A stretch of DNA of 64,000 nt from an uncultured bacterium (lineage in GTDB: Bacteria > Hydrothermota > Hydrothermia > WGAB01): NCBI GenBank assembly GCA_964406105.1, contig CAYOQK010000024.1, positions 27,294-91,293 on the forward strand, written 5' to 3'. The number at the start of each line of letters is the position of its first letter. Positions within the stretch are counted from its first letter, which is position 1. Below the pieces are notes generated by a model that saw only the letters and a list, made by a program, of their open reading frames with translations, had not been told where the DNA came from and made no database searches. The translations under genes and the position numbers were made by a program. This document shows, piece after piece, positions 1 to 64,000 of the stretch.

Positions 1-1
1 G

Positions 2-583
2 TGCTCTGCTCCCATCACGCTGGACATCGCCCTGGCTGCCGGCCCTGTGGACATTGTGGCCACGCCCTTTGATGGCGACCCTCCCGATTCCCACGCCCAG
101 GAAAAGCTGGATTTCTCCCAAACCCTGGCGTTCCAAAACTTTCGCATTTATCCCGATCCCCTTGTGTACGAGCACTCGGACATAGACGTAACCCGCGAGG
201 CCGCTCGCCGCGGCCCTCATACCTATTTCACCCTGTTTGACTTTTCGGCCAAGTTTGATCCGGTGCCCACCATCCTGACCCAGAACCACACCCGGGTGAT
301 CCGCGAGTTCTTAGGTCAAGACACGGGATTCCGCAAGGACCGGCTCAAGGACAACGTGGTGATCATGGGCGAGGTCCTGGGCACCCAGGAGGCAAAGTAC
401 ATTTACGGCAACTACGGCAAGGGTTTTTTCAGTTTTCTGGGTGGCCACGATCCCGAGGACTACCAACACTTCATCGGCGATCCCCCTACCGACCTGAGCC
501 TGCACAAGCATTCGCCAGGGTACCGCCTTATTCTCAACAACGTTCTGTTCCCAGCAGCGCAAAAGCAACCCCTGAAAACTTAA
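2..583 (+). CDS. hypothetical protein, C-terminal fragment (gene continues upstream of window)
   Basis: Frame is open from the window start with no in-frame stop and ends at TAA 581-583, one nt before the coaX ATG. No motif recognised. Confidence 0.45.
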   Translation, partial: CSAPITLDIALAAGPVDIVATPFDGDPPDSHAQEKLDFSQTLAFQNFRIYPDPLVYEHSDIDVTREAARRGPHTYFTLFDFSAKFDPVPTILTQNHTRVIREFLGQDTGFRKDRLKDNVVIMGEVLGTQEAKYIYGNYGKGFFSFLGGHDPEDYQHFIGDPPTDLSLHKHSPGYRLILNNVLFPAAQKQPLKT

Positions 584-584
584 C

Positions 585-1343
585 ATGAAGCGCATCCTCA
601 CCGCAGATTTGGGGAACACCGCCGTGAACTTCGGCCTCTTTGAAGGCTCACGGGTGGTGGAAGTCCGGTCCATGAGCACCTTAGACCTCTCCACCGAGGC
701 AGTGCTGGATCTCCTGAGCGACTGGAACGACGTGGACTATGGGGTGTACTGTTCGGTGGTGCCCCATCTGCGGACGGAGTTGGAGCGCGCCCTGCACCAC
801 CTCACCGGCCGTACCCCCTTGGAATTGGTGTACGGCGATCAGATTCCCTTTCGGGTGCACTACGCCAACCCGGTGAAACTGGGGGCAGATCGCTTGGCCC
901 ATGCCTTTTTTGTGCGCCGCAGTGTTCGGAGGAATGCGGTGGTGGTGGATATCGGCACCGCGGCCACAGTGGACTTCATCCTGGGCACCGGCGAGTTCCT
1001 GGGAGGCGCCATCCTGCCCGGCCCTGAGTCTGCCCTGGAGGGGCTCACACGCCGCACCCATCAACTCCCCCGGTTCCAATGGTCAAACATAGAGGGGTTC
1101 GTGGGCCATTCCCCTGAGGAAGCCATGGAAATCGGGATCCTTCGGGGCTTGGAGGGCGCCCTTTTATACATCGTGGCCCAAGGCGAACAGGAATTGGGCC
1201 TCCGGTTCCCCTCCAAGTACATCACCGGCGGGCTGGCCCCCTTGATTCGGCTCCCGGGTTTCCAGGCCCTTCCGTACCTTACCCTGCACGGGCTCAAGGA
1301 CTACCTGGAAGAGTATGCCGAAACCTACCGCATCCCCGACTGA
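585..1343 (+). CDS. coaX: type III pantothenate kinase
   Basis: 252 aa. N-terminal DLGNTAV (DxGNT) motif, GADRLA and VVDIGTAATVD motifs of the Bvg-accessory-factor/CoaX acetate-sugar-kinase fold. Confidence 0.85.
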   Translation: MKRILTADLGNTAVNFGLFEGSRVVEVRSMSTLDLSTEAVLDLLSDWNDVDYGVYCSVVPHLRTELERALHHLTGRTPLELVYGDQIPFRVHYANPVKLGADRLAHAFFVRRSVRRNAVVVDIGTAATVDFILGTGEFLGGAILPGPESALEGLTRRTHQLPRFQWSNIEGFVGHSPEEAMEIGILRGLEGALLYIVAQGEQELGLRFPSKYITGGLAPLIRLPGFQALPYLTLHGLKDYLEEYAETYRIPD

Positions 1344-1353
1344 GCCACCGGCC

Positions 1354-2454
1354 ATGAACCCCCGAAACCTTCCCCTCAAACGCCTGGATCGTTACGTGCT
1401 CTCCCAGTTTTTTCAACTGTTCGTCATCATGGTGGCGGCCGTGATCCTGCTTTTCATCGTCGTCAACTTCTTTGAACGCCTGGACAAATTCGTGGACCGC
1501 AAGGCCCCACCCTGGGCAATCCTTCGGTTCTACTGGTTCCAGATCCCCTATCTTTACGTGCTGTTTTCGCCCGTGGGAGCCCTGCTGGCGGCCTTCTTCT
1601 CCGTGGGGGAGATGGCCCGACGGTACGAGATCCTGGCGGTGAAAACCGCTGGAGTCCCGGTGTATCGCTTTTTGGCGCCCCTGGTGGTGGCAGGGATCTT
1701 GTTGTCGGCGGTGGCCTTCGGCGTCAACGACCTGTGGGTTCCGGAGGCCCAGCATCGGGTACGGGAGATCAAAACCTACGAGCTGCATCTGGAAAGCCCG
1801 CGCACCATCAAACGCCTGCGGGACATGGCCTTTCTGGGCCAAGGCGGCGTGCTGTATTACTTCGGCAAGGTGGTCAACGATACGCTGGCGGTACAGGCCT
1901 CCATCACCCGCTTGGATTCCCTGGAACGGGTGGTGTTCCGGGTGGACGCGGATACCGCGGTGTTCCGACAGGGCCACTGGCACCTGAAACACGGCACCGA
2001 GTTCCGGTTTGAAAACGGCCGGCCCACCCAGGTGACCCTGTTCCGGGCGCGGGCATATCCGGAGTTCACCGAAACCCCAGCCCAGTTTCTAAAGCAACGG
2101 CGGCGTTTAGACGAACTGAACATTCGGGCCCTTCGTCGGCTCATTCACACCTTGGAACAGGCGGGGTTTGATACCAACCGCGAGCAGGTGGAGCTCCAGG
2201 TGCGTTTTGCCTTTCCCCTGGCCAATCTCATCGTGCTCCTGTTCGCCTTGGCCCTGTCGGTGGAAATGCGGGGCCGTGGCCGGGCCTATGGCTTTGGACT
2301 GGCTGTGTTCGTGGCCTTCTTTTACTGGGGCCTTCTGCAGGCCACCCGGTCCATGGCGGGCGTGGGCCAACTGAACCCTGTGTTCTCTGCGTGGTTTCCC
2401 AATTTGGTGTTCCTGGTGGCCGCCCTCTGGGCCTTCCGCCGTGTCCGCACCTGA
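1354..2454 (+). CDS. LptF/LptG (YjgP/YjgQ) family LPS export permease
   Basis: N-terminus LKRLDRYVLSQFF followed by a hydrophobic TM is a classic LptF/G start, with a large periplasmic domain then C-terminal TMs. ATG at 1354 chosen over the ORF-track start 1315, which overlaps coaX. Confidence 0.75.
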   Translation: MNPRNLPLKRLDRYVLSQFFQLFVIMVAAVILLFIVVNFFERLDKFVDRKAPPWAILRFYWFQIPYLYVLFSPVGALLAAFFSVGEMARRYEILAVKTAGVPVYRFLAPLVVAGILLSAVAFGVNDLWVPEAQHRVREIKTYELHLESPRTIKRLRDMAFLGQGGVLYYFGKVVNDTLAVQASITRLDSLERVVFRVDADTAVFRQGHWHLKHGTEFRFENGRPTQVTLFRARAYPEFTETPAQFLKQRRRLDELNIRALRRLIHTLEQAGFDTNREQVELQVRFAFPLANLIVLLFALALSVEMRGRGRAYGFGLAVFVAFFYWGLLQATRSMAGVGQLNPVFSAWFPNLVFLVAALWAFRRVRT

Positions 2455-2510
2455 ACAAAAGCGGCCCCAGGGGTTCCCCGGGGCCGCTCCAAGAGAACGA
2501 TCAACACACC

Positions 2511-4349
2511 TCAGCGCAGGATCACCACACGGGCAGTTTGGGCATGGGAACCCGCCTGCACCCGCAGGAAGTACACCCCTGAGGCAATGGCGTTCAGGTC
2601 TATCGGCCAGGTATGTTCTCCTGGCGGTACAGTGCCCCGGAACCAGCGATAAACCCGCCGGCCAGCACCATCGTAGAGATCCACGGTAAGGGCGGTTTGG
2701 GTGGCCACCCGTACCTGCAACCGGGCTTGCCGGTGGATCACCGAAGGCACGCGGAGGCTCAGGGCCGGTGCACTGGAGCCGGACTCAGCCACCTCCACGT
2801 AGATGAACACGAAATCGTCATCACCTCGGGGCTCAATGGTGTATCCGCCGCCCACGTACCGTACCACGCCGGTGACGCCAAGGGTATCGCCCTCATGGGG
2901 CTGGTACGTGTACGCATCGCGGTTGCCCACCCGGGCGATGCCCGAGCCGTCGTCAATTTCAAAGTAGGGGCCGCCTTCGTTGGGGTTCACCACCCAAGCG
3001 GTATCCACCCGTACCAGCACACCTTCGTAGGGCTCACCCCCACCGCCGGGTGCGAGGGTCCCGGTGGAGATGTCCACGGGTTCGGGCAAGGGGTGGCCGC
3101 TGGAAATCACACGGAAGAAGATCACGTCCACGATCTCGGTCATGTGGTAGTACTCGTACACCGAGCCCACCAGGATCACGGAGTCGCCCATCAGGGGTTC
3201 GTGGTCATAGTCGTACACCATGATGCCGGAGAAGGGCCCGCCTTGGGCCTCTTCAATGTAGTACCAGTTGGAGGCCGTGGAATCCACGGTGCAGATGCCG
3301 GAAACCGCCACCCGGCGGCCCACCCAGTTGCTGGTGCCGGTATCGGTGGTATCGCTCTGCAAGGTGACGATGGACACCAAGCCGCCCCAGAACCGCGCGG
3401 AATCCAGAGGCATAGTGTTCCCCGCGGTATCCTGCACGCCGGACACGAGCAGCAGGTACTCTTCACCTGCCGTCATCGGGGTGGTGGCGAGGTGCACCAG
3501 TTTGGGGTTGGCGGCGTCCAAAGTGGCCGAGACCACCGACACCCCGCCCGAGAGGGTGTAGTTTGCCGGGTTCTCGGCTGAGGTTTCCTCTACCGGTGCG
3601 GTGAAGTACACGTATACCGAGTCAAACCCAATGGCAAAGGCCGTGGAGAGGTGCAGCACGTGCACCTGGATGTCATCGTCGGAGCGGGGTTCAATGCGGA
3701 ACAGGCCGTAGTACACCCGCACGGGTCCCCGCACCGTGAGGTGGTCTCCCAGTTGGGGGGTGTAGGTGTAGTTGCCGTTGTTGCGGATGTACACGTAGCC
3801 GGTGCCATCGGTCACCTCCCAGTCGTTGTTGGGCCCGGAGGTGCTGGTGACATACACGCTGGGGAGTTCCACCAGCACGCCTTCGTAAGCCTCGGCCGAG
3901 TCCGGCGGGTACATGCTGGTGGCCGAGGTGTCCAGATAGCCGCAGTAGATCTGGGCGGCCGGGGGAAGCGAATGCCCGCTGGACACGATGATGGCATCGG
4001 AGGCACTGCTGACCTTGATTTCGGTGTTGCCGTAGTATTCGTCCACCTGGCCGGTGATCACCACAGAATCCCCTTTCTCAATGGGCACCACCGCTTGGTT
4101 GCTGGTGAAGTACACCTGGATGCCGGACCAGGGGCCACCATTGGATTCGGCCAGGAAGAACACCCGAGAACCGGCCACTTCACCTACATCGGAGACGGCG
4201 ATGCCGGTGGTGGTGACCACCTGGCCGATGTAGGCCGAGGTGTCCGACCCGGGCAGGCGGTTCCCCTGGATCTCATGGATCGGCACAAACTCCTGGGCCG
4301 CCAGCCACCCAGGCAGCAAAGCCAGCACCCACATCCACCTTTGCATCAT
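2511..4349 (-). CDS. secreted protein with T9SS C-terminal sorting domain and an internally duplicated two-domain module
   Basis: Signal peptide MMQRWMWVLALLPGWLAAQE. C-terminus GVYFLRVQAGSHAQTARVVILR is a typical Por/T9SS CTD. Two copies of an [IxEIQG...YYGNTEI] + [YEGVLV...G.Y.IEPR.DDD] module resemble the N-terminal domains of ExeM/NucH-type extracellular nucleases, but no catalytic domain is present. Confidence 0.7.
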   Translation of the reverse strand: MMQRWMWVLALLPGWLAAQEFVPIHEIQGNRLPGSDTSAYIGQVVTTTGIAVSDVGEVAGSRVFFLAESNGGPWSGIQVYFTSNQAVVPIEKGDSVVITGQVDEYYGNTEIKVSSASDAIIVSSGHSLPPAAQIYCGYLDTSATSMYPPDSAEAYEGVLVELPSVYVTSTSGPNNDWEVTDGTGYVYIRNNGNYTYTPQLGDHLTVRGPVRVYYGLFRIEPRSDDDIQVHVLHLSTAFAIGFDSVYVYFTAPVEETSAENPANYTLSGGVSVVSATLDAANPKLVHLATTPMTAGEEYLLLVSGVQDTAGNTMPLDSARFWGGLVSIVTLQSDTTDTGTSNWVGRRVAVSGICTVDSTASNWYYIEEAQGGPFSGIMVYDYDHEPLMGDSVILVGSVYEYYHMTEIVDVIFFRVISSGHPLPEPVDISTGTLAPGGGGEPYEGVLVRVDTAWVVNPNEGGPYFEIDDGSGIARVGNRDAYTYQPHEGDTLGVTGVVRYVGGGYTIEPRGDDDFVFIYVEVAESGSSAPALSLRVPSVIHRQARLQVRVATQTALTVDLYDGAGRRVYRWFRGTVPPGEHTWPIDLNAIASGVYFLRVQAGSHAQTARVVILR

Positions 4350-4402
4350 CGTTGAACCTCCTTGCTTGTTCTTCAGGTTCGCCGGCCCGATGGCCGGGCC
4401 TT

Positions 4403-5707
4403 TCAGAATCCTACGCCAAACTCTTGCAACACTTGAACGAATACCTGGGCCGCTCGGCCCTGCCCGTTGAGCTTATGCAACGGGAACCCCAAAAACACCA
4501 CCTGGGCAGGTCCACCAGCCGGATACCGCAGCGACACAAAGGCCGCTGACCAGTTGACCAGATCGGGGAACCGATACAACCCTTCGCTCATGGAGTCGGG
4601 AACGAAGCCTGTGATGTGGGACAGGATCGGCACCGAGAGCCACAGGCTGTCGGGATAGGGGGGCACCGAGGTGACCAGAGGCCAGGGAGGCAACAGGAAC
4701 TTGTCCAGCGCCAAGGAATCGGGTTCGGCCACGTGCAGGTAATCTCTGACGAAGTCGTTGACCGTGGCCCCTACCAGCCGTTGGTTGCTCACATAGAGTT
4801 TTCCTCCCTGGTCCAGGAACTGGGCCAAGGCCCCCTGGGCGCCGGTAAAGTGTCCTCCTGAGGCCCCGGCGTACCACAGCAGGACCTCAAATCCCAGATC
4901 GTTGACCACTGCGTTAAGGTCTATGGGGCTGTAGGGCAGCCCCTCTTCCACCCGCCACACGGAATACAGGACGCCCAGGGAATCCAGCACCTGACGATAA
5001 AAGATCCCAGCGGTATCCCCGGGTTCGTCGTCCACCAACAGCACGGAGCCCACCGCAGGCTTCACCACAAAAGTGTCGGCTCGGACCTCGGACAGGGCAC
5101 CGGCATCGTCCAAGGCACGCACATGGAACACCCGCACGCCCGGGGCGAGGTTTCGGAGGGTTACTCGGGTGGTTTCCGCCGAAACGAAATGGGCAAAGGA
5201 ATCGGCATCGGTATCCAGCCACCAGAAGTACCCTTGGATGGTTTCATCGCCATCCTCGTCGTGGCCTTCCCAATAGAAGGTGACCACAGGGAACACCGTG
5301 TCTTGGGGCAAACTGCCCGGCAGGAACATCACCGTGGGAGGCGTATTGACCACCGGCAACGTCAGGGTGGCCGGGGTAGGGTCCAGGGCCCCCTCGTTAT
5401 CCTGGGCCCACACATACACCGTGTGAAACACGGGTTCAGGGCCGGAGGTGAACACAAAGGTGCTGCAATGGGAAGTGGTAAACCCTCGTTGCTGGGTATC
5501 GTCCACTGCCACGAAAAACCCGATCACCTCGCCATCAGGGTCGTTGCCGTACCAGCATAGGTGTTGCCGAGCCCCGGTGGTGTCCACCGTTCCCTCAATG
5601 AACAGATGGGTTTCCGGGGGTTGGTTGGGGACCGGCTCCGGTGCCGGTACCCGCTGGCACGCAAAGGCAAGCACAAGCCCTGCCAAAACAAATCTCAATC
5701 GCTTCAT
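4403..5707 (-). CDS. lipoprotein with repeated WxGxDxDG beta-sandwich-like modules and a C-terminal class-I-GATase/ThuA-like region
   Basis: Lipobox LVLAFAC. Repeats CWYGNDPDGEV... / YWEGHDEDGDETI.... C-terminal VLLVDDEP...LLWYAGASGG...GGKLYVS pattern. Start overlaps the upstream gene by 4 nt. Confidence 0.6.
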   Translation of the reverse strand: MKRLRFVLAGLVLAFACQRVPAPEPVPNQPPETHLFIEGTVDTTGARQHLCWYGNDPDGEVIGFFVAVDDTQQRGFTTSHCSTFVFTSGPEPVFHTVYVWAQDNEGALDPTPATLTLPVVNTPPTVMFLPGSLPQDTVFPVVTFYWEGHDEDGDETIQGYFWWLDTDADSFAHFVSAETTRVTLRNLAPGVRVFHVRALDDAGALSEVRADTFVVKPAVGSVLLVDDEPGDTAGIFYRQVLDSLGVLYSVWRVEEGLPYSPIDLNAVVNDLGFEVLLWYAGASGGHFTGAQGALAQFLDQGGKLYVSNQRLVGATVNDFVRDYLHVAEPDSLALDKFLLPPWPLVTSVPPYPDSLWLSVPILSHITGFVPDSMSEGLYRFPDLVNWSAAFVSLRYPAGGPAQVVFLGFPLHKLNGQGRAAQVFVQVLQEFGVGF

Positions 5708-7518
5708 TTCACGATCAGAAACTTGGTTCGTTTCACCTGTCCCGTGGCGTGGTCCCGAACCACCACGTAGTACAGGCCCGTGGCCACTGGAAACCCGCGG
5801 TCGCTGATCAGGTTCCAGGCTTCCTCGCCGCTATAGGGATCATCGTGCTCCAGGGTTTTCACCAAGTCTCCAGCGAGGTTGTAGATGTAAAGGGTCGCCC
5901 GCTGGGGTAGGTTGTAGAACCGGATCTGGCGGCCATAGGCGCCTGGAGCATCAAACCGCGAGGAAAGGTGATAGGGGTTGGGGTATACGCCGATTTCTCG
6001 GTCTGGCTCGCTGGTGGGCGGGGTGCCAGGCACCACTCGGGTGGCGTTGTTTCTTAGGGCACTTTCCAGCGGTGGGAGGCCGATTTCAGGATCCCCTTGG
6101 TCAAAGGAAGTGACGGCGTACTCGTACACAAACCCGTTCTTCAGGCCGGTATCCTCAAACCGGTACCAGCCGCGATAGGCGCCGGTATCCACCGTGTCCG
6201 GCAGGCCCACGTTAAAGCCCAGGGAATCCACCCGATCAAACTCCTTCAGCAGGATCCAGGTGGTATCTGGCCAGTGTCGTCGGTACACCCGATACCCTTC
6301 AAAGTCCAATTTTCCGGTGCTGGGGTCGGGGGCGGTCTCTGGGCTTCGGTCCCAGTAGAGGGTGGCCCTGTGGTTCCCAGGGATCACCACCAGGCGTGGG
6401 GAAGGCGGAGGACCAGGGAGAACGTAGTGGGCATCGTAGGCCTTCTGGGCCCATCCGGCGTTTTCCAGCAGATGGTCCAATGATTCCCCACCCACAAAGG
6501 CCACCACCAACTGCACCGAATCCTGGTTAGACAACGAAGCAAAGGGGCCCACGGAGATCATGGAAATGGGATCGGGGTAGCCGTGTTCGGCCACGTACTC
6601 ATCATCCACATCTGGATCACGTAGAGTGTCGCTCAGGAGCTGGTAGCGTTGGATGTCCGACACCGAACCGGTCATGTCTTGCCAGGACCACCACTGGAAA
6701 CCCACCTGCAGAGAATCCAGGGGAATTCGGTGGTCATTGAACGCCACCCCCAGGAGTTTGAGCCCAATATACTGGGTGGCCACGGTGTCAAAGCCGTCGT
6801 TCCGCTCGTAAATGAGGTGCAAGGAATCCAGGTACACCAAACGTTTGTGCTGAAAGAAGGGGGTTCGGCCGAACTGGTCGCCCCAGAACTCCCGGTTACC
6901 AGTGACCAATTCGGCGTACATGCCCAAGAAGAGATCCAGGAGCAGCCCCAGGCCCGTGTAGTGAACGGTGTAGGTAACGATTACGAAATCGTCGGCAAAG
7001 GGGTAACTCCAGGCATAACTGCGGAGATCCACCTTCAGGTGCAGCGGGGTGTGGTTGGGTACAGGTTGGAGATCGTCGTAGAAGGTGGCCAAGAAATCCT
7101 CCTCGGAGACGGCCTCAGGTGAGTAGTAGGGAGAGGTCAACAGGCTGGAGCGGATGCGTATGGTGTCGCTATCTGCTGGGGTGGGGTAAAACTCAAAGCC
7201 CTCAGAGCCTGCGGTGGCGCTGGTGGCGTCCACCACGCCGGTGGTCACCAGGGTATCGCCCTCGGTGGTCACCGCACCCACCCAAAGGCCTCCCCGATAC
7301 AGGTGTTCGGTACCCGACCCCCGGGGGTACTCCAAGGAGGGCAAGGGGTCGCCGGTGGCAGGGTCATACACCCGGAACCCGTTGCCCAGCATGCCAAAGT
7401 TGGTAATGGTCAACGACAGGTTGCCCACCCGGGTGTAGTGGGTGATGTCGGTTTTTGCGACCAGAGGGGCCACAACGAGGCCCACTCCGACGAAAACGGG
7501 CCAGAGGCGTCGGATCAC
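5704..7518 (-). CDS. secreted protein with T9SS C-terminal sorting domain
   Basis: 604 aa. N-terminal hydrophobic signal. C-terminus GLYYVVVRDHATGQVKRTKFLIVK matches the T9SS CTD. Has an FN3-like internal region. 4-nt overlaps on both sides indicate operon coupling. Confidence 0.7.
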   Translation of the reverse strand: MIRRLWPVFVGVGLVVAPLVAKTDITHYTRVGNLSLTITNFGMLGNGFRVYDPATGDPLPSLEYPRGSGTEHLYRGGLWVGAVTTEGDTLVTTGVVDATSATAGSEGFEFYPTPADSDTIRIRSSLLTSPYYSPEAVSEEDFLATFYDDLQPVPNHTPLHLKVDLRSYAWSYPFADDFVIVTYTVHYTGLGLLLDLFLGMYAELVTGNREFWGDQFGRTPFFQHKRLVYLDSLHLIYERNDGFDTVATQYIGLKLLGVAFNDHRIPLDSLQVGFQWWSWQDMTGSVSDIQRYQLLSDTLRDPDVDDEYVAEHGYPDPISMISVGPFASLSNQDSVQLVVAFVGGESLDHLLENAGWAQKAYDAHYVLPGPPPSPRLVVIPGNHRATLYWDRSPETAPDPSTGKLDFEGYRVYRRHWPDTTWILLKEFDRVDSLGFNVGLPDTVDTGAYRGWYRFEDTGLKNGFVYEYAVTSFDQGDPEIGLPPLESALRNNATRVVPGTPPTSEPDREIGVYPNPYHLSSRFDAPGAYGRQIRFYNLPQRATLYIYNLAGDLVKTLEHDDPYSGEEAWNLISDRGFPVATGLYYVVVRDHATGQVKRTKFLIVK

Positions 7519-8528
7519 GGTTCACCTCCCTCGCTTCCTGGCCGCACCGGTCGGATGTACTTTTCCAGCCATTCTCCCTGGGGGCTTTGGAAGGCGATGT
7601 ACAGGGTCATGCCGTCGGGGGTGGTGGCACAGGACACCGGCCGGGCCATGGAGTCATCCGGGTGCCGGGTTTCCACGACGAAGGCGCCGGTAGATCCAAA
7701 CTTCTGCACCCGGTGGTTGCCGTAATCGGCCACGTACACCGCCCCGGAGGTGTCCACCGAAACGTCCACGGGCTGCAGGAAATAGCCAGGCAGGGTGTCG
7801 CCCTCGTGTGAGGTTCCGCCCAGGTGCAGGAGATTCACGCGGGGCGTATCCACGGAGATGGCCTCCACCCAGTTGTGGCCGGTGCTGGCGACATACACCG
7901 CTCCCTGGTGGTAAAACAGGCCGCGGGGATCCTCCACGTTGAGGATCCCTGAGCCTGGGCCTGCCAGGGTGTCCAACAGGTTTCCAGAGGTATCACACAC
8001 CAGCACCAGGTCCAGGTTTCGCACCGACAGGTACAGGCGATGCTGATCGTCCACGGTGAGGCCCCCGGGCACCAACTGCTGCCACAGGGTATCGGGCTGG
8101 CCGTTGACGGTATCCACCCGTTGGACCAGCCACCGGTCAATGGCAAAGGCCGCCACAGGGGTACCTCCCAGGGAAAAGCCTCGGATCTCTTGTTGGGCGG
8201 AGTCCACCACCCACAGGGTGAAATCCGGGGCTTGGGCCACCGCCACAGGTGTTTCCAAGCCTTCAAAGGCTACCGAGGACGGGACCCCGTTGGTGAAGAA
8301 CCTGCGGAGCCCTTGCTGATCCACCACGTAAAGAAAGCCGTCTCGTCCCAGGTACAGATCGCGAACCCCCTGCACCTCCAGGGGCACTTCGGGCCAGCCT
8401 TCCACCCGTACATAGGAGGATTCCGGGGGCATTCCGGTGTTCCCCACCGGAGGCAGCGGGTACTTTCGGCCGCACCCCAGCATCAGCAGGGTTGCCCATG
8501 TGATGAGGCCCAGGGTTCCCGTTCTCAT
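7515..8528 (-). CDS. NHL-repeat lipoprotein (six-bladed beta-propeller)
   Basis: Lipobox LMLGCG. Repeated YVAD.GNHRVQKF-type NHL motifs (VYVADYGNHRVQKF, LYLSVRNLD, LYVVDQQ). Confidence 0.65.
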   Translation of the reverse strand: MRTGTLGLITWATLLMLGCGRKYPLPPVGNTGMPPESSYVRVEGWPEVPLEVQGVRDLYLGRDGFLYVVDQQGLRRFFTNGVPSSVAFEGLETPVAVAQAPDFTLWVVDSAQQEIRGFSLGGTPVAAFAIDRWLVQRVDTVNGQPDTLWQQLVPGGLTVDDQHRLYLSVRNLDLVLVCDTSGNLLDTLAGPGSGILNVEDPRGLFYHQGAVYVASTGHNWVEAISVDTPRVNLLHLGGTSHEGDTLPGYFLQPVDVSVDTSGAVYVADYGNHRVQKFGSTGAFVVETRHPDDSMARPVSCATTPDGMTLYIAFQSPQGEWLEKYIRPVRPGSEGGEP

Positions 8529-9523
8529 CTTACCTCCAGGCTGATCCGGTCCACGTCGCCCAGGTATCCCATACCGGTACGGGCGTAATCAAAGGCGATC
8601 TGGTGTCCGCCCACCGACACCCGAACCCCAAAGCCCAGGCTTAGGCCTGAGGGCAGGGTTTCTCTACCTGGTCCTCGGCCGTTCAGTTGGTACCCGGCCC
8701 GAAGGAACAGTTTGTGGGCCACCGTGTATTCGGCTCCCAACCGGAAGGTTTCCATGAAGTCTGAGGGCTTTTCCAGTTGCAGGGCCAGGAGCAACGACCG
8801 CGTTGCGTATCCGGAAACCCCCATGCGATACACCACGGGCAAGGCAAAGGCTTGGTACATGGAGCCATCTTGGGGACGAACATCCGGGCCGATGTTGCTC
8901 AGGGCCACGCCCACTTGGATGCCTCGGTACCCCACATCGTACAGGGTGCCAAGATCCAGCGCCACGCCGAAGGTTCGGGTTACGTAAAGGTCTTCGCCGA
9001 GCACCTTGAGGTTCACTCCGAAGGAAAAGCGATCGCTGATCCGGAGGGCATAGTTCAGGCCAGCGAGGTAATCGCCGTAGCGGAAATACTCGCCGGTGCC
9101 TTCGGGGTGGTACTCGTCGGTCACCCGCATGGGATCGGTGCCCAGGTAGCCCACGAAGAGGCCCCAGGCACTCCCCTGTCGCCAGGGTTGGGCCCAAGCG
9201 ACAAAGGTGTACTGCACATCTACAGGCCACAGAGCGTGCGATGCTCCAGCCACAGGTCCCCTCAGGAAGCCGATCCCTGCGGGATTCCAGTAGGGGGCGG
9301 TCGCGTCGGTAGCCTGGGAAACGTAAGCCCCACCCAAGCCTACGGCCCGTGCGCCCACACCGATCTTGAGGAAGGCGAAGGCGGTGGTTCCCACCTTTTG
9401 GCCTCCCAGGATTTCAAAGAACCCGGCATTCAGGGGTGGGGTAAGGAACCCGATCGCGAGGCAAAGCCCCCACCACCAAGCCCAGAAGTGTTGCCGTGTG
9501 TTGTTTTGCATACCGCTCCTCAA
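8525..9523 (-). CDS. PorV/PorQ-family (FadL-like) outer-membrane beta-barrel protein
   Basis: 332 aa. N-terminal motif FLKIGVGARAVGLGGAYVSQATDATAPYWNPAGIGF resembles the PorV signature (ARAAGMGGA...WNPA). Alternating amphipathic beta-strands throughout. Confidence 0.6.
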   Translation of the reverse strand: MRSGMQNNTRQHFWAWWWGLCLAIGFLTPPLNAGFFEILGGQKVGTTAFAFLKIGVGARAVGLGGAYVSQATDATAPYWNPAGIGFLRGPVAGASHALWPVDVQYTFVAWAQPWRQGSAWGLFVGYLGTDPMRVTDEYHPEGTGEYFRYGDYLAGLNYALRISDRFSFGVNLKVLGEDLYVTRTFGVALDLGTLYDVGYRGIQVGVALSNIGPDVRPQDGSMYQAFALPVVYRMGVSGYATRSLLLALQLEKPSDFMETFRLGAEYTVAHKLFLRAGYQLNGRGPGRETLPSGLSLGFGVRVSVGGHQIAFDYARTGMGYLGDVDRISLEVR

Positions 9524-12129
9524 AAGTTTGCCGACAGGCCGATTTGGACACTTCGGGGTTCCCGATACCGAGCGGGGTTGAGCATCATCTCAGGGGTCGT
9601 GCGGGGCGGCAGCGGATCTCCAGGTTCGTAGGCTCGCCCTGTCACCGGGTTCACGTAGTACACGTTCCGGTGATTGAACAGGTTCCGCACCGACACCTGG
9701 AGGGTCCAGGAGCCGTGGAGCCAGCGGAACCCCTTTCGGAAGGACACATCTACCCGATGCCAAGGGGGTCCCAGCCGAGAGTTCCGCTCTCCGGGGTTGC
9801 CCAGGGTGTCTATTGGGGTATAGCGTCGGCCAGCGCTGTAGGAGGCGTTGACCACCAGTTGCCAGTCGTCGGGCAGGGTCCAGCGGCCGAGCACCGGGTG
9901 TTCGCCTGGGCCCCAGCGATACCCCAGGGTGAGGAACAGTTCGTACGGGCGGTCCCACCGCAGGTACCATTCGCCCAGGCTCTCCTCGGCGCCCACGAAA
10001 TAGAAGTCTTCCTCGGTGGAAGACCGTCCTTTGGCCTGGGACAGGGTCCATTCCAAACGGCCGAACCAATGGCGAAACAGGCGGCGTTCCCACCGCCCCT
10101 CCAGGCCCACGGTGCGCGCATAATCGGCGTTGAAGTACATCCAGTAATCCGGATTCGGAGGGATGCCGGGCACCTTGCGGGCCGTAGGGTAGTTAAAAAT
10201 GTCCTTGTAATACGCCACCAGGGACACCTTGGTGTGATCGTTCAACAGGTGTTCCCAACCGAGCTCATAGGCCACGGTCACCTGGGGTTTGAGGTGGGGA
10301 TTGCCCACCAACTCGTAGGACGAAGAGGCCCGCACCCCCAACTTGGAGTACACGTACTTGAAATCGGGCATTTGGGAAAAATGGCCGTAGGAAAAGAAGA
10401 ACTTGTCCACATCGGTTACAGGGTAAGCAATGCCGATCCTGGGACTAAGGTGACCCTTGTAGCGGTAGCCCAGACGAGGAATCCGAGGGGTTTCGTCCAG
10501 GTACCGCTGGTACTCCTGGGCCACGATGGGGGCCAGATCGCCGGAGGCCAACCCGCGTTCCACCCCTCGGTCCAGGTACCGGCCGGGCACCCAAAAGTCG
10601 TACCGCAGCCCCACGTTGGCCACCATCCCCGCAAAGGTGATCCGATCCTGCAGGTACAAGCCGCCTCTGGTGGTGTACACCCGATACACATCGTGGTTCA
10701 GGCCCAACCCATCGGGGGAGTAGAACCAGGGGTACTGGATATCAATCCACTGGGCCTCGGTGTAGTTCAGGAGGAGGCCCATTTTGGTGGTGTGCACAGC
10801 CCTGGGCATCACGGTCCAGTCGGCCTTCAAGATGTAGCTCTCCACGTAGTGGTCGTGCCAGTACGGTGCATCGCCCGCATCGTAAAAGCCATAGGGCGGG
10901 ACATCGTCCCGCCGCTCCTGGTACTCGCTCCAGTGCTTGCCCTGTACATCCAGGTGGAGGTTGGAGAACACCCGGGAAAGCCGCACCTCGTAAAAGGACC
11001 GGGGAGAAAGCATCTCCTTGTAGGAAAGGATGGCCTGGTTGGAATGTCGGGTGAACACAGGGTAATGGTCCAGGATCTCAATGTAGCGATAAGGAAAGCC
11101 GTAGGCGAAGGGGTAATCGCGTCGGTAGTAAAAGTAGCCTTGATTGATCTCCAACGACTGGGTAAAGGTGAGGTAAAGCTTTCGGCGGTCGTTGGGCGTA
11201 GCTGCCAGTTTGAGGATGGCTGAGAGTTCGTTCTCCTCTCGGGGAGAGAGCCGATCCGTGCCCACCACCGAGGAGTACAAAGGACGGCCCACATGGGGCA
11301 GATAGGTGTCGGTGGTGCGGTAAAACAGGTTGCCGAACACCGTGAGCCGACCCAACAACGGAGCCTTTTGAACCAGGGGGCCGGAGAGCGAAGCGTCCAC
11401 TTGATCGGTGTTAAAGAAACGGAACAGATACGGGTGGTCGGTACGCACCGAGGCCGAGGTGTGCCAGCGGTCACCCCCTTCCCGGATCTCCACCTGGATC
11501 ACGCCCGACATGGCCTCGCCGTGTTCGGCATTGAAGCCTCCCAGCACGGCCTCGTACTCTTGAATCGCCGAGGAGGGGATGTACACCGTAAACGCATTGC
11601 CCGACAGGGGGTCCCGCACTGGAATGCCGTCAATCATCATGACGATCTCGTTGGTGCGGCCGCCCCGGATGTGCACCTCGCGGGTACCGAAACTCACCAC
11701 CCCCGCCTGGGTGCTTAAGGCGGTAACCGCGTTGGTGGCGCCCAGGTTCTCCAGGTCTTGGGAACTGAGGTTGCGCAGGGTTGCGCTCACCTTTTGTTCC
11801 AGCAGGGGGCGTTTGGCGGTCACCACGATCTCCTGTTCCAGGGTGATGGCCTCCTCTTCCAAGTAGAAGTCCAGGGTAACGGGGGTGTTGCCCCGAACCT
11901 CCACGGTGTAGGTTTTATCGGTATAGCCGAGCATGGAGGCCGTGATCCGGTACTTTCCCGGTGGCACATCAGGGATCACATAGGCTCCGTTTTCGTCGGT
12001 GGCCGCCCCCAAAGGAGTGCCTTCCAGGTAAACGTTGGCACCGGGCAGGCCTTTGCCCGTGCGGGCGTCATACACGTGTCCCTGCACGAAGCCACTGACC
12101 AGTACCAGCACAGGCACCCAAGCGAGCAT
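9520..12129 (-). CDS. TonB-dependent receptor with N-terminal carboxypeptidase-regulatory-like domain (SusC-like)
   Basis: 869 aa. Signal peptide, CarbD_reg-like GHVYDARTGKGLPGANVYLEGT...NGAY, plug region (VVTAKRPLLEQ, IRGG), long beta-barrel ending in terminal F (SANF). Confidence 0.85.
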   Translation of the reverse strand: MLAWVPVLVLVSGFVQGHVYDARTGKGLPGANVYLEGTPLGAATDENGAYVIPDVPPGKYRITASMLGYTDKTYTVEVRGNTPVTLDFYLEEEAITLEQEIVVTAKRPLLEQKVSATLRNLSSQDLENLGATNAVTALSTQAGVVSFGTREVHIRGGRTNEIVMMIDGIPVRDPLSGNAFTVYIPSSAIQEYEAVLGGFNAEHGEAMSGVIQVEIREGGDRWHTSASVRTDHPYLFRFFNTDQVDASLSGPLVQKAPLLGRLTVFGNLFYRTTDTYLPHVGRPLYSSVVGTDRLSPREENELSAILKLAATPNDRRKLYLTFTQSLEINQGYFYYRRDYPFAYGFPYRYIEILDHYPVFTRHSNQAILSYKEMLSPRSFYEVRLSRVFSNLHLDVQGKHWSEYQERRDDVPPYGFYDAGDAPYWHDHYVESYILKADWTVMPRAVHTTKMGLLLNYTEAQWIDIQYPWFYSPDGLGLNHDVYRVYTTRGGLYLQDRITFAGMVANVGLRYDFWVPGRYLDRGVERGLASGDLAPIVAQEYQRYLDETPRIPRLGYRYKGHLSPRIGIAYPVTDVDKFFFSYGHFSQMPDFKYVYSKLGVRASSSYELVGNPHLKPQVTVAYELGWEHLLNDHTKVSLVAYYKDIFNYPTARKVPGIPPNPDYWMYFNADYARTVGLEGRWERRLFRHWFGRLEWTLSQAKGRSSTEEDFYFVGAEESLGEWYLRWDRPYELFLTLGYRWGPGEHPVLGRWTLPDDWQLVVNASYSAGRRYTPIDTLGNPGERNSRLGPPWHRVDVSFRKGFRWLHGSWTLQVSVRNLFNHRNVYYVNPVTGRAYEPGDPLPPRTTPEMMLNPARYREPRSVQIGLSANF

Positions 12130-12414
12130 CGGGGAAAGTATAGGCCCTGGCGCGGCACACCCACAAGGCGAGGGAGGTTTCTGGCAACCTCGGCCCCACG
12201 TCCCTGGAGGTCTTACCGGGGGCCTTGCCTTTTACTTGAGCCCCAAGGGGTTGCAACGTGCTCGCTGCCGAAGAAAATGGGGTTGGGCGGGTTTATAAGT
12301 TTACGGCCCTCGGCCCGTTTCCCTTTGCCCATTCCTTCCCGGTGTTCCCAAGCCTCCGGTGGCCAGAGCCCTTGACACCCCCCTTACAATTGGAGAAACC
12401 AAGGGGGCTTTGCC

Positions 12415-14772
12415 ATGCATCACATCCAAAAGGCAGCTGTACTCGGAGCCGGGACCATGGGGAGCCAGATCGCTGCCCACCTCGCCAACATTGGCGTGGA
12501 TGTCCTGCTCCTGGACATCGTGCCGCCCGATGCTCAAGACCCGCAGGATCGCAATCGTTTCCCTCGCTTGGCCCTGCAAAGGCTTCAGAAGTCTCAACCC
12601 CCGGCTTTTTACCACCCTGATTTTGCGGGTCGCATCCGCATCGGGAACTTTGAGGACGATCTCCCCAAGGTCTCGGAGGTGGACTGGATCGTGGAGGCCG
12701 TGGTAGAACGGCTGGACATCAAGCGCGCCCTGTTTGAGCGCGTGGAGCAGTTCCGGACTCCCGGCACCCTGGTGAGCACCAACACCTCCGGGCTCTCGGT
12801 GAATCAGCTGGCCGCAGGGCGGTCCGAGGATTTCCGCCGCCACTTCCTGGGCACCCACTTCTTCAATCCTCCGCGCTTCATGAAGCTCTTGGAACTGGTG
12901 CCCCAGCAAGACACAGACCCCGAGGTGCTTCGGTTCATGGTGGATTTCGGCCGACGCCGGCTGGGAAAAGGTGTGGTGATCGCCAAAGACACCCCCAACT
13001 TCATCGCCAACCGTTTGGGCGTGTTCGGCATCCTGCACACCATCCACACCATGGTGGAAATGGATCTCACCGTGGAGGAGGTGGATGCCATCACGGGACG
13101 AGCCATGGGGCGACCCCGCACCGCCACCTTCCGCACCATAGACCTGGTGGGCTTGGATGTGCTCCTGCACGTTGCCCGCAATGTCTACGAGAACGCACCC
13201 AACGACGAGATGCGAGAGATCTTCAAACCCCCGGAGTTTCTGGAAAAGATGGTGGAACGGGGGCTCCTGGGCGACAAAGCCGGTGGCGGCTTTTACAAGA
13301 AGGAAAACGGTCGCCGCTTGGTGCTGGACTGGAAAACCCTGGAATACCGGGAACGACAGAAGCCGAAGTTCGCCTCGGTGGACACGGCCCTGTTAGAGGA
13401 CACCCCAGAGGCCCGAATCCGGGTACTGCTCCAAGGCAAGGATAAGGCCGCGGAGTTCGCCTGGCGTACGCTCTCGGCCTTCCTGACGTATGCGGCCCGC
13501 CGTATCCCTGAGATCGCCGACGATATCCTCAGCGTGGACAACGCCATCAAATGGGGCTTCAACTTCCGCCTGGGTCCCTTTGAAACCTACGATGCCATCG
13601 GAGTGCGGTGGTTCGTGGAACGGCTGGAACAGGAAGGCCAACCGGTACCTGAACGGGTGCAGGAACTCCTGGACGCAGGGAAAGACCGGTTTTACCTGCA
13701 AGAACCCACCCGTCGGCTGTACTTTGACTTCACCCGCAAAGACCACGTCCCCGAGGAACTGCCCGAAGGGGTTATCGTGCTGGAATACCTGAAGGCAGAG
13801 GGCCGCGAAGTTCTGGCGAATCCCGAGGCCAGCCTCATTGACCTGGGCGATGGCGTCGCCCTGCTGGAGTTCCACACCAAAGCCAATGCCTTGGGTCCAG
13901 GCACCATCCAGATGATCTTTGACAGCCTGGAAAAGGTCCGCAGCGACTTTGACGCCTTGGTGCTGGGCAACCGAGGCCGCCACTTCTCCGCGGGCGCAAA
14001 CCTGGCGTTGATCCTGCAGGCCATCGCCGAGGAGGAATGGGACGAACTGGACTACATGGTGCGGCGGTTCCAGCAGGCGGCTATGGCGCTCAAGTACTTT
14101 GAGAAGCCCGTGGTGGCCGCACCCTTTGGACGGGTACTCGGTGGAGGCACGGAGATCACCATGCACACCCACCGGGCCCAGGCGGCCGCCGAGACCTACA
14201 TGGGGCTGGTGGAGGTGGCCGTAGGCCTGCTGCCTGCAGGCGGTGGCACCAAGGAAACCCTGATCCGCTTTACCCAGGACATCATGGCAATCCCAGATGC
14301 CGATCCCTACCCCTTCCTGCGGGAGGCCCTGACCCAGATCGGGATGGCTAAGGTGTCCATGAGCGCCTACGAGGCCCAACAGATGCGGTACCTGCGGCCC
14401 GGCGACGGTGTAACGATCAACGACGATTTCCTGCTGCACGACGCCAAACAGGTGGCTTTAGAGATGGCTCGTACGGGGTTCACACCGCCCACCCCGAAGA
14501 AGATCAAGGTCACCGGTGAATCCGGCTTTGCGTATCTCCAGATGCTCATCTACAACCTGCTGGAGGGCAAACAGATCACTGAGCACGATGCCTTTATCGT
14601 CACCCAGATCGCTCGGGTACTCACCGGAGGCTCTGTTCCTTACGGCACCGAGCTCACGGAGCAGGATCTGCTGGATTTGGAGCGTGAGGCCTTCCTGCGG
14701 CTCTGTGGCACAGAGAAAACGCAGCAGCGCATCATCCACATGCTCAACACCGGCAAACCCCTCCGCAACTAA
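12415..14772 (+). CDS. fadN: 3-hydroxyacyl-CoA dehydrogenase / enoyl-CoA hydratase fusion (FadN-type)
   Basis: 785 aa. N-terminal Rossmann [14 protein letters not shown] (HAD NAD-binding), C-terminal crotonase fold ([17 protein letters not shown]). Followed by thiolase and ACAD as in the B. subtilis fadN-fadA-fadE operon. Confidence 0.85.
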
Positions 14773-14786
14773 CAGGAGGAACCATC

Positions 14787-15962
14787 ATGAGACAGGCCGT
14801 TTTGGCTTTTCCCGTGCGCACCCCGGTGGGCAAAGCACCCCGGGGCAGTTTGAAGGACACCCGGCCCGACGAACTGGCGGCCCTTGTGATCCGCGAAGTG
14901 GTCCGCCGGTCGGGCATTGACCCCCAGGAAGTGGACGACGTGATCCTGGGGTGCGCCTTCCCCGAGGCCGAACAGGGGATGAACGTGGCTCGGGTGGCCC
15001 TGATCCGGGCCGGCTTGCCGAACTCCGTGCCCGGAATGACCGTCAACCGGTTCTGCTCCTCTGGGCTTCAGGCGATCGCTATCGCTGCAGAACGCGTGAT
15101 GGTGGGGGCCGCAGATCTCATCATCGCCGGAGGCGTGGAGTCCATGAGCCGCGTGCCCATGGGCGGCTTCCGCTCCTCTCCCAACCCGTACCTGATGGAG
15201 CACTACCCCCAACTCTACATGGCCATGGGGCTTACCGCTGAGCGGGTGGCGGAAAAGTACGGCATTTCACGCGAGGACCAGGACCGCTTCGGATACGAGA
15301 GCCACATGAAGGCGGCCCGCGCGATCCGCGAGGGCAAGTTTCAGGAAGAGATCGTTCCCGTTCACACCCGCGTGATCCGTCGCACCGAGGACGGCGAGCA
15401 AGTGGTGCAGGAGATCACCTTGGAGGTGGACGAGGGGGTACGGTTTGACACCAGTTTGGAGAAAATGGCCCGATTGAAACCCGTGTTCAAACAGGGGGGA
15501 ACCGTCACTGCAGGCAATTCCTCGCAAATGAGCGATGGAGCAGCGGCGGTGCTCGTGATGTCGGAGGAGAAGGCCAAAAGCCTGGGCATTGAACCCATGG
15601 CGTACTTCCGTGGATACGCCGTGGCAGGCGTGCCTCCCGAGATCATGGGCATCGGCCCGGTGGAGGCCGTGCCAAAGGTGCTACGCCTTACCGGCGTACG
15701 CCTGGAAGACCTGGATCTCATTGAGCTGAACGAGGCCTTTGCCGCCCAATCCTTGGCCGTCATTCGGGAATTGAACCTGCCCTACGAAAAGGTGAACGTG
15801 AACGGTGGCGCCATTGCCTTGGGCCACCCCCTGGGCTGCACGGGCGCCAAACTCACCGCTACCCTGCTCTATGAGATGAAGCGCCGAGATGCCACCTTGG
15901 GCCTGGTGACCATGTGCATCGGCGGCGGCATGGGCGCCGCTGGCATCTTTGAACGCCGTTAA
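14787..15962 (+). CDS. fadA: acetyl-CoA C-acyltransferase (thiolase)
   Basis: 391 aa. Active-site Cys context [12 protein letters not shown]-terminal GGGMG motif region. Confidence 0.9.
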
Positions 15963-15976
15963 CCGGAGGGAAAACC

Positions 15977-17749
15977 ATGGCACAGGATACCCCGCTGTAC
16001 AAAAAGGGCGGAGGCTTTCTGCTGGCCGATACCCCGGCCGAGGAGATGTTCACCCCCGAGGAGTTCACCGAAGAGCAACGGATGTTTGCCCAGGCCGCAG
16101 ACGAGTTCATGGAAAAGGAGGTGCTCCCCAAAAACGAACAGATTGAAAAGCAGGACTTTGACCTGCTTCGTTACCTGATGAAGAAGGCTGGGGAACTGGG
16201 CCTGCTGGCGGTGGACATCCCGGAGAAGTACGGAGGCCTGGGGCTGGACAAGGTGTCTTCCATGCTCATCGCCGAGCGCATGGCCAAACAGGGGTCTTTC
16301 AGCGTAACCTGGGGCGCCCACACCGGCATCGGTACCCTGCCCATCGTGTTTTTCGGCACTGAAGAACAGCGGCAAAAGTACCTGCCGGGCCTGGCCTCTG
16401 CCGACATCATCGGGGCCTATGCCCTCACCGAACCCGGGGCAGGCACAGATGCCATGAACATCAAAACCCGGGCCGTTCTCTCGGACGATGGCAAGTCGTA
16501 CATTCTCAACGGCAGCAAACAGTTCATCACCAATGCGGCCATCGCCGATCTCTTCACGGTCTTTGCCAAGATTGACGGCGAGAAGTTCACGGCCTTTCTG
16601 GTGGAACGGGATACCCCGGGCCTGGAACTGGGCGCCGAGGAAAAGAAACTGGGCATCAAGGGATCCAGCACCCGAAGCCTGACCTTCAACAACGTCAAGG
16701 TGCCCGTGGAGAACGTGGTGGGCGAGATCGGCAAAGGACACCACATTGCCTTCGGCATCCTCAACATCGGGCGATACAAACTGGGCGTGGGCTCCGTAGG
16801 AGCAGCCAAGGAGGCTCTGAAGGTAGCGGTGAACTACGCCAAAGAGCGGGTGCAATTCGGCCAACCCATTGCCAACTTCGGCCTGATCCAAGAAAAGATC
16901 GCCCACATGACCACCCGCATCTTCGTTACCGAAACCATGGCGTACCGCTTGGCCGGGCTCCTGGACGAAGCCATGAAGGGCCTGGATCCCAACGCACCGG
17001 ACTACACCCAGAAGTCCTGGAATGCCGTGGCGGAGTATGCGGTGGAGTGCTCCATCCTCAAGGTGTACGGCTCCGAGATGCTGGACTACGTGGTGGACGA
17101 AACCGTACAGATCTTCGGAGGCTACGGCTACACCCAGGAGTACCCCGCAGAGCAGTACTACCGGGATTCACGGATCAATCGGATCTTTGAGGGCACCAAC
17201 GAGATCAACCGCATCCTGATCCCCGGGATGCTCATGCGGCGGGCCCTGAAGGGCCTGATCCCACTGGTCCCCGTAGCGGCCAAAACCGCCAAAGAGACCC
17301 TCACCCTAATGCCCACCATGATGCCGCGGCCCGAGGGGCCGTTTTCCAATGAGAAGTTCGCTCTGCAGATGGCCAAACGGATCGCCCTCACCCTGGCTGC
17401 GGTGGCAGCCGACAAGTTCAAAGAGGCCCTGCGTCAGGAGCAAGAGGTGCTCGCCGGTCTGGCGGATATCGTCACCGAGGTGTATGCCCTGGAAAGCATC
17501 CTCCTGCGTGCCCTCAAGTCGGGCCACCGTTTGATGGCCTCCATGGTAGAGATGTACACCTACGAGGCCATGAAGCGCATAGAGCTCCGGGCCTACGAGA
17601 TCCTGCCGTACATGAGCGAGGGCGACGAGCTCCGCACCCTGATCTCCACCGTCCGAAAACTGGTTCGGCCCTTTAGCCCGCCGAACCTCATCCAAAAAAG
17701 GAGGGAGATCGCCCGCACGGTCATTGACCAGGGCAAGTATCCCTTCTAA
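15977..17749 (+). CDS. fadE: acyl-CoA dehydrogenase (long form with C-terminal extension)
   Basis: 590 aa. ACAD N-terminal, middle and C-terminal domain motifs (YALTEPGAGTDA, GGYGYTQEYP...RDSRINRIFEGTNEI). Confidence 0.85.
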   Translation: MAQDTPLYKKGGGFLLADTPAEEMFTPEEFTEEQRMFAQAADEFMEKEVLPKNEQIEKQDFDLLRYLMKKAGELGLLAVDIPEKYGGLGLDKVSSMLIAERMAKQGSFSVTWGAHTGIGTLPIVFFGTEEQRQKYLPGLASADIIGAYALTEPGAGTDAMNIKTRAVLSDDGKSYILNGSKQFITNAAIADLFTVFAKIDGEKFTAFLVERDTPGLELGAEEKKLGIKGSSTRSLTFNNVKVPVENVVGEIGKGHHIAFGILNIGRYKLGVGSVGAAKEALKVAVNYAKERVQFGQPIANFGLIQEKIAHMTTRIFVTETMAYRLAGLLDEAMKGLDPNAPDYTQKSWNAVAEYAVECSILKVYGSEMLDYVVDETVQIFGGYGYTQEYPAEQYYRDSRINRIFEGTNEINRILIPGMLMRRALKGLIPLVPVAAKTAKETLTLMPTMMPRPEGPFSNEKFALQMAKRIALTLAAVAADKFKEALRQEQEVLAGLADIVTEVYALESILLRALKSGHRLMASMVEMYTYEAMKRIELRAYEILPYMSEGDELRTLISTVRKLVRPFSPPNLIQKRREIARTVIDQGKYPF

Positions 17750-17763
17750 AAGGAGGGCCCATC

Positions 17764-19449
17764 ATGGATCGGCCCTGGTATGCCCATTACGATCAAGGGG
17801 TTCCTCGGAGCATTGAGTACCCCCGGGTTCCCCTTACGGAGCTCGTGGAACGGGCAGCCCGAAAGTACCCGAACAACGTTGCCTTTTCCTTCTTTGGCGT
17901 AGAGCAAACCTACCACGAGTTCATTGCCCAGGTGCATCGCTTTGCTGCCGCCCTCTATGACCTGGGGATCCGCAAAGGCGATCGCGTTTCCCTGATGCTG
18001 CCCAACTCGCCCCAGTTCCTGATCGCCTTTTACGGTGCCCTCAAAATCGGTGCCACGGTGGTACAAACGAACCCCCTGTACATGCCCTACGAGTTGGAAC
18101 ACATCCTGAACGATTCGGGCACCGAGACCATCGTGGCTCTGCATGTTTTCCATCCCCGCATTGAGGCGGTGCGCAGCAAAACCCCCTTGCGCCGCATCAT
18201 TTACACCTGCCTTGCCGAGTACCTGCCCTGGTGGATGAAGCCCCTGTACCGGTTGCGGCTCTTAGCGAAACGACAAACCCTCCGTGTACCCCGAGGTGCC
18301 GGCATCTATCGCTTCCAAGAACTCCTGCGCTCGGCTTCTCCCACTCCTCCCCAGGTGGACATTGACCCGATGGAAGACGTGGCGTTGTTCCAATACACCG
18401 GGGGCACTACGGGCACACCCAAGGCCGCCATGCTCACCCACTTCAACCTGGTGGCCAACACCTATCAAACCATCACCTGGGACACCATGATGGAGGAGGG
18501 CCACGAGGTGGTCATGGGTGCCCTGCCCTTCTTCCACGTGTACGGCATGACCGTGGCCATGAACCTGGCGATGGTGTCGGGTAGCAAACTGGTGCTGGTT
18601 CCCAAGTTTGAAGTCAAACAGGTGGTCAAACTCCTGGAGAAACATCGCGTGACCCTTTTTCCCGGTGCCCCCACCATGTACATCGCCGTGATCAACATGC
18701 CAGGGGTAGAAAAGCACGACCTGTCGTCCATCAAGGTGTGCATCTCGGGCTCTGCTCCCCTGCCTGTGAAGGTCAAGGAGGACTTTGAACGCCTCACAGG
18801 GGCCAAACTGGTGGAAGGCTATGGCCTGTCGGAGGCCTCTCCTGTGACCCACTGCAATCCCATTCTGGGGGTCAACAAGGCCGGCAGCATCGGGTTGCCG
18901 TTCCCGGACACCGACGCCAAGATCGTGGACCCGGAAACCGGCGAACGTGAGATGCCTGTGGGCGAACCGGGTGAGCTGGTGGTCCGCGGCCCTCAGGTCA
19001 TGAAGGGCTATTGGAACCGCCCCGAGGAAACCGCCCTGACCCTCCGTGACGGGTGGCTACACACCGGAGACATCGCCCGGATGGACGAAGAGGGCTACTT
19101 TTACATCGTGGACCGCAAGAAGGACATGATCCTGGCCTCAGGGTTCAACATCTATCCTCGGGAGGTGGAGGAGGTCCTGTTCCGACACCCTAAGGTTAAG
19201 GAAGTGGCGGTCATCGGGGTACCTCATCCTTACCGCGGGGAAACGGTCAAGGCCTTCGTGGTTCCCAAGGAGGGTGAAACCCTCACCGCCGAGGAGATCA
19301 TCCAGTTCTGCCGCCAAAACATGGCGAAGTTCAAGTGCCCCACGGAGGTGGAATTCCGCACGGAGCTGCCCAAGACCTTCGTGGGCAAGGTGCTCCGACG
19401 CGTATTGCGGGAAGAGGAATTGAAGAAACGCGGCCAGGAATCCGCTTAA
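17764..19449 (+). CDS. fadD: long-chain-fatty-acid--CoA ligase
   Basis: 561 aa. AMP-binding motif YTGGTTGTPKAAMLTH, GYGLSE, and C-terminal motif K in the KTFVGKVLRRVLREE region. Confidence 0.88.
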   Translation: MDRPWYAHYDQGVPRSIEYPRVPLTELVERAARKYPNNVAFSFFGVEQTYHEFIAQVHRFAAALYDLGIRKGDRVSLMLPNSPQFLIAFYGALKIGATVVQTNPLYMPYELEHILNDSGTETIVALHVFHPRIEAVRSKTPLRRIIYTCLAEYLPWWMKPLYRLRLLAKRQTLRVPRGAGIYRFQELLRSASPTPPQVDIDPMEDVALFQYTGGTTGTPKAAMLTHFNLVANTYQTITWDTMMEEGHEVVMGALPFFHVYGMTVAMNLAMVSGSKLVLVPKFEVKQVVKLLEKHRVTLFPGAPTMYIAVINMPGVEKHDLSSIKVCISGSAPLPVKVKEDFERLTGAKLVEGYGLSEASPVTHCNPILGVNKAGSIGLPFPDTDAKIVDPETGEREMPVGEPGELVVRGPQVMKGYWNRPEETALTLRDGWLHTGDIARMDEEGYFYIVDRKKDMILASGFNIYPREVEEVLFRHPKVKEVAVIGVPHPYRGETVKAFVVPKEGETLTAEEIIQFCRQNMAKFKCPTEVEFRTELPKTFVGKVLRRVLREEELKKRGQESA

Positions 19450-19467
19450 GCTGGGCTGCCTACGGGT

Positions 19468-20322
19468 TCACCCTACCGCCAAAAGGATCATGCTGCTCAT
19501 CATGTAGAGCGAGGCGAACTTGAAGAGCAGGAAATTCCGCCGGGGGGACGGCCGCGTGGCGCTGGTCAATGCCAAAAGGGTGAGGGCCACAGAAAGCACC
19601 ACCAGCACCTGCAAGATCCCCGCTGTCACCCCGATTCGCCAGGCAGCCACGATCATCGTCAGGGCCGCGAGGATGGCAGAACCGGCGATCATCGCATAGG
19701 CGAACCGAGGCCCGTACACGATGGGGATGGTCGGCACCCCGGCACGGCGGTAATCCTCATCGTACCGGAGCGCAAAGGTCACGATATGGGTGGGGATCCA
19801 AAAGAGGACCGCTAAGGCCAACAGGAGCCCCACCTCGTCTATTTGACCTGCAGACAACACTCGGCCGGCCAACACGGGCATGCCTCCAGCAGCACCACCC
19901 CACAGGATAGACCAAGCTGTGCGCCGCTTGAGCCAAAGGGTGTATACCACCACATCAAAAAACCACCCCGCAAACACTACAAGGCCATAGAGGGCGGAAA
20001 GGCGCAGGGCCCAACCGACCCCCAACACCGAGAGCAGAACCCCCAACCCCAACGCCTCGCTGGGGGACACCCGATGGGTAGGGAGGGGCCGCCAACAGGT
20101 GCGGTACATCCGGGCATCAATATCCCGGTCATACCACATGTTGACCACCGTGCTGCCAATGATGGCCAGGTACAAACTGCCCACCAACCCCACCACCTGG
20201 CTCCAGGGCCCTAAGGTGTGGGCACTGAAGTACCCGGCGATGCCGGTGAGTACCAGCAGGCCGGTTTGCAGGCTTTTGGTGAGCTGCCAGTAATTGCGAA
20301 GCCGATTCCAAAGGGTTTGCAT
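19468..20322 (-). CDS. ctaB: protoheme IX farnesyltransferase (heme O synthase), UbiA family
   Basis: UbiA-type polytopic protein starting MQTLWNRLRNYWQLTKSLQTGLLVLTGIAGY. ATG at 20322 has an AAGGGA RBS. The ORF-track N-extension to 20649 overlaps the upstream gene and is rejected. Confidence 0.8.
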   Translation of the reverse strand: MQTLWNRLRNYWQLTKSLQTGLLVLTGIAGYFSAHTLGPWSQVVGLVGSLYLAIIGSTVVNMWYDRDIDARMYRTCWRPLPTHRVSPSEALGLGVLLSVLGVGWALRLSALYGLVVFAGWFFDVVVYTLWLKRRTAWSILWGGAAGGMPVLAGRVLSAGQIDEVGLLLALAVLFWIPTHIVTFALRYDEDYRRAGVPTIPIVYGPRFAYAMIAGSAILAALTMIVAAWRIGVTAGILQVLVVLSVALTLLALTSATRPSPRRNFLLFKFASLYMMSSMILLAVG

Positions 20323-20342
20323 AGGTTTCCCTTGAAAAGGGC

Positions 20343-20370
20343 TTGCGGGGCGGCGCTGCAGCGCCGCCCC
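20343..20370 (-). terminator. perfect 12-4-12 palindrome GCGGGGCGGCGC-TGCA-GCGCCGCCCCGC; candidate intrinsic terminator/attenuator between the FGE-like gene and ctaB
   Basis: Seen in sequence. On the minus strand it is followed by AAGCCCUUUUC. Confidence 0.4.
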
Positions 20371-20383
20371 GCAACGCCCGGCT

Positions 20384-21328
20384 TTACGGCTCTTCAGCCG
20401 ATTCACCCTCTTGGACCTCCCGAACACAGCGGAATCCCACGGTAGGACCCGCAAATTCCGGAGGCGCGAAGTTCCGCCATGTGGCCCGGCAGTCAATCTC
20501 GTAGTCGGTGAAACTGCCTCCCTTGAGGATGCGCTGGTGGGTTTCCTCAATGTCGTCAGACACCCACTCCCACACGTTGCCCGCCATATCGTACGCGCCG
20601 TAGGGGCTTGCCGCGTTCTCGGTGTGGAACCCCAGGTGGGTTTGGCCATTGTAAAAGCCCACAGGCGTGGTTTCTCCTAAGCCACCCCACAGGCTCTCAA
20701 AGGGATCACGACTCTTGTAGTAGTTGGCGTGGGCAGGGGTGATCTCATGTCCCCACGGATAGGGCCGACCGTCCGTGCCGCGGGCCGCCTTTTCCCACTC
20801 GGCCTCGGTGGGGATCCGATAGCCGTAGTACCGGCAGTAGGCCCAGGCACCGAAATAGGTTACAAAGGTGGCCGGATGGTTCTCAAAGCCCCGCTGCACC
20901 ACAAAGGAGTCGCCCTCCCAGTGCACCTTTTGGCCCACCCGGTGGAGCGGATACGCCAGGTACCATCCTGCGTCAATCTTCTCCTCGTGCTTACCACCGT
21001 GGTACGGCTCCCCTGGGTAAAAGGCCATCACGCCCTCTTCGGAGAGTTTGATGAGGTTCCGGGCGGCTGAGTCACGAAGCGCCTGATTCAGGAACCGGGC
21101 CCACTGAGCATTGGTGACAGGGGTTTTCATGATCTCGTAGTCGTAGTCCAGCACCATCCGCCGGTTATGGAGACCAAACAGGAACTCGCCGGCCGGTACC
21201 CGCACCCACTCCTCGGGGTTAACCCCGGTGTCCACCGTGGGCACAGCTTCCGGCGGCTCCGGCCGGGGCGCACAGGCAGCCATCAACAACACACCCAGCG
21301 TCAGGCTAAGAGCGACCTTGCGGTTCAT
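20384..21328 (-). CDS. FGE/SUMF1-domain lipoprotein (NirV-like)
   Basis: 314 aa. Lipobox LLMAACA. Formylglycine-generating-enzyme fold motifs YRIPTEAEWEKAARG, GNVWEWVSD, RGGSF. Its start overlaps the upstream HCO-like gene by 4 nt. Confidence 0.75.
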   Translation of the reverse strand: MNRKVALSLTLGVLLMAACAPRPEPPEAVPTVDTGVNPEEWVRVPAGEFLFGLHNRRMVLDYDYEIMKTPVTNAQWARFLNQALRDSAARNLIKLSEEGVMAFYPGEPYHGGKHEEKIDAGWYLAYPLHRVGQKVHWEGDSFVVQRGFENHPATFVTYFGAWAYCRYYGYRIPTEAEWEKAARGTDGRPYPWGHEITPAHANYYKSRDPFESLWGGLGETTPVGFYNGQTHLGFHTENAASPYGAYDMAGNVWEWVSDDIEETHQRILKGGSFTDYEIDCRATWRNFAPPEFAGPTVGFRCVREVQEGESAEEP

Positions 21329-22821
21329 TTCTGCTCCTCCTCAAACACCACAGGCATGGCGGGGTTCCGCCACTCCTCTACCCACCGCCCCTGGGGCTTA
21401 AAGAGATCCACCAGTCGCCAGAGCAGGAACAGGGCCAATCCCGTGAGGAACAGGAACAGGCTCACATCCATCACCAGGAGGGTGCGGGCCACCAGAGGCT
21501 GCTCCTGGATCTCGGGAACCCAGAGCCGCTTCATGATGAGCACGTTGGCGCCCAGGGTGGCCACATCAGAGCCCAGGATCACGATCCAGCCGAAGATCTG
21601 GCGGGCCTTGCCCTTCAGGCCAGCCACATCCAGGTAGTAAAGGAGCAACACCGTGGCGATCATGAAGGCCAGGATGTGCCAGTGGCCCACCAGACCGATC
21701 TTCTCTTCCCGCAGCAGAATGCTCCGGAAGAACTCCAACTTGATGGCCATGAACACGCCGGGAGCGGTAACCACCAGGTTCATGAACATCATCTGCCAGG
21801 TGGCTCCCCAGGGCAGGGGATCGTGGAACAGGGCCTTGAGTTTCTGTCCGAACCCGGCCTTGTCCGGGGACAACCCTTGGCGAGCCAGGCCCACCTCAAT
21901 TTGCCGTCGCCACACGAAGATGGTGAGCAGCAGCGAGGCGAGCATCAGGAACCCGGCCCCCACGTTGATGATGTGGTGAGCGATGGCACGGAAGGGCACC
22001 ACCATCCAAGCCCCCACACTGATGATCACCGTGCCGATGATCATCAGGGGAATGGCCCACTTCTGAAGCCGCCCTTTGAAGTCCGTCCACCGGCTCACGA
22101 TGAACACCGCCATGACCGCGATGTCCACGAGCATGATGTGGAGGTGTCCCACGATGGCCAGCTCCATGGGCGTGTGGTAGGGGATGCGGATGATGTCCTC
22201 GGAGAGGAACACCTCAAAGCTGTGGCCGAAGAAGGACCCTGGAATGGCGCCGTAAATGGCCGAGATCAGTGTGGCCACAACAGCGATGAACACCGCGAGC
22301 TTTTCAATGTCCACACCACTTGCCGTTTTGAGGTACGGGGCATCGGGTGGCAACCGATGGTCACGGGACCAAGGCCAGAAGGCCACAGCCAACCACACCC
22401 CACCGAAGAAAAGCAGGCTCTGGCCAAAGAGGAACAGGCCGTGGAACACCCAGTTATGCCCCCAGTAGGCAAACAGCAGTCCGAAGATCATGGCGGACAG
22501 GTAGCCCACGGTCACCAGCACGTGGATCCCGATCCGGTGTACCTCCTTGATGCGGTACACCGCGGTGAGCATGTACACCTCCAGAGCCACCACGGCCATG
22601 GCGAAGGTGTGGTACAGGAAGATGAGCCGACCTTCGCGCTCCAGGGGATCCAGTTTCATCCCCCACAATTTGATCCAGAACTCCCTTACCCCCCACTCAG
22701 CCATGGGCCCGGAGAGCATGCCCATAAAGGCCGCCTGCAGGGCAATGAGCGCCACCGTGCCCAGGATGAGCCCCCGAGAGGTGCCGAAAAGGTAGCGCAA
22801 ACGCGACGCCAGTCCCTTCAT
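21325..22821 (-). CDS. heme-copper oxidase superfamily catalytic subunit homolog (divergent; candidate NO/O2 reductase)
   Basis: 498 aa, about 12 predicted TM helices. His ligands at canonical positions: helix II LYHTFAMAV, helix VI GHLHIM, helix VII/VIII AIAHHIINVG (compare bovine WAHHMFTVG), helix X GHWHILAF (compare AHFHYV). No Tyr at the HPEVY position. Confidence 0.6.
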   Translation of the reverse strand: MKGLASRLRYLFGTSRGLILGTVALIALQAAFMGMLSGPMAEWGVREFWIKLWGMKLDPLEREGRLIFLYHTFAMAVVALEVYMLTAVYRIKEVHRIGIHVLVTVGYLSAMIFGLLFAYWGHNWVFHGLFLFGQSLLFFGGVWLAVAFWPWSRDHRLPPDAPYLKTASGVDIEKLAVFIAVVATLISAIYGAIPGSFFGHSFEVFLSEDIIRIPYHTPMELAIVGHLHIMLVDIAVMAVFIVSRWTDFKGRLQKWAIPLMIIGTVIISVGAWMVVPFRAIAHHIINVGAGFLMLASLLLTIFVWRRQIEVGLARQGLSPDKAGFGQKLKALFHDPLPWGATWQMMFMNLVVTAPGVFMAIKLEFFRSILLREEKIGLVGHWHILAFMIATVLLLYYLDVAGLKGKARQIFGWIVILGSDVATLGANVLIMKRLWVPEIQEQPLVARTLLVMDVSLFLFLTGLALFLLWRLVDLFKPQGRWVEEWRNPAMPVVFEEEQK

Positions 22822-22891
22822 TGCAGAACCTCCGTTGGTTTACCACAGCCCCTGGCCCAAGGTCGCAGGGGCAGGGAGACCTCAGTCGCGG

Positions 22892-23518
22892 TTATTTGGC
22901 GGAAATCCGCCGGACCAACCCCCAGGTGTACGCCAGGGTCATGAGCAAGAGCAGGGGCGAGAGAATGGCAAACACCACAGGGGCACTAAAGAACAACAGC
23001 TGCTTGCCCGCCTTCAAGAAGGCCAGCGCCATACCTCCCAGGCTGATGAGTACACCCCCCACCGACACCCACACAAAGCCTGCCGGTGCCTGAGCCTGGG
23101 TCACCGCCAGAATGGGGACGAGCACGATGGTGAGCCCCGCGATGCCGTGTACAATGGGCAGGATCACCCGACCCAACCCCTGTAAACCGGGGTTCAGGTA
23201 ACCCACGGCAATCAACAGGAACCCCACCACCGCAAACACGGTGTACGCTGTGCCCAGCGAGGGCTTGACGTCGTACACCAGCCCTGTGGCCAGGCCCAGG
23301 GGGATCAAGGTGGTCACCACAACCACCCAGGGGGATCCCAGGATGTCATAGCCCAGGAAAATGAGCAGCAACCCTGCCACCAGCAACACCAGGAAGGACA
23401 GCCCATAGGCCACCTTGGCCCCCTTCACCAGCTTGTCACCGGCCTGGTTCAAACGAACCAGCATGTAGATGGCCGTTAAGCCCGTCAACAACAACAACAC
23501 CTTATCCCACCAGTGCAT
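22892..23518 (-). CDS. polytopic membrane protein (about 6 TM), no Cys, first gene of the HCO-like operon
   Basis: 208 aa, strongly hydrophobic throughout. No CxxCH or cupredoxin motifs. Confidence 0.5.
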   Translation of the reverse strand: MHWWDKVLLLLTGLTAIYMLVRLNQAGDKLVKGAKVAYGLSFLVLLVAGLLLIFLGYDILGSPWVVVVTTLIPLGLATGLVYDVKPSLGTAYTVFAVVGFLLIAVGYLNPGLQGLGRVILPIVHGIAGLTIVLVPILAVTQAQAPAGFVWVSVGGVLISLGGMALAFLKAGKQLLFFSAPVVFAILSPLLLLMTLAYTWGLVRRISAK

Positions 23519-23832
23519 CGTGCACCTCCTTCACGGTTTTGGGAAAACCCTTGGTGAGTCCTTCTACGCACCCCGCGGAAGCACCACCCTCCCCCTCTAC
23601 AAACCTGTGCAGAGGCAAAACTCTTACACGCCGCTCCAGTACCCGTGTCGTCATCTCTCCTCGGGCCTGCCCTGTGTGGTAGTAACCGCTTACTTTAAAA
23701 CGTTACGGGGGCAGGGCGACGGTGTCAAGCATTTCACAGGACCTCCAAGGGGCAGGGCCCTGTAGGGCTCTTTGTGATCTTAGGAGGATCCACAGGGAGA
23801 GGAGTTTCGCAGAGCCGAGGGGGAACACATCA

Positions 23833-23915
23833 TGCGAGGGGCGGGACTCGAACCCGCACGGGAATACCCCACCAGATCCTAAATCTGGCGCGTCTGCCTA
23901 TTCCGCCACCCTCGC
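23833..23915 (-). tRNA. tRNA-Leu (anticodon TAG)
   Basis: Minus-strand read GCGAGGGTGGCGGAATAGGCAGACGCGCCAGATTTAGGATCTGGTGGGGTATTCCCGTGCGGGTTCGAGTCCCGCCCCTCGCA. 7-bp acceptor stem, anticodon loop TT-TAG-GA, long variable arm (type II), GGTTCGAGTCC T-arm. CCA not encoded. Confidence 0.85.
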
Positions 23916-23930
23916 AGGTATGGGTAAAGG

Positions 23931-24905
23931 TTATACAGCACCCCCTTCGGGGGTGGGAGCAGTTTCAAACACCCCAAACTGCAAGAAGCGTTGCCGCCGG
24001 TGCTGGAGCACCTCCTCGGGCGAAAGCCGTCGGAGATCGGCCAGGTGCCGCAACACGGCCTCCTTCACACGGCGAATTGCCTCCTCAGGCTGACGATGCG
24101 CACCCCCCAGAGGCTCCGGGATCACCTCGTCCACCACCCCAAGCCGATGGAGATCCTTGGAGGTCAACCGCAGTACCTCTGCGGCCTTGGGGGCCTCCGC
24201 ACCGTCTTTCCAAAGGATGGCTGCACACCCTTCGGGCGAGATCACCGAGTAAATGGCGTATTCCAGCATCAGCACTCGGTTGCCCACCCCAATGGCCAGC
24301 GCTCCACCGGATCCGCCCTCGCCGATCACCACGGCCACAATAGGCACCTTCACCTCCAACATGGTTTGGATGGCCGTGGCGATGGCCCGAGACTGCCCTC
24401 GTTCCTCGGCCTCAATCCCTGGAAAGGCCCCAGGAGTGTCAATCAAGGTAACGATGGGCAACCCGAATTTATCCGCCAAACGAAAGAGCCGCTCCGCCTT
24501 GCGGTACCCTTCGGGGTTGGGCATCCCAAAGTTGCGCTGCACTCGTTCTTTGACATCGCGCCCCTTTTCCTCGCCCACCACCACCCACCGTTGGTCCTCC
24601 ACCTGGATCAACCCACCCACAATAGCGGGATCATCGCCATAGTACCGATCGCCGTGGAGTTCCAAGAAGTCGGTGGCCATCCCGCGGATGTAGTCCAGGG
24701 CATGGGGCCGATCGGCATGACGGGCTACCTGCACGATCTGCCACGGGGTGAGATGGGCATAGATCTTCCGGCGGATCCGTTCGGCCCGGGCCTCCAGATC
24801 CCGGATCTCGTCGGCCAGATCCGGCCGCGTATCCAGCAATCGCTTCAATTCTTCTAAACGCTTCTCAATGTCGTAAAGGGGTCGCTCAAAGTCCAGCAAC
24901 CTCAT
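23931..24905 (-). CDS. accA: acetyl-CoA carboxylase carboxyltransferase subunit alpha
   Basis: 324 aa. MRLLDFERPLYDIEKRLEEL N-terminus and carboxyltransferase motifs (PIVAVVIGEGGSGGALA). Confidence 0.88.
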   Translation of the reverse strand: MRLLDFERPLYDIEKRLEELKRLLDTRPDLADEIRDLEARAERIRRKIYAHLTPWQIVQVARHADRPHALDYIRGMATDFLELHGDRYYGDDPAIVGGLIQVEDQRWVVVGEEKGRDVKERVQRNFGMPNPEGYRKAERLFRLADKFGLPIVTLIDTPGAFPGIEAEERGQSRAIATAIQTMLEVKVPIVAVVIGEGGSGGALAIGVGNRVLMLEYAIYSVISPEGCAAILWKDGAEAPKAAEVLRLTSKDLHRLGVVDEVIPEPLGGAHRQPEEAIRRVKEAVLRHLADLRRLSPEEVLQHRRQRFLQFGVFETAPTPEGGAV

Positions 24906-24912
24906 GGCTCAC

Positions 24913-25749
24913 CTACGGTGTGAGTTCTAAGGCTACCCGGTACATCTGACCCATTCCGGCCCCACTGGGAACCCACCCCAGCCGCAGGGCCAGATGTTCG
25001 CGGTGTACTTTGAGGTCCATTCGCAATGGAAACAGGTCGTTGCCGTACACGTAGCCCACCCGGAGGAACACCCAAGGATGCACCTTCCAACCCAGGAAAC
25101 CGCCTCCTTCGCTCCATCCTCCCTCGTATCCACGGGTATACCGCCCCAGGACACTCAGGCTCCAAACACCGCGTTCCATATCCACAGATGCCGACACCCG
25201 CAGAGGGGGGTCCAGGTACTCCTGAGGCCGCACCTGAACCCGGGTGCCCAGGTTCTCAAAGGCCAGGCCCAGGCGAACCCACGGAAACCGCTGAGGAGTG
25301 TAGATCAACCCCCCGGAAACCAACACCGCCCGGTATTCGCGATCGTAGATTCGCTGGTACACGTAGGCAAGGGCCAGGCCTCCCTGGAGTTCGGGGTCCA
25401 GCCGCAGAGCTCGGCCCACCTGGGCCCGTAAGGCGAAGGGGGTAAAGGAAAGGCCGCCTTGGTCGTTGGGGGTATCGTCTTGGTATTCCAGGGCGCCGAA
25501 GTTTACGTAGTCTACCCCAAGGCCCCAGGGGCCTGTTTTCAAGGCCGCCAGGGACCGATAGCCCTCCAAGGGATAACGGTGATAACTGAAAAGGATCCCC
25601 GTGCCTGGGGTCCAGAGACCCGCCGGATTCCCTACCACCGCCGAAAGGCCCTGGGTTGCCGGCGTGGGCTCCAGAGCCACCTCAGGCGCCAACAGGAACT
25701 CAAATCCCGGATTGACGAATTGGAGAAGCGAGAGCAAGAGCAAAACCAT
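24913..25749 (-). CDS. putative outer-membrane beta-barrel protein (FadL/PorV-like N-terminal motif)
   Basis: Start set at the ATG at 25749 (signal peptide [18 protein letters not shown]). N-terminal [15 protein letters not shown] motif. Amphipathic strands. The ORF-track N-extension to 26076 is rejected. Confidence 0.45.
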
Positions 25750-25836
25750 GGCCCCATTATACCTTACCCCCTTCACGGGTTCAATCACGGCCACGCTTTC
25801 CCGTATGATAAAAGGGCAAAAACCGGAGGTTGGGCC

Positions 25837-26319
25837 ATGGAACTCCATGTGGTGCCCGTGGAAAAACCCGAGGACATCAACTGTGTATTGGGCCAAGCCC
25901 ACTTCATTAAAACCGTGGAGGACGTGCACGAAGCCCTGGTGAACTCGGTCCCAGGGATCCAGTTTGGCTTCGCCTTCTGCGAGGCCTCTGGGCCGCGGCT
26001 CGTGCGCTACACCGGCACCGACCCTGAACTGGTGGATCTTGCCAAGAAGAACGCCCTGAACATCGCCGCCGGCCACGTGTTCGTGCTGTTCTTACGGAAC
26101 GCCTATCCCATCAACATCCTGAACGCTCTAAAACACGTGCCCGAGGTGGTGCGGATCTTCGCCGCCACCGCCAATCCCCTACAGGTGATCGTGGCGGAAA
26201 CCGACCAGGGCCGCGGGGTCTTAGGGGTGGTGGACGGCCAACCCCCCTTGGGGGTGGAAACCGAGGAGGACATCCAAAAACGGAAGTCCTTCCTCCGAAC
26301 CATCGGGTACAAACTATGA
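25837..26319 (+). CDS. adenosine-specific kinase-like protein (PF04008-like)
   Basis: 160 aa starting [35 protein letters not shown], matching the family pattern remembered as ...[30 protein letters not shown].... GGAGGT RBS 6 nt upstream. The ORF-track start 25459 is rejected. Confidence 0.6.
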
Positions 26320-28037
26320 GCCTGCGGTTTGGGCTTGGGGCCTTAGCTCTGGTGCTCCTGTGGGGATGCACCACCTGGCCCCAACGGGCGGTCCCCTCGT
26401 CCTCGCCAGAAGCCGATACCCTGGCTGTGGCCGACCTTCCCGAAACCGAAACCACCCCGTTCTTTGAAGAGGGCGAACGCTTCGTTCAACGTGTGAACGA
26501 AGAACAGATCCAGCAACTCCTACGGGAACAGCGTCATCTGCTGGAGGCCGAGTTCGCCCTGTTCAACCTGGAGGCCACCCTGGACCGCGAAGAGGTGCTG
26601 CGGTGGATTGAGTTCTACCGGGGCCCCGGCCGGGCCAAGTTGGAGCGGTTTTACCGACGCGGCCTGCGATACCTCCCCTACATCTTTGACATCGTGGAAG
26701 AGGAAGGCCTGCCCCGCGACCTGGCCTATCTGCCGATGATTGAAAGCGGGTTTAACCCTCGGGCGCGCTCACGGGCCGGGGCAGTGGGGATCTGGCAGTT
26801 CATGCGAGGGACCGCTCGCAAATACGGACTGCGGGTGGACTGGTGGATGGATGAACGCCGGGACCCCCTGAAGTCCACCCGGGCGGCGATGCGATACCTC
26901 AAGGACCTGTACCAGGAGTTCGGCTCTTGGGATCTGGCGCTCGCCGCTTACAACGTGGGCGAGGGACGGATCCGACGACTGCGGAAAACCGCCGATCTCA
27001 CCTACTGGGAAGTGCGGCGACGGCTTCCCAGGGAAACCCGGCTGTACGTGCCCTCCTTCTTCGCCGTGGTGCTCATCTTGAAGGACCCCACGGCCTTTGG
27101 CATCACTCTGGACACCACCGGCGTGCACCCCTGGACCTTTGATACCGTGTATGTGCCTGCGCCCGTTGAGCTTACCTTAGTGGCCCGCTGGGCTGGCACC
27201 ACGGTGGACGTGCTGGAGGACCTGAATCCGGCGTTTCGCCGGTGGGCCACACCGCCCGACCTCAAAGGGTTTTACCTACGGATCCCCCCCGGAACCCGGG
27301 ACCGGGTACTGGCCGGCATGGCCTCCACCCCACGGCAACGGTGGGTGACCAAACTCGTCCACCGGGTGCGACGGGGCGAATCGCTGTGGACCATCGCACG
27401 GAAATACGGGGTTTCGGTATCGGCCATTGCCCGAGCAAACCACCTCCGACGCCGAAGCCTGATTCATCCAGGCCAACGCCTTTGGATCCCGGTTCCTGGC
27501 ACCTCGGCCTCGGCTTCGGTGGCCTCGGAGCCCCCCTCCTCCACCCGGGCTCGTCCTCCGGCCTCCGGCATCTACCGGGTACGCCAGGGCGATAGTCTGT
27601 GGAAAATCGCCCGGCGCTTTGGGGTGACCGTGGCCGACCTGAAACGCTGGAACCGCCTGAAATCCAACACCCTACGGCCTGGCCAACGGCTCGTGGTCAC
27701 TCCCCCAGACTCGGCCCCGGCCTCCTCGGTGATCACCTATCGGGTGCGCTCAGGCGACAGCCTGTGGAAAATCGCCCGACGATACCGGGTGACCGTGGCC
27801 GATCTGAAACGCTGGAACCATCTGAAGTCCAACACCTTGCGGCCTGGCCAGGTCTTGAAAATCCATCGGAGCCCTGGAACGGGCTACATCACCTATCGGG
27901 TTCGCCGGGGCGATACCCTGGAGGCCATCGCGCGCCGCTACGGGGTGCGGGTGCAGGATCTCATGGAGGTGAACGGCATCCACAATCCCCGTCGGCTCCG
28001 GGCCGGACAACTCCTCAAAGTTCCTGCCTCCGGTTGA
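26316..28037 (+). CDS. mltD: membrane-bound lytic murein transglycosylase D-like lipoprotein with C-terminal LysM repeats
   Basis: Lipobox LLWGC. SLT domain ([29 protein letters not shown]). Four LysM modules ([18 protein letters not shown]...). Confidence 0.85.
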
Positions 28038-28067
28038 AGCCGTATAATCTCTCTGGAGGTTGGAACT

Positions 28068-28745
28068 ATGCCGAAATCTAATGGCGAGGATCTCGCCCGG
28101 TTGGAAGCCGAAGTCAAAGCCCTTCAACAGCAGGTCCAAGAACTTCAAAACACCCTGAACGCCTTTCTGGAAGCCCTCAAGAGAAGGGGCATTGAGGGAT
28201 TGGTCCGGGCAGCACGGGCCACCCGCGAGCGCTCCCTGGACCCGCAACAGAACCGTTTGGGCATCTATGTGGACGTTCAAAACCTGTACTACGCAGCCAA
28301 GGACCTGGGAGGCAAGATTGACTACCGAAAGCTCCGCGACTGGATCGTGGCTGGCCGCACCCTGGTTCGGGCCAACGCCTACACCATCATTAATCCCAGT
28401 ATCCCTGGCCAGGAGAAGTTCCTGCGCGCCCTGGAAAACTACGGCTTCTTCCTGCGTACCAAGGTCATCAAAATCTACTTTGACGGCAACCACAAGGGCA
28501 ACTGGGATCTCGGTATGGCCGTGGACATGATTGAAGACGCCCCTCATCTGGACATCGTAGCCATCGTCACTGGCGACAGCGACTTCGCTCCGGTGGTGCG
28601 CCTCCTCAAGCGCTTGGGCGTGACCGTGGAGGTGTACTCCTTCCTACACACCCTGTCGCAGGAGCTACGGGAAGCGGCAGACCGGTTCTTCCCGCTGTCC
28701 GAAGCGTTCCTGATCAAGGAAAAGGAACACGAGCCCCAGGCCTAA
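28068..28745 (+). CDS. NYN/LabA-like domain protein with N-terminal coiled coil
   Basis: 225 aa. Heptad-like EAEVKALQQQVQELQNTLNAFLEAL region, then NYN motifs IYVDVQNLYYA, IVTGDSDFAPVV. TATAAT at 28046 and a GGAGGT RBS upstream. Confidence 0.7.
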   Translation: MPKSNGEDLARLEAEVKALQQQVQELQNTLNAFLEALKRRGIEGLVRAARATRERSLDPQQNRLGIYVDVQNLYYAAKDLGGKIDYRKLRDWIVAGRTLVRANAYTIINPSIPGQEKFLRALENYGFFLRTKVIKIYFDGNHKGNWDLGMAVDMIEDAPHLDIVAIVTGDSDFAPVVRLLKRLGVTVEVYSFLHTLSQELREAADRFFPLSEAFLIKEKEHEPQA

Positions 28746-29425
28746 GGGCGACCCGGCTCGGGGAACCCAGCAGCCCGCAACGTTCGCAAGGTACCTCTTC
28801 TGTCCATCCACCAAAGACGGAGATCCGGGGTGGGAGCCAGGTCAAAATGGGTGACCCGCGGCAAGGCGGGCCCGCTGGGCAGGTACAGGGTGTCTCCCCG
28901 GAGGATCCACAGGGTGTGCTGGCCTTGGGCGAAGGCCTTGGCCACACGAGCCGAACCCCGCCACCATACCTCTCCCTCTGGGCTCATGAGCCACAGGCTA
29001 TCCGGAAATCGGACGGCCAAGGCCAAACCCGCGCCGTCCAAACGGACAGCCGGCCGAGGCAGAGACATCACTGGTTCCGTCTGTTGCCCTTTGAGTTGAA
29101 GGATCTCGGTTCCTTCGGGCGACAGGAGGAACACGGTGCCATCGGCGACCACAGCACAGGCCCGAGCCTCTACGGGCACCTCGCCCACCCGGGTGCCGTC
29201 GGCGCCGTGGACCTCCAGGCGATCTGACCGCAGCAGATAAAACGCCAAGGGTCCGCCTTCCACATCCACGAGATCCGGCACCCGTTGCCACCAGAGGGTG
29301 CGGCCCAGGGTATCCACCACCTCCAGATCCGTACCTTGATGGAGCAGCAGAGCCCAGTCGCCGAAGGCCTCCAGCCGATCCACGGATGGCGTGGCCACAA
29401 GAAGCCAAAGGACCCAGGGGATCAT
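28742..29425 (-). CDS. hypothetical secreted protein (signal peptide, W-rich beta-rich)
   Basis: 227 aa. N-terminal MIPWVLWLLVATPSV. Last gene of the permease operon with 4-nt overlaps. No known motif. Confidence 0.45.
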   Translation of the reverse strand: MIPWVLWLLVATPSVDRLEAFGDWALLLHQGTDLEVVDTLGRTLWWQRVPDLVDVEGGPLAFYLLRSDRLEVHGADGTRVGEVPVEARACAVVADGTVFLLSPEGTEILQLKGQQTEPVMSLPRPAVRLDGAGLALAVRFPDSLWLMSPEGEVWWRGSARVAKAFAQGQHTLWILRGDTLYLPSGPALPRVTHFDLAPTPDLRLWWMDRRGTLRTLRAAGFPEPGRP

Positions 29426-30231
29426 CCCTTAATTGCTCCTCGGGTGATGCCTTCAATGAAGTAGCGTTGGGCGAACACAAAGAGCACCGCAATGGGCACC
29501 ACCGACAGGGTAGCGGCTGCCATTTCCAGGGTGTAGGCCTCTTGGTGTTGGCCCTTGAACATGGCCAGTCCTACGGGCAAGGTGTACATGCTCTGATCTT
29601 GGGCCACCACCAATTGCCAAAGGAAGTTGGCCCAGTGGAACTGGAAGTTCAGCAGGAACACCGTGGCGATGATGGGCAAGGCCAGGGGCACGATGACCCA
29701 TCCGAAGATGCGGAACTCGGAGGCCCCATCAATCCGGGCCGCCTCCAGCAGGGAATCGGGAATCTCCCGGATGAACTGGGTGAGCAGGAACAGTCCGAAC
29801 ACATTGGCCAAGTGAGGCACGATCATGCCCCAATAGGTGTTGATCCAACGGAGTTTGTAGACGATCAAGAACTGGGGCACAAGGTAGAGCAAACCGGGCA
29901 CCATCATAGAGGAAAGGAACACCACGAACAGGGTGCGACGCAGGGGGAACCGCCCCTTGGCAAAGGCATAGGCGGCCAAACTGGCGAAGAGGGTGGAAAA
30001 CAGGGCTGAAGCCGTGGCGATGATGAGGCTGTTCAGGAAGTACCGGCCAAAGTTGAACTGAAACAGCACCCGTCGGAAGTTTTCCAAGGTATAGGGAACC
30101 CGAAGGGAGAACACCAGGCCATACCCCTCTTGTTTGAAGGCAGTAAAAAGCATCCACAGGTACGGAAAGAGGAATACCAAGGCCAGGAGGGTGGTGGTAA
30201 AGTACAGCCAAAACCAGCGTTTTGCGCTCAT
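29422..30231 (-). CDS. carbohydrate ABC transporter permease (MalG-like)
   Basis: 269 aa, 6 TM. EAA-like loop (EAARIDGASEFRIFGWVIVPLALP). Confidence 0.85.
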   Translation of the reverse strand: MSAKRWFWLYFTTTLLALVFLFPYLWMLFTAFKQEGYGLVFSLRVPYTLENFRRVLFQFNFGRYFLNSLIIATASALFSTLFASLAAYAFAKGRFPLRRTLFVVFLSSMMVPGLLYLVPQFLIVYKLRWINTYWGMIVPHLANVFGLFLLTQFIREIPDSLLEAARIDGASEFRIFGWVIVPLALPIIATVFLLNFQFHWANFLWQLVVAQDQSMYTLPVGLAMFKGQHQEAYTLEMAAATLSVVPIAVLFVFAQRYFIEGITRGAIKG

Positions 30232-31133
30232 GCCTTCCTCCCAAAGAGCCTCATGCTTGCCAGGGAGATGCCCAAGGAGAGCAACAGCAGCACGAAGGAG
30301 GTGGCTGCCGCAATGCCGATCCTCATGTTGGAGAAGTGTTCAAATAGGTAGTAGCCGGCCACCTTGGTCGCTCCCACGGGTTTCCCCCACAGGAACAGGG
30401 TGGGTCCTCCACCGGTCATTGCGTAGAACTCTGCAAAGGCAGAAAGGGCCCCAATGATGCCCACCACCACCAGGAAGAGCATCACGGGCTTCAATTGTGG
30501 CAGGGTGACGAACCACAGTTTCTTCCACCCGGTGGCACCGTCAATATCGGCGGCTTCCAGTACCTCAGGGGGGATGTGGTCCAAGGCGGCGAGGAACAGG
30601 ACCATACCGAACCCGGCGTTCTTTAGGGTCATGGCCACCACCACACCAGGCATCGCCGTAGCGGGGTGGGCCAAAACACCGAAGTCCAAGGGCACCAGAT
30701 GAAGCCAGTGGAGCAATTGGGTGAGCACGCCGAACCGAGGCGCATAGAGGAAGGTCCACACGATCCCCACCACAAAGGCATCCAACACAAAGGGCAAGAA
30801 GAAGAGGGTGCGGTACACTCGGAACAGGGGACGGCGGGGCCGTACCAGAAGCGCCAAGCCCAGGGAAACGGCGATCCCCAGGGGAATGCTCAGCGCTCCA
30901 TAGTAAAAGCTTGCCAGTACGCCCCAGTAGAACTCGGGATCCTTGAGGATATAGGCATAGTTGGCCAGGCCAGCGAACTTTAGGCCACTGAGGATGTTCA
31001 AGAGGTTGGTGATCCGGTGAAAGGAAAGGTACAAGGCATACAGAAAGGGGAACCCCAGGAACACCAAGAACACGACGGTAAAGGGCAGGATGAACAGGAG
31101 GTATGTGGCCCGAGTTTTCCAGGTATCGGTCAT
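30228..31133 (-). CDS. carbohydrate ABC transporter permease (MalF-like)
   Basis: 301 aa, 6 TM. EAA motif EAADIDGATGWKKLWFVTLPQLKP. Confidence 0.85.
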   Translation of the reverse strand: MTDTWKTRATYLLFILPFTVVFLVFLGFPFLYALYLSFHRITNLLNILSGLKFAGLANYAYILKDPEFYWGVLASFYYGALSIPLGIAVSLGLALLVRPRRPLFRVYRTLFFLPFVLDAFVVGIVWTFLYAPRFGVLTQLLHWLHLVPLDFGVLAHPATAMPGVVVAMTLKNAGFGMVLFLAALDHIPPEVLEAADIDGATGWKKLWFVTLPQLKPVMLFLVVVGIIGALSAFAEFYAMTGGGPTLFLWGKPVGATKVAGYYLFEHFSNMRIGIAAATSFVLLLLSLGISLASMRLFGRKA

Positions 31134-31612
31134 GGCAGGTTTCGGATCCGCTCAATGATTTTACTGGTGGAGTATCCAGGCACTAAGGGCAGGAGTACCA
31201 CCCGTCCACCGTAGGCTTCCACCAGGTCCCGTCCCACCACGTCCTCCAGGCGGTAATCGGCCCCTTTGACCAGTACATCCGGCCGGAGTTTTTGGATGAG
31301 GGCATAGGGGGTATCCTCTTCAAAGGGCACCAGAAGGTCCACACTGCGTAGGGCATGTAGAAGGATCAGGCGGGCTTCCAAGGGATAGATGGGTCGGTGG
31401 GGGCCCTTCAAACGTCGCACCGAGGCATCGGTGTTCACGCCCACCACCAGGACGTCTCCCAGGGTGCGGGCCTCTTGCAGGTAGAGCACGTGGCCGGGGT
31501 GGAGCAGGTCAAACACCCCGTTGGTGAACACCACGGTTTTCCCTTGGTGTTGCCAGAGCCGAACCCTATGGGCGGCTTCCTCCGGGGACACTACGCGTTC
31601 CAAGGGTTTCAT
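31130..31612 (-). CDS. D-glycero-beta-D-manno-heptose 1-phosphate adenylyltransferase-like (RfaE domain II / cytidylyltransferase family)
   Basis: 160 aa. VFTNGVFDLLHPGHVLYLQEAR (HxGH nucleotidyltransferase motif). ATG at 31612 chosen; the ORF-track extension to 31846 is rejected. Confidence 0.75.
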   Translation of the reverse strand: MKPLERVVSPEEAAHRVRLWQHQGKTVVFTNGVFDLLHPGHVLYLQEARTLGDVLVVGVNTDASVRRLKGPHRPIYPLEARLILLHALRSVDLLVPFEEDTPYALIQKLRPDVLVKGADYRLEDVVGRDLVEAYGGRVVLLPLVPGYSTSKIIERIRNLP

Positions 31613-31748
31613 GGTTCTGTGGATTATATGCCCTGGTCCGATGGCTTGCGGCCTTAGAATTGCGGGTGTATCCTTGGATTCCGGCCCCCACGACTTAAAA
31701 GAAATCAGTAGTTCATAGAAGTCAGCAGAAAGGTACCGGAGGTTTGGG

Positions 31749-32396
31749 ATGTTCCAGCTGTTCAAGAAAACCAGGGAGCTTGAGAATAAGATAGACGCCT
31801 TTCTTGACACCATCCTCCAGGCGGCGCTTGAATACCGCGAGGGCATGAAATACTACTTGGCTGGAAAAATGGAGGACTTTGAAAAACGGGTGCAGGAGGT
31901 GGACCGCCTGGAGGGAAAGGCCGATGGCCTCCGCCGAGAGATTGAGAATACCATCTACGCCCAAATGCTTCTGCCAGAAGCCCGAGGCGACGTCCTCGCC
32001 CTCCTGGAAAACTCGGACGACGTGCTCAACGCCCTGGCCGATAGTTTGGTGGAGTTCTCTGTGGAGAAACCCGAAATCCTGCCGGAACACAAAGAGGATT
32101 GGCAAAACCTGGTGGAAGTCAGCCTGAAGGCAGTAGAGGAAATGGTGGCCGCTGTGCGTGCCTACTTCAAGGATATCGCCGCTGTCAAAAACCACATCGC
32201 CGGCATCATGTTCTACGAGAAGGAATCCGACAAGGTGGGCGAGAAACTCAAACGGCAGGTCTTCGGCCGCACAGACCTCCGCTTAAGCCACAAGATGCAC
32301 TTGAGGAACTTCGTGTCCTTCATCCAAGACTTGGCCGACCGCGCAGAGGACGTGGGCGACCGACTGTCCATCTACGTGATCAAGCGCCTGGTGTGA
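31749..32396 (+). CDS. DUF47 (PhoU-like, TIGR00153) family protein
   Basis: 215 aa. Helical, immediately upstream of and overlapping a PiT transporter gene, the conserved DUF47-PiT pair. Confidence 0.7.
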   Translation: MFQLFKKTRELENKIDAFLDTILQAALEYREGMKYYLAGKMEDFEKRVQEVDRLEGKADGLRREIENTIYAQMLLPEARGDVLALLENSDDVLNALADSLVEFSVEKPEILPEHKEDWQNLVEVSLKAVEEMVAAVRAYFKDIAAVKNHIAGIMFYEKESDKVGEKLKRQVFGRTDLRLSHKMHLRNFVSFIQDLADRAEDVGDRLSIYVIKRLV

Positions 32397-32397
32397 T

Positions 32398-33921
32398 ATG
32401 GTGTGGTTCTACCTGTCCAGTGGCCTCTTCTTAGGATGGTCCTTGGGGGCCAACGACGCCGCCAATGTCTTCGGTACCGCCGTGGCCACCCGGATGCTCC
32501 GTTTTACCCTGGCGGCCTCAGTGGCCGCCTTCTTTGTGATCCTCGGGGCTGTGATCAGTGGCGCCGGCCCGGCCCACACCTACAGCAAACTCGGCGCCGT
32601 CAATGCCCTGGGTGGTTCCTTTACCGTGGCCTTAGCCGCCGCCCTCACTGTGGCTTGGATGACCAAAACAGGACTGCCGGTGTCCACCACCCAGGCTATC
32701 GTGGGCGCCATCGTGGGCTGGGACCTCTTCGTCGGCCTGCCCATTGACCGACCTACGCTGACCAAGATCTTGGCCACCTGGGTGGCCTCACCTGTACTCA
32801 CCGCCCTGTTTGCTCTGCTGGGAGTGTACTTGGCCCGCGCCCTTATCTACCGCGTTCGCATCCACCTGTTGGACTTAGACCTCTACACGCGTATGGGGTT
32901 GCTCTTTATCGCCGCCTTTGGCGCCTACAGCCTGGGAGCCAACAACATCGCCAACGTCATGGGGGTGTTTGTGGGATCCAACCCCTTCCGCGACATCACG
33001 GCCTTCGGCGTACTCCACCTCAGCCGCACCCAGGTGCTGTTCCTCATCGGGGGGATCGCCATTGCCGTCGGTATCCTTACTTACTCCCACCGGGTCATCC
33101 GCACCGTGGGCAACGAGATCCTCAAACTCTCCCCCTTGGACGCCTGGATCGTGGTGGCCGCCGAGTCCCTGGTGCTCTTCATCTTCGCCTCCAGAAGCCT
33201 CCAGCACCTTCTGATGCAACTCCACCTGCCCACCCTTCCCTTGGTCCCGGTTTCCAGTTCCCAGGCCGTGGTGGGCGGGGTCATCGGCATCGGCCTGGCC
33301 AAGGGAGGGGGCAGAGCCCTCAACCTGGGGGTCATTCGTCGGATCGTTTGGGGATGGGTGATCACCCCTGTCACCGCAGGCCTGCTGTCCTTTTTTGGCC
33401 TGTTCTTCATGCAGAACGTGTTTCAGCAACAGGTGTATCGCCCGATGGTGTACACCGTGGATGCGGAGACCCTGGCGGAACTCCGGCGCTTGGGTATCCA
33501 AAGCCCCGTGCTGGACAGCCTCCGTGGGCACACCATCGTCGGGGCCCGCTCGTGGCAGCATCTTCTTAAGGAGGCCGGCCTCTCGGGCGACCAAATCCTT
33601 AAGGTGTTGGAGTACACCGAGGTGGACAGCTTGGTGATGGACTCGCTATTGGCTCAAGAGGCCCTGCCTCCCGATCTGTTTCCCCCTGCCTTCCTGCGTC
33701 CAGTAAAGGCCCTGCACGGCCAATTGTTCCTGCACCACTGGCAACTGGAACGGGCCCTGGCCCGCCTGAGCCCCGCTTGGCAATTCCGGCCTGCCACCTT
33801 GGAAAACCAGGAGTACAACAAGGCCCTCAGGGCGCGGTACCAGATCCTGTTTGACACCTTCCAGGTGGACCGGGTGCGGGAGTTTCGTCGGCGATTCGTG
33901 CTGCGATACCCCCGGATGTAG
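32398..33921 (+). CDS. inorganic phosphate transporter (PiT family) with C-terminal cytoplasmic extension
   Basis: 507 aa. GANDAANVFGTAV and second GANNIANVMGVFVG PiT signatures. About 165 extra C-terminal residues after the last TM. Confidence 0.85.
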   Translation: MVWFYLSSGLFLGWSLGANDAANVFGTAVATRMLRFTLAASVAAFFVILGAVISGAGPAHTYSKLGAVNALGGSFTVALAAALTVAWMTKTGLPVSTTQAIVGAIVGWDLFVGLPIDRPTLTKILATWVASPVLTALFALLGVYLARALIYRVRIHLLDLDLYTRMGLLFIAAFGAYSLGANNIANVMGVFVGSNPFRDITAFGVLHLSRTQVLFLIGGIAIAVGILTYSHRVIRTVGNEILKLSPLDAWIVVAAESLVLFIFASRSLQHLLMQLHLPTLPLVPVSSSQAVVGGVIGIGLAKGGGRALNLGVIRRIVWGWVITPVTAGLLSFFGLFFMQNVFQQQVYRPMVYTVDAETLAELRRLGIQSPVLDSLRGHTIVGARSWQHLLKEAGLSGDQILKVLEYTEVDSLVMDSLLAQEALPPDLFPPAFLRPVKALHGQLFLHHWQLERALARLSPAWQFRPATLENQEYNKALRARYQILFDTFQVDRVREFRRRFVLRYPRM

Positions 33922-33945
33922 CCCCATCGGTATAATTTCCCATCC

Positions 33946-34926
33946 ATGAAGAAACGCTTTGAGCGGGTGGTGTCTGAAAAGAACGCCCGAATGCGGCTGG
34001 ACCAGTATTTGGTGATCTCTGGCATCGGACTCACCCGGAGCCAGGTGGAGCACCTGATCAAAGAAGGGCAGGTGTGGGTCAATGGCGAACCCGCACCCAA
34101 GCCGGGGTACCGGGTAAAGGCCGGTGATCACATCGTGGCCGAGTTTGAGGTCCGCGATAAGTTGGAGATCGTGCCCCAGGAAATCCCGGTCCCCATCCTG
34201 TACGAGGACGAGGATGTCGTCGTGATCAACAAACCCGCTGGCATGGTGGTCCATCCCGCCAAGGGCAACCTGGAGGGCACCCTGATCAATGCCCTCTTGG
34301 CACGATACCCAGCCTTGCCCACCACCTCAGACAAAACCCGGCCGGGGGTGGTCCACCGGTTGGACAAGGAGACCTCTGGGGTGATGGTGGTGGCCAAGTC
34401 GGACCGGGCGGTGCGCAGTTTGGCCCGGCAAATGGCCGAAAAGGTGGCCCGACGGGAGTACCTGGCGGTGGTGTGGGGCGTGCTGGAACGCAACGAGGGC
34501 GTGATTGAGGCTCCCATTGGCCGGCATCCCATTGACCGGAAACGCATGGCGGTAACTCCCTTCGCCTCCAAACCGGCGATCACGGAGTATCGGGTGCTCC
34601 GACGGTTCGGCGAGCTGGCCACCGAGGTGCAGGTGTCCTTAAAAACAGGTCGCACCCACCAGATCCGCGTGCACTTTGAGTACTTAGGGCATCCGGTGGT
34701 GGGAGACCCCACCTACGGGGGACGGGATCCTCGCAAGATCTTTCACCGGGTCCCCTCCCGATACCGGGAACAGGTCAAAGAGATCCTGGCCCTGCTTTCC
34801 CGCCAGGCCCTGCATGCCTGGCGGCTCAGGTTCCGACATCCTCGCGATGGCTCTTGGGTGGAACTTGAGGCTCCCCTCCCCGAGGACCTGCGGCGTTTAC
34901 TTGACTATCTTGGTCGGGTGACGTAA
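33946..34926 (+). CDS. rluD: 23S rRNA pseudouridine synthase, RluD/RluA family
   Basis: 326 aa. S4 domain N-terminus (RLDQYLV), catalytic HRLDKETSGVMVVAKS. Confidence 0.85.
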   Translation: MKKRFERVVSEKNARMRLDQYLVISGIGLTRSQVEHLIKEGQVWVNGEPAPKPGYRVKAGDHIVAEFEVRDKLEIVPQEIPVPILYEDEDVVVINKPAGMVVHPAKGNLEGTLINALLARYPALPTTSDKTRPGVVHRLDKETSGVMVVAKSDRAVRSLARQMAEKVARREYLAVVWGVLERNEGVIEAPIGRHPIDRKRMAVTPFASKPAITEYRVLRRFGELATEVQVSLKTGRTHQIRVHFEYLGHPVVGDPTYGGRDPRKIFHRVPSRYREQVKEILALLSRQALHAWRLRFRHPRDGSWVELEAPLPEDLRRLLDYLGRVT

Positions 34927-34989
34927 TTTATGGGCTGCCAAGTGCCGAAACTGCCCGATTTTTCGGGATTCTTTGGGCCCCCAGGCCCC

Positions 34990-35019
34990 TTGACACCCTG
35001 TCGGACACCAAGGTATAAT
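34990..35019 (+). promoter_or_regulatory. sigma70-type promoter TTGACA-N18-TATAAT upstream of the TPR gene
   Basis: Seen in sequence: TTGACA 34990-34995, TATAAT 35014-35019, AGGTGA RBS, ATG at 35036. Confidence 0.6.
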
Positions 35020-35035
35020 TGGGACAGGTGAAAAA

Positions 35036-35725
35036 ATGGCACACTTAACGAAACAGGAACTGCGAAAGGATCCGATCCGCGACTTCCTGATGCGGATCCT
35101 GGGGTACTTCACGGAAAAACCAGAGCGTGCGTACTGGGCGCTCGGGGCTCTGCTCGTGCTGGCGGTGATCGTTGCGTTCCAGGCCATGAACCGTCCGAAA
35201 CCGAACCCCCAAACCCAGGTGGCGTATCTGCAGGCGGTCACCCTATTGGCCACAGGGGACACGACCAACGCTCTCCCCATCCTCCGCAATCTCGCGGAAC
35301 AGCACCTCAACACCCCTGAGGGCAAGGCCGCTCTGTACTACCTGGGCACCCACTACCTCAACTTCGGTGATCGGGAAAAGGCGCGCACCTACCTGGAGCA
35401 GTTCGTGAATGCCAAACCCAAGGACCCCTATCTCAAGGGGTTTGCGCTGAGCAAACTGGGCGATATTGCCCTGGACGAGGGCGATCCCGCCCAGGCCCTC
35501 ACCTACTACCAAGAGGCCGAGAAACTGGTGGACTTCCAGTCTTTTCGCACGCTTCTGACCCTGAAGAAGGCCACAGCCTTGAAACTCCAAGGCCGCTACC
35601 AAGAGGCCCTGAGCCTACTGCAGGAGTACCGAAAGGCCCACTCCCGCAACCTGGGGGGCTTTGCCCGCTCCCTGCGGGAGATGGAACGGGAACTGCAGGG
35701 CCTCCTGTTGGCCCAAGGAGCCTAA
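35036..35725 (+). CDS. TPR-repeat protein with N-terminal membrane anchor
   Basis: 229 aa. TM WALGALLVLAVIVAF followed by TPR-like helices (AALYYLGTHYLNFGDREKARTYLEQ...). Confidence 0.6.
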   Translation: MAHLTKQELRKDPIRDFLMRILGYFTEKPERAYWALGALLVLAVIVAFQAMNRPKPNPQTQVAYLQAVTLLATGDTTNALPILRNLAEQHLNTPEGKAALYYLGTHYLNFGDREKARTYLEQFVNAKPKDPYLKGFALSKLGDIALDEGDPAQALTYYQEAEKLVDFQSFRTLLTLKKATALKLQGRYQEALSLLQEYRKAHSRNLGGFARSLREMERELQGLLLAQGA

Positions 35726-35749
35726 ACCGCACGGAGGGAGGCGAGATCT

Positions 35750-38200
35750 GTGTACTTTAACGAACGCTTCACGGAGCGAGCCAAGCGGGTGCTGTTCTTG
35801 GCCCGCGAAGAGGCTCTCCGTTTGTCCCACAACTTCGTGGGCACCGAGCATATTCTCTTAGGGCTGGCCCGCATCGGCGAAGGTGTGGCCGCCAATGTCC
35901 TGTCCAACCTGGGGTTGGATCTCAACGAACTCCGACAGGCGGTGGAGGAAATGGTGCCGCCCGGCAAGCACCGGGTGCCCCCCACCGACCTGCCGCTCAA
36001 CCCCTCGGCCCGCCGGGCCCTCCACTTTGCGATGGAGGAATCCCGACGGCTGAACCACAACTACATCGGCACCGAACACCTGCTGCTGGGCCTGCTCCGA
36101 GAGCGCAAGGGCATGGCCGCCCAAATCCTGGCGGCCCTCGGCATGGACATTGATGTCATCATGGAAGAAACCCTGCGCGCCATCGGGGCCCGAGAGCCCG
36201 GTGAGCAGGGGTCCGGCCGGTCTAAAAAGAACGTACGCACCTTGGAGCGGTTCTCCACCGATCTCACCGCCCTGGCCCGCGAGGGCAAGCTGGATCCCGT
36301 GATCGGACGCGAGAAGGAAATTGAACGGATGATTGAGATCCTCTCTCGCCGCAAAAAGAACAACCCCGTGCTCATCGGTGAACCAGGGGTGGGGAAAACC
36401 GCCATCGTGGAGGGGTTAGCCCAGCGGATCGTGGAGGGCAAGGTGCCCGAGGTGCTGATGGATAAGCGCATCCTGGCCCTGGACCTGGCAGCCATCGTCG
36501 CTGGTACCAAGTACCGGGGCCAATTTGAAGAACGGCTGAAGGCCATTGTGAATGAGGCCGCTGAGGCTCCTGAGGTGATCCTCTTCATTGACGAGTTACA
36601 CACTGTGGTGGGCGCAGGCGCCGCCGAGGGCGCCATTGACGCCTCAAATATCCTGAAACCCGCCCTGGCCCGGGGGCTGATCCGCGTGATCGGTGCCACC
36701 ACCCTGGAGGAGTACCGCAAGTACATTGAAAAGGATGGCGCCTTGGAACGCCGGTTCCAGCCCATCATCGTGGAGCCCCCCACGGTCCAGGAGACCATTG
36801 AGATCCTCAAAGGGCTCAAGAGCAAGTACGAGAGCTTCCACGGGGTCCGCTATACCGAGGAGGCCATTGAGGCCGCAGCCAAACTCTCAGACCGGTACAT
36901 CCAGGACCGCCAACTGCCCGATAAGGCCATTGACGTGTTAGACGAGGCGGGAGCCAAGGTGAAACTCTCCTCTCGGGCCACCGACGAGGTTTTGGAACGG
37001 TACAAACGGGAACTGGAATCCATCCGAGCCCTGAAACAGGAGGCCATTCAGAGTCAACGGTTTGAACAGGCTGCCAAACTGCGCGACCGGGAGCAGGAAC
37101 TGGAGCACCGCATCGCCGAAAAGAAACGCCGGCTGCTGGCAGAGAGCGAGGCCCTTCAGGTCACGGCTGAGCACGTGGCCCAGGTGGTGTCTCGGTGGAC
37201 CGGGATCCCTCTGGTGCGGGTGGGTGAAAACGAACAGGCCCGTCTGATCCACATGGAAGAGGAACTCAAAAAACGGATCGTGGGCCAGGACGAGGCCATC
37301 CAAGCCCTGGCCCGGGCAATCCGCCGATCCCGGGCAGGCATCAAAGATCCCCGCCGGCCCATTGGCTCCTTCATCTTCCTGGGCCCCACCGGCGTGGGGA
37401 AAACCGAAACGGCCAAGGCACTGGCCGAGTTCCTGTTCGGCGACGAGGAAGCCCTCATTGAACTGGATATGTCCGAGTACATGGAACGGTTCAACGTCTC
37501 GCGCCTCATCGGTGCACCCCCAGGCTACGTAGGCTATGAGGAGGGCGGTCAACTCACCGAACGGGTACGCCGAAAGCCCTACTCCGTGGTGCTCTTTGAT
37601 GAGTTTGAAAAGGCCCACCCCGACGTGTTCCACATCCTGCTACAGATCCTGGAAGAGGGCATCCTCACCGACTCCTACGGCCGCAAGGTGAGCTTCCGGA
37701 ACACGGTGATCATCCTCACCTCCAATATCGGCACCCGACAGATCAAGAAAACCCAATCCCTGGGCTTCAAGACCTCGGACCAGGAACTGGATTTCCACCA
37801 GATTCAGGCCTTGCTCAAGGGCGAACTCAAGAAAATCGTGCCCCCGGAGTTCCTGAACCGCATTGATGAGATCATCATCTTCCGGCCCCTGGAACTCGCG
37901 GACATTGAAAAGATCGTGGACATCCTGGTGGGAGACCTGCAAAAGCGCCTGTACGATCGGAACATCACCATCCGACTGACCCCCGAAGCTCGCCGGTTCC
38001 TGGCCGAGAAGGGATACGACCCTGAGTTCGGTGCCCGTCCCCTGCGGCGGGTGATCCGGAAGTACATTGAAGAGCCTCTTTCCGAAGCCCTCCTGAAGGG
38101 CGAGATTAAAGAAGGCAACCGAGTGGTGGTGGCCCGCCACGACGGCGACCTCAAACTGGAGGTGGAAGACCTGCTGGCGGAAACCACAGGAGGGCTGTAG
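35750..38200 (+). CDS. clpC: ATP-dependent Clp protease ATP-binding subunit ClpC
   Basis: 816 aa, GTG start. Two Clp-N repeats, Walker A GEPGVGKT and [11 protein letters not shown]-like linker ([17 protein letters not shown]), ClpB/C signature motifs. Confidence 0.9.
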
Positions 38201-38239
38201 GGGAATCCCTCCGTTGCCCCAAACCATCAGGACACAACC

Positions 38240-40510
38240 ATGATGAACACACTGGTGTGGGCAGGACTCCTGCTTTTTGGCTTCACCGCCCGATCGGTCA
38301 CCGTGGAAGGACTCCGATGGAACACCCAGGAGGGTGTGATCCACCGCTTCGGCATCACCCCCGGTACCTCCTTTGACCTGGAAACCGTGCGGGAAGGGCT
38401 GAAACGGCTGTATCGGTCGGGCCTGTTCCAAGACCTGGCTGTGACCGTTCACATCACCCCTTCGGGCGAGGCCCAGGTGGTGCTCCACGTGAAGGAGAAT
38501 CCCCGGCTGCGCACCCTAAAGTTTGAGGGAAACCGTGCGATCTCCAGCAAAACCCTCCGCGACACCCTCAAGGCCCGCCGAGGGATGTACCTGAGCTATT
38601 CACGCGTGTTCCGCTGGACCCGAACCCTGGAATCGCTGTACCACGCCCGGGGATACGTGCGTGTGAACATCACCCCGGAGATCACCCCGCCCGATTCCCA
38701 GGGCTTTGCCGATCTCATCTTCCATATAGAAGAGGGGCACGTGTACCCCATCCGCCGCATTGAAATCGTAGGGAACCACCACTTCCCGGATGAGGTACTG
38801 GAGGTGCGGCTGAAGAACCGGGAGAAACGCTGGTACCGAAAGGCTCGGTTTCTGCCCGAGGAGTGGCCCCGCGACCTGGAGCGCATCGTGGAGTTCTACC
38901 AAGAGCACGGGTTTCCCAATGCCCGGGTGGACTCCACCCACTTTGAATACCGGGAGGACGGCCTGTACATCACGGTGTACATCACCGAAGGGCAACGGTT
39001 CTGGTTCGGCAACACCGACTTTGTTGGCAACCGACTGTTTTCCACCGAGTTCCTGAAGAGCCATGTGGATCTGCGGCGCGACCGCCCACCCCTCGCCGAG
39101 GTCCTTAAAAAGTTGATCGGCAAAAGCACGTACACCCCCGGCGTATACCGCAAGGATCGCTTGCAGGAGGCCATCGCCACCATTGCAGGCTTTTACGGCG
39201 ACTCCGGATACATCTACGTTCAAGTGCTACCCGAGGAGCGGCTTCGTCAAGACACCCTCATTGACGTGGTGTTTCACATCACCGAGGGCGAACGCGTAAA
39301 GGTGCGGAAGATCAACATCGTGGGCAACACGAAAACCTACGAAAGCGTGATCCGCCGAGAGATTGACCTGATGCCCAACCGCTACTTCTCCCGGTACCTT
39401 GCGGTGAAGAGCCAGCGCGATCTCTTTTACCTGAACTACTTTGAAAACGTGCTCCTCAACTTTGCCCCCACCGAAGACTCGGGCTTCGTGGATGTGGTGT
39501 TTGAAGTGAAGGAAAAACCCACGGGTCAAATGGGCATCGGTGCCAGCTACTCCGCCACCTACGGGCCTTCGCTCTACTTGAACCTCCAAAACCCGAACTT
39601 CCTGGGCCGGGGACAGCAGATCAATGCCTTGGTGGAATACGGATCCCGGCGACGCAACGTTCAGTTGGGGTTTACCGAGCCTTACCTGTTCGGCAAACCG
39701 CGCTCCCTGGGCCTGGAAGGGCACGACCTCACCACCTACCTGCCGGAATACAGCACCCGGCGCATTGGCGGATCCATCACCTACGGTCAACGACTCTGGA
39801 ACGACTACTGGCGCGGCACCGTGGGGTATCAGTTGGAAATGATCCGGGTGTTCAACATCGCCGACACCCTGCGGAACCTTCCGTCGCTCCGAGAATGGGT
39901 GGAGGACGAGTACCGCTGGACCTCTAAGATCTCCCTGGGGATCCGGTACGACTCCCGGAACCGGATCTTTAATGCCACCGAAGGACTCCAGGCCTCCTAT
40001 CATCTGGACTTTGCCGGAGGCCCACTCCTGGGTGATGTGCACTATCACAAACACCTGGCCACTCTCTCCCTTTACGGCAATGTGCAACAAAAGTACATCG
40101 GGATGGCCATGATCCGACTGGGCTACTTGGGAGGCCTTCGGAAACTCTCGGATGTTCCCTTCTACGAGCGCTTTTACCTGGGGGACATCGGCCCCTATGG
40201 CCTGCGAGGCTTCTCCTGGCGAAGCATCACCCCTGTGGAAACCCCAGCCGATGTGGGAGGCCGGGTGTTTGGCATCCTCACCCTGGAGGCCCGGTACCGG
40301 GTGTCCGAAACCATGTACCTGCTGACCTTCCTGGATGTGGGCAATACCTGGGAGAACATCTCCTACTTTGACCTTTGGCGGCTGAAGAAGGGCATCGGCG
40401 TAGGGATCCGCATGGAGGTCCCCATGATGGGGGTGGTGGGCTTTGACTTGGCCTACAGCATCAACGATCGGAAATGGATGCCCCACGTGCAGTTTGGCAC
40501 GGGGTTTTAA
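38240..40510 (+). CDS. bamA: outer membrane protein assembly factor BamA
   Basis: 756 aa. Signal peptide, POTRA repeats, Omp85 barrel ending VQFGTGF. Confidence 0.88.
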   Translation: MMNTLVWAGLLLFGFTARSVTVEGLRWNTQEGVIHRFGITPGTSFDLETVREGLKRLYRSGLFQDLAVTVHITPSGEAQVVLHVKENPRLRTLKFEGNRAISSKTLRDTLKARRGMYLSYSRVFRWTRTLESLYHARGYVRVNITPEITPPDSQGFADLIFHIEEGHVYPIRRIEIVGNHHFPDEVLEVRLKNREKRWYRKARFLPEEWPRDLERIVEFYQEHGFPNARVDSTHFEYREDGLYITVYITEGQRFWFGNTDFVGNRLFSTEFLKSHVDLRRDRPPLAEVLKKLIGKSTYTPGVYRKDRLQEAIATIAGFYGDSGYIYVQVLPEERLRQDTLIDVVFHITEGERVKVRKINIVGNTKTYESVIRREIDLMPNRYFSRYLAVKSQRDLFYLNYFENVLLNFAPTEDSGFVDVVFEVKEKPTGQMGIGASYSATYGPSLYLNLQNPNFLGRGQQINALVEYGSRRRNVQLGFTEPYLFGKPRSLGLEGHDLTTYLPEYSTRRIGGSITYGQRLWNDYWRGTVGYQLEMIRVFNIADTLRNLPSLREWVEDEYRWTSKISLGIRYDSRNRIFNATEGLQASYHLDFAGGPLLGDVHYHKHLATLSLYGNVQQKYIGMAMIRLGYLGGLRKLSDVPFYERFYLGDIGPYGLRGFSWRSITPVETPADVGGRVFGILTLEARYRVSETMYLLTFLDVGNTWENISYFDLWRLKKGIGVGIRMEVPMMGVVGFDLAYSINDRKWMPHVQFGTGF

Positions 40511-40530
40511 CCAAAAGGAGGTGTTGGGAC

Positions 40531-42042
40531 ATGCTGAAACGAGCGATCCTGGCCGCCAGCATGCTCGCCCTCGGAATCATCCTGGGCGTGATCCTCACCG
40601 CAGACCTTGGGTGGCACGCTACCAGCGAGGCTGAGGATACCGCCGCCGTCACCCTGCCTACGAGCCCCGGTGTTCCCGCACCGCAGGGATGCGAACGCCC
40701 CTTCGCCAAGGCCATTGAGGCCGTAGTGCCCGCTGTGGTTAACGTCTCCACCGAGCATGTGTTCAAACACCCTCCGATCCAGGGCAGCCCCTTTGAAGAG
40801 TTCTTCCGCGAGTTCTTTAAAGACCTTCCCCCCATGCCGGAACGGAGCCGGAGCCTGGGATCTGGTTTCATCTTCCTGCGCAAGGGCAACGAGTACTACA
40901 TCCTGACCAACAACCACGTGGTTAAGGACGCCGACAAGATCGTGGTGAAACTCCACGACGAAAGCGAGTTCAAGGGCGACGAGGTGGAAGTGGTAGGCAC
41001 CGACCCACGCACCGACTTGGCTGTTCTCAAGATCCGCAGTGATCACGAACTCCCAGTGGCCCCCCTGGGCGACTCCGATAGCATCCAAGTGGGGGACTGG
41101 GCCATTGCCATAGGCAACCCCTTTGGCCTGGAACGCACCGTCACCGTCGGGGTGATCAGTGCCACGGGTCGCTCTGGCTTGGCCCTGCCTGAGGGCCCAT
41201 CGTACCAGGATTTCATCCAAACCGACGCAGCCATCAACCCTGGCAACTCTGGCGGCCCCCTGGTGAACATCCGGGGCCAGGTGATCGGCGTGAACACCGC
41301 CATCTCCACCCCCTCGGGGGGCAATGTGGGGATCGGTTTTGCCATCCCCATCAACCTGGCCAAGTACGTGGCCACCCAACTCATTGAAAAGGGCCGGGTG
41401 ATTCGGGGATACCTGGGCATCCTGCCCCAACCCTTGACCCCAGAACTGGCCGAAGCCTATGGTCTGGAAAAACCCGAAGGTGTGCTCGTAGCCCGCGTGG
41501 TGGAAAACACCCCTGCGGAGAAGGCCGGACTCCAAGAAGGGGACGTGATCGTGGAGTTCAATGGCAAACCTGTGACCACCGTGGAGAAGTTCCGGATCAT
41601 GGTGGCTGAAACGCCGCCAGGCACTGAGGTCACCCTCAAGGTGGTTCGGCCAGATGGTTCCCAAACCACGCTGAGGGCCACCCTTGCGGAGTTTCCCTCT
41701 TCGGCCACAGCCGCCGCCCCTGGCCAAGGGGAACAGCCTGAAGTGGTTCCCGGCCACGCCACCTGGTTGGGCCTGGAGGTGGCCGACGTAAGGTCCGAAG
41801 ACGCCCAGAAACTGGGAGTTAGCCAGGACCAAGGCGTGGTGGTGCTCAAGGTGGAACCCAACTCCCGGGCCGAGGACGCGGGATTCCAACGGGGCGACGT
41901 GATCCAACGAATCGGCGAGTTGGAAATCCAAGGGCTCAAGGACTTCAAGGACGCGCAAAAGCGTTATCAGGATGCCAAACGTCCCATCATCTTCAAGGTG
42001 ATCCGGCGCAATGTGCCGGTGTTCCTGGCAGTGAAACCGTAA
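40531..42042 (+). CDS. htrA: Do-family serine endoprotease (DegP/HtrA) with two PDZ domains
   Basis: Catalytic GNSGGPL, HD...D triad context, two PDZ segments. ATG at 40531 with AAAGGAGGTG RBS preferred over the track start 40474. Confidence 0.88.
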   Translation: MLKRAILAASMLALGIILGVILTADLGWHATSEAEDTAAVTLPTSPGVPAPQGCERPFAKAIEAVVPAVVNVSTEHVFKHPPIQGSPFEEFFREFFKDLPPMPERSRSLGSGFIFLRKGNEYYILTNNHVVKDADKIVVKLHDESEFKGDEVEVVGTDPRTDLAVLKIRSDHELPVAPLGDSDSIQVGDWAIAIGNPFGLERTVTVGVISATGRSGLALPEGPSYQDFIQTDAAINPGNSGGPLVNIRGQVIGVNTAISTPSGGNVGIGFAIPINLAKYVATQLIEKGRVIRGYLGILPQPLTPELAEAYGLEKPEGVLVARVVENTPAEKAGLQEGDVIVEFNGKPVTTVEKFRIMVAETPPGTEVTLKVVRPDGSQTTLRATLAEFPSSATAAAPGQGEQPEVVPGHATWLGLEVADVRSEDAQKLGVSQDQGVVVLKVEPNSRAEDAGFQRGDVIQRIGELEIQGLKDFKDAQKRYQDAKRPIIFKVIRRNVPVFLAVKP

Positions 42043-42048
42043 AAATTG

Positions 42049-42078
42049 GGGTGGTGGGGTCGCTCCCCCACCACCCCA
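42049..42078 (+). terminator. 12-bp perfect stem-loop GGGGTGGTGGGG-tcgctc-CCCCACCACCCC just after the htrA stop
   Basis: Seen in sequence. No U-tract follows (common in GC-rich genomes). Confidence 0.45.
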
Positions 42079-42088
42079 CCCTTACACC

Positions 42089-42940
42089 ATGATTCGCCAA
42101 ACCTTACGCTCTCCCCATGGGCGAACCCTGGAAACCGGGGGACGCACCCTGATCATGGGGATTCTGAACGTCACCCCGGACTCGTTCTATGACGGCGGCC
42201 GCTACACCCTTACCGACACCGCGGTACAACGAGGCCTGGACATGCTGGAACAAGGGGCCGACCTGCTGGACATTGGGGGAGAATCCTCCCGACCAGGCGC
42301 CGAACCCGTCCCTTTGGAGGAGGAACTGCGGCGGGTGATCCCGGTGGTACGCGAACTCCGCCGCGAAGCCCCTGAGGCCTGGATCTCCGTGGACACCTAC
42401 AAGGCAGAGGTGGCACGCCAGGCCGTGGAAGCAGGGGCCGACATGGTGAACGACATCTCGGCCGCCACCTTTGACCCCGATATGGCGACCTTTGTGGTCT
42501 CTCAAAGCGTGCCCACCGTGCTCATGCACATGAAGGGCACCCCACGCGACATGCAGAAGAACCCCTTTTACCGCGACGTGGTGGACGAGGTGTACCGGTA
42601 CCTGGAAAGCCGACGCAGTGCCCTCCTGCACCTGGGGTTGCCGGCCCACCAGATCGTGGTAGACCCCGGCATCGGCTTCGGAAAACGGGTGGAGGATAAC
42701 CTGGAACTCCTGAAGAACATTACCCGGTTCCGGGGCCTCGGAGCCCCTCTGTTGGTGGGTCACTCCCGCAAGAGTTTCATCGGAGCCCTGCTCCAGGAAC
42801 CCCACCCCGAGGGCCGACTGTTCGGCACCCTGGCGGTGACCGCCTTCTTGGTGATGAAGGGCGTGGAAATCCTGCGGGTACACGATGTCGCAGAGAACCG
42901 CCAGGTGATCCAAACCTTGGAATCCCTCAAGCGCGAGTAG
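42089..42940 (+). CDS. folP: dihydropteroate synthase
   Basis: 283 aa. IMGILNVTPDSFYDGG, DIGGESSRPG, GHSRKSF motifs. Confidence 0.9.
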   Translation: MIRQTLRSPHGRTLETGGRTLIMGILNVTPDSFYDGGRYTLTDTAVQRGLDMLEQGADLLDIGGESSRPGAEPVPLEEELRRVIPVVRELRREAPEAWISVDTYKAEVARQAVEAGADMVNDISAATFDPDMATFVVSQSVPTVLMHMKGTPRDMQKNPFYRDVVDEVYRYLESRRSALLHLGLPAHQIVVDPGIGFGKRVEDNLELLKNITRFRGLGAPLLVGHSRKSFIGALLQEPHPEGRLFGTLAVTAFLVMKGVEILRVHDVAENRQVIQTLESLKRE

Positions 42941-42941
42941 C

Positions 42942-43841
42942 ATGTACGTGTTTACCGGGGAGCCGGTGCGGGTCACAGGCATTGACGAAAACGGCTACGG
43001 CCCTTTCCTGGGCCCTCTGGTGGTCACCCGGGTGGACCTGGAGGTAGAGGGCGATCCCTGGCAACACCTGGACCTCACTCAGCAGGCCCGCCCGCCCCTG
43101 TTCCGGGACAGCAAGGAGATCTTTCGGCGAAGCCTACCCACCTACCGCAACGGCGAATTCCTGGCCTTGGGCCTTCTCCAGGCCCAAGGCCTCCAAATTC
43201 AGGATTTCCACAGCCTGGTGCAGCAACTCCTGGGCCGAACTCTACAGGACCTCTATGCCCCTTGCCCCTCCCTTGCCTCCCTGTACCTTAACCTCCCCCT
43301 GCCCGCGTGGCTGGACCACACCCCTCCTCCCCTTCACCACCCATCTCCGGGGGTTCGGCTGGCCGAGATTCGGGTAGACATCCTTTCGGAACCGCTGTTT
43401 AATGAGCAGGTGGACCGCTACGGGAGTAAGGCGTTGGTGGACTTTCGGCTGTTCCTCTCCCTGCTGGAGGCAGGGGAATCCGGGCAAGAGGCCTTCCTGG
43501 GGAAGATCGGGGGCACCCGGCGGTACAGCCGTTGGTTCCAGCAACTCAAAGAACCTGTGGAGGTGCTCAGGGAAACCCGACACCATGCCGCTTACCGATG
43601 GCACGGTCAACGGCTCCATTTTCTGCAAAACGCCGATGCCCGTTGGCTCCCCGTGGCCATGGCCTCGGTCGTCGGCAAGTATCTGCGCGAGCTCTTCATG
43701 CTGGCCCTCAGCCGGGGCCTGGGGTTTGAGCACCCGCTCCCCTATGCCTCGGGGTACGCCCACGACCCCCGCAGCCACGAGGTGGCTCAACGACTGGCTC
43801 GTTTGGGGCTTCCTCCCTTCTGTTTTCGCCGAAAAAAATGA
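42942..43841 (+). CDS. divergent RNase HII-like protein with about 100-aa central insertion
   Basis: 299 aa. N-terminal VTGIDENGYGPFLGPLVV (compare RNase HII IAGIDEAGRGPLAGPVV), DSK motif. C-terminal ADARWLPVAMASVVGKYLRE...GYAHDP (compare ADSKYPIVSAASIIAK...GYPSDP). Confidence 0.45.
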   Translation: MYVFTGEPVRVTGIDENGYGPFLGPLVVTRVDLEVEGDPWQHLDLTQQARPPLFRDSKEIFRRSLPTYRNGEFLALGLLQAQGLQIQDFHSLVQQLLGRTLQDLYAPCPSLASLYLNLPLPAWLDHTPPPLHHPSPGVRLAEIRVDILSEPLFNEQVDRYGSKALVDFRLFLSLLEAGESGQEAFLGKIGGTRRYSRWFQQLKEPVEVLRETRHHAAYRWHGQRLHFLQNADARWLPVAMASVVGKYLRELFMLALSRGLGFEHPLPYASGYAHDPRSHEVAQRLARLGLPPFCFRRKK

Positions 43842-44647
43842 ATCTGGCCCTGGTTCTGGTGGCCCTGTTGGAGGGGCCGGGCATGGCCCTCTCAGGCCCT
43901 ACCCCACCCCCGGCCTTCACCTTGTACCTTCAACAGTTCGTCAACCTGCCCTCCCCTTCGCCTCCCACCCTCAATCCTCCTGACCTGCCCTTCCTGAACC
44001 GAGGGCAGATGCTACTGGCCGGGCTCACCGTGGCTGCAGTCTTGGACCTCGCCTTTGATCCGATGAACCGAGAGGCAGTGCTCCATCGGCTGGAACTCAT
44101 TACCAGCCCCAATCACGCAGCCCCTGAGAACAAAGGGCCCTTCCACGTCCGGTCTTGGCAAAAGGAATTCGGACAAAAGAACCATCTGGACCGCTGTGTC
44201 CACTTCATGATCCCCCACCTGCTCACCCGTCACCTCACCCACGTATTGGAGTACGGCACCCAACTGGACCGCACCAAAAGCCTGGCGATCGCCAGCACCA
44301 CCGTGGCGATTCTGAGCATCGCTGACGAGTACGTGGACGGCATTGAACAGGACGAAGGCTTCAGCCCCCTGGACTTTCTGGCCAACCTGGCCGGTGTCCT
44401 TTGGGCATGGGTTCGGGAACGCCACGGCTTGGACTTCGTGGAGATCTATTGGGACTACCCCCGAAAGGATCCCAATTGGAAATGGGCGTGGTGGAACAAC
44501 ATGGACGCCTACGTGTTCACCCTTCGCATCAACCTGCTGGGCCTCTCCCAATCCACCTCGCAGCAACCCCAGATCTTTCGCTGGTGGAAAAACTACCTGG
44601 GGTATTTCCCGTACACCACCCTCCTCGGTGAGCGGCAACGACCATGA
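43838..44647 (+). CDS. hypothetical protein (signal-peptide-like N-terminus, Trp-rich C-terminus)
   Basis: 269 aa. 4-nt overlaps with flanking genes. No motif recognised. Confidence 0.4.
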   Translation: MNLALVLVALLEGPGMALSGPTPPPAFTLYLQQFVNLPSPSPPTLNPPDLPFLNRGQMLLAGLTVAAVLDLAFDPMNREAVLHRLELITSPNHAAPENKGPFHVRSWQKEFGQKNHLDRCVHFMIPHLLTRHLTHVLEYGTQLDRTKSLAIASTTVAILSIADEYVDGIEQDEGFSPLDFLANLAGVLWAWVRERHGLDFVEIYWDYPRKDPNWKWAWWNNMDAYVFTLRINLLGLSQSTSQQPQIFRWWKNYLGYFPYTTLLGERQRP

Positions 44648-46056
44648 CCCACCCCTCTACCCTGCGCCACCTCATCCTCACGGCCATCCGCCGATACCGC
44701 ATGATGGAACCCGGCATGAAGGTGCTGGTGGCCGTTTCGGGAGGGGCCGACTCGGTGTTCCTGCTCCACTGGCTCGTACACCTGCGGCCCCTGTTGCAAG
44801 TGGAACTCGCGGTGGCCCATTTGGATCATCGGATCCGCCCCGACTCCTTGGACGACCTTCACTTCACTGCGGAGTTGGCGGAGATCCTCCACCTGCCCTT
44901 CTTCGGCCACCGGCTCCAGAAACCGCTGGAAAAGAAACCCGGTCAGAATCTGGAGGAACAGGCCCGGATCGCCCGAATGGCCTTCCTGGAAGAAACCCTC
45001 CGCCGATGGGGCGGGCACCGCATTGCCCTGGGCCATACCCTCACGGACGCTGCCGAAACCCTGCTGTTCCACTTGTTCCGAGGGGCAGGCTTTACCGGTC
45101 TCTCTGGCCTGCGCCCTGTGCGACTGCCCTACGTGCGGCCCTTGATCCTCATCCGGCGCGAGGCTGTCCGTGCGTACCTCCAAAAAGAGGGAATCCCCTT
45201 TCGCGAGGATCCCACGAACCAGGATCTCAGCCGAGCGCGGAACTTCATCCGGCTCCAAGTGATCCCCTTGGTGGAAGAGCGGTTTCCTGGGCTCCAGGAT
45301 CACCTATTTGCGGTGTCCCGGTTGAATCAAGAGATCGTGGAGGACCTCCAGAGTCGGCTGCCTGCCCTGGAACAACTGGTGGATCACACCTTCTTTGGCA
45401 ACCCCGTGATTCCTGTAGAGGCCCTGGAACGTCTGCCCCGTGTGCTCCAGCGCTGGTTTGCGTACCAGGTATTGGGAGCCAACTTCAAGGAGTCCGAGGA
45501 GTTCCTGCGGCTCCTCCAGTGCCCCTCTGGTCGGGTGGATCTGCGGGGAGGACGTCTGATCCGGTCCTTTGGATGGCTCCTGTGGGAACGTACTTTACCC
45601 CCTCGTCCCCCAGGCCCGCAACGGTGGGAGGGCCCAAGCCTGCGGCTGCCCCAAATCAACCTGCTGTTCCAAGTGGCTCCCACGGCCTCTTGTGCACCTC
45701 CCCATCCGCTCCAGGCCTGCTGGCCCGAGGATGCCGTGGGCGGCCCGCCCTTTACAATTAGAACGATACAGCCCGGCGACCGCCTGGAGGTTCAGCCCGG
45801 ACGATGGAAAAAGGTGAAATTCCTGTTGCAAACCCATCGGGTTCCTCAATGGATCCGCTCCTGGTTGCCGGTGGTAGAGGACGCCCGCGGGCTCCTTTGG
45901 ATTCCAGGAGTGGCTCAGGCGCATCGGCCGGGCCAACAGGACCGTTGGGTGAAAATGGAGGTGAAAAAAGCCAATGAACACGAACCCTGGCTATTTGATT
46001 ACTGCCGAGGAAATCCAACGGCGGGTTCAGGAACTGGCCCAAACCCTAACCCGTGA
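44644..46056 (+). CDS. tilS: tRNA(Ile)-lysidine synthetase
   Basis: 470 aa. PP-loop KVLVAVSGGADSVFLLH, HLDH motif, TilS C-terminal domain (LLWIPGV). 3' end overlaps hpt by 83 nt in another frame. Confidence 0.8.
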   Translation: MTHPSTLRHLILTAIRRYRMMEPGMKVLVAVSGGADSVFLLHWLVHLRPLLQVELAVAHLDHRIRPDSLDDLHFTAELAEILHLPFFGHRLQKPLEKKPGQNLEEQARIARMAFLEETLRRWGGHRIALGHTLTDAAETLLFHLFRGAGFTGLSGLRPVRLPYVRPLILIRREAVRAYLQKEGIPFREDPTNQDLSRARNFIRLQVIPLVEERFPGLQDHLFAVSRLNQEIVEDLQSRLPALEQLVDHTFFGNPVIPVEALERLPRVLQRWFAYQVLGANFKESEEFLRLLQCPSGRVDLRGGRLIRSFGWLLWERTLPPRPPGPQRWEGPSLRLPQINLLFQVAPTASCAPPHPLQACWPEDAVGGPPFTIRTIQPGDRLEVQPGRWKKVKFLLQTHRVPQWIRSWLPVVEDARGLLWIPGVAQAHRPGQQDRWVKMEVKKANEHEPWLFDYCRGNPTAGSGTGPNPNP

Positions 46057-46516
46057 CTACGAGGGCAAAAACCCCCTGTTTGTGGGCGTGCTCAAGGGAT
46101 CCTTCATCTTTTTGGCGGACCTGATCCGCCATATCCCCTTTGACGTAGCCGTGGACTTCCTGGCCGTGTCCAGCTACGGAAAGTCCACCGAGAGCAGCGG
46201 TGAGGTCAAGATCCTGAAGGATCTCTCCGAACCCATTGAAGGGCGTCACGTGCTCCTGGTGGAGGACATCGTGGATACCGGCATCACCTTGGACTACCTG
46301 TATCGCCTGCTCTTGGAACGCAAACCGGCCAGCCTGGAGATCTGCGTGCTGCTGGATAAGCAGGAGCGTCGGGTGGTGGACGTGCCCGTGAAGTACGTGG
46401 GCTTTTCCGTGCCCGACCGGTTCTTGGTGGGCTACGGTTTGGACTTCGCAGAACGTTATCGCAACCTGCCCTATGTTCGGGAACTGCTGCCCGAGGAGGT
46501 GAAGGCCGGTGGATAG
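45974..46516 (+). CDS. hpt: hypoxanthine phosphoribosyltransferase
   Basis: 180 aa. PRPP-binding VLLVEDIVDTGITL. GGAGGTG RBS 10 nt upstream of the ATG. Confidence 0.9.
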   Translation: MNTNPGYLITAEEIQRRVQELAQTLTRDYEGKNPLFVGVLKGSFIFLADLIRHIPFDVAVDFLAVSSYGKSTESSGEVKILKDLSEPIEGRHVLLVEDIVDTGITLDYLYRLLLERKPASLEICVLLDKQERRVVDVPVKYVGFSVPDRFLVGYGLDFAERYRNLPYVRELLPEEVKAGG

Positions 46517-48458
46517 AAAGCGACCCAGGGTGCCCGCCCCACGGGGCCGCTCTGAATTCGCCAAAACCCTCCTCGTGTGGTCCACCCTGTTCCTGGTGGT
46601 GCTGATCGCTATCCACTTCATGGGAGGCACCCAACCGGAACGCATCCCCCTGGACCTTACCACCTTCCAACAACTCGTGGAGGAGGGAAAGGTCCAACGG
46701 GTGGTGATTACCGACCTGGACCTGGAAGGGGAACTCTCTGAACCCTACACCACCCCCGAGGGCAAAACCTCTCGGTTCTTCAAAACCCGACTCCCCTTCC
46801 AAGACCCAGACCTGGTGAAAACCCTGATAGCCAAGGGCATTCAGGTGGAGTCGCGACAACGCACGATCTGGTGGGATATCGCCCTCACCTACCTTCCCTG
46901 GCTCGTGCTCATCTTCCTGTTCTGGTTCTTCATGTTTCGGCAGATGGGTGGGGCCAATCGGGCGTTTACCTTCGGCAAGAGCCGCGTGAAGATCCTGGCT
47001 GAGGACCGGCCCAAGGTTACCTTCAACGACGTGGCCGGTGTGGAGGAGGCCAAGGAGGAACTCCGCGAGGTGATTGAGTTCCTCAAAAACCCCGACAAGT
47101 TCAAACGACTGGGAGCCCGCATTCCCAAGGGCGTTCTGCTGCTGGGCCCCCCGGGGACCGGCAAAACCCTGTTGGCCAAGGCAGTGGCCGGCGAGGCTGG
47201 AGTGCCCTTTCTTTCCATTTCCGGATCGGACTTCGTAGAACTCTTCGTCGGCGTAGGGGCCGCCCGGGTTCGGGACCTCTTTGAACAGGCCAAGGCCCAC
47301 GCCCCCTGCATCGTGTTCATTGACGAGATTGACGCTGTGGGCCGCCTGCGGGGCGCTGGCCTTGGTGGTGGCCACGACGAACGCGAACAAACCCTGAACC
47401 AGCTGCTCGTGGAAATGGATGGGTTTGACACCTCGGAGGGCATCGTGGTCATGGCAGCCACGAACCGGCCCGATATCCTGGATCCTGCCCTTCTACGGCC
47501 GGGTCGCTTTGACCGACGCATTGTGGTGGATATGCCCGATGTGAAGGGCCGAGAAGAAATCCTCAAGATCCACACCCGCAACGTTCCCCTGGCCCCAGAC
47601 GTGGACCTCTCCAAGATCGCCCGAAGTACGCCAGGGTTCTCCGGGGCAGACCTCGCCAATCTGGTGAACGAGGCCGCCCTGTTGGCAGCACGGGCAGGCC
47701 GAAACATGGTTACCATGGCCGACTTTGAAGAGGCCAAGGACAAGGTGATCATGGGGACCGCCCGCCGCAGCCTGGTAATGTCCGACGAAGAAAAGCAACG
47801 GATCGCCTATCACGAGGCCGGCCATGCATTGGTGTCGCGGTTCCTTCCGGGCACCGACCCCATCAATAAGGTCACCATTGTGCCTCGGGGCCGCGCCCTG
47901 GGGGTTACCCAATCCTTGCCCACCGATGATCGGCACATCTATCCCCGGGAGTACCTGGAGAACCAACTGGCCATCCTGATGGGGGGCCGCGTGGCCGAGA
48001 AACTCGTGTACGGTGATCTCTCCACAGGGGCTGCCAACGACCTGGAACGTGCCACCGAACTCGCCCGAAAGATGGTCACGGAGTGGGGGATGTCCGAAAA
48101 ACTCGGGCCCGTCACCTTCGGAAAGGTGGAAGAAGAGGTGTTCCTGGGCCGGGAACTCGGGGTCAAACGGAGTTACTCCGAGGAGATCGCTCGGCTGATT
48201 GACCAAGAGATCCGCAACTTCGTGCTGCGCGCTGAGGCCAGAGCCCAGGAGATCCTTCAGCAAAACCTGGACAAACTCCACGCCTTGGCCCAGGCGCTTC
48301 TGGAAAAGGAAACCTTGAGTGGCGAAGAGGTGGACGAGATCCTCGGGATCCGGTCATCCTCGCCCGAAAGGCCTGCGGTGTCCGAACCCTCGGGCTCTTC
48401 TCCAAAGTCTCCGGGGCCCACACCTTCGGGCGACAGGACGTCAGACACCACTCCGTAA
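46509..48458 (+). CDS. ftsH: ATP-dependent zinc metalloprotease FtsH
   Basis: 649 aa, GTG start overlapping the hpt stop. Two TMs, AAA Walker [19 protein letters not shown] zinc motif. Confidence 0.92.
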
Positions 48459-48467
48459 ACGCACCCC

Positions 48468-49628
48468 ATGCGGATCCTCGTGGCCTTCAACGCCTTCAAA
48501 GAAGCCTTATCTTCCCGGGAGGCCTGCGAAGCGGCGGCGCGGGCAATCCATCGGGCCTGGCCCGAGGCCGAGGTAGATGCCGTGCCCATCGGCGATGGGG
48601 GCGACGGCACGTTAGAGGCCCTGGCCTACGCTTTGGGGGACCAAGCACGGATCCACCGCTCCACGGTGACCGGCCCGGTGTTCACCCCGGTCAAGGCGTT
48701 GTGGCTGGAACTGCCTCAAGATACCGCTTACATAGAAATGGCTCAGGCTTCGGGATTGGCTCTGGTGCCACCCGAGCAACGCAATCCTTACCTCACCACC
48801 TCGCTGGGTACCGGGGAACTCCTGCTGCATGTGCTTCAACAGGGGTTTCGCCGGATCTACCTGGGGGTCGGGGGTTCTGCCACGGTGGACGGGGGACTGG
48901 GAGCACTCACTGCTCTGGGATTCCGTTTCCTGGATGCCCAGGGCCGGCCCGTTCCTCCCACAGGCCAGGGATTGGTGGAGTTCCGAGAGATCCAGCCTCC
49001 TAAGCATCCCCTGCCTGAGTTCCAATTGACCGTGCTCGTGGACGTCCGCAACCCTCTGTTGGGACCTGAGGGGGCTGCCCGGGTGTACGGGCCCCAAAAG
49101 GGGGCAACCCCCCAACAGGTACGCACCTTAGAGCAAGGACTCCAAAGGCTTCGGGAGGCTGTGCTCGCTCTCACCGGCCGCGACATCAACGTGCCCGGCG
49201 GTGGAGCGGCAGGCGGCATTGCGGCTGCCCTGTTCGGCCTCTTGGATGCCCGTTTGGAACCCGGCAGCGAGGTGTTCCTGCGGCTGGTGGATTTTGATCG
49301 GCACCTGGGCCCGGTGGACCTGGTGCTCACGGGTGAAGGTCGGTTTGATGAGCAGTCCCGCTACGGCAAGGGGCCCTGGGCGGTGCTGCAGCACGCAGCC
49401 CAACAGGGCAAGCCGGTGTGGGTCCTGGCCGGATCCATGGCCTCGCCTCTGCCCGTACTGCCTGAAGGCGTGGGTGTGCTGGGGATCCAGCGGGGGGCCT
49501 ATCCCCTCCCCGAGGCCCTGGCCCACACCTCCCGCAATTTGGCCGACACCGTAGAACACCTGTTCCGGGTGCTTCGCCGCCTGGTGGGCCCTGGAGGGAA
49601 ATCGCATCAGAACGACGGTTCGGGTTGA
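48468..49628 (+). CDS. glxK: glycerate kinase (GarK/GlxK family)
   Basis: 386 aa. MRILVAFNAFKEALSSREACEAA N-terminus, GGGAAGG motif typical of the glycerate kinase I family. Confidence 0.8.
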   Translation: MRILVAFNAFKEALSSREACEAAARAIHRAWPEAEVDAVPIGDGGDGTLEALAYALGDQARIHRSTVTGPVFTPVKALWLELPQDTAYIEMAQASGLALVPPEQRNPYLTTSLGTGELLLHVLQQGFRRIYLGVGGSATVDGGLGALTALGFRFLDAQGRPVPPTGQGLVEFREIQPPKHPLPEFQLTVLVDVRNPLLGPEGAARVYGPQKGATPQQVRTLEQGLQRLREAVLALTGRDINVPGGGAAGGIAAALFGLLDARLEPGSEVFLRLVDFDRHLGPVDLVLTGEGRFDEQSRYGKGPWAVLQHAAQQGKPVWVLAGSMASPLPVLPEGVGVLGIQRGAYPLPEALAHTSRNLADTVEHLFRVLRRLVGPGGKSHQNDGSG

Positions 49629-49694
49629 CTTCCCGCAGGGCATAGCGTATCTAATTAGCCTACAAAATCCCCGTTTCAAGGAGGCGCGCAGGAC

Positions 49695-51512
49695 ATGAGT
49701 GAAAAGAAAGAAGTACAGGATGCCGTGGTGCATCAAACTGCCAATGCGGAAGGAGGTGATGACCAAGACTTTTTGAGGTTGGTGGAGGAATCCCTCCAGA
49801 TGCCCCGGGAGGGGGAAATCGTCAAGGGCCGGGTTGCCAAGATCACCGGAAACGAGGTGTTCATTGACATCGGCGGGAAAAGCGAAGGTGTAGCCCCTCT
49901 CCACGAGTTCCGCAACGCCGAAATCAAGGAAGGGGACGAGGTGTACGTGTACGTGGAGTCCCTGGAGGGTCGCAACGGCCGCACCATCGTATCCAAACAG
50001 AAGGCCGACTTTCTCTTGGCCTGGGACCAGATCAAGGCCGTGTACGACAACAACGAAACCATCCAGGCCAAGGTGGTGCGGCAAGTGAAAGGTGGCTTGA
50101 TCGTGGAGATCTTCGGGGTGGACGCCTTCCTGCCCGGCTCCCATATTGACGTTCGGAAGGTCAAAAGCATCTCTTCCTTTGTGGGCCGCACGATCCCTGT
50201 GAAGGTCATCAAGCTGAACAAGGCCCGGAAAAACATCGTGGTATCGCGCCGCGAGGTGATTGAGGAGCAGATTGAACGGGCCCGAGAATGGCTCCAACAG
50301 GTGAAACCCGGCGATGTATTGGAAGGCGTGGTGAAGAACATCACCGACTTTGGTGTGTTCGTACGGGTGGGGGATAAGAACCAGCCCGGTGTGGAAATTG
50401 ACGGCTTGGTGCACATCTCCGACTTGGCCTGGCACAAAGTTCGCGACCCCCGCGAGATCGTACAGATTGGGGAAACCGTGAAGGTGCAGGTGCTGGACGT
50501 GGATCCCCAAAACCTCAAGCTCTCTTTGAGCATGAAGCACCTGCAACCCCACCCGTGGGAACAGGTCAAGGAACGGTACCCCGTGGGTGCCAAGATCAAG
50601 GGCCGCGTGACCCGGATCATGGACTACGGGGTATTCGTGGAGGTGGAGCCGGGTGTAGAGGGCCTGGTGCACATCTCGGAAATGACCTGGGGGAAGCCGC
50701 CGAACCATCCCAGCGACCTGGTGAAGGAAGGCGACGAGGTGGAAGTGGTGGTGCTCAACGTGGACGTGGAAAAGCAGCGGCTCTCCCTGGGCATGAAGCA
50801 GGCCAAGCCCGACCCCTGGTCCATGATTGAGGAAAAGTACCCCAAGGGCTCCGTGGTACGGGGCACCGTGGTGGACTTTGGCAACTTCGGCGCTTACATT
50901 GAAATTGAGGACGGCATTGAAGGTTTCCTGCACGTAGCCGATATCTCCTGGACCAAGAAGTTTACCCGACCCCAGGAGGCTCTGCGAAAGGGGCAAAAGG
51001 TCCGCCTCAAGGTGATGGGGTTTGACAAACGGAACCGCATCCTGGAGCTCTCCCTGAAAGACCTTCAACCCAACCCCTGGGACGAGATCGTGCGTCGCCT
51101 CCCTCCGGGCAGCGAGATCAAAACCAAGATCCTTTCCCTCAACGAGCACGGGGCTGTGGTGGAGGTGACCGAGGGCCTGGAGGGCTTTGTGCCACGGTCG
51201 CACCTGGCACAAAAGGGCAACCCTCTGGAGAACTACGAGGTGGGCCAAGAGATCAACGTGAAGGTCATGCGCATTGAGCCCCAGCGAAAACGGGTGCTGC
51301 TCTCGGAACGGGAGTACGTGCAGGCAAAGGAAAAGGCCGATATGGCCCGGTATCGGCCTGAGCCGGCCCGCATCAGCCTGGGCGAACTGCTCAAGCCCGA
51401 ACTGGAACGACTCAAAGCCCTGATGGAAAAGGAGGCCGAGGGCGAAGCCTCCTCGGAGGAGGGTGAGGAGACCGGTCCCGAGGCGGACACCTCCGAGTCC
51501 TCTGAGGCGTGA
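49695..51512 (+). CDS. rpsA: 30S ribosomal protein S1
   Basis: 605 aa. Six S1 domains (repeated G.V..I.DFGVFV / GLVHISE patterns), acidic C-terminal tail. AAGGAGG RBS. Confidence 0.92.
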   Translation: MSEKKEVQDAVVHQTANAEGGDDQDFLRLVEESLQMPREGEIVKGRVAKITGNEVFIDIGGKSEGVAPLHEFRNAEIKEGDEVYVYVESLEGRNGRTIVSKQKADFLLAWDQIKAVYDNNETIQAKVVRQVKGGLIVEIFGVDAFLPGSHIDVRKVKSISSFVGRTIPVKVIKLNKARKNIVVSRREVIEEQIERAREWLQQVKPGDVLEGVVKNITDFGVFVRVGDKNQPGVEIDGLVHISDLAWHKVRDPREIVQIGETVKVQVLDVDPQNLKLSLSMKHLQPHPWEQVKERYPVGAKIKGRVTRIMDYGVFVEVEPGVEGLVHISEMTWGKPPNHPSDLVKEGDEVEVVVLNVDVEKQRLSLGMKQAKPDPWSMIEEKYPKGSVVRGTVVDFGNFGAYIEIEDGIEGFLHVADISWTKKFTRPQEALRKGQKVRLKVMGFDKRNRILELSLKDLQPNPWDEIVRRLPPGSEIKTKILSLNEHGAVVEVTEGLEGFVPRSHLAQKGNPLENYEVGQEINVKVMRIEPQRKRVLLSEREYVQAKEKADMARYRPEPARISLGELLKPELERLKALMEKEAEGEASSEEGEETGPEADTSESSEA

Positions 51513-51536
51513 TCGGGCCGAACAGGAAAGGCGTGT

Positions 51537-52478
51537 ATGGGTATTCCACCGTTACTGCAGGCTGCGTACCGTCCCATTGAGCCTGCGCTGCAGTTGACCG
51601 ACCAGGAACTCTCCGAACGGGTCCTCCGGGGGTTTCCGCTTCCCATCCCAGGGTTCGTGCTCTCGGGGAAACGCTTACGGCCGGCGGCCCTGCTGCTGGC
51701 GGCCCGCGCCTTCGGTGACGGCCACCGCAGGGCCGCCGTTCTCGCCGCAGGCATTGAACTGATCCATGCCTCTTCCCTGGTGCACGACGACGTGGTGGAC
51801 CACTCCCGGTTCCGCAGGAACATGACCGCCTTGCACGAGCAATACGGAAGCCACTTTGCCGTGCTGGCCGGCGACTACTTGTTCACCCGAGGGCTTCAAG
51901 CCATCCAGGAGGCCGGCAATCCCCAGATCCTGGAAGAAACCCTAAACGCCGTGGCTGAAATGGTGGAGGGCGAAGTGGAAGAGGAGGTATTGGAACCCGA
52001 AACCCAACTGCAGGAGCCCGTGTACCTGCGCATCATCCGGAAGAAAACCGCCTCCTTGTTCCGCTGCGCCACCACCGTGGGTGCCCTTTACCGAGGGCTG
52101 GAGGGCCCGGAACTGGACTTGTACCGACGGATCGGCCTGGCCTTTGGCATGGCGTACCAGATTGTGGACGACTGCCACGATCTCTTTTCAGAGGAAGACC
52201 CAGACGCCGAGGAGAAGAAGATCACTCTGCCCACCATCCGGGCGTTTCAGAAGGGGCTGCTGACCTCCTGGGAGGATACCGAGTCCATTGACCGTCTAAA
52301 GCAGGCCATTCTGGAGGCCGGAGGGTTTGAGTACTCTGGCGCACGGGCCGAGGAGTACATCCAACAGGGGCTTTCCCACGTTCGGGAGATCTCCGACCCC
52401 CTGTTGCGACAGGCCCTGGAGGACTTCTTTGAGTACTTGCGACAGAAAAACCAGGCCCTTATTCAACAATTCTCGTAG
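51537..52478 (+). CDS. polyprenyl diphosphate synthase (trans-isoprenyl diphosphate synthase family)
   Basis: 313 aa. First Asp-rich motif LVHDDVVDHS and second YQIVDDCHD. Confidence 0.8.
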   Translation: MGIPPLLQAAYRPIEPALQLTDQELSERVLRGFPLPIPGFVLSGKRLRPAALLLAARAFGDGHRRAAVLAAGIELIHASSLVHDDVVDHSRFRRNMTALHEQYGSHFAVLAGDYLFTRGLQAIQEAGNPQILEETLNAVAEMVEGEVEEEVLEPETQLQEPVYLRIIRKKTASLFRCATTVGALYRGLEGPELDLYRRIGLAFGMAYQIVDDCHDLFSEEDPDAEEKKITLPTIRAFQKGLLTSWEDTESIDRLKQAILEAGGFEYSGARAEEYIQQGLSHVREISDPLLRQALEDFFEYLRQKNQALIQQFS

Positions 52479-52498
52479 AACCCAGGGCCCGTGTTTCC

Positions 52499-52526
52499 AA
52501 GATTTCCCCCACCTGGAAATCTTTTG
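52499..52526 (+). terminator. rho-independent terminator AAGATTTCC-cccacct-GGAAATCTT followed by TTTG
   Basis: Seen in sequence: 9-bp stem, 7-nt loop, U-tract. 20 nt after the polyprenyl synthase stop. Confidence 0.65.
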
Positions 52527-52598
52527 TGAAGATTTGGCCTATTGCCAAAAGTTTCCGCATTTTTTCAAGGCTCTAAGCCCTGGAATAAATTTGTTTTG

Positions 52599-52627
52599 TT
52601 GACAGCAGTACCCCCGGGGGCTATAAT
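52599..52627 (+). promoter_or_regulatory. consensus sigma70 promoter TTGACA-N17-TATAAT with AT-rich UP-like region upstream; csp promoter
   Basis: TTGACA 52599-52604, TATAAT 52622-52627. 5'-UTR hairpin CTGCCC-acctc-GGGCAG at 52636-52652. AAAGGAGGA RBS. Confidence 0.7.
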
Positions 52628-52677
52628 TCCCCCAACTGCCCACCTCGGGCAGGAAAAGTAAAAGGAGGATTTGTACC

Positions 52678-52890
52678 ATGGCAGAAGTGAAGTACGGGAG
52701 AGTCAAGTGGTTCGACTCTCGGAAGGGCTACGGATTCATTGAAGCAGAGGATGGATCCGGAGATGTGTTCGTGCACTTCAGCGATATCCTGGGAGAAGGC
52801 TATAAATCGCTGGACGAAGGTGACCGTGTGAAGTTTGAAGTGGTCAACTCCGCAAAGGGTCCTAAGGCGATCAATGTAAGTCGCGTCTGA
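52678..52890 (+). CDS. cspA: cold-shock protein (CspA family)
   Basis: 70 aa. RNP1/RNP2 motifs [12 protein letters not shown] and VFVHF. Confidence 0.92.
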
Positions 52891-53660
52891 TGCACCCCGT
52901 ACTCTTCAAGGTTGGGCCGTTTACGGTTACCACCTGGGGAGTATTCGTCTTAGCGGGCATTCTCCTGGCTGTGTTCTACACGGCCAGGGAGGCAGAAAAG
53001 GCCGGGTTCCGTAGAGAGGACATCTACGACCTGGCCTTTTTTGCTGTGCTCGCTGGCCTGGTGGGCGCCCGACTGTTCTACGTGGCCACCCACTGGCAAG
53101 AGTTCGCCCCCGATCCCCTGGAAATCCTCAGGGTGTGGCACGGCGGAATGGTGTTCTACGGGGGGTTCCTGTTGGGAGTGCCTGCGGCCCTTCTGTTCGT
53201 GCACCGACGACGGCTCCCTCTGGCCCAGGTGGCCGACTGGGTGGCCCCCGGTATTCCCCTGGCCATCGCCATCGGCCGCTGGGGATGCTTCTTCAATGGA
53301 TGCTGCTACGGAAAACCCACCCATCTCCCCTGGGGGGTGGTCTTCCCCGACGGGGCCGCAGGGGCTCAGTTCCCCGGGGTTCACCTTCATCCCACCCAGA
53401 TTTACGAGTCCATCGGCCAGTTCTTGGTGTTCCTGTTCCTATGGTTTCTCAAGCGTCGCCACCCCGATCTGCCTGCCGGGTCGCTCTTTTGGATCATGGC
53501 GTTCCTCTCTCCCCTGGTGCGCTTCCTGGACGACTTTTTCCGCTACTACGAGCCTTCCCAGTATCTGGGCTTCCTTACCCTGAGCCAGGTCATCTCCCTG
53601 ACCCTCTCGCTGGCGGCCCTCCTCGCGCTGTTCCGTCTATGGGGTGGCCGCGGTTCCTGA
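52890..53660 (+). CDS. lgt: prolipoprotein diacylglyceryl transferase
   Basis: 256 aa. Lgt signature region (FGIPLAIAIGRWGCFFNGCCYGKPT...HPTQIYES). Start overlaps the csp stop (TGATG). Confidence 0.88.
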   Translation: MHPVLFKVGPFTVTTWGVFVLAGILLAVFYTAREAEKAGFRREDIYDLAFFAVLAGLVGARLFYVATHWQEFAPDPLEILRVWHGGMVFYGGFLLGVPAALLFVHRRRLPLAQVADWVAPGIPLAIAIGRWGCFFNGCCYGKPTHLPWGVVFPDGAAGAQFPGVHLHPTQIYESIGQFLVFLFLWFLKRRHPDLPAGSLFWIMAFLSPLVRFLDDFFRYYEPSQYLGFLTLSQVISLTLSLAALLALFRLWGGRGS

Positions 53661-54358
53661 TCCCCCTCCTGGACTTCGTGGCCCCACCGGTGTGCTTGGT
53701 GTGTGGGGCCCCGGTAGAGGACCCCGACCAGCCTCCTCTGGTATGCGAGGCGTGCCGTCGGCAAATCTACAGGCTGAAGATCCAGATCCCCTTCTGCCGC
53801 CGCTGCGGTACCCCACTTCGGGGACGGCAATGTCCCCGGTGCCATGGCAAGCGCCTACCCTTTGATCGGGCCAGGGCAGCCTATCTTTACACCGGCCCGG
53901 TGGCACACCTGGTGGAGGCGATGAAATACCACGGCTTCCGCTCTCTGAGCCGCTGGATGGCCCACGAGATCGCCGCTGCACTGCCCAGCGATCCCGCCCA
54001 GATCCACGGGATCGTTCCCATCCCTCTGCATCCGGCTCGGGTGCGGGAACGGGGGTTTTCCCAAACGCAGGAATTGGCCCAACACTTGGCCGAAGCCACA
54101 GGCTTGCCGGTGGTTCCCCTGCTACGCAGGGTCCGGTACACCCGCAGCCAAACCACCTTAAGCCCGGAGGAAAGACGAGAAAACCTGCGAGGTGCCTTTG
54201 CACTCCAGGCCCCACCCCAGGCCGTGCAGGAACGAACTTGGCTTTTGGTGGACGATGTGATGACCTCTATGACCACGGTCAAGGAGGCCTCCCGGGTGCT
54301 TCGCCAGGCGGGCGCTCAAAGGATCCTTGTGGCCCTGTTTGCCTTGGCCCCGGCTTAG
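53639..54358 (+). CDS. comF: ComF family protein (double zinc ribbon + phosphoribosyltransferase domain)
   Basis: N-terminal CLVCG...CEACRR...CRRCG...CPRCHG Cys clusters. PRTase motif LLVDDVMTSMTTVKEA. ATG at 53639 chosen; the first 168 codons of the ORF-track 53135 frame overlap lgt and are rejected. Confidence 0.75.
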   Translation: MGWPRFLIPLLDFVAPPVCLVCGAPVEDPDQPPLVCEACRRQIYRLKIQIPFCRRCGTPLRGRQCPRCHGKRLPFDRARAAYLYTGPVAHLVEAMKYHGFRSLSRWMAHEIAAALPSDPAQIHGIVPIPLHPARVRERGFSQTQELAQHLAEATGLPVVPLLRRVRYTRSQTTLSPEERRENLRGAFALQAPPQAVQERTWLLVDDVMTSMTTVKEASRVLRQAGAQRILVALFALAPA

Positions 54359-57300
54359 GGCCCTGATGCCCCGATTTGCTGAAGCAGGATCTCCACAGCC
54401 TTGCGCAACTGAGGGTCACCGGTACGGTTGTCGTACTGGGGCGGGTTCTCCACCCAGATATCGGGTTCCACCGGATGGTTCTCCAAGGAGAGCCCGCTTA
54501 GGCGATACCATCCCTCCTCAGGCTGCCGAAACACGGTGCCATCAAACAACTCCAGGTTTCGGGTGCCGATCACAGCCCCAAAGGTGGGGGTTCCCACCAC
54601 GGTGCCCAGTTTCAACTCCTTAAAGCCCTGGGGAAAGATTTCAGCATCGCTGTAGCAGTGCTCGTTGATCAGCAACACGATGGGTTTGGCCCATGCGAAC
54701 AGGGAACTGAATTCCCGTGTGGTGTCTCCCCGTTCCACCGAGTACAGGTACCGTACCCTTCGTAAAATCTGTAGCAGAGCATCGTGAGTAGACCCCCCAC
54801 CGTTGTACCGAATATCCAGCACCAACCCCTCACGATCCCGCTGCTCGTAGAGGTCCTTTTTGAAGCGTTCCAGGCTTTCCTCATCCATGGCCCGCACGTG
54901 TAGGTAGGCCAATCGTCCGTGGCTGACGCTGTCCACAAAGTGGCGGTTTTGGGATACCCATTCCTCATACAAGAGGTCCGACAGTTCCCCCAAGCCGATG
55001 GGTTCCACCTCTATGCGCTCTGTTTGGCCCGAGGGATGCCGAACCGTGAGAAGTACCCGTTTTCCCCGGGTGAACCGCAGCAGAGCGTAAAGGTTGGTAT
55101 CGGCCACGGGGACATCGTTCACGGCCAGGATGACATCTCCGGCCTTTAGGCCGTAGCGGTCTGCTGGTGCTTTAGGCACCACGTGGCGGAGCACCACACC
55201 TTCGGCCACCGGTTGTACATGGACCCCCAAGTAGCCCACCTGTTCATTGGCCGGGTGTTCTCCCCGGCGCCAGATACCCAGATGAGAAGCGTTGAGTTCG
55301 CCCAACATCATCCTTACCACCCGATGGAAATCCGAGCGGTTCTGTTGTGCCTGGGCCAGGGGAAGGTACTTGAGAAACAGGGCATCCCAGTCTACACCGT
55401 GAAAGTGGGGATCGTAGAAGCCGTCCTTGATCACCCAATACGCCTGGCGCAGCAAGGCCTCCCAGTACTGGGCATAGGTGAATTCCAGACCTACGCGGAA
55501 GGGGTATCGCTGGGGGGAGGACGATTCCAAAGACACGCGGTAGATCTGCCCGGCGTCGTCCAGGTACCACAGGGCTTGGCTCTTTGGCCCGAACATCATC
55601 GCTTTGGGATCAGGCCCATTGTGGGTGAGTTGCCGGAGTTCTTCCCCCAGGAAATCCACCACCCAAACATCAGGGTCGTTGAGGTTTTCCGCGACCACTG
55701 CGAACCACCAGCCATCTGGGCTTCGGGTGTAAAGGTTGTATCCTCCTCGGAACTGGGCCACAGTGCGGATCCGGTCTCGGAGGCCTTCAAAGTCAATCCT
55801 TACCGGCTTAGAGGAGGAAAGGCTGTCGCGAAAGGCCTTCCATTCTTCGGGCTCCCGTAGAGCATCCTCTTCCCGGAGAAACACCTCCCGGATCCAAAGA
55901 TCCCCCTCGGCATTGCGAGAGGCGAAACTGAGGCGGCGGCCATCGCGGCTCCACAGGGGGTGATAATCGTCGTTGGGATGATTGGAAAGGTTGAACGGTT
56001 CTGAGGACCCATCGGCGGGCACGATGTACACATCCTCTCGCCATCCCAAAGCGGTGCGGGAAAAGGCCAGCCAGCGGGAATCCGGCGACCAATCCACCCA
56101 AAGGATGTCGTTCCAGGGGGTTACCTGACGCTCTTGGGTACCGTCGCTTTTCGCCACCACCAAGGTGCCTTGGTTCCGAAGGAAACTGAGGTGTTGGCCA
56201 TCCGGAGAGTACTGGGGTGCAAACTCGGTTACCGGCGTGTCCAAAAGCCTTTGCACCTCAAATACCTGATCCTCCACGAACCGGTCCTTGTACTTGGGAC
56301 GAGCAACGTATAGATCCCAATCGCCGTCCTCCAAGCAGGAGAACACCAGTTGCTCCTTTTGGGGGTGCCAGGCCACGTCTCGGCAGGGCCGGCGAAATCG
56401 GGTCACCTGTTGGATTCTGCCAGGTCCCTCTTCCTTCAGCTCCATCACAAACACCTGGCCGTACACCACGAAAGCCAGTTCGTCGCCTTTGGGGGAAAGG
56501 GCCAGGTGGGTGGCCTCTCGGGTGAGGCGTCGGTAAAAGGGATCCCGGTCCTTAGGGTCCCGGGGAACTTGAATCTGTAAAGAGTCCACCCGGCCGGTGG
56601 CCACTTCATACACGTACAGGCGACCCAGGCTTTCAAAGACGATGATGGATCCATCCGCCGACATTCGGGGATGGAAGATCTCCTCCGTGAAATGGGTAAG
56701 CTGTCGCCGGTCCGAGCCATCCAGGTTCATGCTCCAAAGGTTCCCGGTATTCTCCGGTCCCTGGTTGGACACGAAGTACACCCTGCGACCATGAACCATG
56801 GGCCACGCATCACGTCCTTCAAAGGAGGTTAACCTTTGAGCGAAGGATCCACGAAGGTCGGTAAGCCATAGATCGCGGTTGGCGGGCCCCCGGTAACGAC
56901 GCCGCCACCATGCCGTGGCCCCCCGCTCAACCACCAAGGTATCGGTGCCCGGTACCGGTGCTGCGGAAAGCACCTCAAAGTTCAAAACCCGCTCGGGCAT
57001 GGTGCCCCCATGCAGGGGAATCCGATACACTGCCTCGCGGAACTCCGTACGGCGAGATGCAAAGTAGAGGGTATCCCCGCGGAGGAACAGGGGCCATTCG
57101 TTGCCAAAGAACGTGAGACGCCTGGGGGGTTCACTGCCGTCAGCGGGCATCACGAAGAGATGGCTCATCCCGTACCGGTTAGAATAGAACACCAGAAACC
57201 GTCCCGCCCAAAGGGGGCTTGCCTCGTACCCATCAGAATCGGTCAACCGACGAGCCTGGCCGCCTTCCCTGGGCACCACCCAAAGATCGCCCTGGTAGGT

Positions 57301-57393
57301 GAAGGCAATCCAACGGCCGTCGGGCGAGGGGGCAGGCCAGGCAAAGCCCGGTGTTCCCGATGCCACCAGCCACAGCAAAAGGGACGTCCACAT
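54355..57393 (-). CDS. tricorn-protease-like S41 peptidase (beta-propellers + PDZ + S41 domain)
   Basis: 1012 aa. Signal peptide. TolB-like repeats (SPDGRWIAFTYQGDLWVV, SPKGDELAFV, SPDGQHLSF, SPDSRWLAFS). PDZ GLKAGDVILAVNDVPV. C-terminal S41 domain. Confidence 0.8.
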   Translation of the reverse strand: MWTSLLLWLVASGTPGFAWPAPSPDGRWIAFTYQGDLWVVPREGGQARRLTDSDGYEASPLWAGRFLVFYSNRYGMSHLFVMPADGSEPPRRLTFFGNEWPLFLRGDTLYFASRRTEFREAVYRIPLHGGTMPERVLNFEVLSAAPVPGTDTLVVERGATAWWRRRYRGPANRDLWLTDLRGSFAQRLTSFEGRDAWPMVHGRRVYFVSNQGPENTGNLWSMNLDGSDRRQLTHFTEEIFHPRMSADGSIIVFESLGRLYVYEVATGRVDSLQIQVPRDPKDRDPFYRRLTREATHLALSPKGDELAFVVYGQVFVMELKEEGPGRIQQVTRFRRPCRDVAWHPQKEQLVFSCLEDGDWDLYVARPKYKDRFVEDQVFEVQRLLDTPVTEFAPQYSPDGQHLSFLRNQGTLVVAKSDGTQERQVTPWNDILWVDWSPDSRWLAFSRTALGWREDVYIVPADGSSEPFNLSNHPNDDYHPLWSRDGRRLSFASRNAEGDLWIREVFLREEDALREPEEWKAFRDSLSSSKPVRIDFEGLRDRIRTVAQFRGGYNLYTRSPDGWWFAVVAENLNDPDVWVVDFLGEELRQLTHNGPDPKAMMFGPKSQALWYLDDAGQIYRVSLESSSPQRYPFRVGLEFTYAQYWEALLRQAYWVIKDGFYDPHFHGVDWDALFLKYLPLAQAQQNRSDFHRVVRMMLGELNASHLGIWRRGEHPANEQVGYLGVHVQPVAEGVVLRHVVPKAPADRYGLKAGDVILAVNDVPVADTNLYALLRFTRGKRVLLTVRHPSGQTERIEVEPIGLGELSDLLYEEWVSQNRHFVDSVSHGRLAYLHVRAMDEESLERFKKDLYEQRDREGLVLDIRYNGGGSTHDALLQILRRVRYLYSVERGDTTREFSSLFAWAKPIVLLINEHCYSDAEIFPQGFKELKLGTVVGTPTFGAVIGTRNLELFDGTVFRQPEEGWYRLSGLSLENHPVEPDIWVENPPQYDNRTGDPQLRKAVEILLQQIGASGP

Positions 57394-57498
57394 CGTCGCG
57401 TTTACCTCCTTCGGTTGTTAAGCATATGGCACCCCTCGCCCAGGGGCGGTTATAATTGTGGTCGGTTCCGATAGGTAAGGGTTTTGTGAGGGTATCCA

Positions 57499-60400
57499 AT
57501 GAAATACCGTTTGTCTTGGCTCGGGGTGAGCCTGGGGGTGCTGCTCCTGGGAGCCCCTTCCCTCTTCAGCAGGGTGCTGTGGTGGGAGAATCTGGAAGAT
57601 TCCACCTTGGCCCGTATGTCGTGGTCGGGCCAGGTTTCTCTGGAATACGATCCCCCTTACGTCCAGGATGATCCCGCCGGTTTCCGTCGTCAGAACCATG
57701 GCCTGGTGAGCCTGCGGTTGGAGGGCCTGGCCGACGATTCCACGTGGGTGCGGTGGCCTGCCTTGGCCCAGGGGGTTCCCTTGGCACTTCTGGAGGTGTA
57801 CGTGAATCTGCCCGAGGCCGGCCTTGAGACCGCCCTGTGGCGATTGGGCCGCTTAGACGTGGAAATCCTGGCCCTGGGCACCTCCCGATACGCCCTGAGG
57901 GTCTCCGATGCGCTGGGATCCCACCTCTTTTCGGAGGATACCCTGATTCTGGTGCCGGACACCGTGGTGCACCCCCAAAATTGGTATCGGCTCCAAGTCC
58001 TGTTCACCGATACCCTGGATTACCTCTTCATCAACGGGTACCGGGTAGGCCAGGGCTTTCTGCCGCGGGACACTCTCCTGCCCGATTCCGTTACGTGGGT
58101 CATCCCAGCGGGCAACCTTGGCTCCCTCCTGCTGGACGACTACGTGGTGTCGGTGCCGGATACCGGACTGCACCCCAACCTCCTCTTTGCCCCCGAGGAC
58201 ATCCCCATCCTCTTGGCCAAAACCACCGACACCTACACCGGTACCTCGGGGATCGCTCCTGCGGAGCTGTGGGACACCATCGCTGTACGAGCCCAACGAT
58301 ACCTGAACACCGACACCTTGGTGCTGCTGGATGGAGAAGTCCGGTATCCCTATCCCTTCCCCTGGCCTCCACCCCTATGGAGCGGGCTGCTGTACCAAGC
58401 CTACATTCCCCAATGGGTGCAGTTTGAGGGCTTTGTGTATGCCCTCACCGGTGATACTGCCCATGCCCACAAGGTACGAAATATCCTGTGGAGCCTGAGC
58501 AACTGGCCCCAACTGGAATGGCCCTTTTACTACCACAACCCCACTCCCCTTTACATGGAAACCGATGGGTTTCACTACCTGCTGGTGCTTACCCTGGGGT
58601 ACGATCTGGTGTACAACGCCCTCTCGGACGTAGATCGGATGAGCATAGAAAACGCCATTCTGGTTAAGGGCGTGCAACAGGCCGACCTTTCCCTGCGAAT
58701 CGGCAATCTCTCTCGCAGACCTGTCCGGTCTAACAAGGCCCTGGTGGGGGCTACTGCATTGCTTCTGGCCTGCTTGACCGTGGAGGACTCTGCCTACACG
58801 GCAGAGCCCCGAAGTGTGGCGATTCAAACCTTTGAGGACTTTTTTAGCCATCCCGAAGAGAGCTTTAACCCCACCACCGGCGACGCTCGGGAAAACTCCT
58901 TTTACGCCTCCTACGCTCTGGCACACGTGGCCCTGGCGGCAGAGGCCTTAGAACGGCGGGGCCAATCCCGGCTCCGAGAAGCCCTCACCCCCTTTGTGCG
59001 GTACCGCGCCAGTTTGGCCTTGCCAGGACTCCGGTCATATCCCCCCGTCGGGGACAACTCCGCTGTGCTCTATGGGTTCATGGAGCAAACCCCTGAACTC
59101 CTGGCTTATTTGGCTTCCCGTTCCCACAACGCCCTGGCCCAATGGTACCTGGCGGGCATCTCCTCGTACACCTTTGACTACGGACAGGGACTTTGGGGAG
59201 ACTATATCCACTTCGGCACCTTTCTGTGGTTAGACAACACCCAACCCACGGCTTCTCCTGCCGACTTGGGGCTCCCGCGGGTTCAACGGTTTCCGGTGGT
59301 GGGCTTGGCCATGTATCGCAGTGGCTGGCAAGATCCTCGTAGCCTCACAGTGTTCTTGAAATCCCGCGACGCTGGAGCGTACCACAATCACCTGGACAAC
59401 AACACCCTCTTTCTCGGGCTTGGAGACCGCTGGCTCGTGGGCGAGGACACCTATCGGCACCTTCCCTACACAGAACGCCACAGTACCCTGTGGGTGTTCT
59501 ACCAAAACGACACCTTAGGCCAGGTGGGGCGCGCCGACGGCGGTACCCTGCGGGATCCCTTCCAGGATTCCGTGAGTGTGCTCTTGGAAGGAGAGGCACA
59601 GGGCAGTTATCAAACCGTGTCGCTGTTCCGCCGCCGGGTGTGGATTCTGCCCGCGGACACCCTGGTGGTGGTGTGGGACCGCATTGAATCCCCCGAAACC
59701 TATCCGGCTCGGTACCAGCTGCGGTACCACCTCTTTGGCACTCCCTATTGGCAGGGCGATACCTTGAACCTGCTCCAAGACTCCCTTCACTTGAGAATGC
59801 TGTGGCGCTCTGCCTTTGCCACCCATCAGGGGCTGGAGTTCCGGCCCACGGACACCGTTTGGACCATCACCTCGCTCCACGACTCCACAGAGTTTGAAGG
59901 CGCAGCGATCTTTGATCTGTCGGCGGCGGTGTCCGAATTCCCAGAGCCCTTCCAAACCCAGGTAGGCCACGGCTTCCGGTACCTGCACCACCGACTGCTG
60001 GAAGTGGAGGCGGCATACCGGGACTCCTTCCAGCTCCCAGAGAACCACGGCACCCAAGCGTACTGGCTCCTTTTGAACCTCCGGCCAAACACCTCCTACG
60101 CTCTGGCCTATGCCGGCGACTCCACCGCCGGGTACGACACCCTCACCACCGACGGCTATGGACGTGCCAGTTTCGTGCTCCAAGCTCCAGAGGACACCCT
60201 GGAGGTGTATGTCTTTTGGCGGGGCAAGCCCCAGGCCCCCACCCGTCCTGTGGTGCCAAACCGCATCCACGGAGAAACCCCTGCCCTGGAGTGGTGGACC
60301 TATGAGGTTCATCACCAGGTGTTTGCCGTAGAAACCCGGCATCAGAACACCTACTGGTTGGATTTCGGGGAAATGCCCACCATCACCCACACCCACACTC

Positions 60401-62487
60401 CGAGGGTGGCCTACTATCAACGCAGACGTGGCCGGTGGAATCTTACCCTCCGCAACGTGGAAAACTCTGAGGACTGGGTGCTGAATACCTGGCCCGACAG
60501 TTCGGAAATCCGGAGGTACCCACCGGTCCTCCTGGCGGAATCCAGCGATACCCTGTGGCTGGTCCACTGGATTGCCAGGGCCGACTCGCAGGCCTGGCTT
60601 TTGGGGTATCGGCTCCTTGGCACCTCGGTGGAGATTGACACCTTGGCCACCTCTCCTCTGGCCCCCTCCCCCTACAGTGTTCCCTCTCTGGCTCGCACCC
60701 CCGAAGACCTGTGGATGGCATGGTTTCAGCCGGTAGGCATCTCTCATCTGCTGTTGGTGGCTCCTGGTTTCACAAAGGCCCCACCTGAAACCGTGGCTGT
60801 GCTCACGGACCCTGGCAATGGCCCTACTCTGCTGGCCGATCAGCACCGGTTGTACGTCGCTTGGGAAACCGAGGGTTCTGTATGGTACTCCCTGCGAGAG
60901 GGAGGGCTTTGGCGTCCACCGGAGCTGGTGGATTCCAGCGTGGGGCACCCGGTGTTCCTTAGCCCTCAACACCTGTTGGTGAGCACCTTCGGCAAACGCC
61001 CCACGGTGGTCCTCTACACCTTCAACGGCGCACGGTTCAGCCGAGACCTAAACGTGAGTCCAGAGGGCAGTGGCTGGTATGGCACAGGTCGGGTGATCTC
61101 CGAAAGCCACGGCGCCTACGAAACCCAGGTGCTGTGGAGCGATGTGAACGGTGCGCCCTATCTTCGGGATACCCTGCTCCACTTACGTCCCCGTACCTTT
61201 GTCAACGGCCGAATCAGCGGGCTTACTTTCTGGCGAGACACCGTGTACGTCAACGGCGACATCCTGGTGGACTCTGCGGCCGTGCTCCGGATCCTGCCAG
61301 GCACAGTGGTGCAAATCACCCCCCACTTTGACTATCTCCAAACGGGCCGAGATCCGCAGGCCACGGAGATCGTGGTTCAAGGCACCCTGGTGGCCTACGG
61401 AGAACACCGAAACCCGGTGACGTTCCAGGGTGAGGGCACCCCAGGCTCCTGGCTGGGTCTTCGCGTGGAACCCGGCGGCACAGACACCTTGGTGAACGTC
61501 CACCTCCTGGACGCTGAGCACGGCGTCGTAGCCTTGGCAGGCACGGAGATCTTCTTAGATTCCGTGCACATGATTCAACTCTCCGGCTGGTCGGTGTATG
61601 CCCAGGGAGCCACTGTGGAGATCTTGAACGGCTATCTTTACGGCCCTTGGGGTATTGCCTTGGACCAATGCCATGGACGGGTGCAGGGGAACACCCTACG
61701 CGGCCAACCCCATGCCCTCACGGTGCGAGATCCCTCAGGCTACCTGTTGGTACAGAAAAACTCGGTGTTTGTGGTTGGACCTGTGGGCTTTCTGTTGGAA
61801 AACACGGGGCGTCGGGTGGACCTTTTCCAAAACACCGTGTACGGTGCTGACATTGGCCTGCTGCTGATCAACAGTTCCCCCTTAATGGATCAAAACCGGA
61901 TTTTCCTAAGCCAGGTGGCCTCGGTGTGGACTGTGGGCAACTCCCAACCCCGGCTGTACCGCAATTTCCTCCACGCGCGCCGGCTCACCGTGGTGGCCAC
62001 GGACGGTAGCCGTCCCCTTCTGGGTGAAGATTCAGACAGCCACTCGGGAAACAACACCGTGGTGGGCGATTCCCTACGGGTGGCCTATGTGCCCACCGGG
62101 CCCACTGCTGCTCCCTTAAGGGCAGAAAACAACTGGTGGGGCACCACCACCCCAGGGCCGAGCCTGTTCCTTGGTCCTGTGGACTATGTGCCCTACCTTC
62201 AGGGCCCGCCGGAGGCGTTCTCCCAAGGTTCTGCCCAACCCCTCCAGGCGACGATCCCCACTTTGGTCCGCCGCACCCTCAGGGTCCGGCTCGCCTCACC
62301 CGTGGACCAATCCTTGACCTACGCAGTATACGACATCACTGGGCGGCAAGTGGTTCGTGGCCTGTGGCCCCTCTCCTCCTTGGAGATCCGCATCCCCGTG
62401 GCACACCTCCCGGCCGGCGTATACTTTCTTACGCTCTGGGACCCTCATGAATCCGTGGTTCTGCACAGGAGGTTTGTGAAACTATGA
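57499..62487 (+). CDS. giant secreted multidomain protein: N-terminal lectin-like region, heparinase II/III-like lyase core, right-handed beta-helix, T9SS C-terminal sorting domain
   Basis: 1662 aa. Signal peptide. Hepar_II_III-like pattern GAYHNHLDNNTLFLGLGDRWLVGEDTY. Parallel beta-helix repeats around residues 1250-1500 (NTLRGQ..., QNTVYGADIGLLL..., NRIFLSQ...). C-terminus [23 protein letters not shown] is T9SS-CTD-like. Confidence 0.7.
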   Translation: MKYRLSWLGVSLGVLLLGAPSLFSRVLWWENLEDSTLARMSWSGQVSLEYDPPYVQDDPAGFRRQNHGLVSLRLEGLADDSTWVRWPALAQGVPLALLEVYVNLPEAGLETALWRLGRLDVEILALGTSRYALRVSDALGSHLFSEDTLILVPDTVVHPQNWYRLQVLFTDTLDYLFINGYRVGQGFLPRDTLLPDSVTWVIPAGNLGSLLLDDYVVSVPDTGLHPNLLFAPEDIPILLAKTTDTYTGTSGIAPAELWDTIAVRAQRYLNTDTLVLLDGEVRYPYPFPWPPPLWSGLLYQAYIPQWVQFEGFVYALTGDTAHAHKVRNILWSLSNWPQLEWPFYYHNPTPLYMETDGFHYLLVLTLGYDLVYNALSDVDRMSIENAILVKGVQQADLSLRIGNLSRRPVRSNKALVGATALLLACLTVEDSAYTAEPRSVAIQTFEDFFSHPEESFNPTTGDARENSFYASYALAHVALAAEALERRGQSRLREALTPFVRYRASLALPGLRSYPPVGDNSAVLYGFMEQTPELLAYLASRSHNALAQWYLAGISSYTFDYGQGLWGDYIHFGTFLWLDNTQPTASPADLGLPRVQRFPVVGLAMYRSGWQDPRSLTVFLKSRDAGAYHNHLDNNTLFLGLGDRWLVGEDTYRHLPYTERHSTLWVFYQNDTLGQVGRADGGTLRDPFQDSVSVLLEGEAQGSYQTVSLFRRRVWILPADTLVVVWDRIESPETYPARYQLRYHLFGTPYWQGDTLNLLQDSLHLRMLWRSAFATHQGLEFRPTDTVWTITSLHDSTEFEGAAIFDLSAAVSEFPEPFQTQVGHGFRYLHHRLLEVEAAYRDSFQLPENHGTQAYWLLLNLRPNTSYALAYAGDSTAGYDTLTTDGYGRASFVLQAPEDTLEVYVFWRGKPQAPTRPVVPNRIHGETPALEWWTYEVHHQVFAVETRHQNTYWLDFGEMPTITHTHTPRVAYYQRRRGRWNLTLRNVENSEDWVLNTWPDSSEIRRYPPVLLAESSDTLWLVHWIARADSQAWLLGYRLLGTSVEIDTLATSPLAPSPYSVPSLARTPEDLWMAWFQPVGISHLLLVAPGFTKAPPETVAVLTDPGNGPTLLADQHRLYVAWETEGSVWYSLREGGLWRPPELVDSSVGHPVFLSPQHLLVSTFGKRPTVVLYTFNGARFSRDLNVSPEGSGWYGTGRVISESHGAYETQVLWSDVNGAPYLRDTLLHLRPRTFVNGRISGLTFWRDTVYVNGDILVDSAAVLRILPGTVVQITPHFDYLQTGRDPQATEIVVQGTLVAYGEHRNPVTFQGEGTPGSWLGLRVEPGGTDTLVNVHLLDAEHGVVALAGTEIFLDSVHMIQLSGWSVYAQGATVEILNGYLYGPWGIALDQCHGRVQGNTLRGQPHALTVRDPSGYLLVQKNSVFVVGPVGFLLENTGRRVDLFQNTVYGADIGLLLINSSPLMDQNRIFLSQVASVWTVGNSQPRLYRNFLHARRLTVVATDGSRPLLGEDSDSHSGNNTVVGDSLRVAYVPTGPTAAPLRAENNWWGTTTPGPSLFLGPVDYVPYLQGPPEAFSQGSAQPLQATIPTLVRRTLRVRLASPVDQSLTYAVYDITGRQVVRGLWPLSSLEIRIPVAHLPAGVYFLTLWDPHESVVLHRRFVKL

Positions 62488-63035
62488 GCCTGGTGCTCAC
62501 GTGGGTGTTGCTGGCCCAAACCTTCCAAACCCTGAAGGTTCAACCGGATCAGGTGATCCTCCTTTCCACCACAAAGCCCCGGGTGGTCAGCCGCATCTTA
62601 CTGCACTTTCCTCTGGACTCATTGGATCCTCAGCGTGTCGTGGAGGCTCGGCTGGAGTTTACCAGCCCGGAGGGTCTGCCGTACCATCGCCGTATCCTTC
62701 TGCAGGTGGTCCCCGTGACCACGCCTTGGGATCCCAGCACCGTGTCCTGGACCGTTCCCTGGGCCACACCAGGCGGAGACTTTGATGCCACTGTATCCCG
62801 GTACTTGGCTCTACCCGCTGCGGGCCAACGGGTGCAGGTGGACATCACCCTGTTTGTACGGAACGTTCACCTGTACCCTGGCCTTTTGATCAAACCCCCA
62901 CCCTTTCAAGGGCTGGGCTTCGGGGACGTGGGGCGTCGGCTTCTGGAGGCGTTGAAAAACTCCACCCTCCACCTGCAAATGGCCCCCACCGAGGGCTCAG
63001 CCGACACTTTGATCCGCACATTTCCTAAGGAGTAG
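62484..63035 (+). CDS. small protein translationally coupled to the giant gene; DNRLRE-like (LLxFxL...TW) domain
   Basis: 183 aa. ATGA overlap with the upstream stop. Motifs [30 protein letters not shown]. Confidence 0.45.
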
Positions 63036-63747
63036 AGAGTTCGCCCAAGCGGTGCATGAGGAGGGCGAGGCCCACCAGGGCAGCGGTTTCCACCCGAAGG
63101 ATTCGGGGACCCAACGAACATATCCGAAACCCCCGACGTTCCAAGGCCAAAACCTCGTCAGGTGTGAATCCACCCTCGGGCCCGACCACCAACACCTGAT
63201 GCCGAGGTTCATCGGGAGCAGGGGGCTCCCTCACAGGCCAGGGAGAGCCCCCAGGGTGAAGCGCCCATCCCTGCCAGGAAGAGGGGAGTTGATCCAGAAG
63301 GTCGGCCAGGCGAAGGGGTGCGAGGATCTCGGGGATCCGAGCCCGTTGGCTTTGTTTCACAGCGCTTCGGGCAATGCGTTGCCAACGGGGCAAACGGCCT
63401 GCCTGGAGTCGTACAGAGCGATGGAACACCACGGGTACCAGCCGCTGGACCCCCAGTTCCACAGCCTTTTCCACCAGGAAATCCATGCGATCTCCTCGGG
63501 GCACGGCTACAGCGAGCACCACGTGCCACACGGGTTCGTTGGCAGGCAAGGGGTTCAACAGGAGAAACTCGGCTTCTTCTCGTCGGCGGTCCACCCGTTG
63601 AAGCCGAGCCCGGTATGCGTGGCCTTGGCCATCCACCAGCCGAACCTCTTGGCCAGGTTGCAAACGCAGTACCCGAAGAGCGTGATGGAACTCCTCGCCC
63701 CGAAGCCATCCCCTTTCCCCCTGGATCTCACCGATGAAGGTATCCAT
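63025..63747 (-). CDS. rsmE: 16S rRNA (uracil1498-N3)-methyltransferase
   Basis: 240 aa from the ATG at 63747 ([11 protein letters not shown]...). PUA-like N-terminus and SPOUT C-terminus ([15 protein letters not shown]). Confidence 0.8.
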
Positions 63748-63774
63748 GGCCTTGATTGTAGCGCACGAAACCCT

Positions 63775-63804
63775 GTGGTGGCCGCCCGTACGGGCGGCCA
63801 CCAC
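63775..63804 (-). terminator. perfect 14-bp-stem palindrome GTGGTGGCCGCCCG-TA-CGGGCGGCCACCAC upstream of rsmE; candidate terminator of an upstream minus-strand gene or a bidirectional hairpin
   Basis: Seen in sequence. No U-tract. Confidence 0.35.
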
Positions 63805-64000
63805 AGGGTGGAAGGGCTCACCAGTTCAACGGCCCGAAGGAGCCTTGAACAGGGAGGAGGGCAACTTCGGCAATTTCCTTTTGTCGTCCTTTGGTGTGCG
63901 TACAGGAACCTTCTTGGACTTCCCTTTGGAGGACTTCCGATCCTTGGGGGTCCGCTTGAGGACCGATTCAAAGCTCCGCCGGATCCACCGGTGATCCTCG

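What the first reader, a model, noticed from the sequence alone, without database searches (positions are those of the whole stretch)
19468..23518. Unusual operon context: 6-TM partner, HCO homolog, NirV/FGE-like lipoprotein and heme O synthase, with no cupredoxin or cytochrome c subunit II
On the minus strand a 208-aa polytopic protein without Cys, the HCO homolog and a lipoprotein with a formylglycine-generating-enzyme (SUMF1) domain are coupled by 4-nt overlaps, followed after a strong hairpin by ctaB. Established knowledge: FGE-domain NirV genes accompany nirK in denitrifiers, and FGE itself is a copper enzyme. A heme O synthase next to an HCO suggests O-type or A-type heme use. Canonical HCO operons encode a CuA or cytochrome c subunit II, which is absent here. 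This is consistent with an NO-reductase-like enzyme that takes electrons differently, possibly with a copper-chaperone-like role for the FGE lipoprotein.
Basis: partly seen in the sequence, partly recalled or inferred. Interest (0 to 1): 0.7.

Follow-up and report, generated by a model that had tools for sequence, protein, structure and literature searches.

The report
Hidden haem-copper-oxidase-like membrane enzyme cassette
Four neighbouring genes encode an unannotated membrane protein with the fold and metal-binding histidines of respiratory haem-copper oxidases, a catalytically dead FGE-fold lipoprotein, a 7-helix partner and haem O synthase; hundreds of mostly anaerobic bacterial species keep this set together, so it probably marks an undescribed kind of NO- or O2-reducing enzyme.

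Summary
The four minus-strand genes are real, but two details are wrong. Only the 498-aa gene and the FGE-like gene overlap by 4 nt; the 208-aa gene lies 70 nt upstream. The 208-aa protein models as seven helices, not six.

The order 498-aa gene, FGE-like gene, ctaB holds wherever the contig extends far enough in 80 loci from several phyla. The start/stop overlap occurs in 62 of 78 loci, and a natural fusion of the two proteins exists. The lipoprotein lacks both FGE catalytic Cys and is not a NirV orthologue. No subunit II gene lies in the window or recurs in the loci. nirS is adjacent in six loci.

Best reading: a haem-O enzyme without subunit II, more likely reducing NO than O2. No paper found describes it.

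The parts
22892..23518 (-). 208-aa Cys-free membrane protein ('TM208') of an uncharacterised family; predicted 7-helix bundle
22822..22891 (-). 70-nt spacer with a GGAGG before the 498-aa start; it is not a 4-nt overlap
   Evidence: Sequence read directly.
21325..22821 (-). 498-aa, 12-helix protein ('X498') with the fold of HCO subunit I; invariant H71, H127, H226, H228, H282, H380, H382 and M230
20384..21328 (-). 314-aa lipoprotein with an FGE/SUMF-fold domain that lacks the FGE catalytic cysteines; likely the outer-face partner of X498
   Evidence: PF03781 at E 6.6e-44. Best solved relative is the inactive paralogue SUMF2. Where T. curvata FGE reads GGSFLC-HESYC, the window protein reads GGSFTD-YEIDC. 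The second Cys position is Leu in 73 of 78 members; the lipobox Cys is present in 72 of 78; H114 is invariant, E115 is conserved in at least 90% of members, and H151 is present in 76 of 78. An ATGA or GTGA overlap with the X498 stop occurs in 62 of 78 loci. A natural X498-TM13-FGE fusion exists as 8 sequence variants.
20339..20379 (-). GC-rich hairpin between the FGE-like gene and ctaB, followed by only a short U run; possibly an attenuator or an mRNA-stabilising element
   Evidence: -44.9 kcal/mol, z -4.1. The terminator scan does not call it because the T tract is too short.
19468..20322 (-). Haem O synthase (CtaB/CyoE), 284 aa from the ATG at 20322; the longer 393-aa ORF is an upstream extension that overlaps the FGE-like gene
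   Evidence: TIGR01473 equivalog at 211.1 bits against a cut-off of 210.3. PF01040. It follows the FGE-like gene in essentially every locus long enough to show it.
23519..23832 (-). Leader region between a tRNA gene and the 208-aa gene; the promoter was not identified
   Evidence: tRNA at 23833-23915. No sigma-70-like promoter was found, and no TTGAT-N4-ATCAA box within 2 mismatches lies here.

Best explanation
The genes encode a membrane oxidoreductase built on a very divergent member of the haem-copper oxidoreductase (HCO) fold.

Shown. X498 has the 12-helix subunit-I fold. It keeps His at the positions of the low-spin haem ligand on TM10, the high-spin haem ligand, and two of the three CuB ligands. 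It also keeps the basic pair that binds the haem propionates. It is co-inherited with haem O synthase. It is translationally coupled, and in some bacteria fused, to an extracytoplasmic FGE-fold lipoprotein that cannot be a formylglycine-generating enzyme.

Inferred. X498 binds two haems, at least the active-site one being haem O made by the adjacent CtaB. It also binds one metal, held by H226, H282 and probably M230. The lipoprotein caps the outer face in the place of subunit II. Electrons enter from the quinol pool, possibly through the 7-helix partner and/or an extra site formed by H127 and H228, because the cassette encodes no cytochrome c or CuA domain. The substrate is a small oxidant. 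NO (detoxification or respiration) is favoured over O2 because the cross-linked Tyr is replaced by Met and nirS is a recurrent neighbour.

For: Ligands: seven His are invariant or at least 90% conserved down to 20% identity. A colinear 358-column profile alignment to an A-family profile places them on H284, H333, H419 and H421, and places K431/R432 on R481/R482.

Topology: K+R counts are 17 on the inside and 6 on the outside.

Cassette: the order X498, FGE-like gene, ctaB is seen in 80 loci from Chloroflexota, Aminicenantes, Calditrichota, Ignavibacteriota, Marinimicrobia, WOR-3 and delta-proteobacterial MAGs. The 4-nt overlap occurs in 62 of 78 loci. The fusion protein P0242 exists in 8 variants on at least 14 contigs, with a 13th helix that puts the FGE domain outside the membrane. 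Pairwise distances of X498, the FGE-like protein and CtaB correlate at r 0.50-0.67.

ctaB is a true equivalog hit.

NO lean: M230 aligns with the catalytic Tyr. No Tyr is conserved between residues 218 and 290. Murali et al. 2024 treat loss of this Tyr as excluding O2 reduction (PMC11214002). nirS is adjacent in 6 of 80 loci in at least two arrangements. A Crp/Fnr-family regulator lies upstream in 34 loci, an Rrf2 regulator in 5, and DUF2249/DUF1858 proteins in 5.
Against: There is no biochemical evidence. The profile alignment is weak on its own (E 0.0014, probability 17%), and block-shuffled controls reach a similar score, though over at most 102 columns. The TM2 His is offset by 7 residues at the edge of that alignment.

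Haem O is typical of O2 reductases, whereas cNOR and qNOR use haem b. There are no acidic residues like the FeB Glu ligands of cNOR. The window itself has no nirS, no regulator next to the cassette and no FNR box. nirS adjacency is seen in only 6 of 80 loci. Divergent family members stand alone without the FGE-like gene or ctaB, so the lipoprotein is not essential to the fold.
Confidence: 0.5

Rival explanations
1. It is a quinol-dependent O2 reductase, a scavenging oxidase of mostly anaerobic bacteria. On this view it is a stripped-down analogue of cytochrome bo3, where cyoE likewise sits in the operon.
For: Haem O synthase is the most tightly linked gene besides the lipoprotein, as in cyoABCDE. 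Hosts are mostly anaerobes or microaerophiles that would benefit from O2 removal. A Crp/Fnr-type regulator is often upstream. The top fold match is a high-affinity cbb3 oxidase.
Against: The position of the cross-linked Tyr is an invariant Met, and no conserved Tyr lies in TM6 or TM7. One CuB His is not conserved. No K-channel Lys is aligned. By the criterion used in PMC11214002, enzymes without this Tyr are not O2 reductases.
Confidence: 0.2
2. X498 and the lipoprotein are not a terminal reductase. Instead they could be a haem-O-dependent enzyme or handling machine, for example one that modifies or exports farnesylated haem. Alternatively they could oxidise a periplasmic substrate bound by the lectin-like FGE fold.
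For: The FGE fold binds peptides or small molecules in FGE, EgtB, OvoA and CalU17. H114 is invariant and E115 at least 90% conserved in a family-specific insert. Outer-face loops of X498 are more conserved than inner ones, 0.74 against 0.59. An extra conserved His pair, H127 and H228, has no counterpart in canonical HCOs.
Against: The pattern of haem and metal ligands matches that of a catalytic HCO core. Divergent relatives work without the lipoprotein or ctaB next door. No candidate substrate genes recur in the loci.
Confidence: 0.15
3. The lipoprotein is a genuine copper-dependent FGE, or a copper chaperone, that matures a sulfatase or loads Cu into X498.
For: It has a PF03781 domain. FGE is a Cu(I) enzyme (PMC12123546, listed).
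Against: The two Cu-binding Cys of FGE are not kept. The window protein reads GGSFTD..IDC where T. curvata FGE reads GGSFLC..SYC, and the remaining Cys is Leu in 73 of 78 homologues. The best solved match is the inactive SUMF2. No sulfatase gene is in the cassette.
Confidence: 0.04
4. The neighbourhood is a chance juxtaposition of unrelated genes, or the HCO-like fold is an artefact of structure prediction for a generic polytopic protein.
For: There is no family-model hit. Foldseek E-values are weak, best 7.5e-4.
Confidence: 0.01

Closest known systems
cbb3 oxidase CcoN and cNOR NorB (C-family and NOR branch of the HCO superfamily)
   Different: There is no detectable sequence similarity. There is no FixO, FixP or NorC cytochrome c partner. 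X498 has an HxH motif in TM6, only one conserved His in the TM7/8 region, Met at the Tyr position of A/B-type enzymes, no FeB-type Glu, and a linked haem O synthase.
E. coli cytochrome bo3 (cyoABCDE)
   Same: It is a quinol-using HCO whose operon contains the haem O synthase gene. The X498 profile aligns colinearly with CyoB residues 106-518.
   Different: bo3 has subunits II, III and IV, Y288, E286, and H333/H334. X498 has M230, H228, and only H282 conserved. Its partners are an FGE-fold lipoprotein and a 7-helix protein unrelated to CyoC.
qNOR, and the eNOR/sNOR/gNOR/nNOR families (Murali et al. 2024, PMC11214002)
   Same: These are HCO relatives that lack the active-site Tyr and have altered active sites. 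They are proposed or shown to reduce NO. qNOR also has no separate subunit II and uses quinol.
   Different: All of those families are recognisable HCOs. They either keep CuA-type subunit II homologues or are close to qNOR or cNOR. X498 is invisible to Pfam COX1 and has a different partner set.
NirV (FGE-domain protein next to nirK)
   Same: It is an FGE-sulfatase-domain protein encoded beside an enzyme of nitrogen-oxide metabolism. This was confirmed for S. meliloti pSymA, where the protein next to the nirK candidate scores PF03781 at E 6.5e-42. [quoted passage not shown]
   Different: It is only 28% identical over 83 aa, so it is not an orthologue. The partner here is an HCO-like protein, with start/stop overlap and occasional fusion.
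SUMF2/pFGE, and PorK/GldK-type FGE-fold lipoproteins
   Same: These are FGE folds without catalytic cysteines that serve as binding or structural subunits. SUMF2 is the best solved relative, at E 4.4e-20.
   Different: They work in unrelated cellular contexts (ER retention; type IX secretion ring).

Membership tests
HCO superfamily, subunit I | 12-helix core fold with pseudo-threefold arrangement | tested here: met
HCO superfamily, subunit I | Six ligand His: TM2 H, TM6 H, TM7 HH, TM10 HxH | tested here: inconclusive
   H226, H282, H380 and H382 align exactly with CyoB H284, H333, H419 and H421. The TM2 His (H71) is invariant but offset by 7 residues at the edge of the alignment. The second TM7 His is present in the window protein (H283) but not conserved in the family. 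No 3D distances could be measured.
HCO superfamily, subunit I | Match to the sequence family model (Pfam PF00115 COX1) | tested here: not met
   No hit at E <= 10 for 17 diverse members. As a control, a canonical HCO in L056 scores 2.2e-61. UniProt's PROSITE-profile-based name on one homologue is the only automatic sequence call.
HCO O2 reductases (A, B and C families) | Active-site Tyr cross-linked to a CuB His | tested here: not met
   M230 aligns with Y288. No Tyr is conserved in TM6 or TM7.
HCO enzymes in general | Subunit II (cupredoxin/CuA or cytochrome c) encoded with subunit I | tested here: not met
   None is found in the window, and none is among the recurrent neighbours in 80 loci. 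In the controls, subunit II lies directly upstream in all 8 annotated canonical loci.
cNOR/qNOR | FeB site with a Glu ligand and conserved TM6 glutamates; NorC or a fused N-terminal domain | tested here: not met
   There is no invariant acidic residue between residues 218 and 314. There is no NorC-like gene and no N-terminal extension.
Formylglycine-generating enzyme (SUMF1) | FGE-sulfatase fold domain | tested here: met
   PF03781 at E 6.6e-44.
Formylglycine-generating enzyme (SUMF1) | Two catalytic, Cu(I)-binding cysteines (C269 and C274 in T. curvata FGE) | tested here: not met
   The first is Asp/Thr in the window protein. The second is Leu in 73 of 78 homologues.
NirV | Orthology to NirV and adjacency to nirK | tested here: not met
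   28% identity over 83 aa to S. meliloti NirV. No NirK homologue was found in the window or the loci.
Haem O synthase (CtaB/CyoE) | Equivalog-level match to TIGR01473 | tested here: met
   211.1 bits against a cut-off of 210.3 for the 284-aa product.
HCO subunit III/IV (tested for the 208-aa protein) | Sequence or fold similarity to CyoC/CtaE-type subunits | tested here: not met

The most novel reading that the evidence does not exclude
X498 could be a deep, previously unrecognised branch of the haem-copper oxidoreductase superfamily that still shows the ancestral triplication in its sequence: TM3-6 is homologous to TM7-10, and each unit carries an H...GHxH ligand set. On this reading it has a His2Met-type active-site metal, plus an additional cofactor or relay site (H127/H228) in the pore that canonical enzymes use as the D-channel. 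A lectin-fold lipoprotein would stand in for subunit II. It would be the 'missing' NO reductase, or a new small-molecule reductase, of Anaerolineae, Aminicenantes, Calditrichota, Ignavibacteriota and relatives.
Probability: 0.3. Interest if true: 0.9.

Novelty: new variant of a known kind. Interest (0 to 1): 0.8.

Why it matters
HCOs perform essentially all aerobic respiration and most biological N2O formation, and their family tree is used to date and order the oxygen and nitrogen cycles.

This family is found in at least 583 of 185,579 species-representative genomes and in thousands of metagenomic proteins. It is invisible to the standard COX1 model, so it is absent from gene-centric surveys of respiration and denitrification.

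If it reduces NO, N2O-source budgets for anoxic sediments, digesters and hot springs miss an enzyme. If it reduces O2, many 'strict anaerobes' have an unrecognised oxidase.

Its sequence-detectable internal repeat and unusual ligand set make the old hypothesis that subunit I arose by triplication of a four-helix unit directly testable. The obligatory FGE-fold partner would be a new solution to the subunit II role. It may also shed light on the unexplained NirV-NirK pairing.

Tried and rejected
- Sequence searches of X498 and its profile against PDB sequences found only a spurious hit.
- Pfam and NCBIfam at permissive thresholds gave nothing relevant.
- hhalign against single sequences of CyoB, FixN, NorB and a Chloroflexota COX1 gave nothing. 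Plain global alignment gave non-significant, out-of-register matches that paired HxH motifs of different helices. Only a 12-sequence A-family profile gave a colinear alignment.
- The afdb50 fold library was unavailable.
- TM208 as subunit III was rejected.
- FNR/NnrR box and sigma-70 promoter scans of the leader found nothing above chance.
- A search for NirK, NnrS, NorB, NorC, FixNOP, NapA and NorQD homologues in the 80 loci found only NirS (6 loci), DUF2249 proteins (3) and one canonical COX1.
- Look-ups of divergent family members were meant to test whether the cassette is older than the main family. Two were on contigs too short to tell. Two were stand-alone genes.
- Six literature searches found no description of this family or of an HCO-FGE pairing.
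- No cultured carrier could be named from the source names seen.


Full report
**Anatomy**

On the minus strand lie four ORFs:
- a 208-aa Cys-free membrane protein (TM208) at 23518..22892, preceded by GGAGG;
- a 498-aa membrane protein (X498) at 22821..21325, also preceded by GGAGG;
- a 314-aa protein at 21328..20384;
- a UbiA-family ORF ending at 19468.

A 70-nt spacer separates TM208 from X498.

The third protein has a signal peptide with a lipobox Cys and a PF03781 FGE-sulfatase domain, E 6.6e-44.

After its stop comes a 14-bp GC hairpin (-44.9 kcal/mol, z -4.1). An ATG at 20322 follows. The resulting 284-aa product passes the TIGR01473 haem O synthase equivalog cut-off, 211.1 against 210.3 bits.

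A tRNA gene lies upstream at 23833-23915. No sigma-70-like promoter or FNR-type box was found in the leader.

**What X498 is**

X498 matches no Pfam or NCBIfam model, even at E <= 10 across 17 diverse members. It matches no PDB sequence either.

It belongs to a large family of uniform length. More than 2667 proteins match at E <= 0.001, all named 'hypothetical'. There are 366 representatives at 50% identity.

An AlphaFold2 model built from 40 homologues has pLDDT 84, pTM 0.87 and 12 long helices.

Foldseek agrees, with weak E-values. UniProt's automatic annotation names one homologue 'Cytochrome oxidase subunit I profile domain-containing protein'.

Lys+Arg counts give an N-in topology as in HCOs: 17 on the inside and 6 on the outside.

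**Ligands**

In the main family H71, H127, H226, H228, H282, H380 and H382 are invariant. Among members down to 20% identity, H71, H127, H226 and H380 stay invariant, and H228, H282 and H382 are at least 90% conserved.

These residues lie in TM2, at the start of TM4, in TM6 (the invariant motif GHLHIML), at the start of TM8 and in TM10 (GHWH).

To map them I assembled 12 canonical A-family subunit I sequences: E. coli CyoB, ten plasmid-borne ctaD, qoxB or cyoB genes, and one Chloroflexota COX1.

The profile-profile alignment with the X498 superfamily is statistically weak (E 0.0014, probability 17%). Block-shuffled controls reach a similar score, but over at most 102 columns. The real alignment is colinear over 358 columns, X498 residues 64-471 against CyoB residues 106-518. 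It maps:

| X498 residue | CyoB residue | Role in CyoB |
|---|---|---|
| H226 | H284 | CuB ligand |
| M230 | Y288 | cross-linked catalytic Tyr |
| H228 | E286 | D-channel Glu |
| H282 | H333 | CuB ligand |
| H283 (window only) | H334 | CuB ligand |
| H380 | H419 | haem o3 ligand |
| H382 | H421 | haem b ligand |
| K431/R432 | R481/R482 | basic pair at the haem propionates |

The roles of the CyoB residues are established knowledge.

The TM2 His is seven residues out of register at the edge of the alignment.

So the two-haem scaffold and two of the three CuB ligands are kept. The third CuB His is not conserved in the family, and the catalytic Tyr is an invariant Met. H127 and H228 have no canonical counterpart.

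**An internal repeat**

Residues 93-250 (TM3-6) align with residues 251-403 (TM7-10) at hhalign probability 88%, E 3.3e-6, over 122 columns. The alignment equates H127 with H282, and GH226LH228 with GH380WH382.

The real score is 41.3. Controls score lower:
- column shuffles, at most 15.6;
- reversal, 13.5;
- 10-column block shuffles, at most 28.7.

The third unit (TM11-12-1-2) aligns in register but not significantly. The same test on the 12 canonical HCOs gives nothing.

The structural pseudo-threefold symmetry of subunit I is textbook knowledge. Here it is visible in sequence, and the ligand set is duplicated. By symmetry, H127/H228 would line the TM3-6 pore. That is an inference, not a measurement.

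**The partners**

The lipoprotein's best solved relative is the catalytically inactive SUMF2. Aligned with T. curvata FGE (GGSFLC-HESYC), the window protein reads GGSFTD-YEIDC.

Across 78 homologues from the loci:
- the remaining Cys position is Leu in 73;
- the lipobox Cys is kept in 72;
- H114 is invariant and E115 is conserved in at least 90%; both lie in a family-specific insert.

It is therefore neither an FGE nor a bis-thiolate copper protein.

S. meliloti NirV was fetched as a control. It is indeed a PF03781 protein next to the nirK candidate ORF. It is only 28% identical over 83 aa to the window protein.

TM208 models confidently (pLDDT 94) as seven helices. It resembles only generic 7TM bundles, not CyoC. 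It has a single invariant His, H124.

**Conservation of the cassette**

A scan of one genome per species found at least 583 species with an X498 relative. The 80 best loci come from Anaerolineae and other Chloroflexota, Aminicenantes, Calditrichota, Ignavibacteriota, Marinimicrobia, WOR-3 and delta-proteobacterial MAGs.

Wherever the contig extends far enough, the order X498, FGE-like gene, ctaB is kept. TM208 paralogues lie upstream and/or downstream.

Further evidence that the genes travel and work together:
- The X498 stop overlaps the lipoprotein start (ATGA or GTGA) in 62 of 78 loci.
- A 785-aa natural fusion exists in eight sequence variants on at least 14 contigs: X498, then a 13th helix replacing the signal peptide, then the FGE domain. 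It has a UbiA-family gene 4.5 kb upstream.
- Pairwise distances of the three proteins correlate at r 0.50-0.67.

Other recurrent neighbours:
- a Crp/Fnr-family regulator, 34 loci;
- three uncharacterised membrane-protein families, 30, 17 and 10 loci;
- cd1 nitrite reductase NirS, 6 loci; it lies directly upstream of TM208 in the three lineages that follow the two ~90%-identical copies in similarity to the window copy, and downstream in three others;
- Rrf2 regulators, 5 loci;
- DUF2249/DUF1858 proteins, 5 loci;
- multihaem cytochromes, 4 loci.

No cupredoxin or cytochrome c subunit recurs. All 8 annotated canonical control loci have subunit II directly upstream of subunit I.

More divergent X498-like proteins occur alone, one of them in a spore-former.

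**Interpretation**

Fold, ligand pattern, topology and obligatory linkage to haem O synthase argue that X498 is a haem-binding redox enzyme of the HCO kind. The overlap and the fusion argue that the FGE-fold lipoprotein is its outer-face subunit.

The following steps are inferred, not shown:
- There is no cytochrome c or CuA domain, so quinol is the likely electron donor, as in bo3 and qNOR.
- The missing Tyr argues against O2 reduction by the known mechanism (PMC11214002).
- Together with nirS adjacency, that favours NO as substrate.
- Haem O, and the lack of cNOR-type glutamates, keep an O2-scavenging role or a quite different chemistry open.

I found no paper describing the family. The new HCO families of Murali et al. 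2024 all retain CuA-type subunits or are close to qNOR or cNOR.

**The host**

The window encodes LptF/G, BamA, a TonB-dependent receptor with a CarboxypepD_reg domain and a PorV-like protein. The host is therefore a diderm resembling the FCB group (Fibrobacterota-Chlorobiota-Bacteroidota).

The closest named cassette copy (90%) is in a WOR-3 MAG (an unclassified MAG carries one at 91%), and the next (79%) is in an Anaerolineales MAG. This suggests transfer of the cassette between phyla.

Noticed in passing
window 93-403 of the X498 protein (DNA 21613..22545, minus strand): There is a sequence-detectable internal duplication in X498. TM3-6 is homologous to TM7-10 (hhalign E 3.3e-6), and the H...GHxH ligand set is duplicated. 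The same test on 12 canonical HCO subunit I sequences found nothing.
   Followed up: yes
L004 2696-4489, L006 5493-7244, L007 232-1977; L009 12359-14593, L010 12524-14788, L079 14213-15343: Cytochrome cd1 nitrite reductase (nirS) genes lie immediately upstream of the cassette in three Anaerolineales MAGs. They lie just downstream of it in three other Chloroflexota MAGs. The window itself has a tRNA gene and accA upstream instead.
   Followed up: partly
P0242 and relatives; L089 8001-10358: A natural 785-aa fusion joins X498, an extra transmembrane helix and the FGE-fold domain. It exists in eight sequence variants on at least 14 contigs. A UbiA-family gene lies 4.5 kb upstream.
   Followed up: yes
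window 1315-2454, 8525-12129, 38240-40510: LptF/G, a PorV-like protein, a TonB-dependent receptor with a CarboxypepD_reg domain and BamA show that the host is a diderm resembling the FCB group. The cassette's next-nearest relatives (79%) are in monoderm-type Chloroflexota MAGs, which suggests transfer between phyla.
   Followed up: partly
window 23833-23915 (-): An 83-nt tRNA gene lies between accA and the cassette leader.
   Followed up: no
window 44343-46042: A 472-aa ORF has a third-position GC of 0.46, against about 0.75 elsewhere in the window. It has no Pfam hit and no Rfam hit. It may be a spurious ORF over non-coding or foreign DNA.
   Followed up: no
window 57499-62487 (+), 49128-51248 (-), 4403-7518 (-): Several large ORFs (1662, 706, 604 and 434 aa) have no Pfam family.
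   Followed up: no
window 12415-19449 (+): A fatty-acid beta-oxidation block converges on ctaB: a FadB-like 3-hydroxyacyl-CoA dehydrogenase/enoyl-CoA hydratase (Pfam), a putative thiolase and a putative acyl-CoA dehydrogenase (not searched against any family library), and an AMP-binding enzyme likely to be an acyl-CoA synthetase (Pfam). It is not part of the cassette in other loci.
   Followed up: no
L083 (S. meliloti pSymA) 22697-24589 (-): A DUF2249/TusA protein and an unannotated 452-aa polytopic protein lie in the nirK-nirV-nnrS-nor region. DUF2249/DUF1858 proteins also recur beside the cassette in Aminicenantes MAGs (L023, L044, L054).
   Followed up: partly
L085 8001-9356; L087/L088 8001-9275: Divergent X498-like proteins (24-31% identity, with the His set kept) occur as stand-alone genes without the FGE-like gene or ctaB. 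One lies among spore-germination genes of a Firmicute-like contig.
   Followed up: partly
L056 3562-5202: One Chloroflexota locus carries a canonical COX1 gene (PF00115, E 2.2e-61) directly upstream of the X498 cassette. In the alignment of 12 canonical sequences, it alone has Asn at the position of the TM6 CuB His.
   Followed up: no
window 51537-52478 (+): A polyprenyl synthase gene lies 30 kb from the cassette. Another lies near the fused variant in L089. It could supply the farnesyl diphosphate that CtaB needs, or the proximity could be coincidence.
   Followed up: no

Follow-up and report, generated by a model that had tools for sequence, protein, structure and literature searches.

A large unnamed family of 12-helix membrane proteins, best read as a very divergent relative of the heme-copper oxidoreductases

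Does a membrane protein that apparently carries histidines where heme-copper oxidoreductases (HCOs) bind their cofactors belong to a described HCO family, and if not, what is it likely to do? The question is raised by one gene in the window, the whole 64,000-nucleotide stretch of DNA that we analyzed:

21325 to 22821, minus strand: HCO-like 12-TM protein, putative catalytic subunit (498 aa)

An earlier note had claimed a 498-aa open reading frame (ORF) with 12 transmembrane (TM) helices without naming its strand, and we confirmed this ORF on the minus strand. It has an ATG start with GGAGG 8 nt upstream, and the AF2 model contains 12 long TM helices. The ORF is real and did not arise by chance, because its homologues form at least 2,667 clusters (E ≤ 1e-3) and its start and length are kept across them. 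All four His motifs quoted in the note were located in the translation: LYHTFAMAV (residues 69 to 77), GHLHIM (225 to 230), AIAHHIINVG (279 to 288), and GHWHILAF (379 to 386).

We found about 580 loci of the family among 185,579 species-representative genomes, mostly in Anaerolineae and also in WOR-3, Aminicenantes, Marinimicrobia, Calditrichia, Ignavibacteria, and Asgard archaea, lineages that are largely anaerobic; among the loci searched are MAGs labelled Anaerolinea, Thermanaerothrix, Caldithrix, and Melioribacteraceae. The 498-aa protein has no Pfam match at E ≤ 0.01. PF00115, the COX1 family, was matched by none of 16 diverse members at E ≤ 10 and by none of 10 distant members at E ≤ 1; an NCBIfam search with the family gave no match, and no PDB sequence was matched by the single sequence or by the family profile. 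No plasmid-borne homologues of the protein were found, nor was an earlier description of the family in the literature covered, which is incomplete. The best reading is that the protein represents a large unnamed and previously unclassified family, a very divergent relative of the HCOs.

Conservation across 125 family sequences identified the residues most likely to bind cofactors. Five histidines are present in every sequence (H71 on TM2, H127 at the start of TM4, H226 on TM6, and H380 and H382 on TM10) and two more in 124 (H228 on TM6 and H282 at the TM7-8 junction), so that seven His are essentially invariant. M230 on TM6 is kept in 121 of the 125, and the K431-R432 pair at the end of TM11 is invariant. 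Position 283, the second His of the AHH motif, is His only in the 498-aa protein and a 90%-identical relative; elsewhere it is usually M, I, T, or K. Thus, the claim of His at all six canonical HCO ligand positions is correct for this protein, but only five of the six are features of the family. The note had also recorded H228 as no more than an extra His and had passed over H127; H228 is indeed present, and both prove to be invariant. Across the 125 sequences, no Tyr is conserved at ≥90% on TM6 to TM8.

In the structural model, the 498-aa protein shows the 12-helix fold of HCO subunit I, arranged as three 4-helix arcs, and its structural neighbors are HCO subunits. At the level of profiles, hhalign aligned the family with a five-sequence, multi-family HCO profile at a score of 52.9 (probability 83.5%, E = 8e-6), compared with 14 to 24 for nulls made from reversed or block-shuffled profiles. 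The best significant alignment is offset by four helices, and the in-register one has an E value of 0.01 to 0.04. A 118-sequence B-family profile, for which the homologue search gave solely Deinococcota ba3-type oxidases, scored 27.5 against a reversed-profile null of 27.1, which is not significant, and global alignments against single HCO sequences gave meaningless end-to-end matches. With the B-family profile at its null, it is the small multi-family profile and the structure that connect the family to HCOs.

The weak in-register alignments (E = 0.01 to 0.04) to bovine COX1 and CyoB pair H71 with H61, H226 with H240, M230 with Y244, H282 with H290, H380/H382 with H376/H378, and K431-R432 with R438-R439; at the same weak level, H71, H380, and H382 align to HCO heme His in the comparison with ba3 as well. 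The bovine, ba3, and NorB comparison sequences were verified against the PDB. These alignments place invariant His at the apparent low-spin heme positions (H71 and H382), H380 at the predicted active-site heme position, and H226 and H282 at the predicted non-heme metal positions, and they put the Lys/Arg pair where HCOs would hold their heme propionates. In HCOs, CuB or FeB has three His ligands, a single one from helix VI and a neighboring pair where helix VII ends; in the family, the second His of that pair is missing, and H228 and M230 are possible substitutes for it. A cross-linked His-Tyr, found four residues after the helix-VI His or, in the C family, on helix VII, is also absent. As the note had stated, the helix-VI Tyr is replaced and no Glu stands at +4, a position taken by M230.

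An internal duplication is detectable in the sequence between TM5-8 and TM9-12, each unit having a helix with VGH-x-H and, after it, a His position in a loop. The TM6 motif of HxH plus Met (H226-L-H228-I-M230) reads as a copy of the HxH motif on TM10. Trimeric 4-TM heme/MAPEG-type proteins (styrene oxide isomerase, 8pnu, and MGST) are built from separate small subunits rather than a fused 12-TM chain, and the likeness to them may be generic for 4-helix membrane bundles.

The gene belongs to an operon of conserved order: 7-TM partner, HCO-like protein, lipoprotein with the fold of formylglycine-generating enzyme (FGE), and heme O synthase. In addition to the gene given above, it comprises the following:

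22892 to 23518, minus strand: 7-TM partner protein (208 aa) with a single invariant His, His124; presumed second membrane subunit
20384 to 21328, minus strand: extracytoplasmic lipoprotein of FGE-sulfatase fold (314 aa; PF03781, E = 6.6e-44)
20343 to 20374, minus strand: 14-bp GC-rich perfect hairpin, then CCCUUUUC, between the lipoprotein gene and ctaB
19468 to 20322, minus strand: ctaB, heme O synthase (CtaB/CyoE-type UbiA prenyltransferase, 284 aa; PF01040, E = 6e-48), with its ATG at 20322

Among 80 species loci, 78 have the FGE-like gene directly downstream, 72 have ctaB, and 62 have the 7-TM partner; other recurrent neighbors are a CRP regulator and two membrane proteins without annotation. 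Neither a cupredoxin nor a conserved cytochrome c subunit was found among the neighbors in these loci, and a NorC-like gene or N-terminal extension was found neither there nor in the 498-aa protein. Asgard archaea also have ctaB and the 7-TM partner, with ctaB in the Hodarchaeales locus. The Asgard locus and some bacterial loci consist of the membrane pair and ctaB with no FGE gene, which makes the lipoprotein an accessory rather than a core component. Short, distant members of the family stand alone, with neither ctaB nor the FGE gene.

The start of the lipoprotein gene overlaps the upstream stop codon by 4 nt (ATGA). Its product has a signal peptide with the lipobox MNRKVALSLTLGVLLMAAC, the Cys of which is kept in 92% of 74 orthologs, and in P0122, a naturally fused protein, the HCO-like part is linked to an additional TM helix, the 13th, and to an FGE domain. 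We rejected the lipoprotein as a formylglycine-generating enzyme: the fold is present, but the Cu(I)-binding catalytic Cys pair is missing, with a single, nonconserved Cys in the corresponding segment and none in P0122. Its conserved residues are mostly structural motifs of the FGE fold, and in NCBIfam it most resembles EgtB, SenA, and PvdO-type enzymes. The heme O synthase assignment is supported by TIGR01473 (heme o synthase; 209.5 bits against a cut-off of 210.3, E = 8e-62), and the next-best families are also heme O synthases. We picked its start at 20322 partly on the lengths of orthologs (282 to 302 aa).

The window contains no regulator gene, only a weak and uncertain operator-like site:

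23723 to 23738, minus strand: CRP-like site TGTGAAATGCTTGACA, with one mismatch to TGTGA-N6-TCACA

This site lies 221 nt upstream of the first operon gene and overlaps a TTGACA; a CRP/FNR-type operator is absent upstream in the three closest relatives. Across the family, however, TGTGA-N6-TCACA or TTGAC-N4-GTCAA operators precede 40 of the 80 operons, versus about 2 expected, and these motifs were assigned to HcpR by Rodionov et al. 2005 (PMC1274295). CRP/FNR regulators lacking the FNR Cys cluster are encoded in 35 of the 80 loci. Their NCBIfam scores for HcpR, DNR, and NnrR all fall far below the cut-offs, and they show weak similarity to FnrL, FixK, and FtrB. Regulators of the CRP/FNR type also sense O2, CO, and other signals. 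A sigma-70 promoter scan found nothing, and an Rfam search of the leader of ~310 nt for riboswitches matched tRNA-Leu alone.

Some neighboring genes point to nitrogen oxides. The cd1 nitrite reductase gene nirS (PF02239, E ~1e-120) adjoins the operon in four to five of the 80 loci, forming a same-strand cluster with it in L012, L015, L017, and L018; L012 (79% identity) and L015 (64%) are among the closest relatives. Rrf2 regulators occur in five loci, proteins with DUF1858 and DUF2249 in five, and YgbA_NO (PF11756) in three.

We estimate a probability of about 0.5 that the 498-aa protein is the catalytic subunit of an unclassified, very divergent HCO relative that works as a quinol-fed NO reductase. 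The HCO-like subunit would form one membrane complex with the 7-TM protein conserved alongside it and the FGE-fold lipoprotein on the outer side, loaded with heme O from the operon-encoded synthase. Quinol would be the electron donor, given that neither a cytochrome c nor a cupredoxin subunit is conserved. The complex would convert NO to N2O, for detoxification or as the missing NOR beside nirS, with a dedicated regulator of the CRP/FNR family or the Rrf2 type in control. The NO-reductase role is suggested in part by gene context, namely the nirS, Rrf2, and YgbA_NO neighbors and the HcpR-type operators. Against this role, heme O is typical of O2 reductases, heme O or A being a hallmark of the A and B types, while cNOR and qNOR use heme b.

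The dedicated heme O synthase would suit a quinol oxidase that reduces or scavenges O2 and so shields anaerobes, with heme O and a Cu site of His/His/Met instead of the His-Tyr cofactor. The invariant M230 sits a single helical turn away from H226 and would be a suitable ligand for Cu(I); the largely anaerobic carriers would need O2 defense; and CRP/FNR-family regulators, which here have their weak similarity to FnrL, FixK, and FtrB, are often O2 responsive. We nevertheless consider such an oxidase unlikely. No Tyr is conserved on TM6, TM7, or TM8, and a cross-linked Tyr is needed in all known HCO oxygen reductases (PMC11214002); furthermore, the neighboring regulators lack the FNR Fe-S Cys motif, and the nirS, Rrf2, YgbA_NO, and DUF1858 neighbors favor NO over O2. 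Another arrangement would place the substrate site on the lipoprotein, with the HCO-like subunit serving as a membrane electron module and sulfur or thiol compounds, peroxide, N2O, or nitrite as candidate substrates. The lipoprotein is nearly inseparable from the HCO-like protein in the main clade (78/80 loci) and fused to it in P0122, its best similarities are to the EgtB, SenA, and PvdO types, and H127 with one of H226/H228 has no counterpart among the canonical HCO ligands. This arrangement seems quite improbable to us, given a lipoprotein without the FGE Cys pair, with mostly structural conserved residues, and missing beside the membrane pair and ctaB in the Asgard locus and some bacterial loci.

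A role outside catalysis, in which the protein handles heme O together with CtaB as a carrier, chaperone, modifying enzyme, or sensor, would account for the heme O synthase gene as the tightest association beyond the membrane partner, in bacteria and Asgard archaea alike, and for the lack of a conserved electron-donor subunit. However, a 12-TM catalytic fold, seven ligand-like invariant His, and a Lys/Arg pair exceed the needs of a carrier, the neighboring nirS and regulator genes point to enzymatic activity as the final function, and distant members without ctaB exist; we regard this role as very unlikely. The remaining alternative is that the family belongs to eNOR, sNOR, gNOR, or nNOR, which Murali et al. 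2024 (PNAS, PMC11214002) place inside the HCO superfamily as relatives of the B family. Like the present family, these have an HCO fold without the cross-linked Tyr and are linked to denitrification genes. In gNOR, one metal-B His is replaced (PMC11214002), a precedent for the missing His here, and heme O synthase genes have already been described in eNOR operons (bioRxiv 10.64898/2026.01.22.701106). The eNOR/sNOR/gNOR-type likeness proposed in the note did not hold, however, and membership is highly improbable. The family is missed by PF00115 and scores at the null with the 118-sequence B-family profile, an indirect comparison made in place of curated family profiles; it has no cupredoxin subunit, whereas gNOR has a cupredoxin-fold subunit II (PMC11214002), and its partners differ, being the 7-TM protein and the FGE-fold lipoprotein. 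Taken as a whole, the interpretation in the note is partly supported.

Judged by its residues, the HCO-like family is unlike every described HCO, with the second helix-VII His missing, HxH plus Met on TM6, the extra H127, and no active-site Tyr or Glu. The note's view that the protein is atypical of A-, B-, and C-type oxidases and of cNOR and qNOR agrees with the absence of a His-Tyr cofactor, of HxxxE, and of a PF00115 match. One of the nearest described systems is the C-type branch of the HCO superfamily, with cbb3 CcoN (3mk7) and cNOR NorB (3o0r, 4xyd), in which the family has no detectable membership by sequence profile. CcoN and NorB have HH at the helix VII/VIII junction, whereas the family has one conserved His; helix VI of cNOR carries HxxxE, whereas the family has HxH plus Met, and TM4 of the family opens with a further invariant His. 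Both cbb3 and cNOR have cytochrome c subunits (CcoO/P and NorC) and use heme b, whereas the operon encodes no such subunit and includes a heme O synthase. The enzyme qNOR (3ayg, 6fwf) has a NorC-like domain fused at its N terminus, binds FeB through three His and a Glu, and uses heme b; none of these traits is seen in the family. NnrS (PF05940), which belongs to NO-stress regulons and has 12 TM helices with heme and copper, is similar as a multi-His polytopic membrane protein that is co-regulated with denitrification and NO-stress genes, but the family has no PF05940 match and its structural neighbors are HCO subunits.

More speculatively, the HCO-like family could be either a symmetric relic of the HCOs or a lineage sister to them, one in which the 4-helix triplication is still visible in sequence. 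The duplicated VGH-x-H and loop His would then imply an extra cofactor site (H127 with H226 or H228) in the third pore, which is empty in all known HCOs. Together with the 7-TM subunit and the FGE-fold lipoprotein, the protein would constitute a new class of respiratory enzyme reducing NO or another small molecule, the "missing NOR" beside Chloroflexi nirS, present also in Asgard archaea. We hold this extended proposal as tentative and rather doubtful.

If the family is indeed an NO-reducing HCO relative, surveys of denitrification and N2O sources based on PF00115 or on HMMs of nor genes would overlook an enzyme that handles NO and is widespread in Anaerolineae, Aminicenantes, Marinimicrobia, Calditrichia, Ignavibacteria, WOR-3, and some Asgard archaea. 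The family would explain the apparent absence of a nearby NOR in Chloroflexi whose nirS genes are unusual (PMC8756737), as it would the heme O synthase in genomes of largely anaerobic lineages. For enzymology, it would provide an HCO scaffold with other metal-B ligands (two His together with a third His or a Met) and two invariant His of unexplained role. It would also be the first HCO-fold family, as far as we found, with a 4-helix repeat visible in sequence, so that the long-assumed origin of the HCO superfamily by triplication would become directly testable.

Within the operon itself, the hairpin between the lipoprotein gene and ctaB has a predicted RNA fold of -43.3 kcal/mol (z = -3.9). 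The terminator scan passed over it because its T run is short, and it is possibly a partial terminator or an mRNA-stabilizing element.

The reading frame at the center of this analysis encodes a protein of a new, deeply divergent family resembling heme-copper oxidoreductases (HCOs), with new partner subunits, and we found no description of it in the literature available to our search. We put the probability that it is an HCO-fold heme/metal enzyme at roughly 85%.

21325-22821, minus strand: HCO-like protein, ATG start, 498 aa, GGAGG 8 nt upstream

The frame is a genuine gene rather than a chance one: at least 2,667 clusters of homologs turned up among the 5.8 billion proteins searched, and almost all are ~500 aa long with a shared start position. 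Every cluster is labeled "hypothetical," and none carries a precomputed Pfam domain. An exhaustive scan with the family profile, over 1.84 billion representatives at 50% identity, gave 364 clusters. The closest orthologs (90 to 91%) come from one candidate division WOR-3 MAG and one unclassified MAG. Pfam-A and NCBIfam assigned no family to the protein, neither COX1/PF00115 nor NnrS matched in 10 distant members (E ≤ 1) or 16 diverse members (E ≤ 10), and no solved structure was matched by phmmer with the protein or by the family HMM. By the usual membership criterion, a profile match, this is no recognized HCO.

The model that AlphaFold2 produced from 35 aligned sequences (pLDDT 82.2, pTM 0.86) has the HCO fold, with 12 long helices.

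TM1-6 (model): ~15-34, 59-88, 93-119, 124-147, 172-196, 218-245
TM7-12 (model): ~251-272, 278-314, 335-360, 371-399, 404-434, 437-474

Applying the positive-inside rule to the sequence predicts a cytoplasmic N terminus and puts all seven His within the outermost third of the membrane, where HCOs also carry theirs. We assessed conservation in 125 distinct family sequences, drawn from 80 species loci and from database members as distant as 20% identity. H71, H127, H226, H380, and H382 occur in all 125, H228 and H282 each in 124, M230 in 121, R432 in 113, and K431 in 109. The earlier note had read four motifs in the frame (LYHTFAMAV, GHLHIM, AIAHHIINVG, and GHWHILAF) as carrying His at all six canonical HCO ligand positions. 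All four are present in the translation, and the window protein does have the six His, but the second His of "AHH" (position 283) is not a family feature, occurring in only 2 of the 125 sequences, the window protein and its 90% relative.

Residues were mapped onto ba3 subunit I, Pseudomonas aeruginosa NorB, and bovine COX1, all checked against the PDB. The NorB and COX1 sequences are identical to chains 3o0r_B and 1occ_A; the ba3 sequence aligns end to end with 1ehk_A and, in the alignment displayed, differs from 3eh3_A at one residue. An in-register hhalign of the family profile with bovine COX1 plus Escherichia coli CyoB spans 413 columns, with E of 0.01 and a score of 28.9 against a reversed null of 17.5. 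It equates H71 with bovine H61, H226 with H240, H228 with E242, M230 with Y244, H282/H283 with H290/H291, H380/H382 with H376/H378, and K431-R432 with R438-R439. This is the very ligand mapping proposed earlier, which stays putative, its basis being weak statistics (E of 0.01) together with the structural register. The reported loss of the helix-VI Tyr also holds, as M230 stands at Y244 and no Tyr that could serve O2 chemistry is conserved on TM6-8 across the 125 sequences. Against a five-sequence multifamily HCO profile the score rises to 52.9 (probability 83.5%, E of 8e-6), with reversed or block-shuffled controls at 14 to 24, and the real score exceeded the reversed one in 7 of 7 sub-profile sets. 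This significant alignment is four helices out of register, placing family TM5-8 on HCO helices IX-XII and GHLHIM on the helix-X HxH (that pair alone, E of 3.8e-7); the second-best alignment (ba3 numbering) agrees with the in-register equivalences except on helix VI. A deep, 118-sequence B-family-only profile scored no higher than null. Because of the shift and this null result, we regard sequence homology to HCOs as suggestive, and the predicted fold as the solid evidence for the relationship.

The family also carries an internal duplication that shows at the sequence level. TM5-8 and TM9-12 align by hhalign with 96.5% probability (E of 7.4e-10, score 63, reversed nulls 16 to 23), and when each protein's own two segments are compared by BLASTP, E falls below 0.05 in 103 of 125 members, including residues 166-330 against 331-498 of the window protein (E of 0.007); by sequence comparison the two segments are clearly homologous. 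TM1-4 is related more weakly to the other two thirds (E of 4e-5 and 1e-4). No such internal similarity was found in the 118-sequence B-family (ba3-type oxidase) profile (scores 14 to 18). The repeat alignment pairs H226/H228 with H380/H382, H71 with H228 and H382, and H127 with H282. In known HCOs, each of the two His of the helix-X HxH faces its own pore and ligates its own heme; by analogy, one His of the TM6 HxH would be a metal-B ligand facing the active-site pore, and the other would point into a third pore, possibly lined by H127 as well. The D-channel Glu (E242) of A-type oxidases occupies the position of the second TM6 His. The third pore may serve as a proton relay, a site of propionate or Ca type, or the seat of a third cofactor.

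By analogy with HCOs, a low-spin heme would be bound by H71 and H382, and an active-site heme, probably heme O, by H380. A nonheme metal would be ligated by H282 and one His of TM6, its third ligand being M230 or the remaining TM6 His, and K431 and R432 would hold the heme propionates. In architecture, the family is nearest to cNOR, qNOR, and cbb3, but it lacks the profile match, HH pair, Tyr or Glu, and subunit II of HCOs. We rejected membership in eNOR, sNOR, gNOR, or nNOR, as PF00115 did not match and, in an indirect test, the B-family profile was not above null; the likeness to eNOR/sNOR/gNOR-type families suggested earlier was thus not borne out.

The HCO-like gene is the second of four codirectional genes, the others being as follows.

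22892-23518, minus strand: 208-aa, 7-TM membrane protein (partner), first gene of the operon
20384-21328, minus strand: FGE-sulfatase-fold extracytoplasmic protein with lipoprotein signal peptide; its ATGA start overlaps the preceding stop
19468-20322, minus strand: probable heme O synthase (ctaB), fourth gene of the operon

Sampling one genome for each species, we located ~580 loci with the HCO-like gene. Of the best 80, 78 have the FGE-like gene next to it on the downstream side, 72 have ctaB, 62 the partner gene, and 35 a CRP/FNR regulator gene; missing operon genes mostly reflect contig ends. In one subgroup (P0122, a 785-aa database member; 8 cluster members), the HCO-like part, a 13th TM helix, and an FGE domain are fused, which links the two proteins functionally and, through the added helix, places the FGE domain outside the cell, the usual place of HCO subunit II. 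A Hodarchaeales (Asgard) locus combines the partner and HCO-like genes with ctaB and lacks the FGE gene, and an archaeal member of 28% identity still has the partner gene directly upstream (hhalign 99.3%). Since both loci keep the pair, the conserved core is the 7-TM partner plus the HCO-like protein. The partner, modeled with confidence (pLDDT 94), is a generic 7-TM bundle in which a single His is invariant.

Short, distant members (~430 to 450 aa) at L090 7001-8311 and L091 7001-8353 keep the invariant His and lack ctaB and the FGE gene; in L091, a complete 1.63-Mb genome, the 7-TM partner is still upstream. Three unannotated membrane families, all absent from the window, recur in the best 80 loci.

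L001 11345-12028: 227 aa, 34/80 loci, one invariant Cys and one invariant His
L009 4431-5255: 274 aa, 17/80 loci
L051 4861-5322: 153 aa, 10/80 loci

Genomic context suggests quinol as the electron donor, NO as the substrate, and detoxification or a denitrification step as the role; we give NO reduction an even chance at best. Only one enzyme, cytochrome cd1 nitrite reductase, recurs near the operons of the best 80 loci.

L012 2696-4489 (79% ortholog), same strand: PF02239 (E ~1e-120), directly upstream of partner gene
L015 232-1977 (64% ortholog), same strand: the same
L017 10359-12593, same strand: three-domain C1-C2-NirS, directly downstream of cluster
L018 10524-12788, same strand: the same

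Exactly this C1-C2-NirS form occurs in Chloroflexi, with no other denitrification gene reported nearby (Schwartz et al. 2022, PMC8756737). Rrf2 regulators occur in 5 loci, YgbA_NO (PF11756) in 3, and DUF1858+DUF2249 proteins in 5. De novo palindrome counting 5' of the first gene (≤1 mismatch) found TGTGA-N6-TCACA or TTGAC-N4-GTCAA in 40 of 80 loci against ~2 expected, mostly 60 to 130 nt ahead of the start codon; these are the two motifs given to HcpR (Rodionov et al. 2005). The adjoining CRP/FNR regulators, classed to the CRP/FNR level only, lack the FNR Cys cluster. The operon's heme O synthase can fit an NO reductase by precedent, as eNOR operons carry their own. The absence of a conserved Tyr suited to O2 chemistry is a further functional clue. 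Against the NO reading, nirS adjoins in only 4 to 5 of 80 loci, and CRP/FNR regulators respond to many signals. No regulator gene lies in the window itself, and its sole candidate operator is a one-mismatch site 221 nt upstream, absent in the closest relatives.

Between the lipoprotein gene and ctaB lies a perfect 14-bp, GC-rich hairpin (20343-20374, minus strand; RNA fold −43 kcal/mol, z of −3.9) followed by CCCUUUUC, which may be an attenuator or mRNA-stability element. A tRNA-Leu (anticodon TAG; 23832-23916, minus strand) separates accA (23931-24905) from the operon, and the ~310-nt leader between tRNA and operon has no Rfam match. Three frames have no Pfam match at E ≤ 1e-5: 57499-62487 (plus, 1,662 aa), 5704-7518 (minus, 604 aa), and 4403-5707 (minus, 434 aa). 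The window also encodes LptF/G, BamA, a TonB-dependent receptor, and PorV/PorQ-like genes, a set that would fit an FCB-group diderm. Immediately 3' of the operon and on the opposite strand, a beta-oxidation cluster (12415-19449, plus) encodes a FadB-like 3-hydroxyacyl-CoA dehydrogenase/enoyl-CoA hydratase, a 391-aa open reading frame, a FadE-type acyl-CoA dehydrogenase, and a long-chain acyl-CoA ligase.
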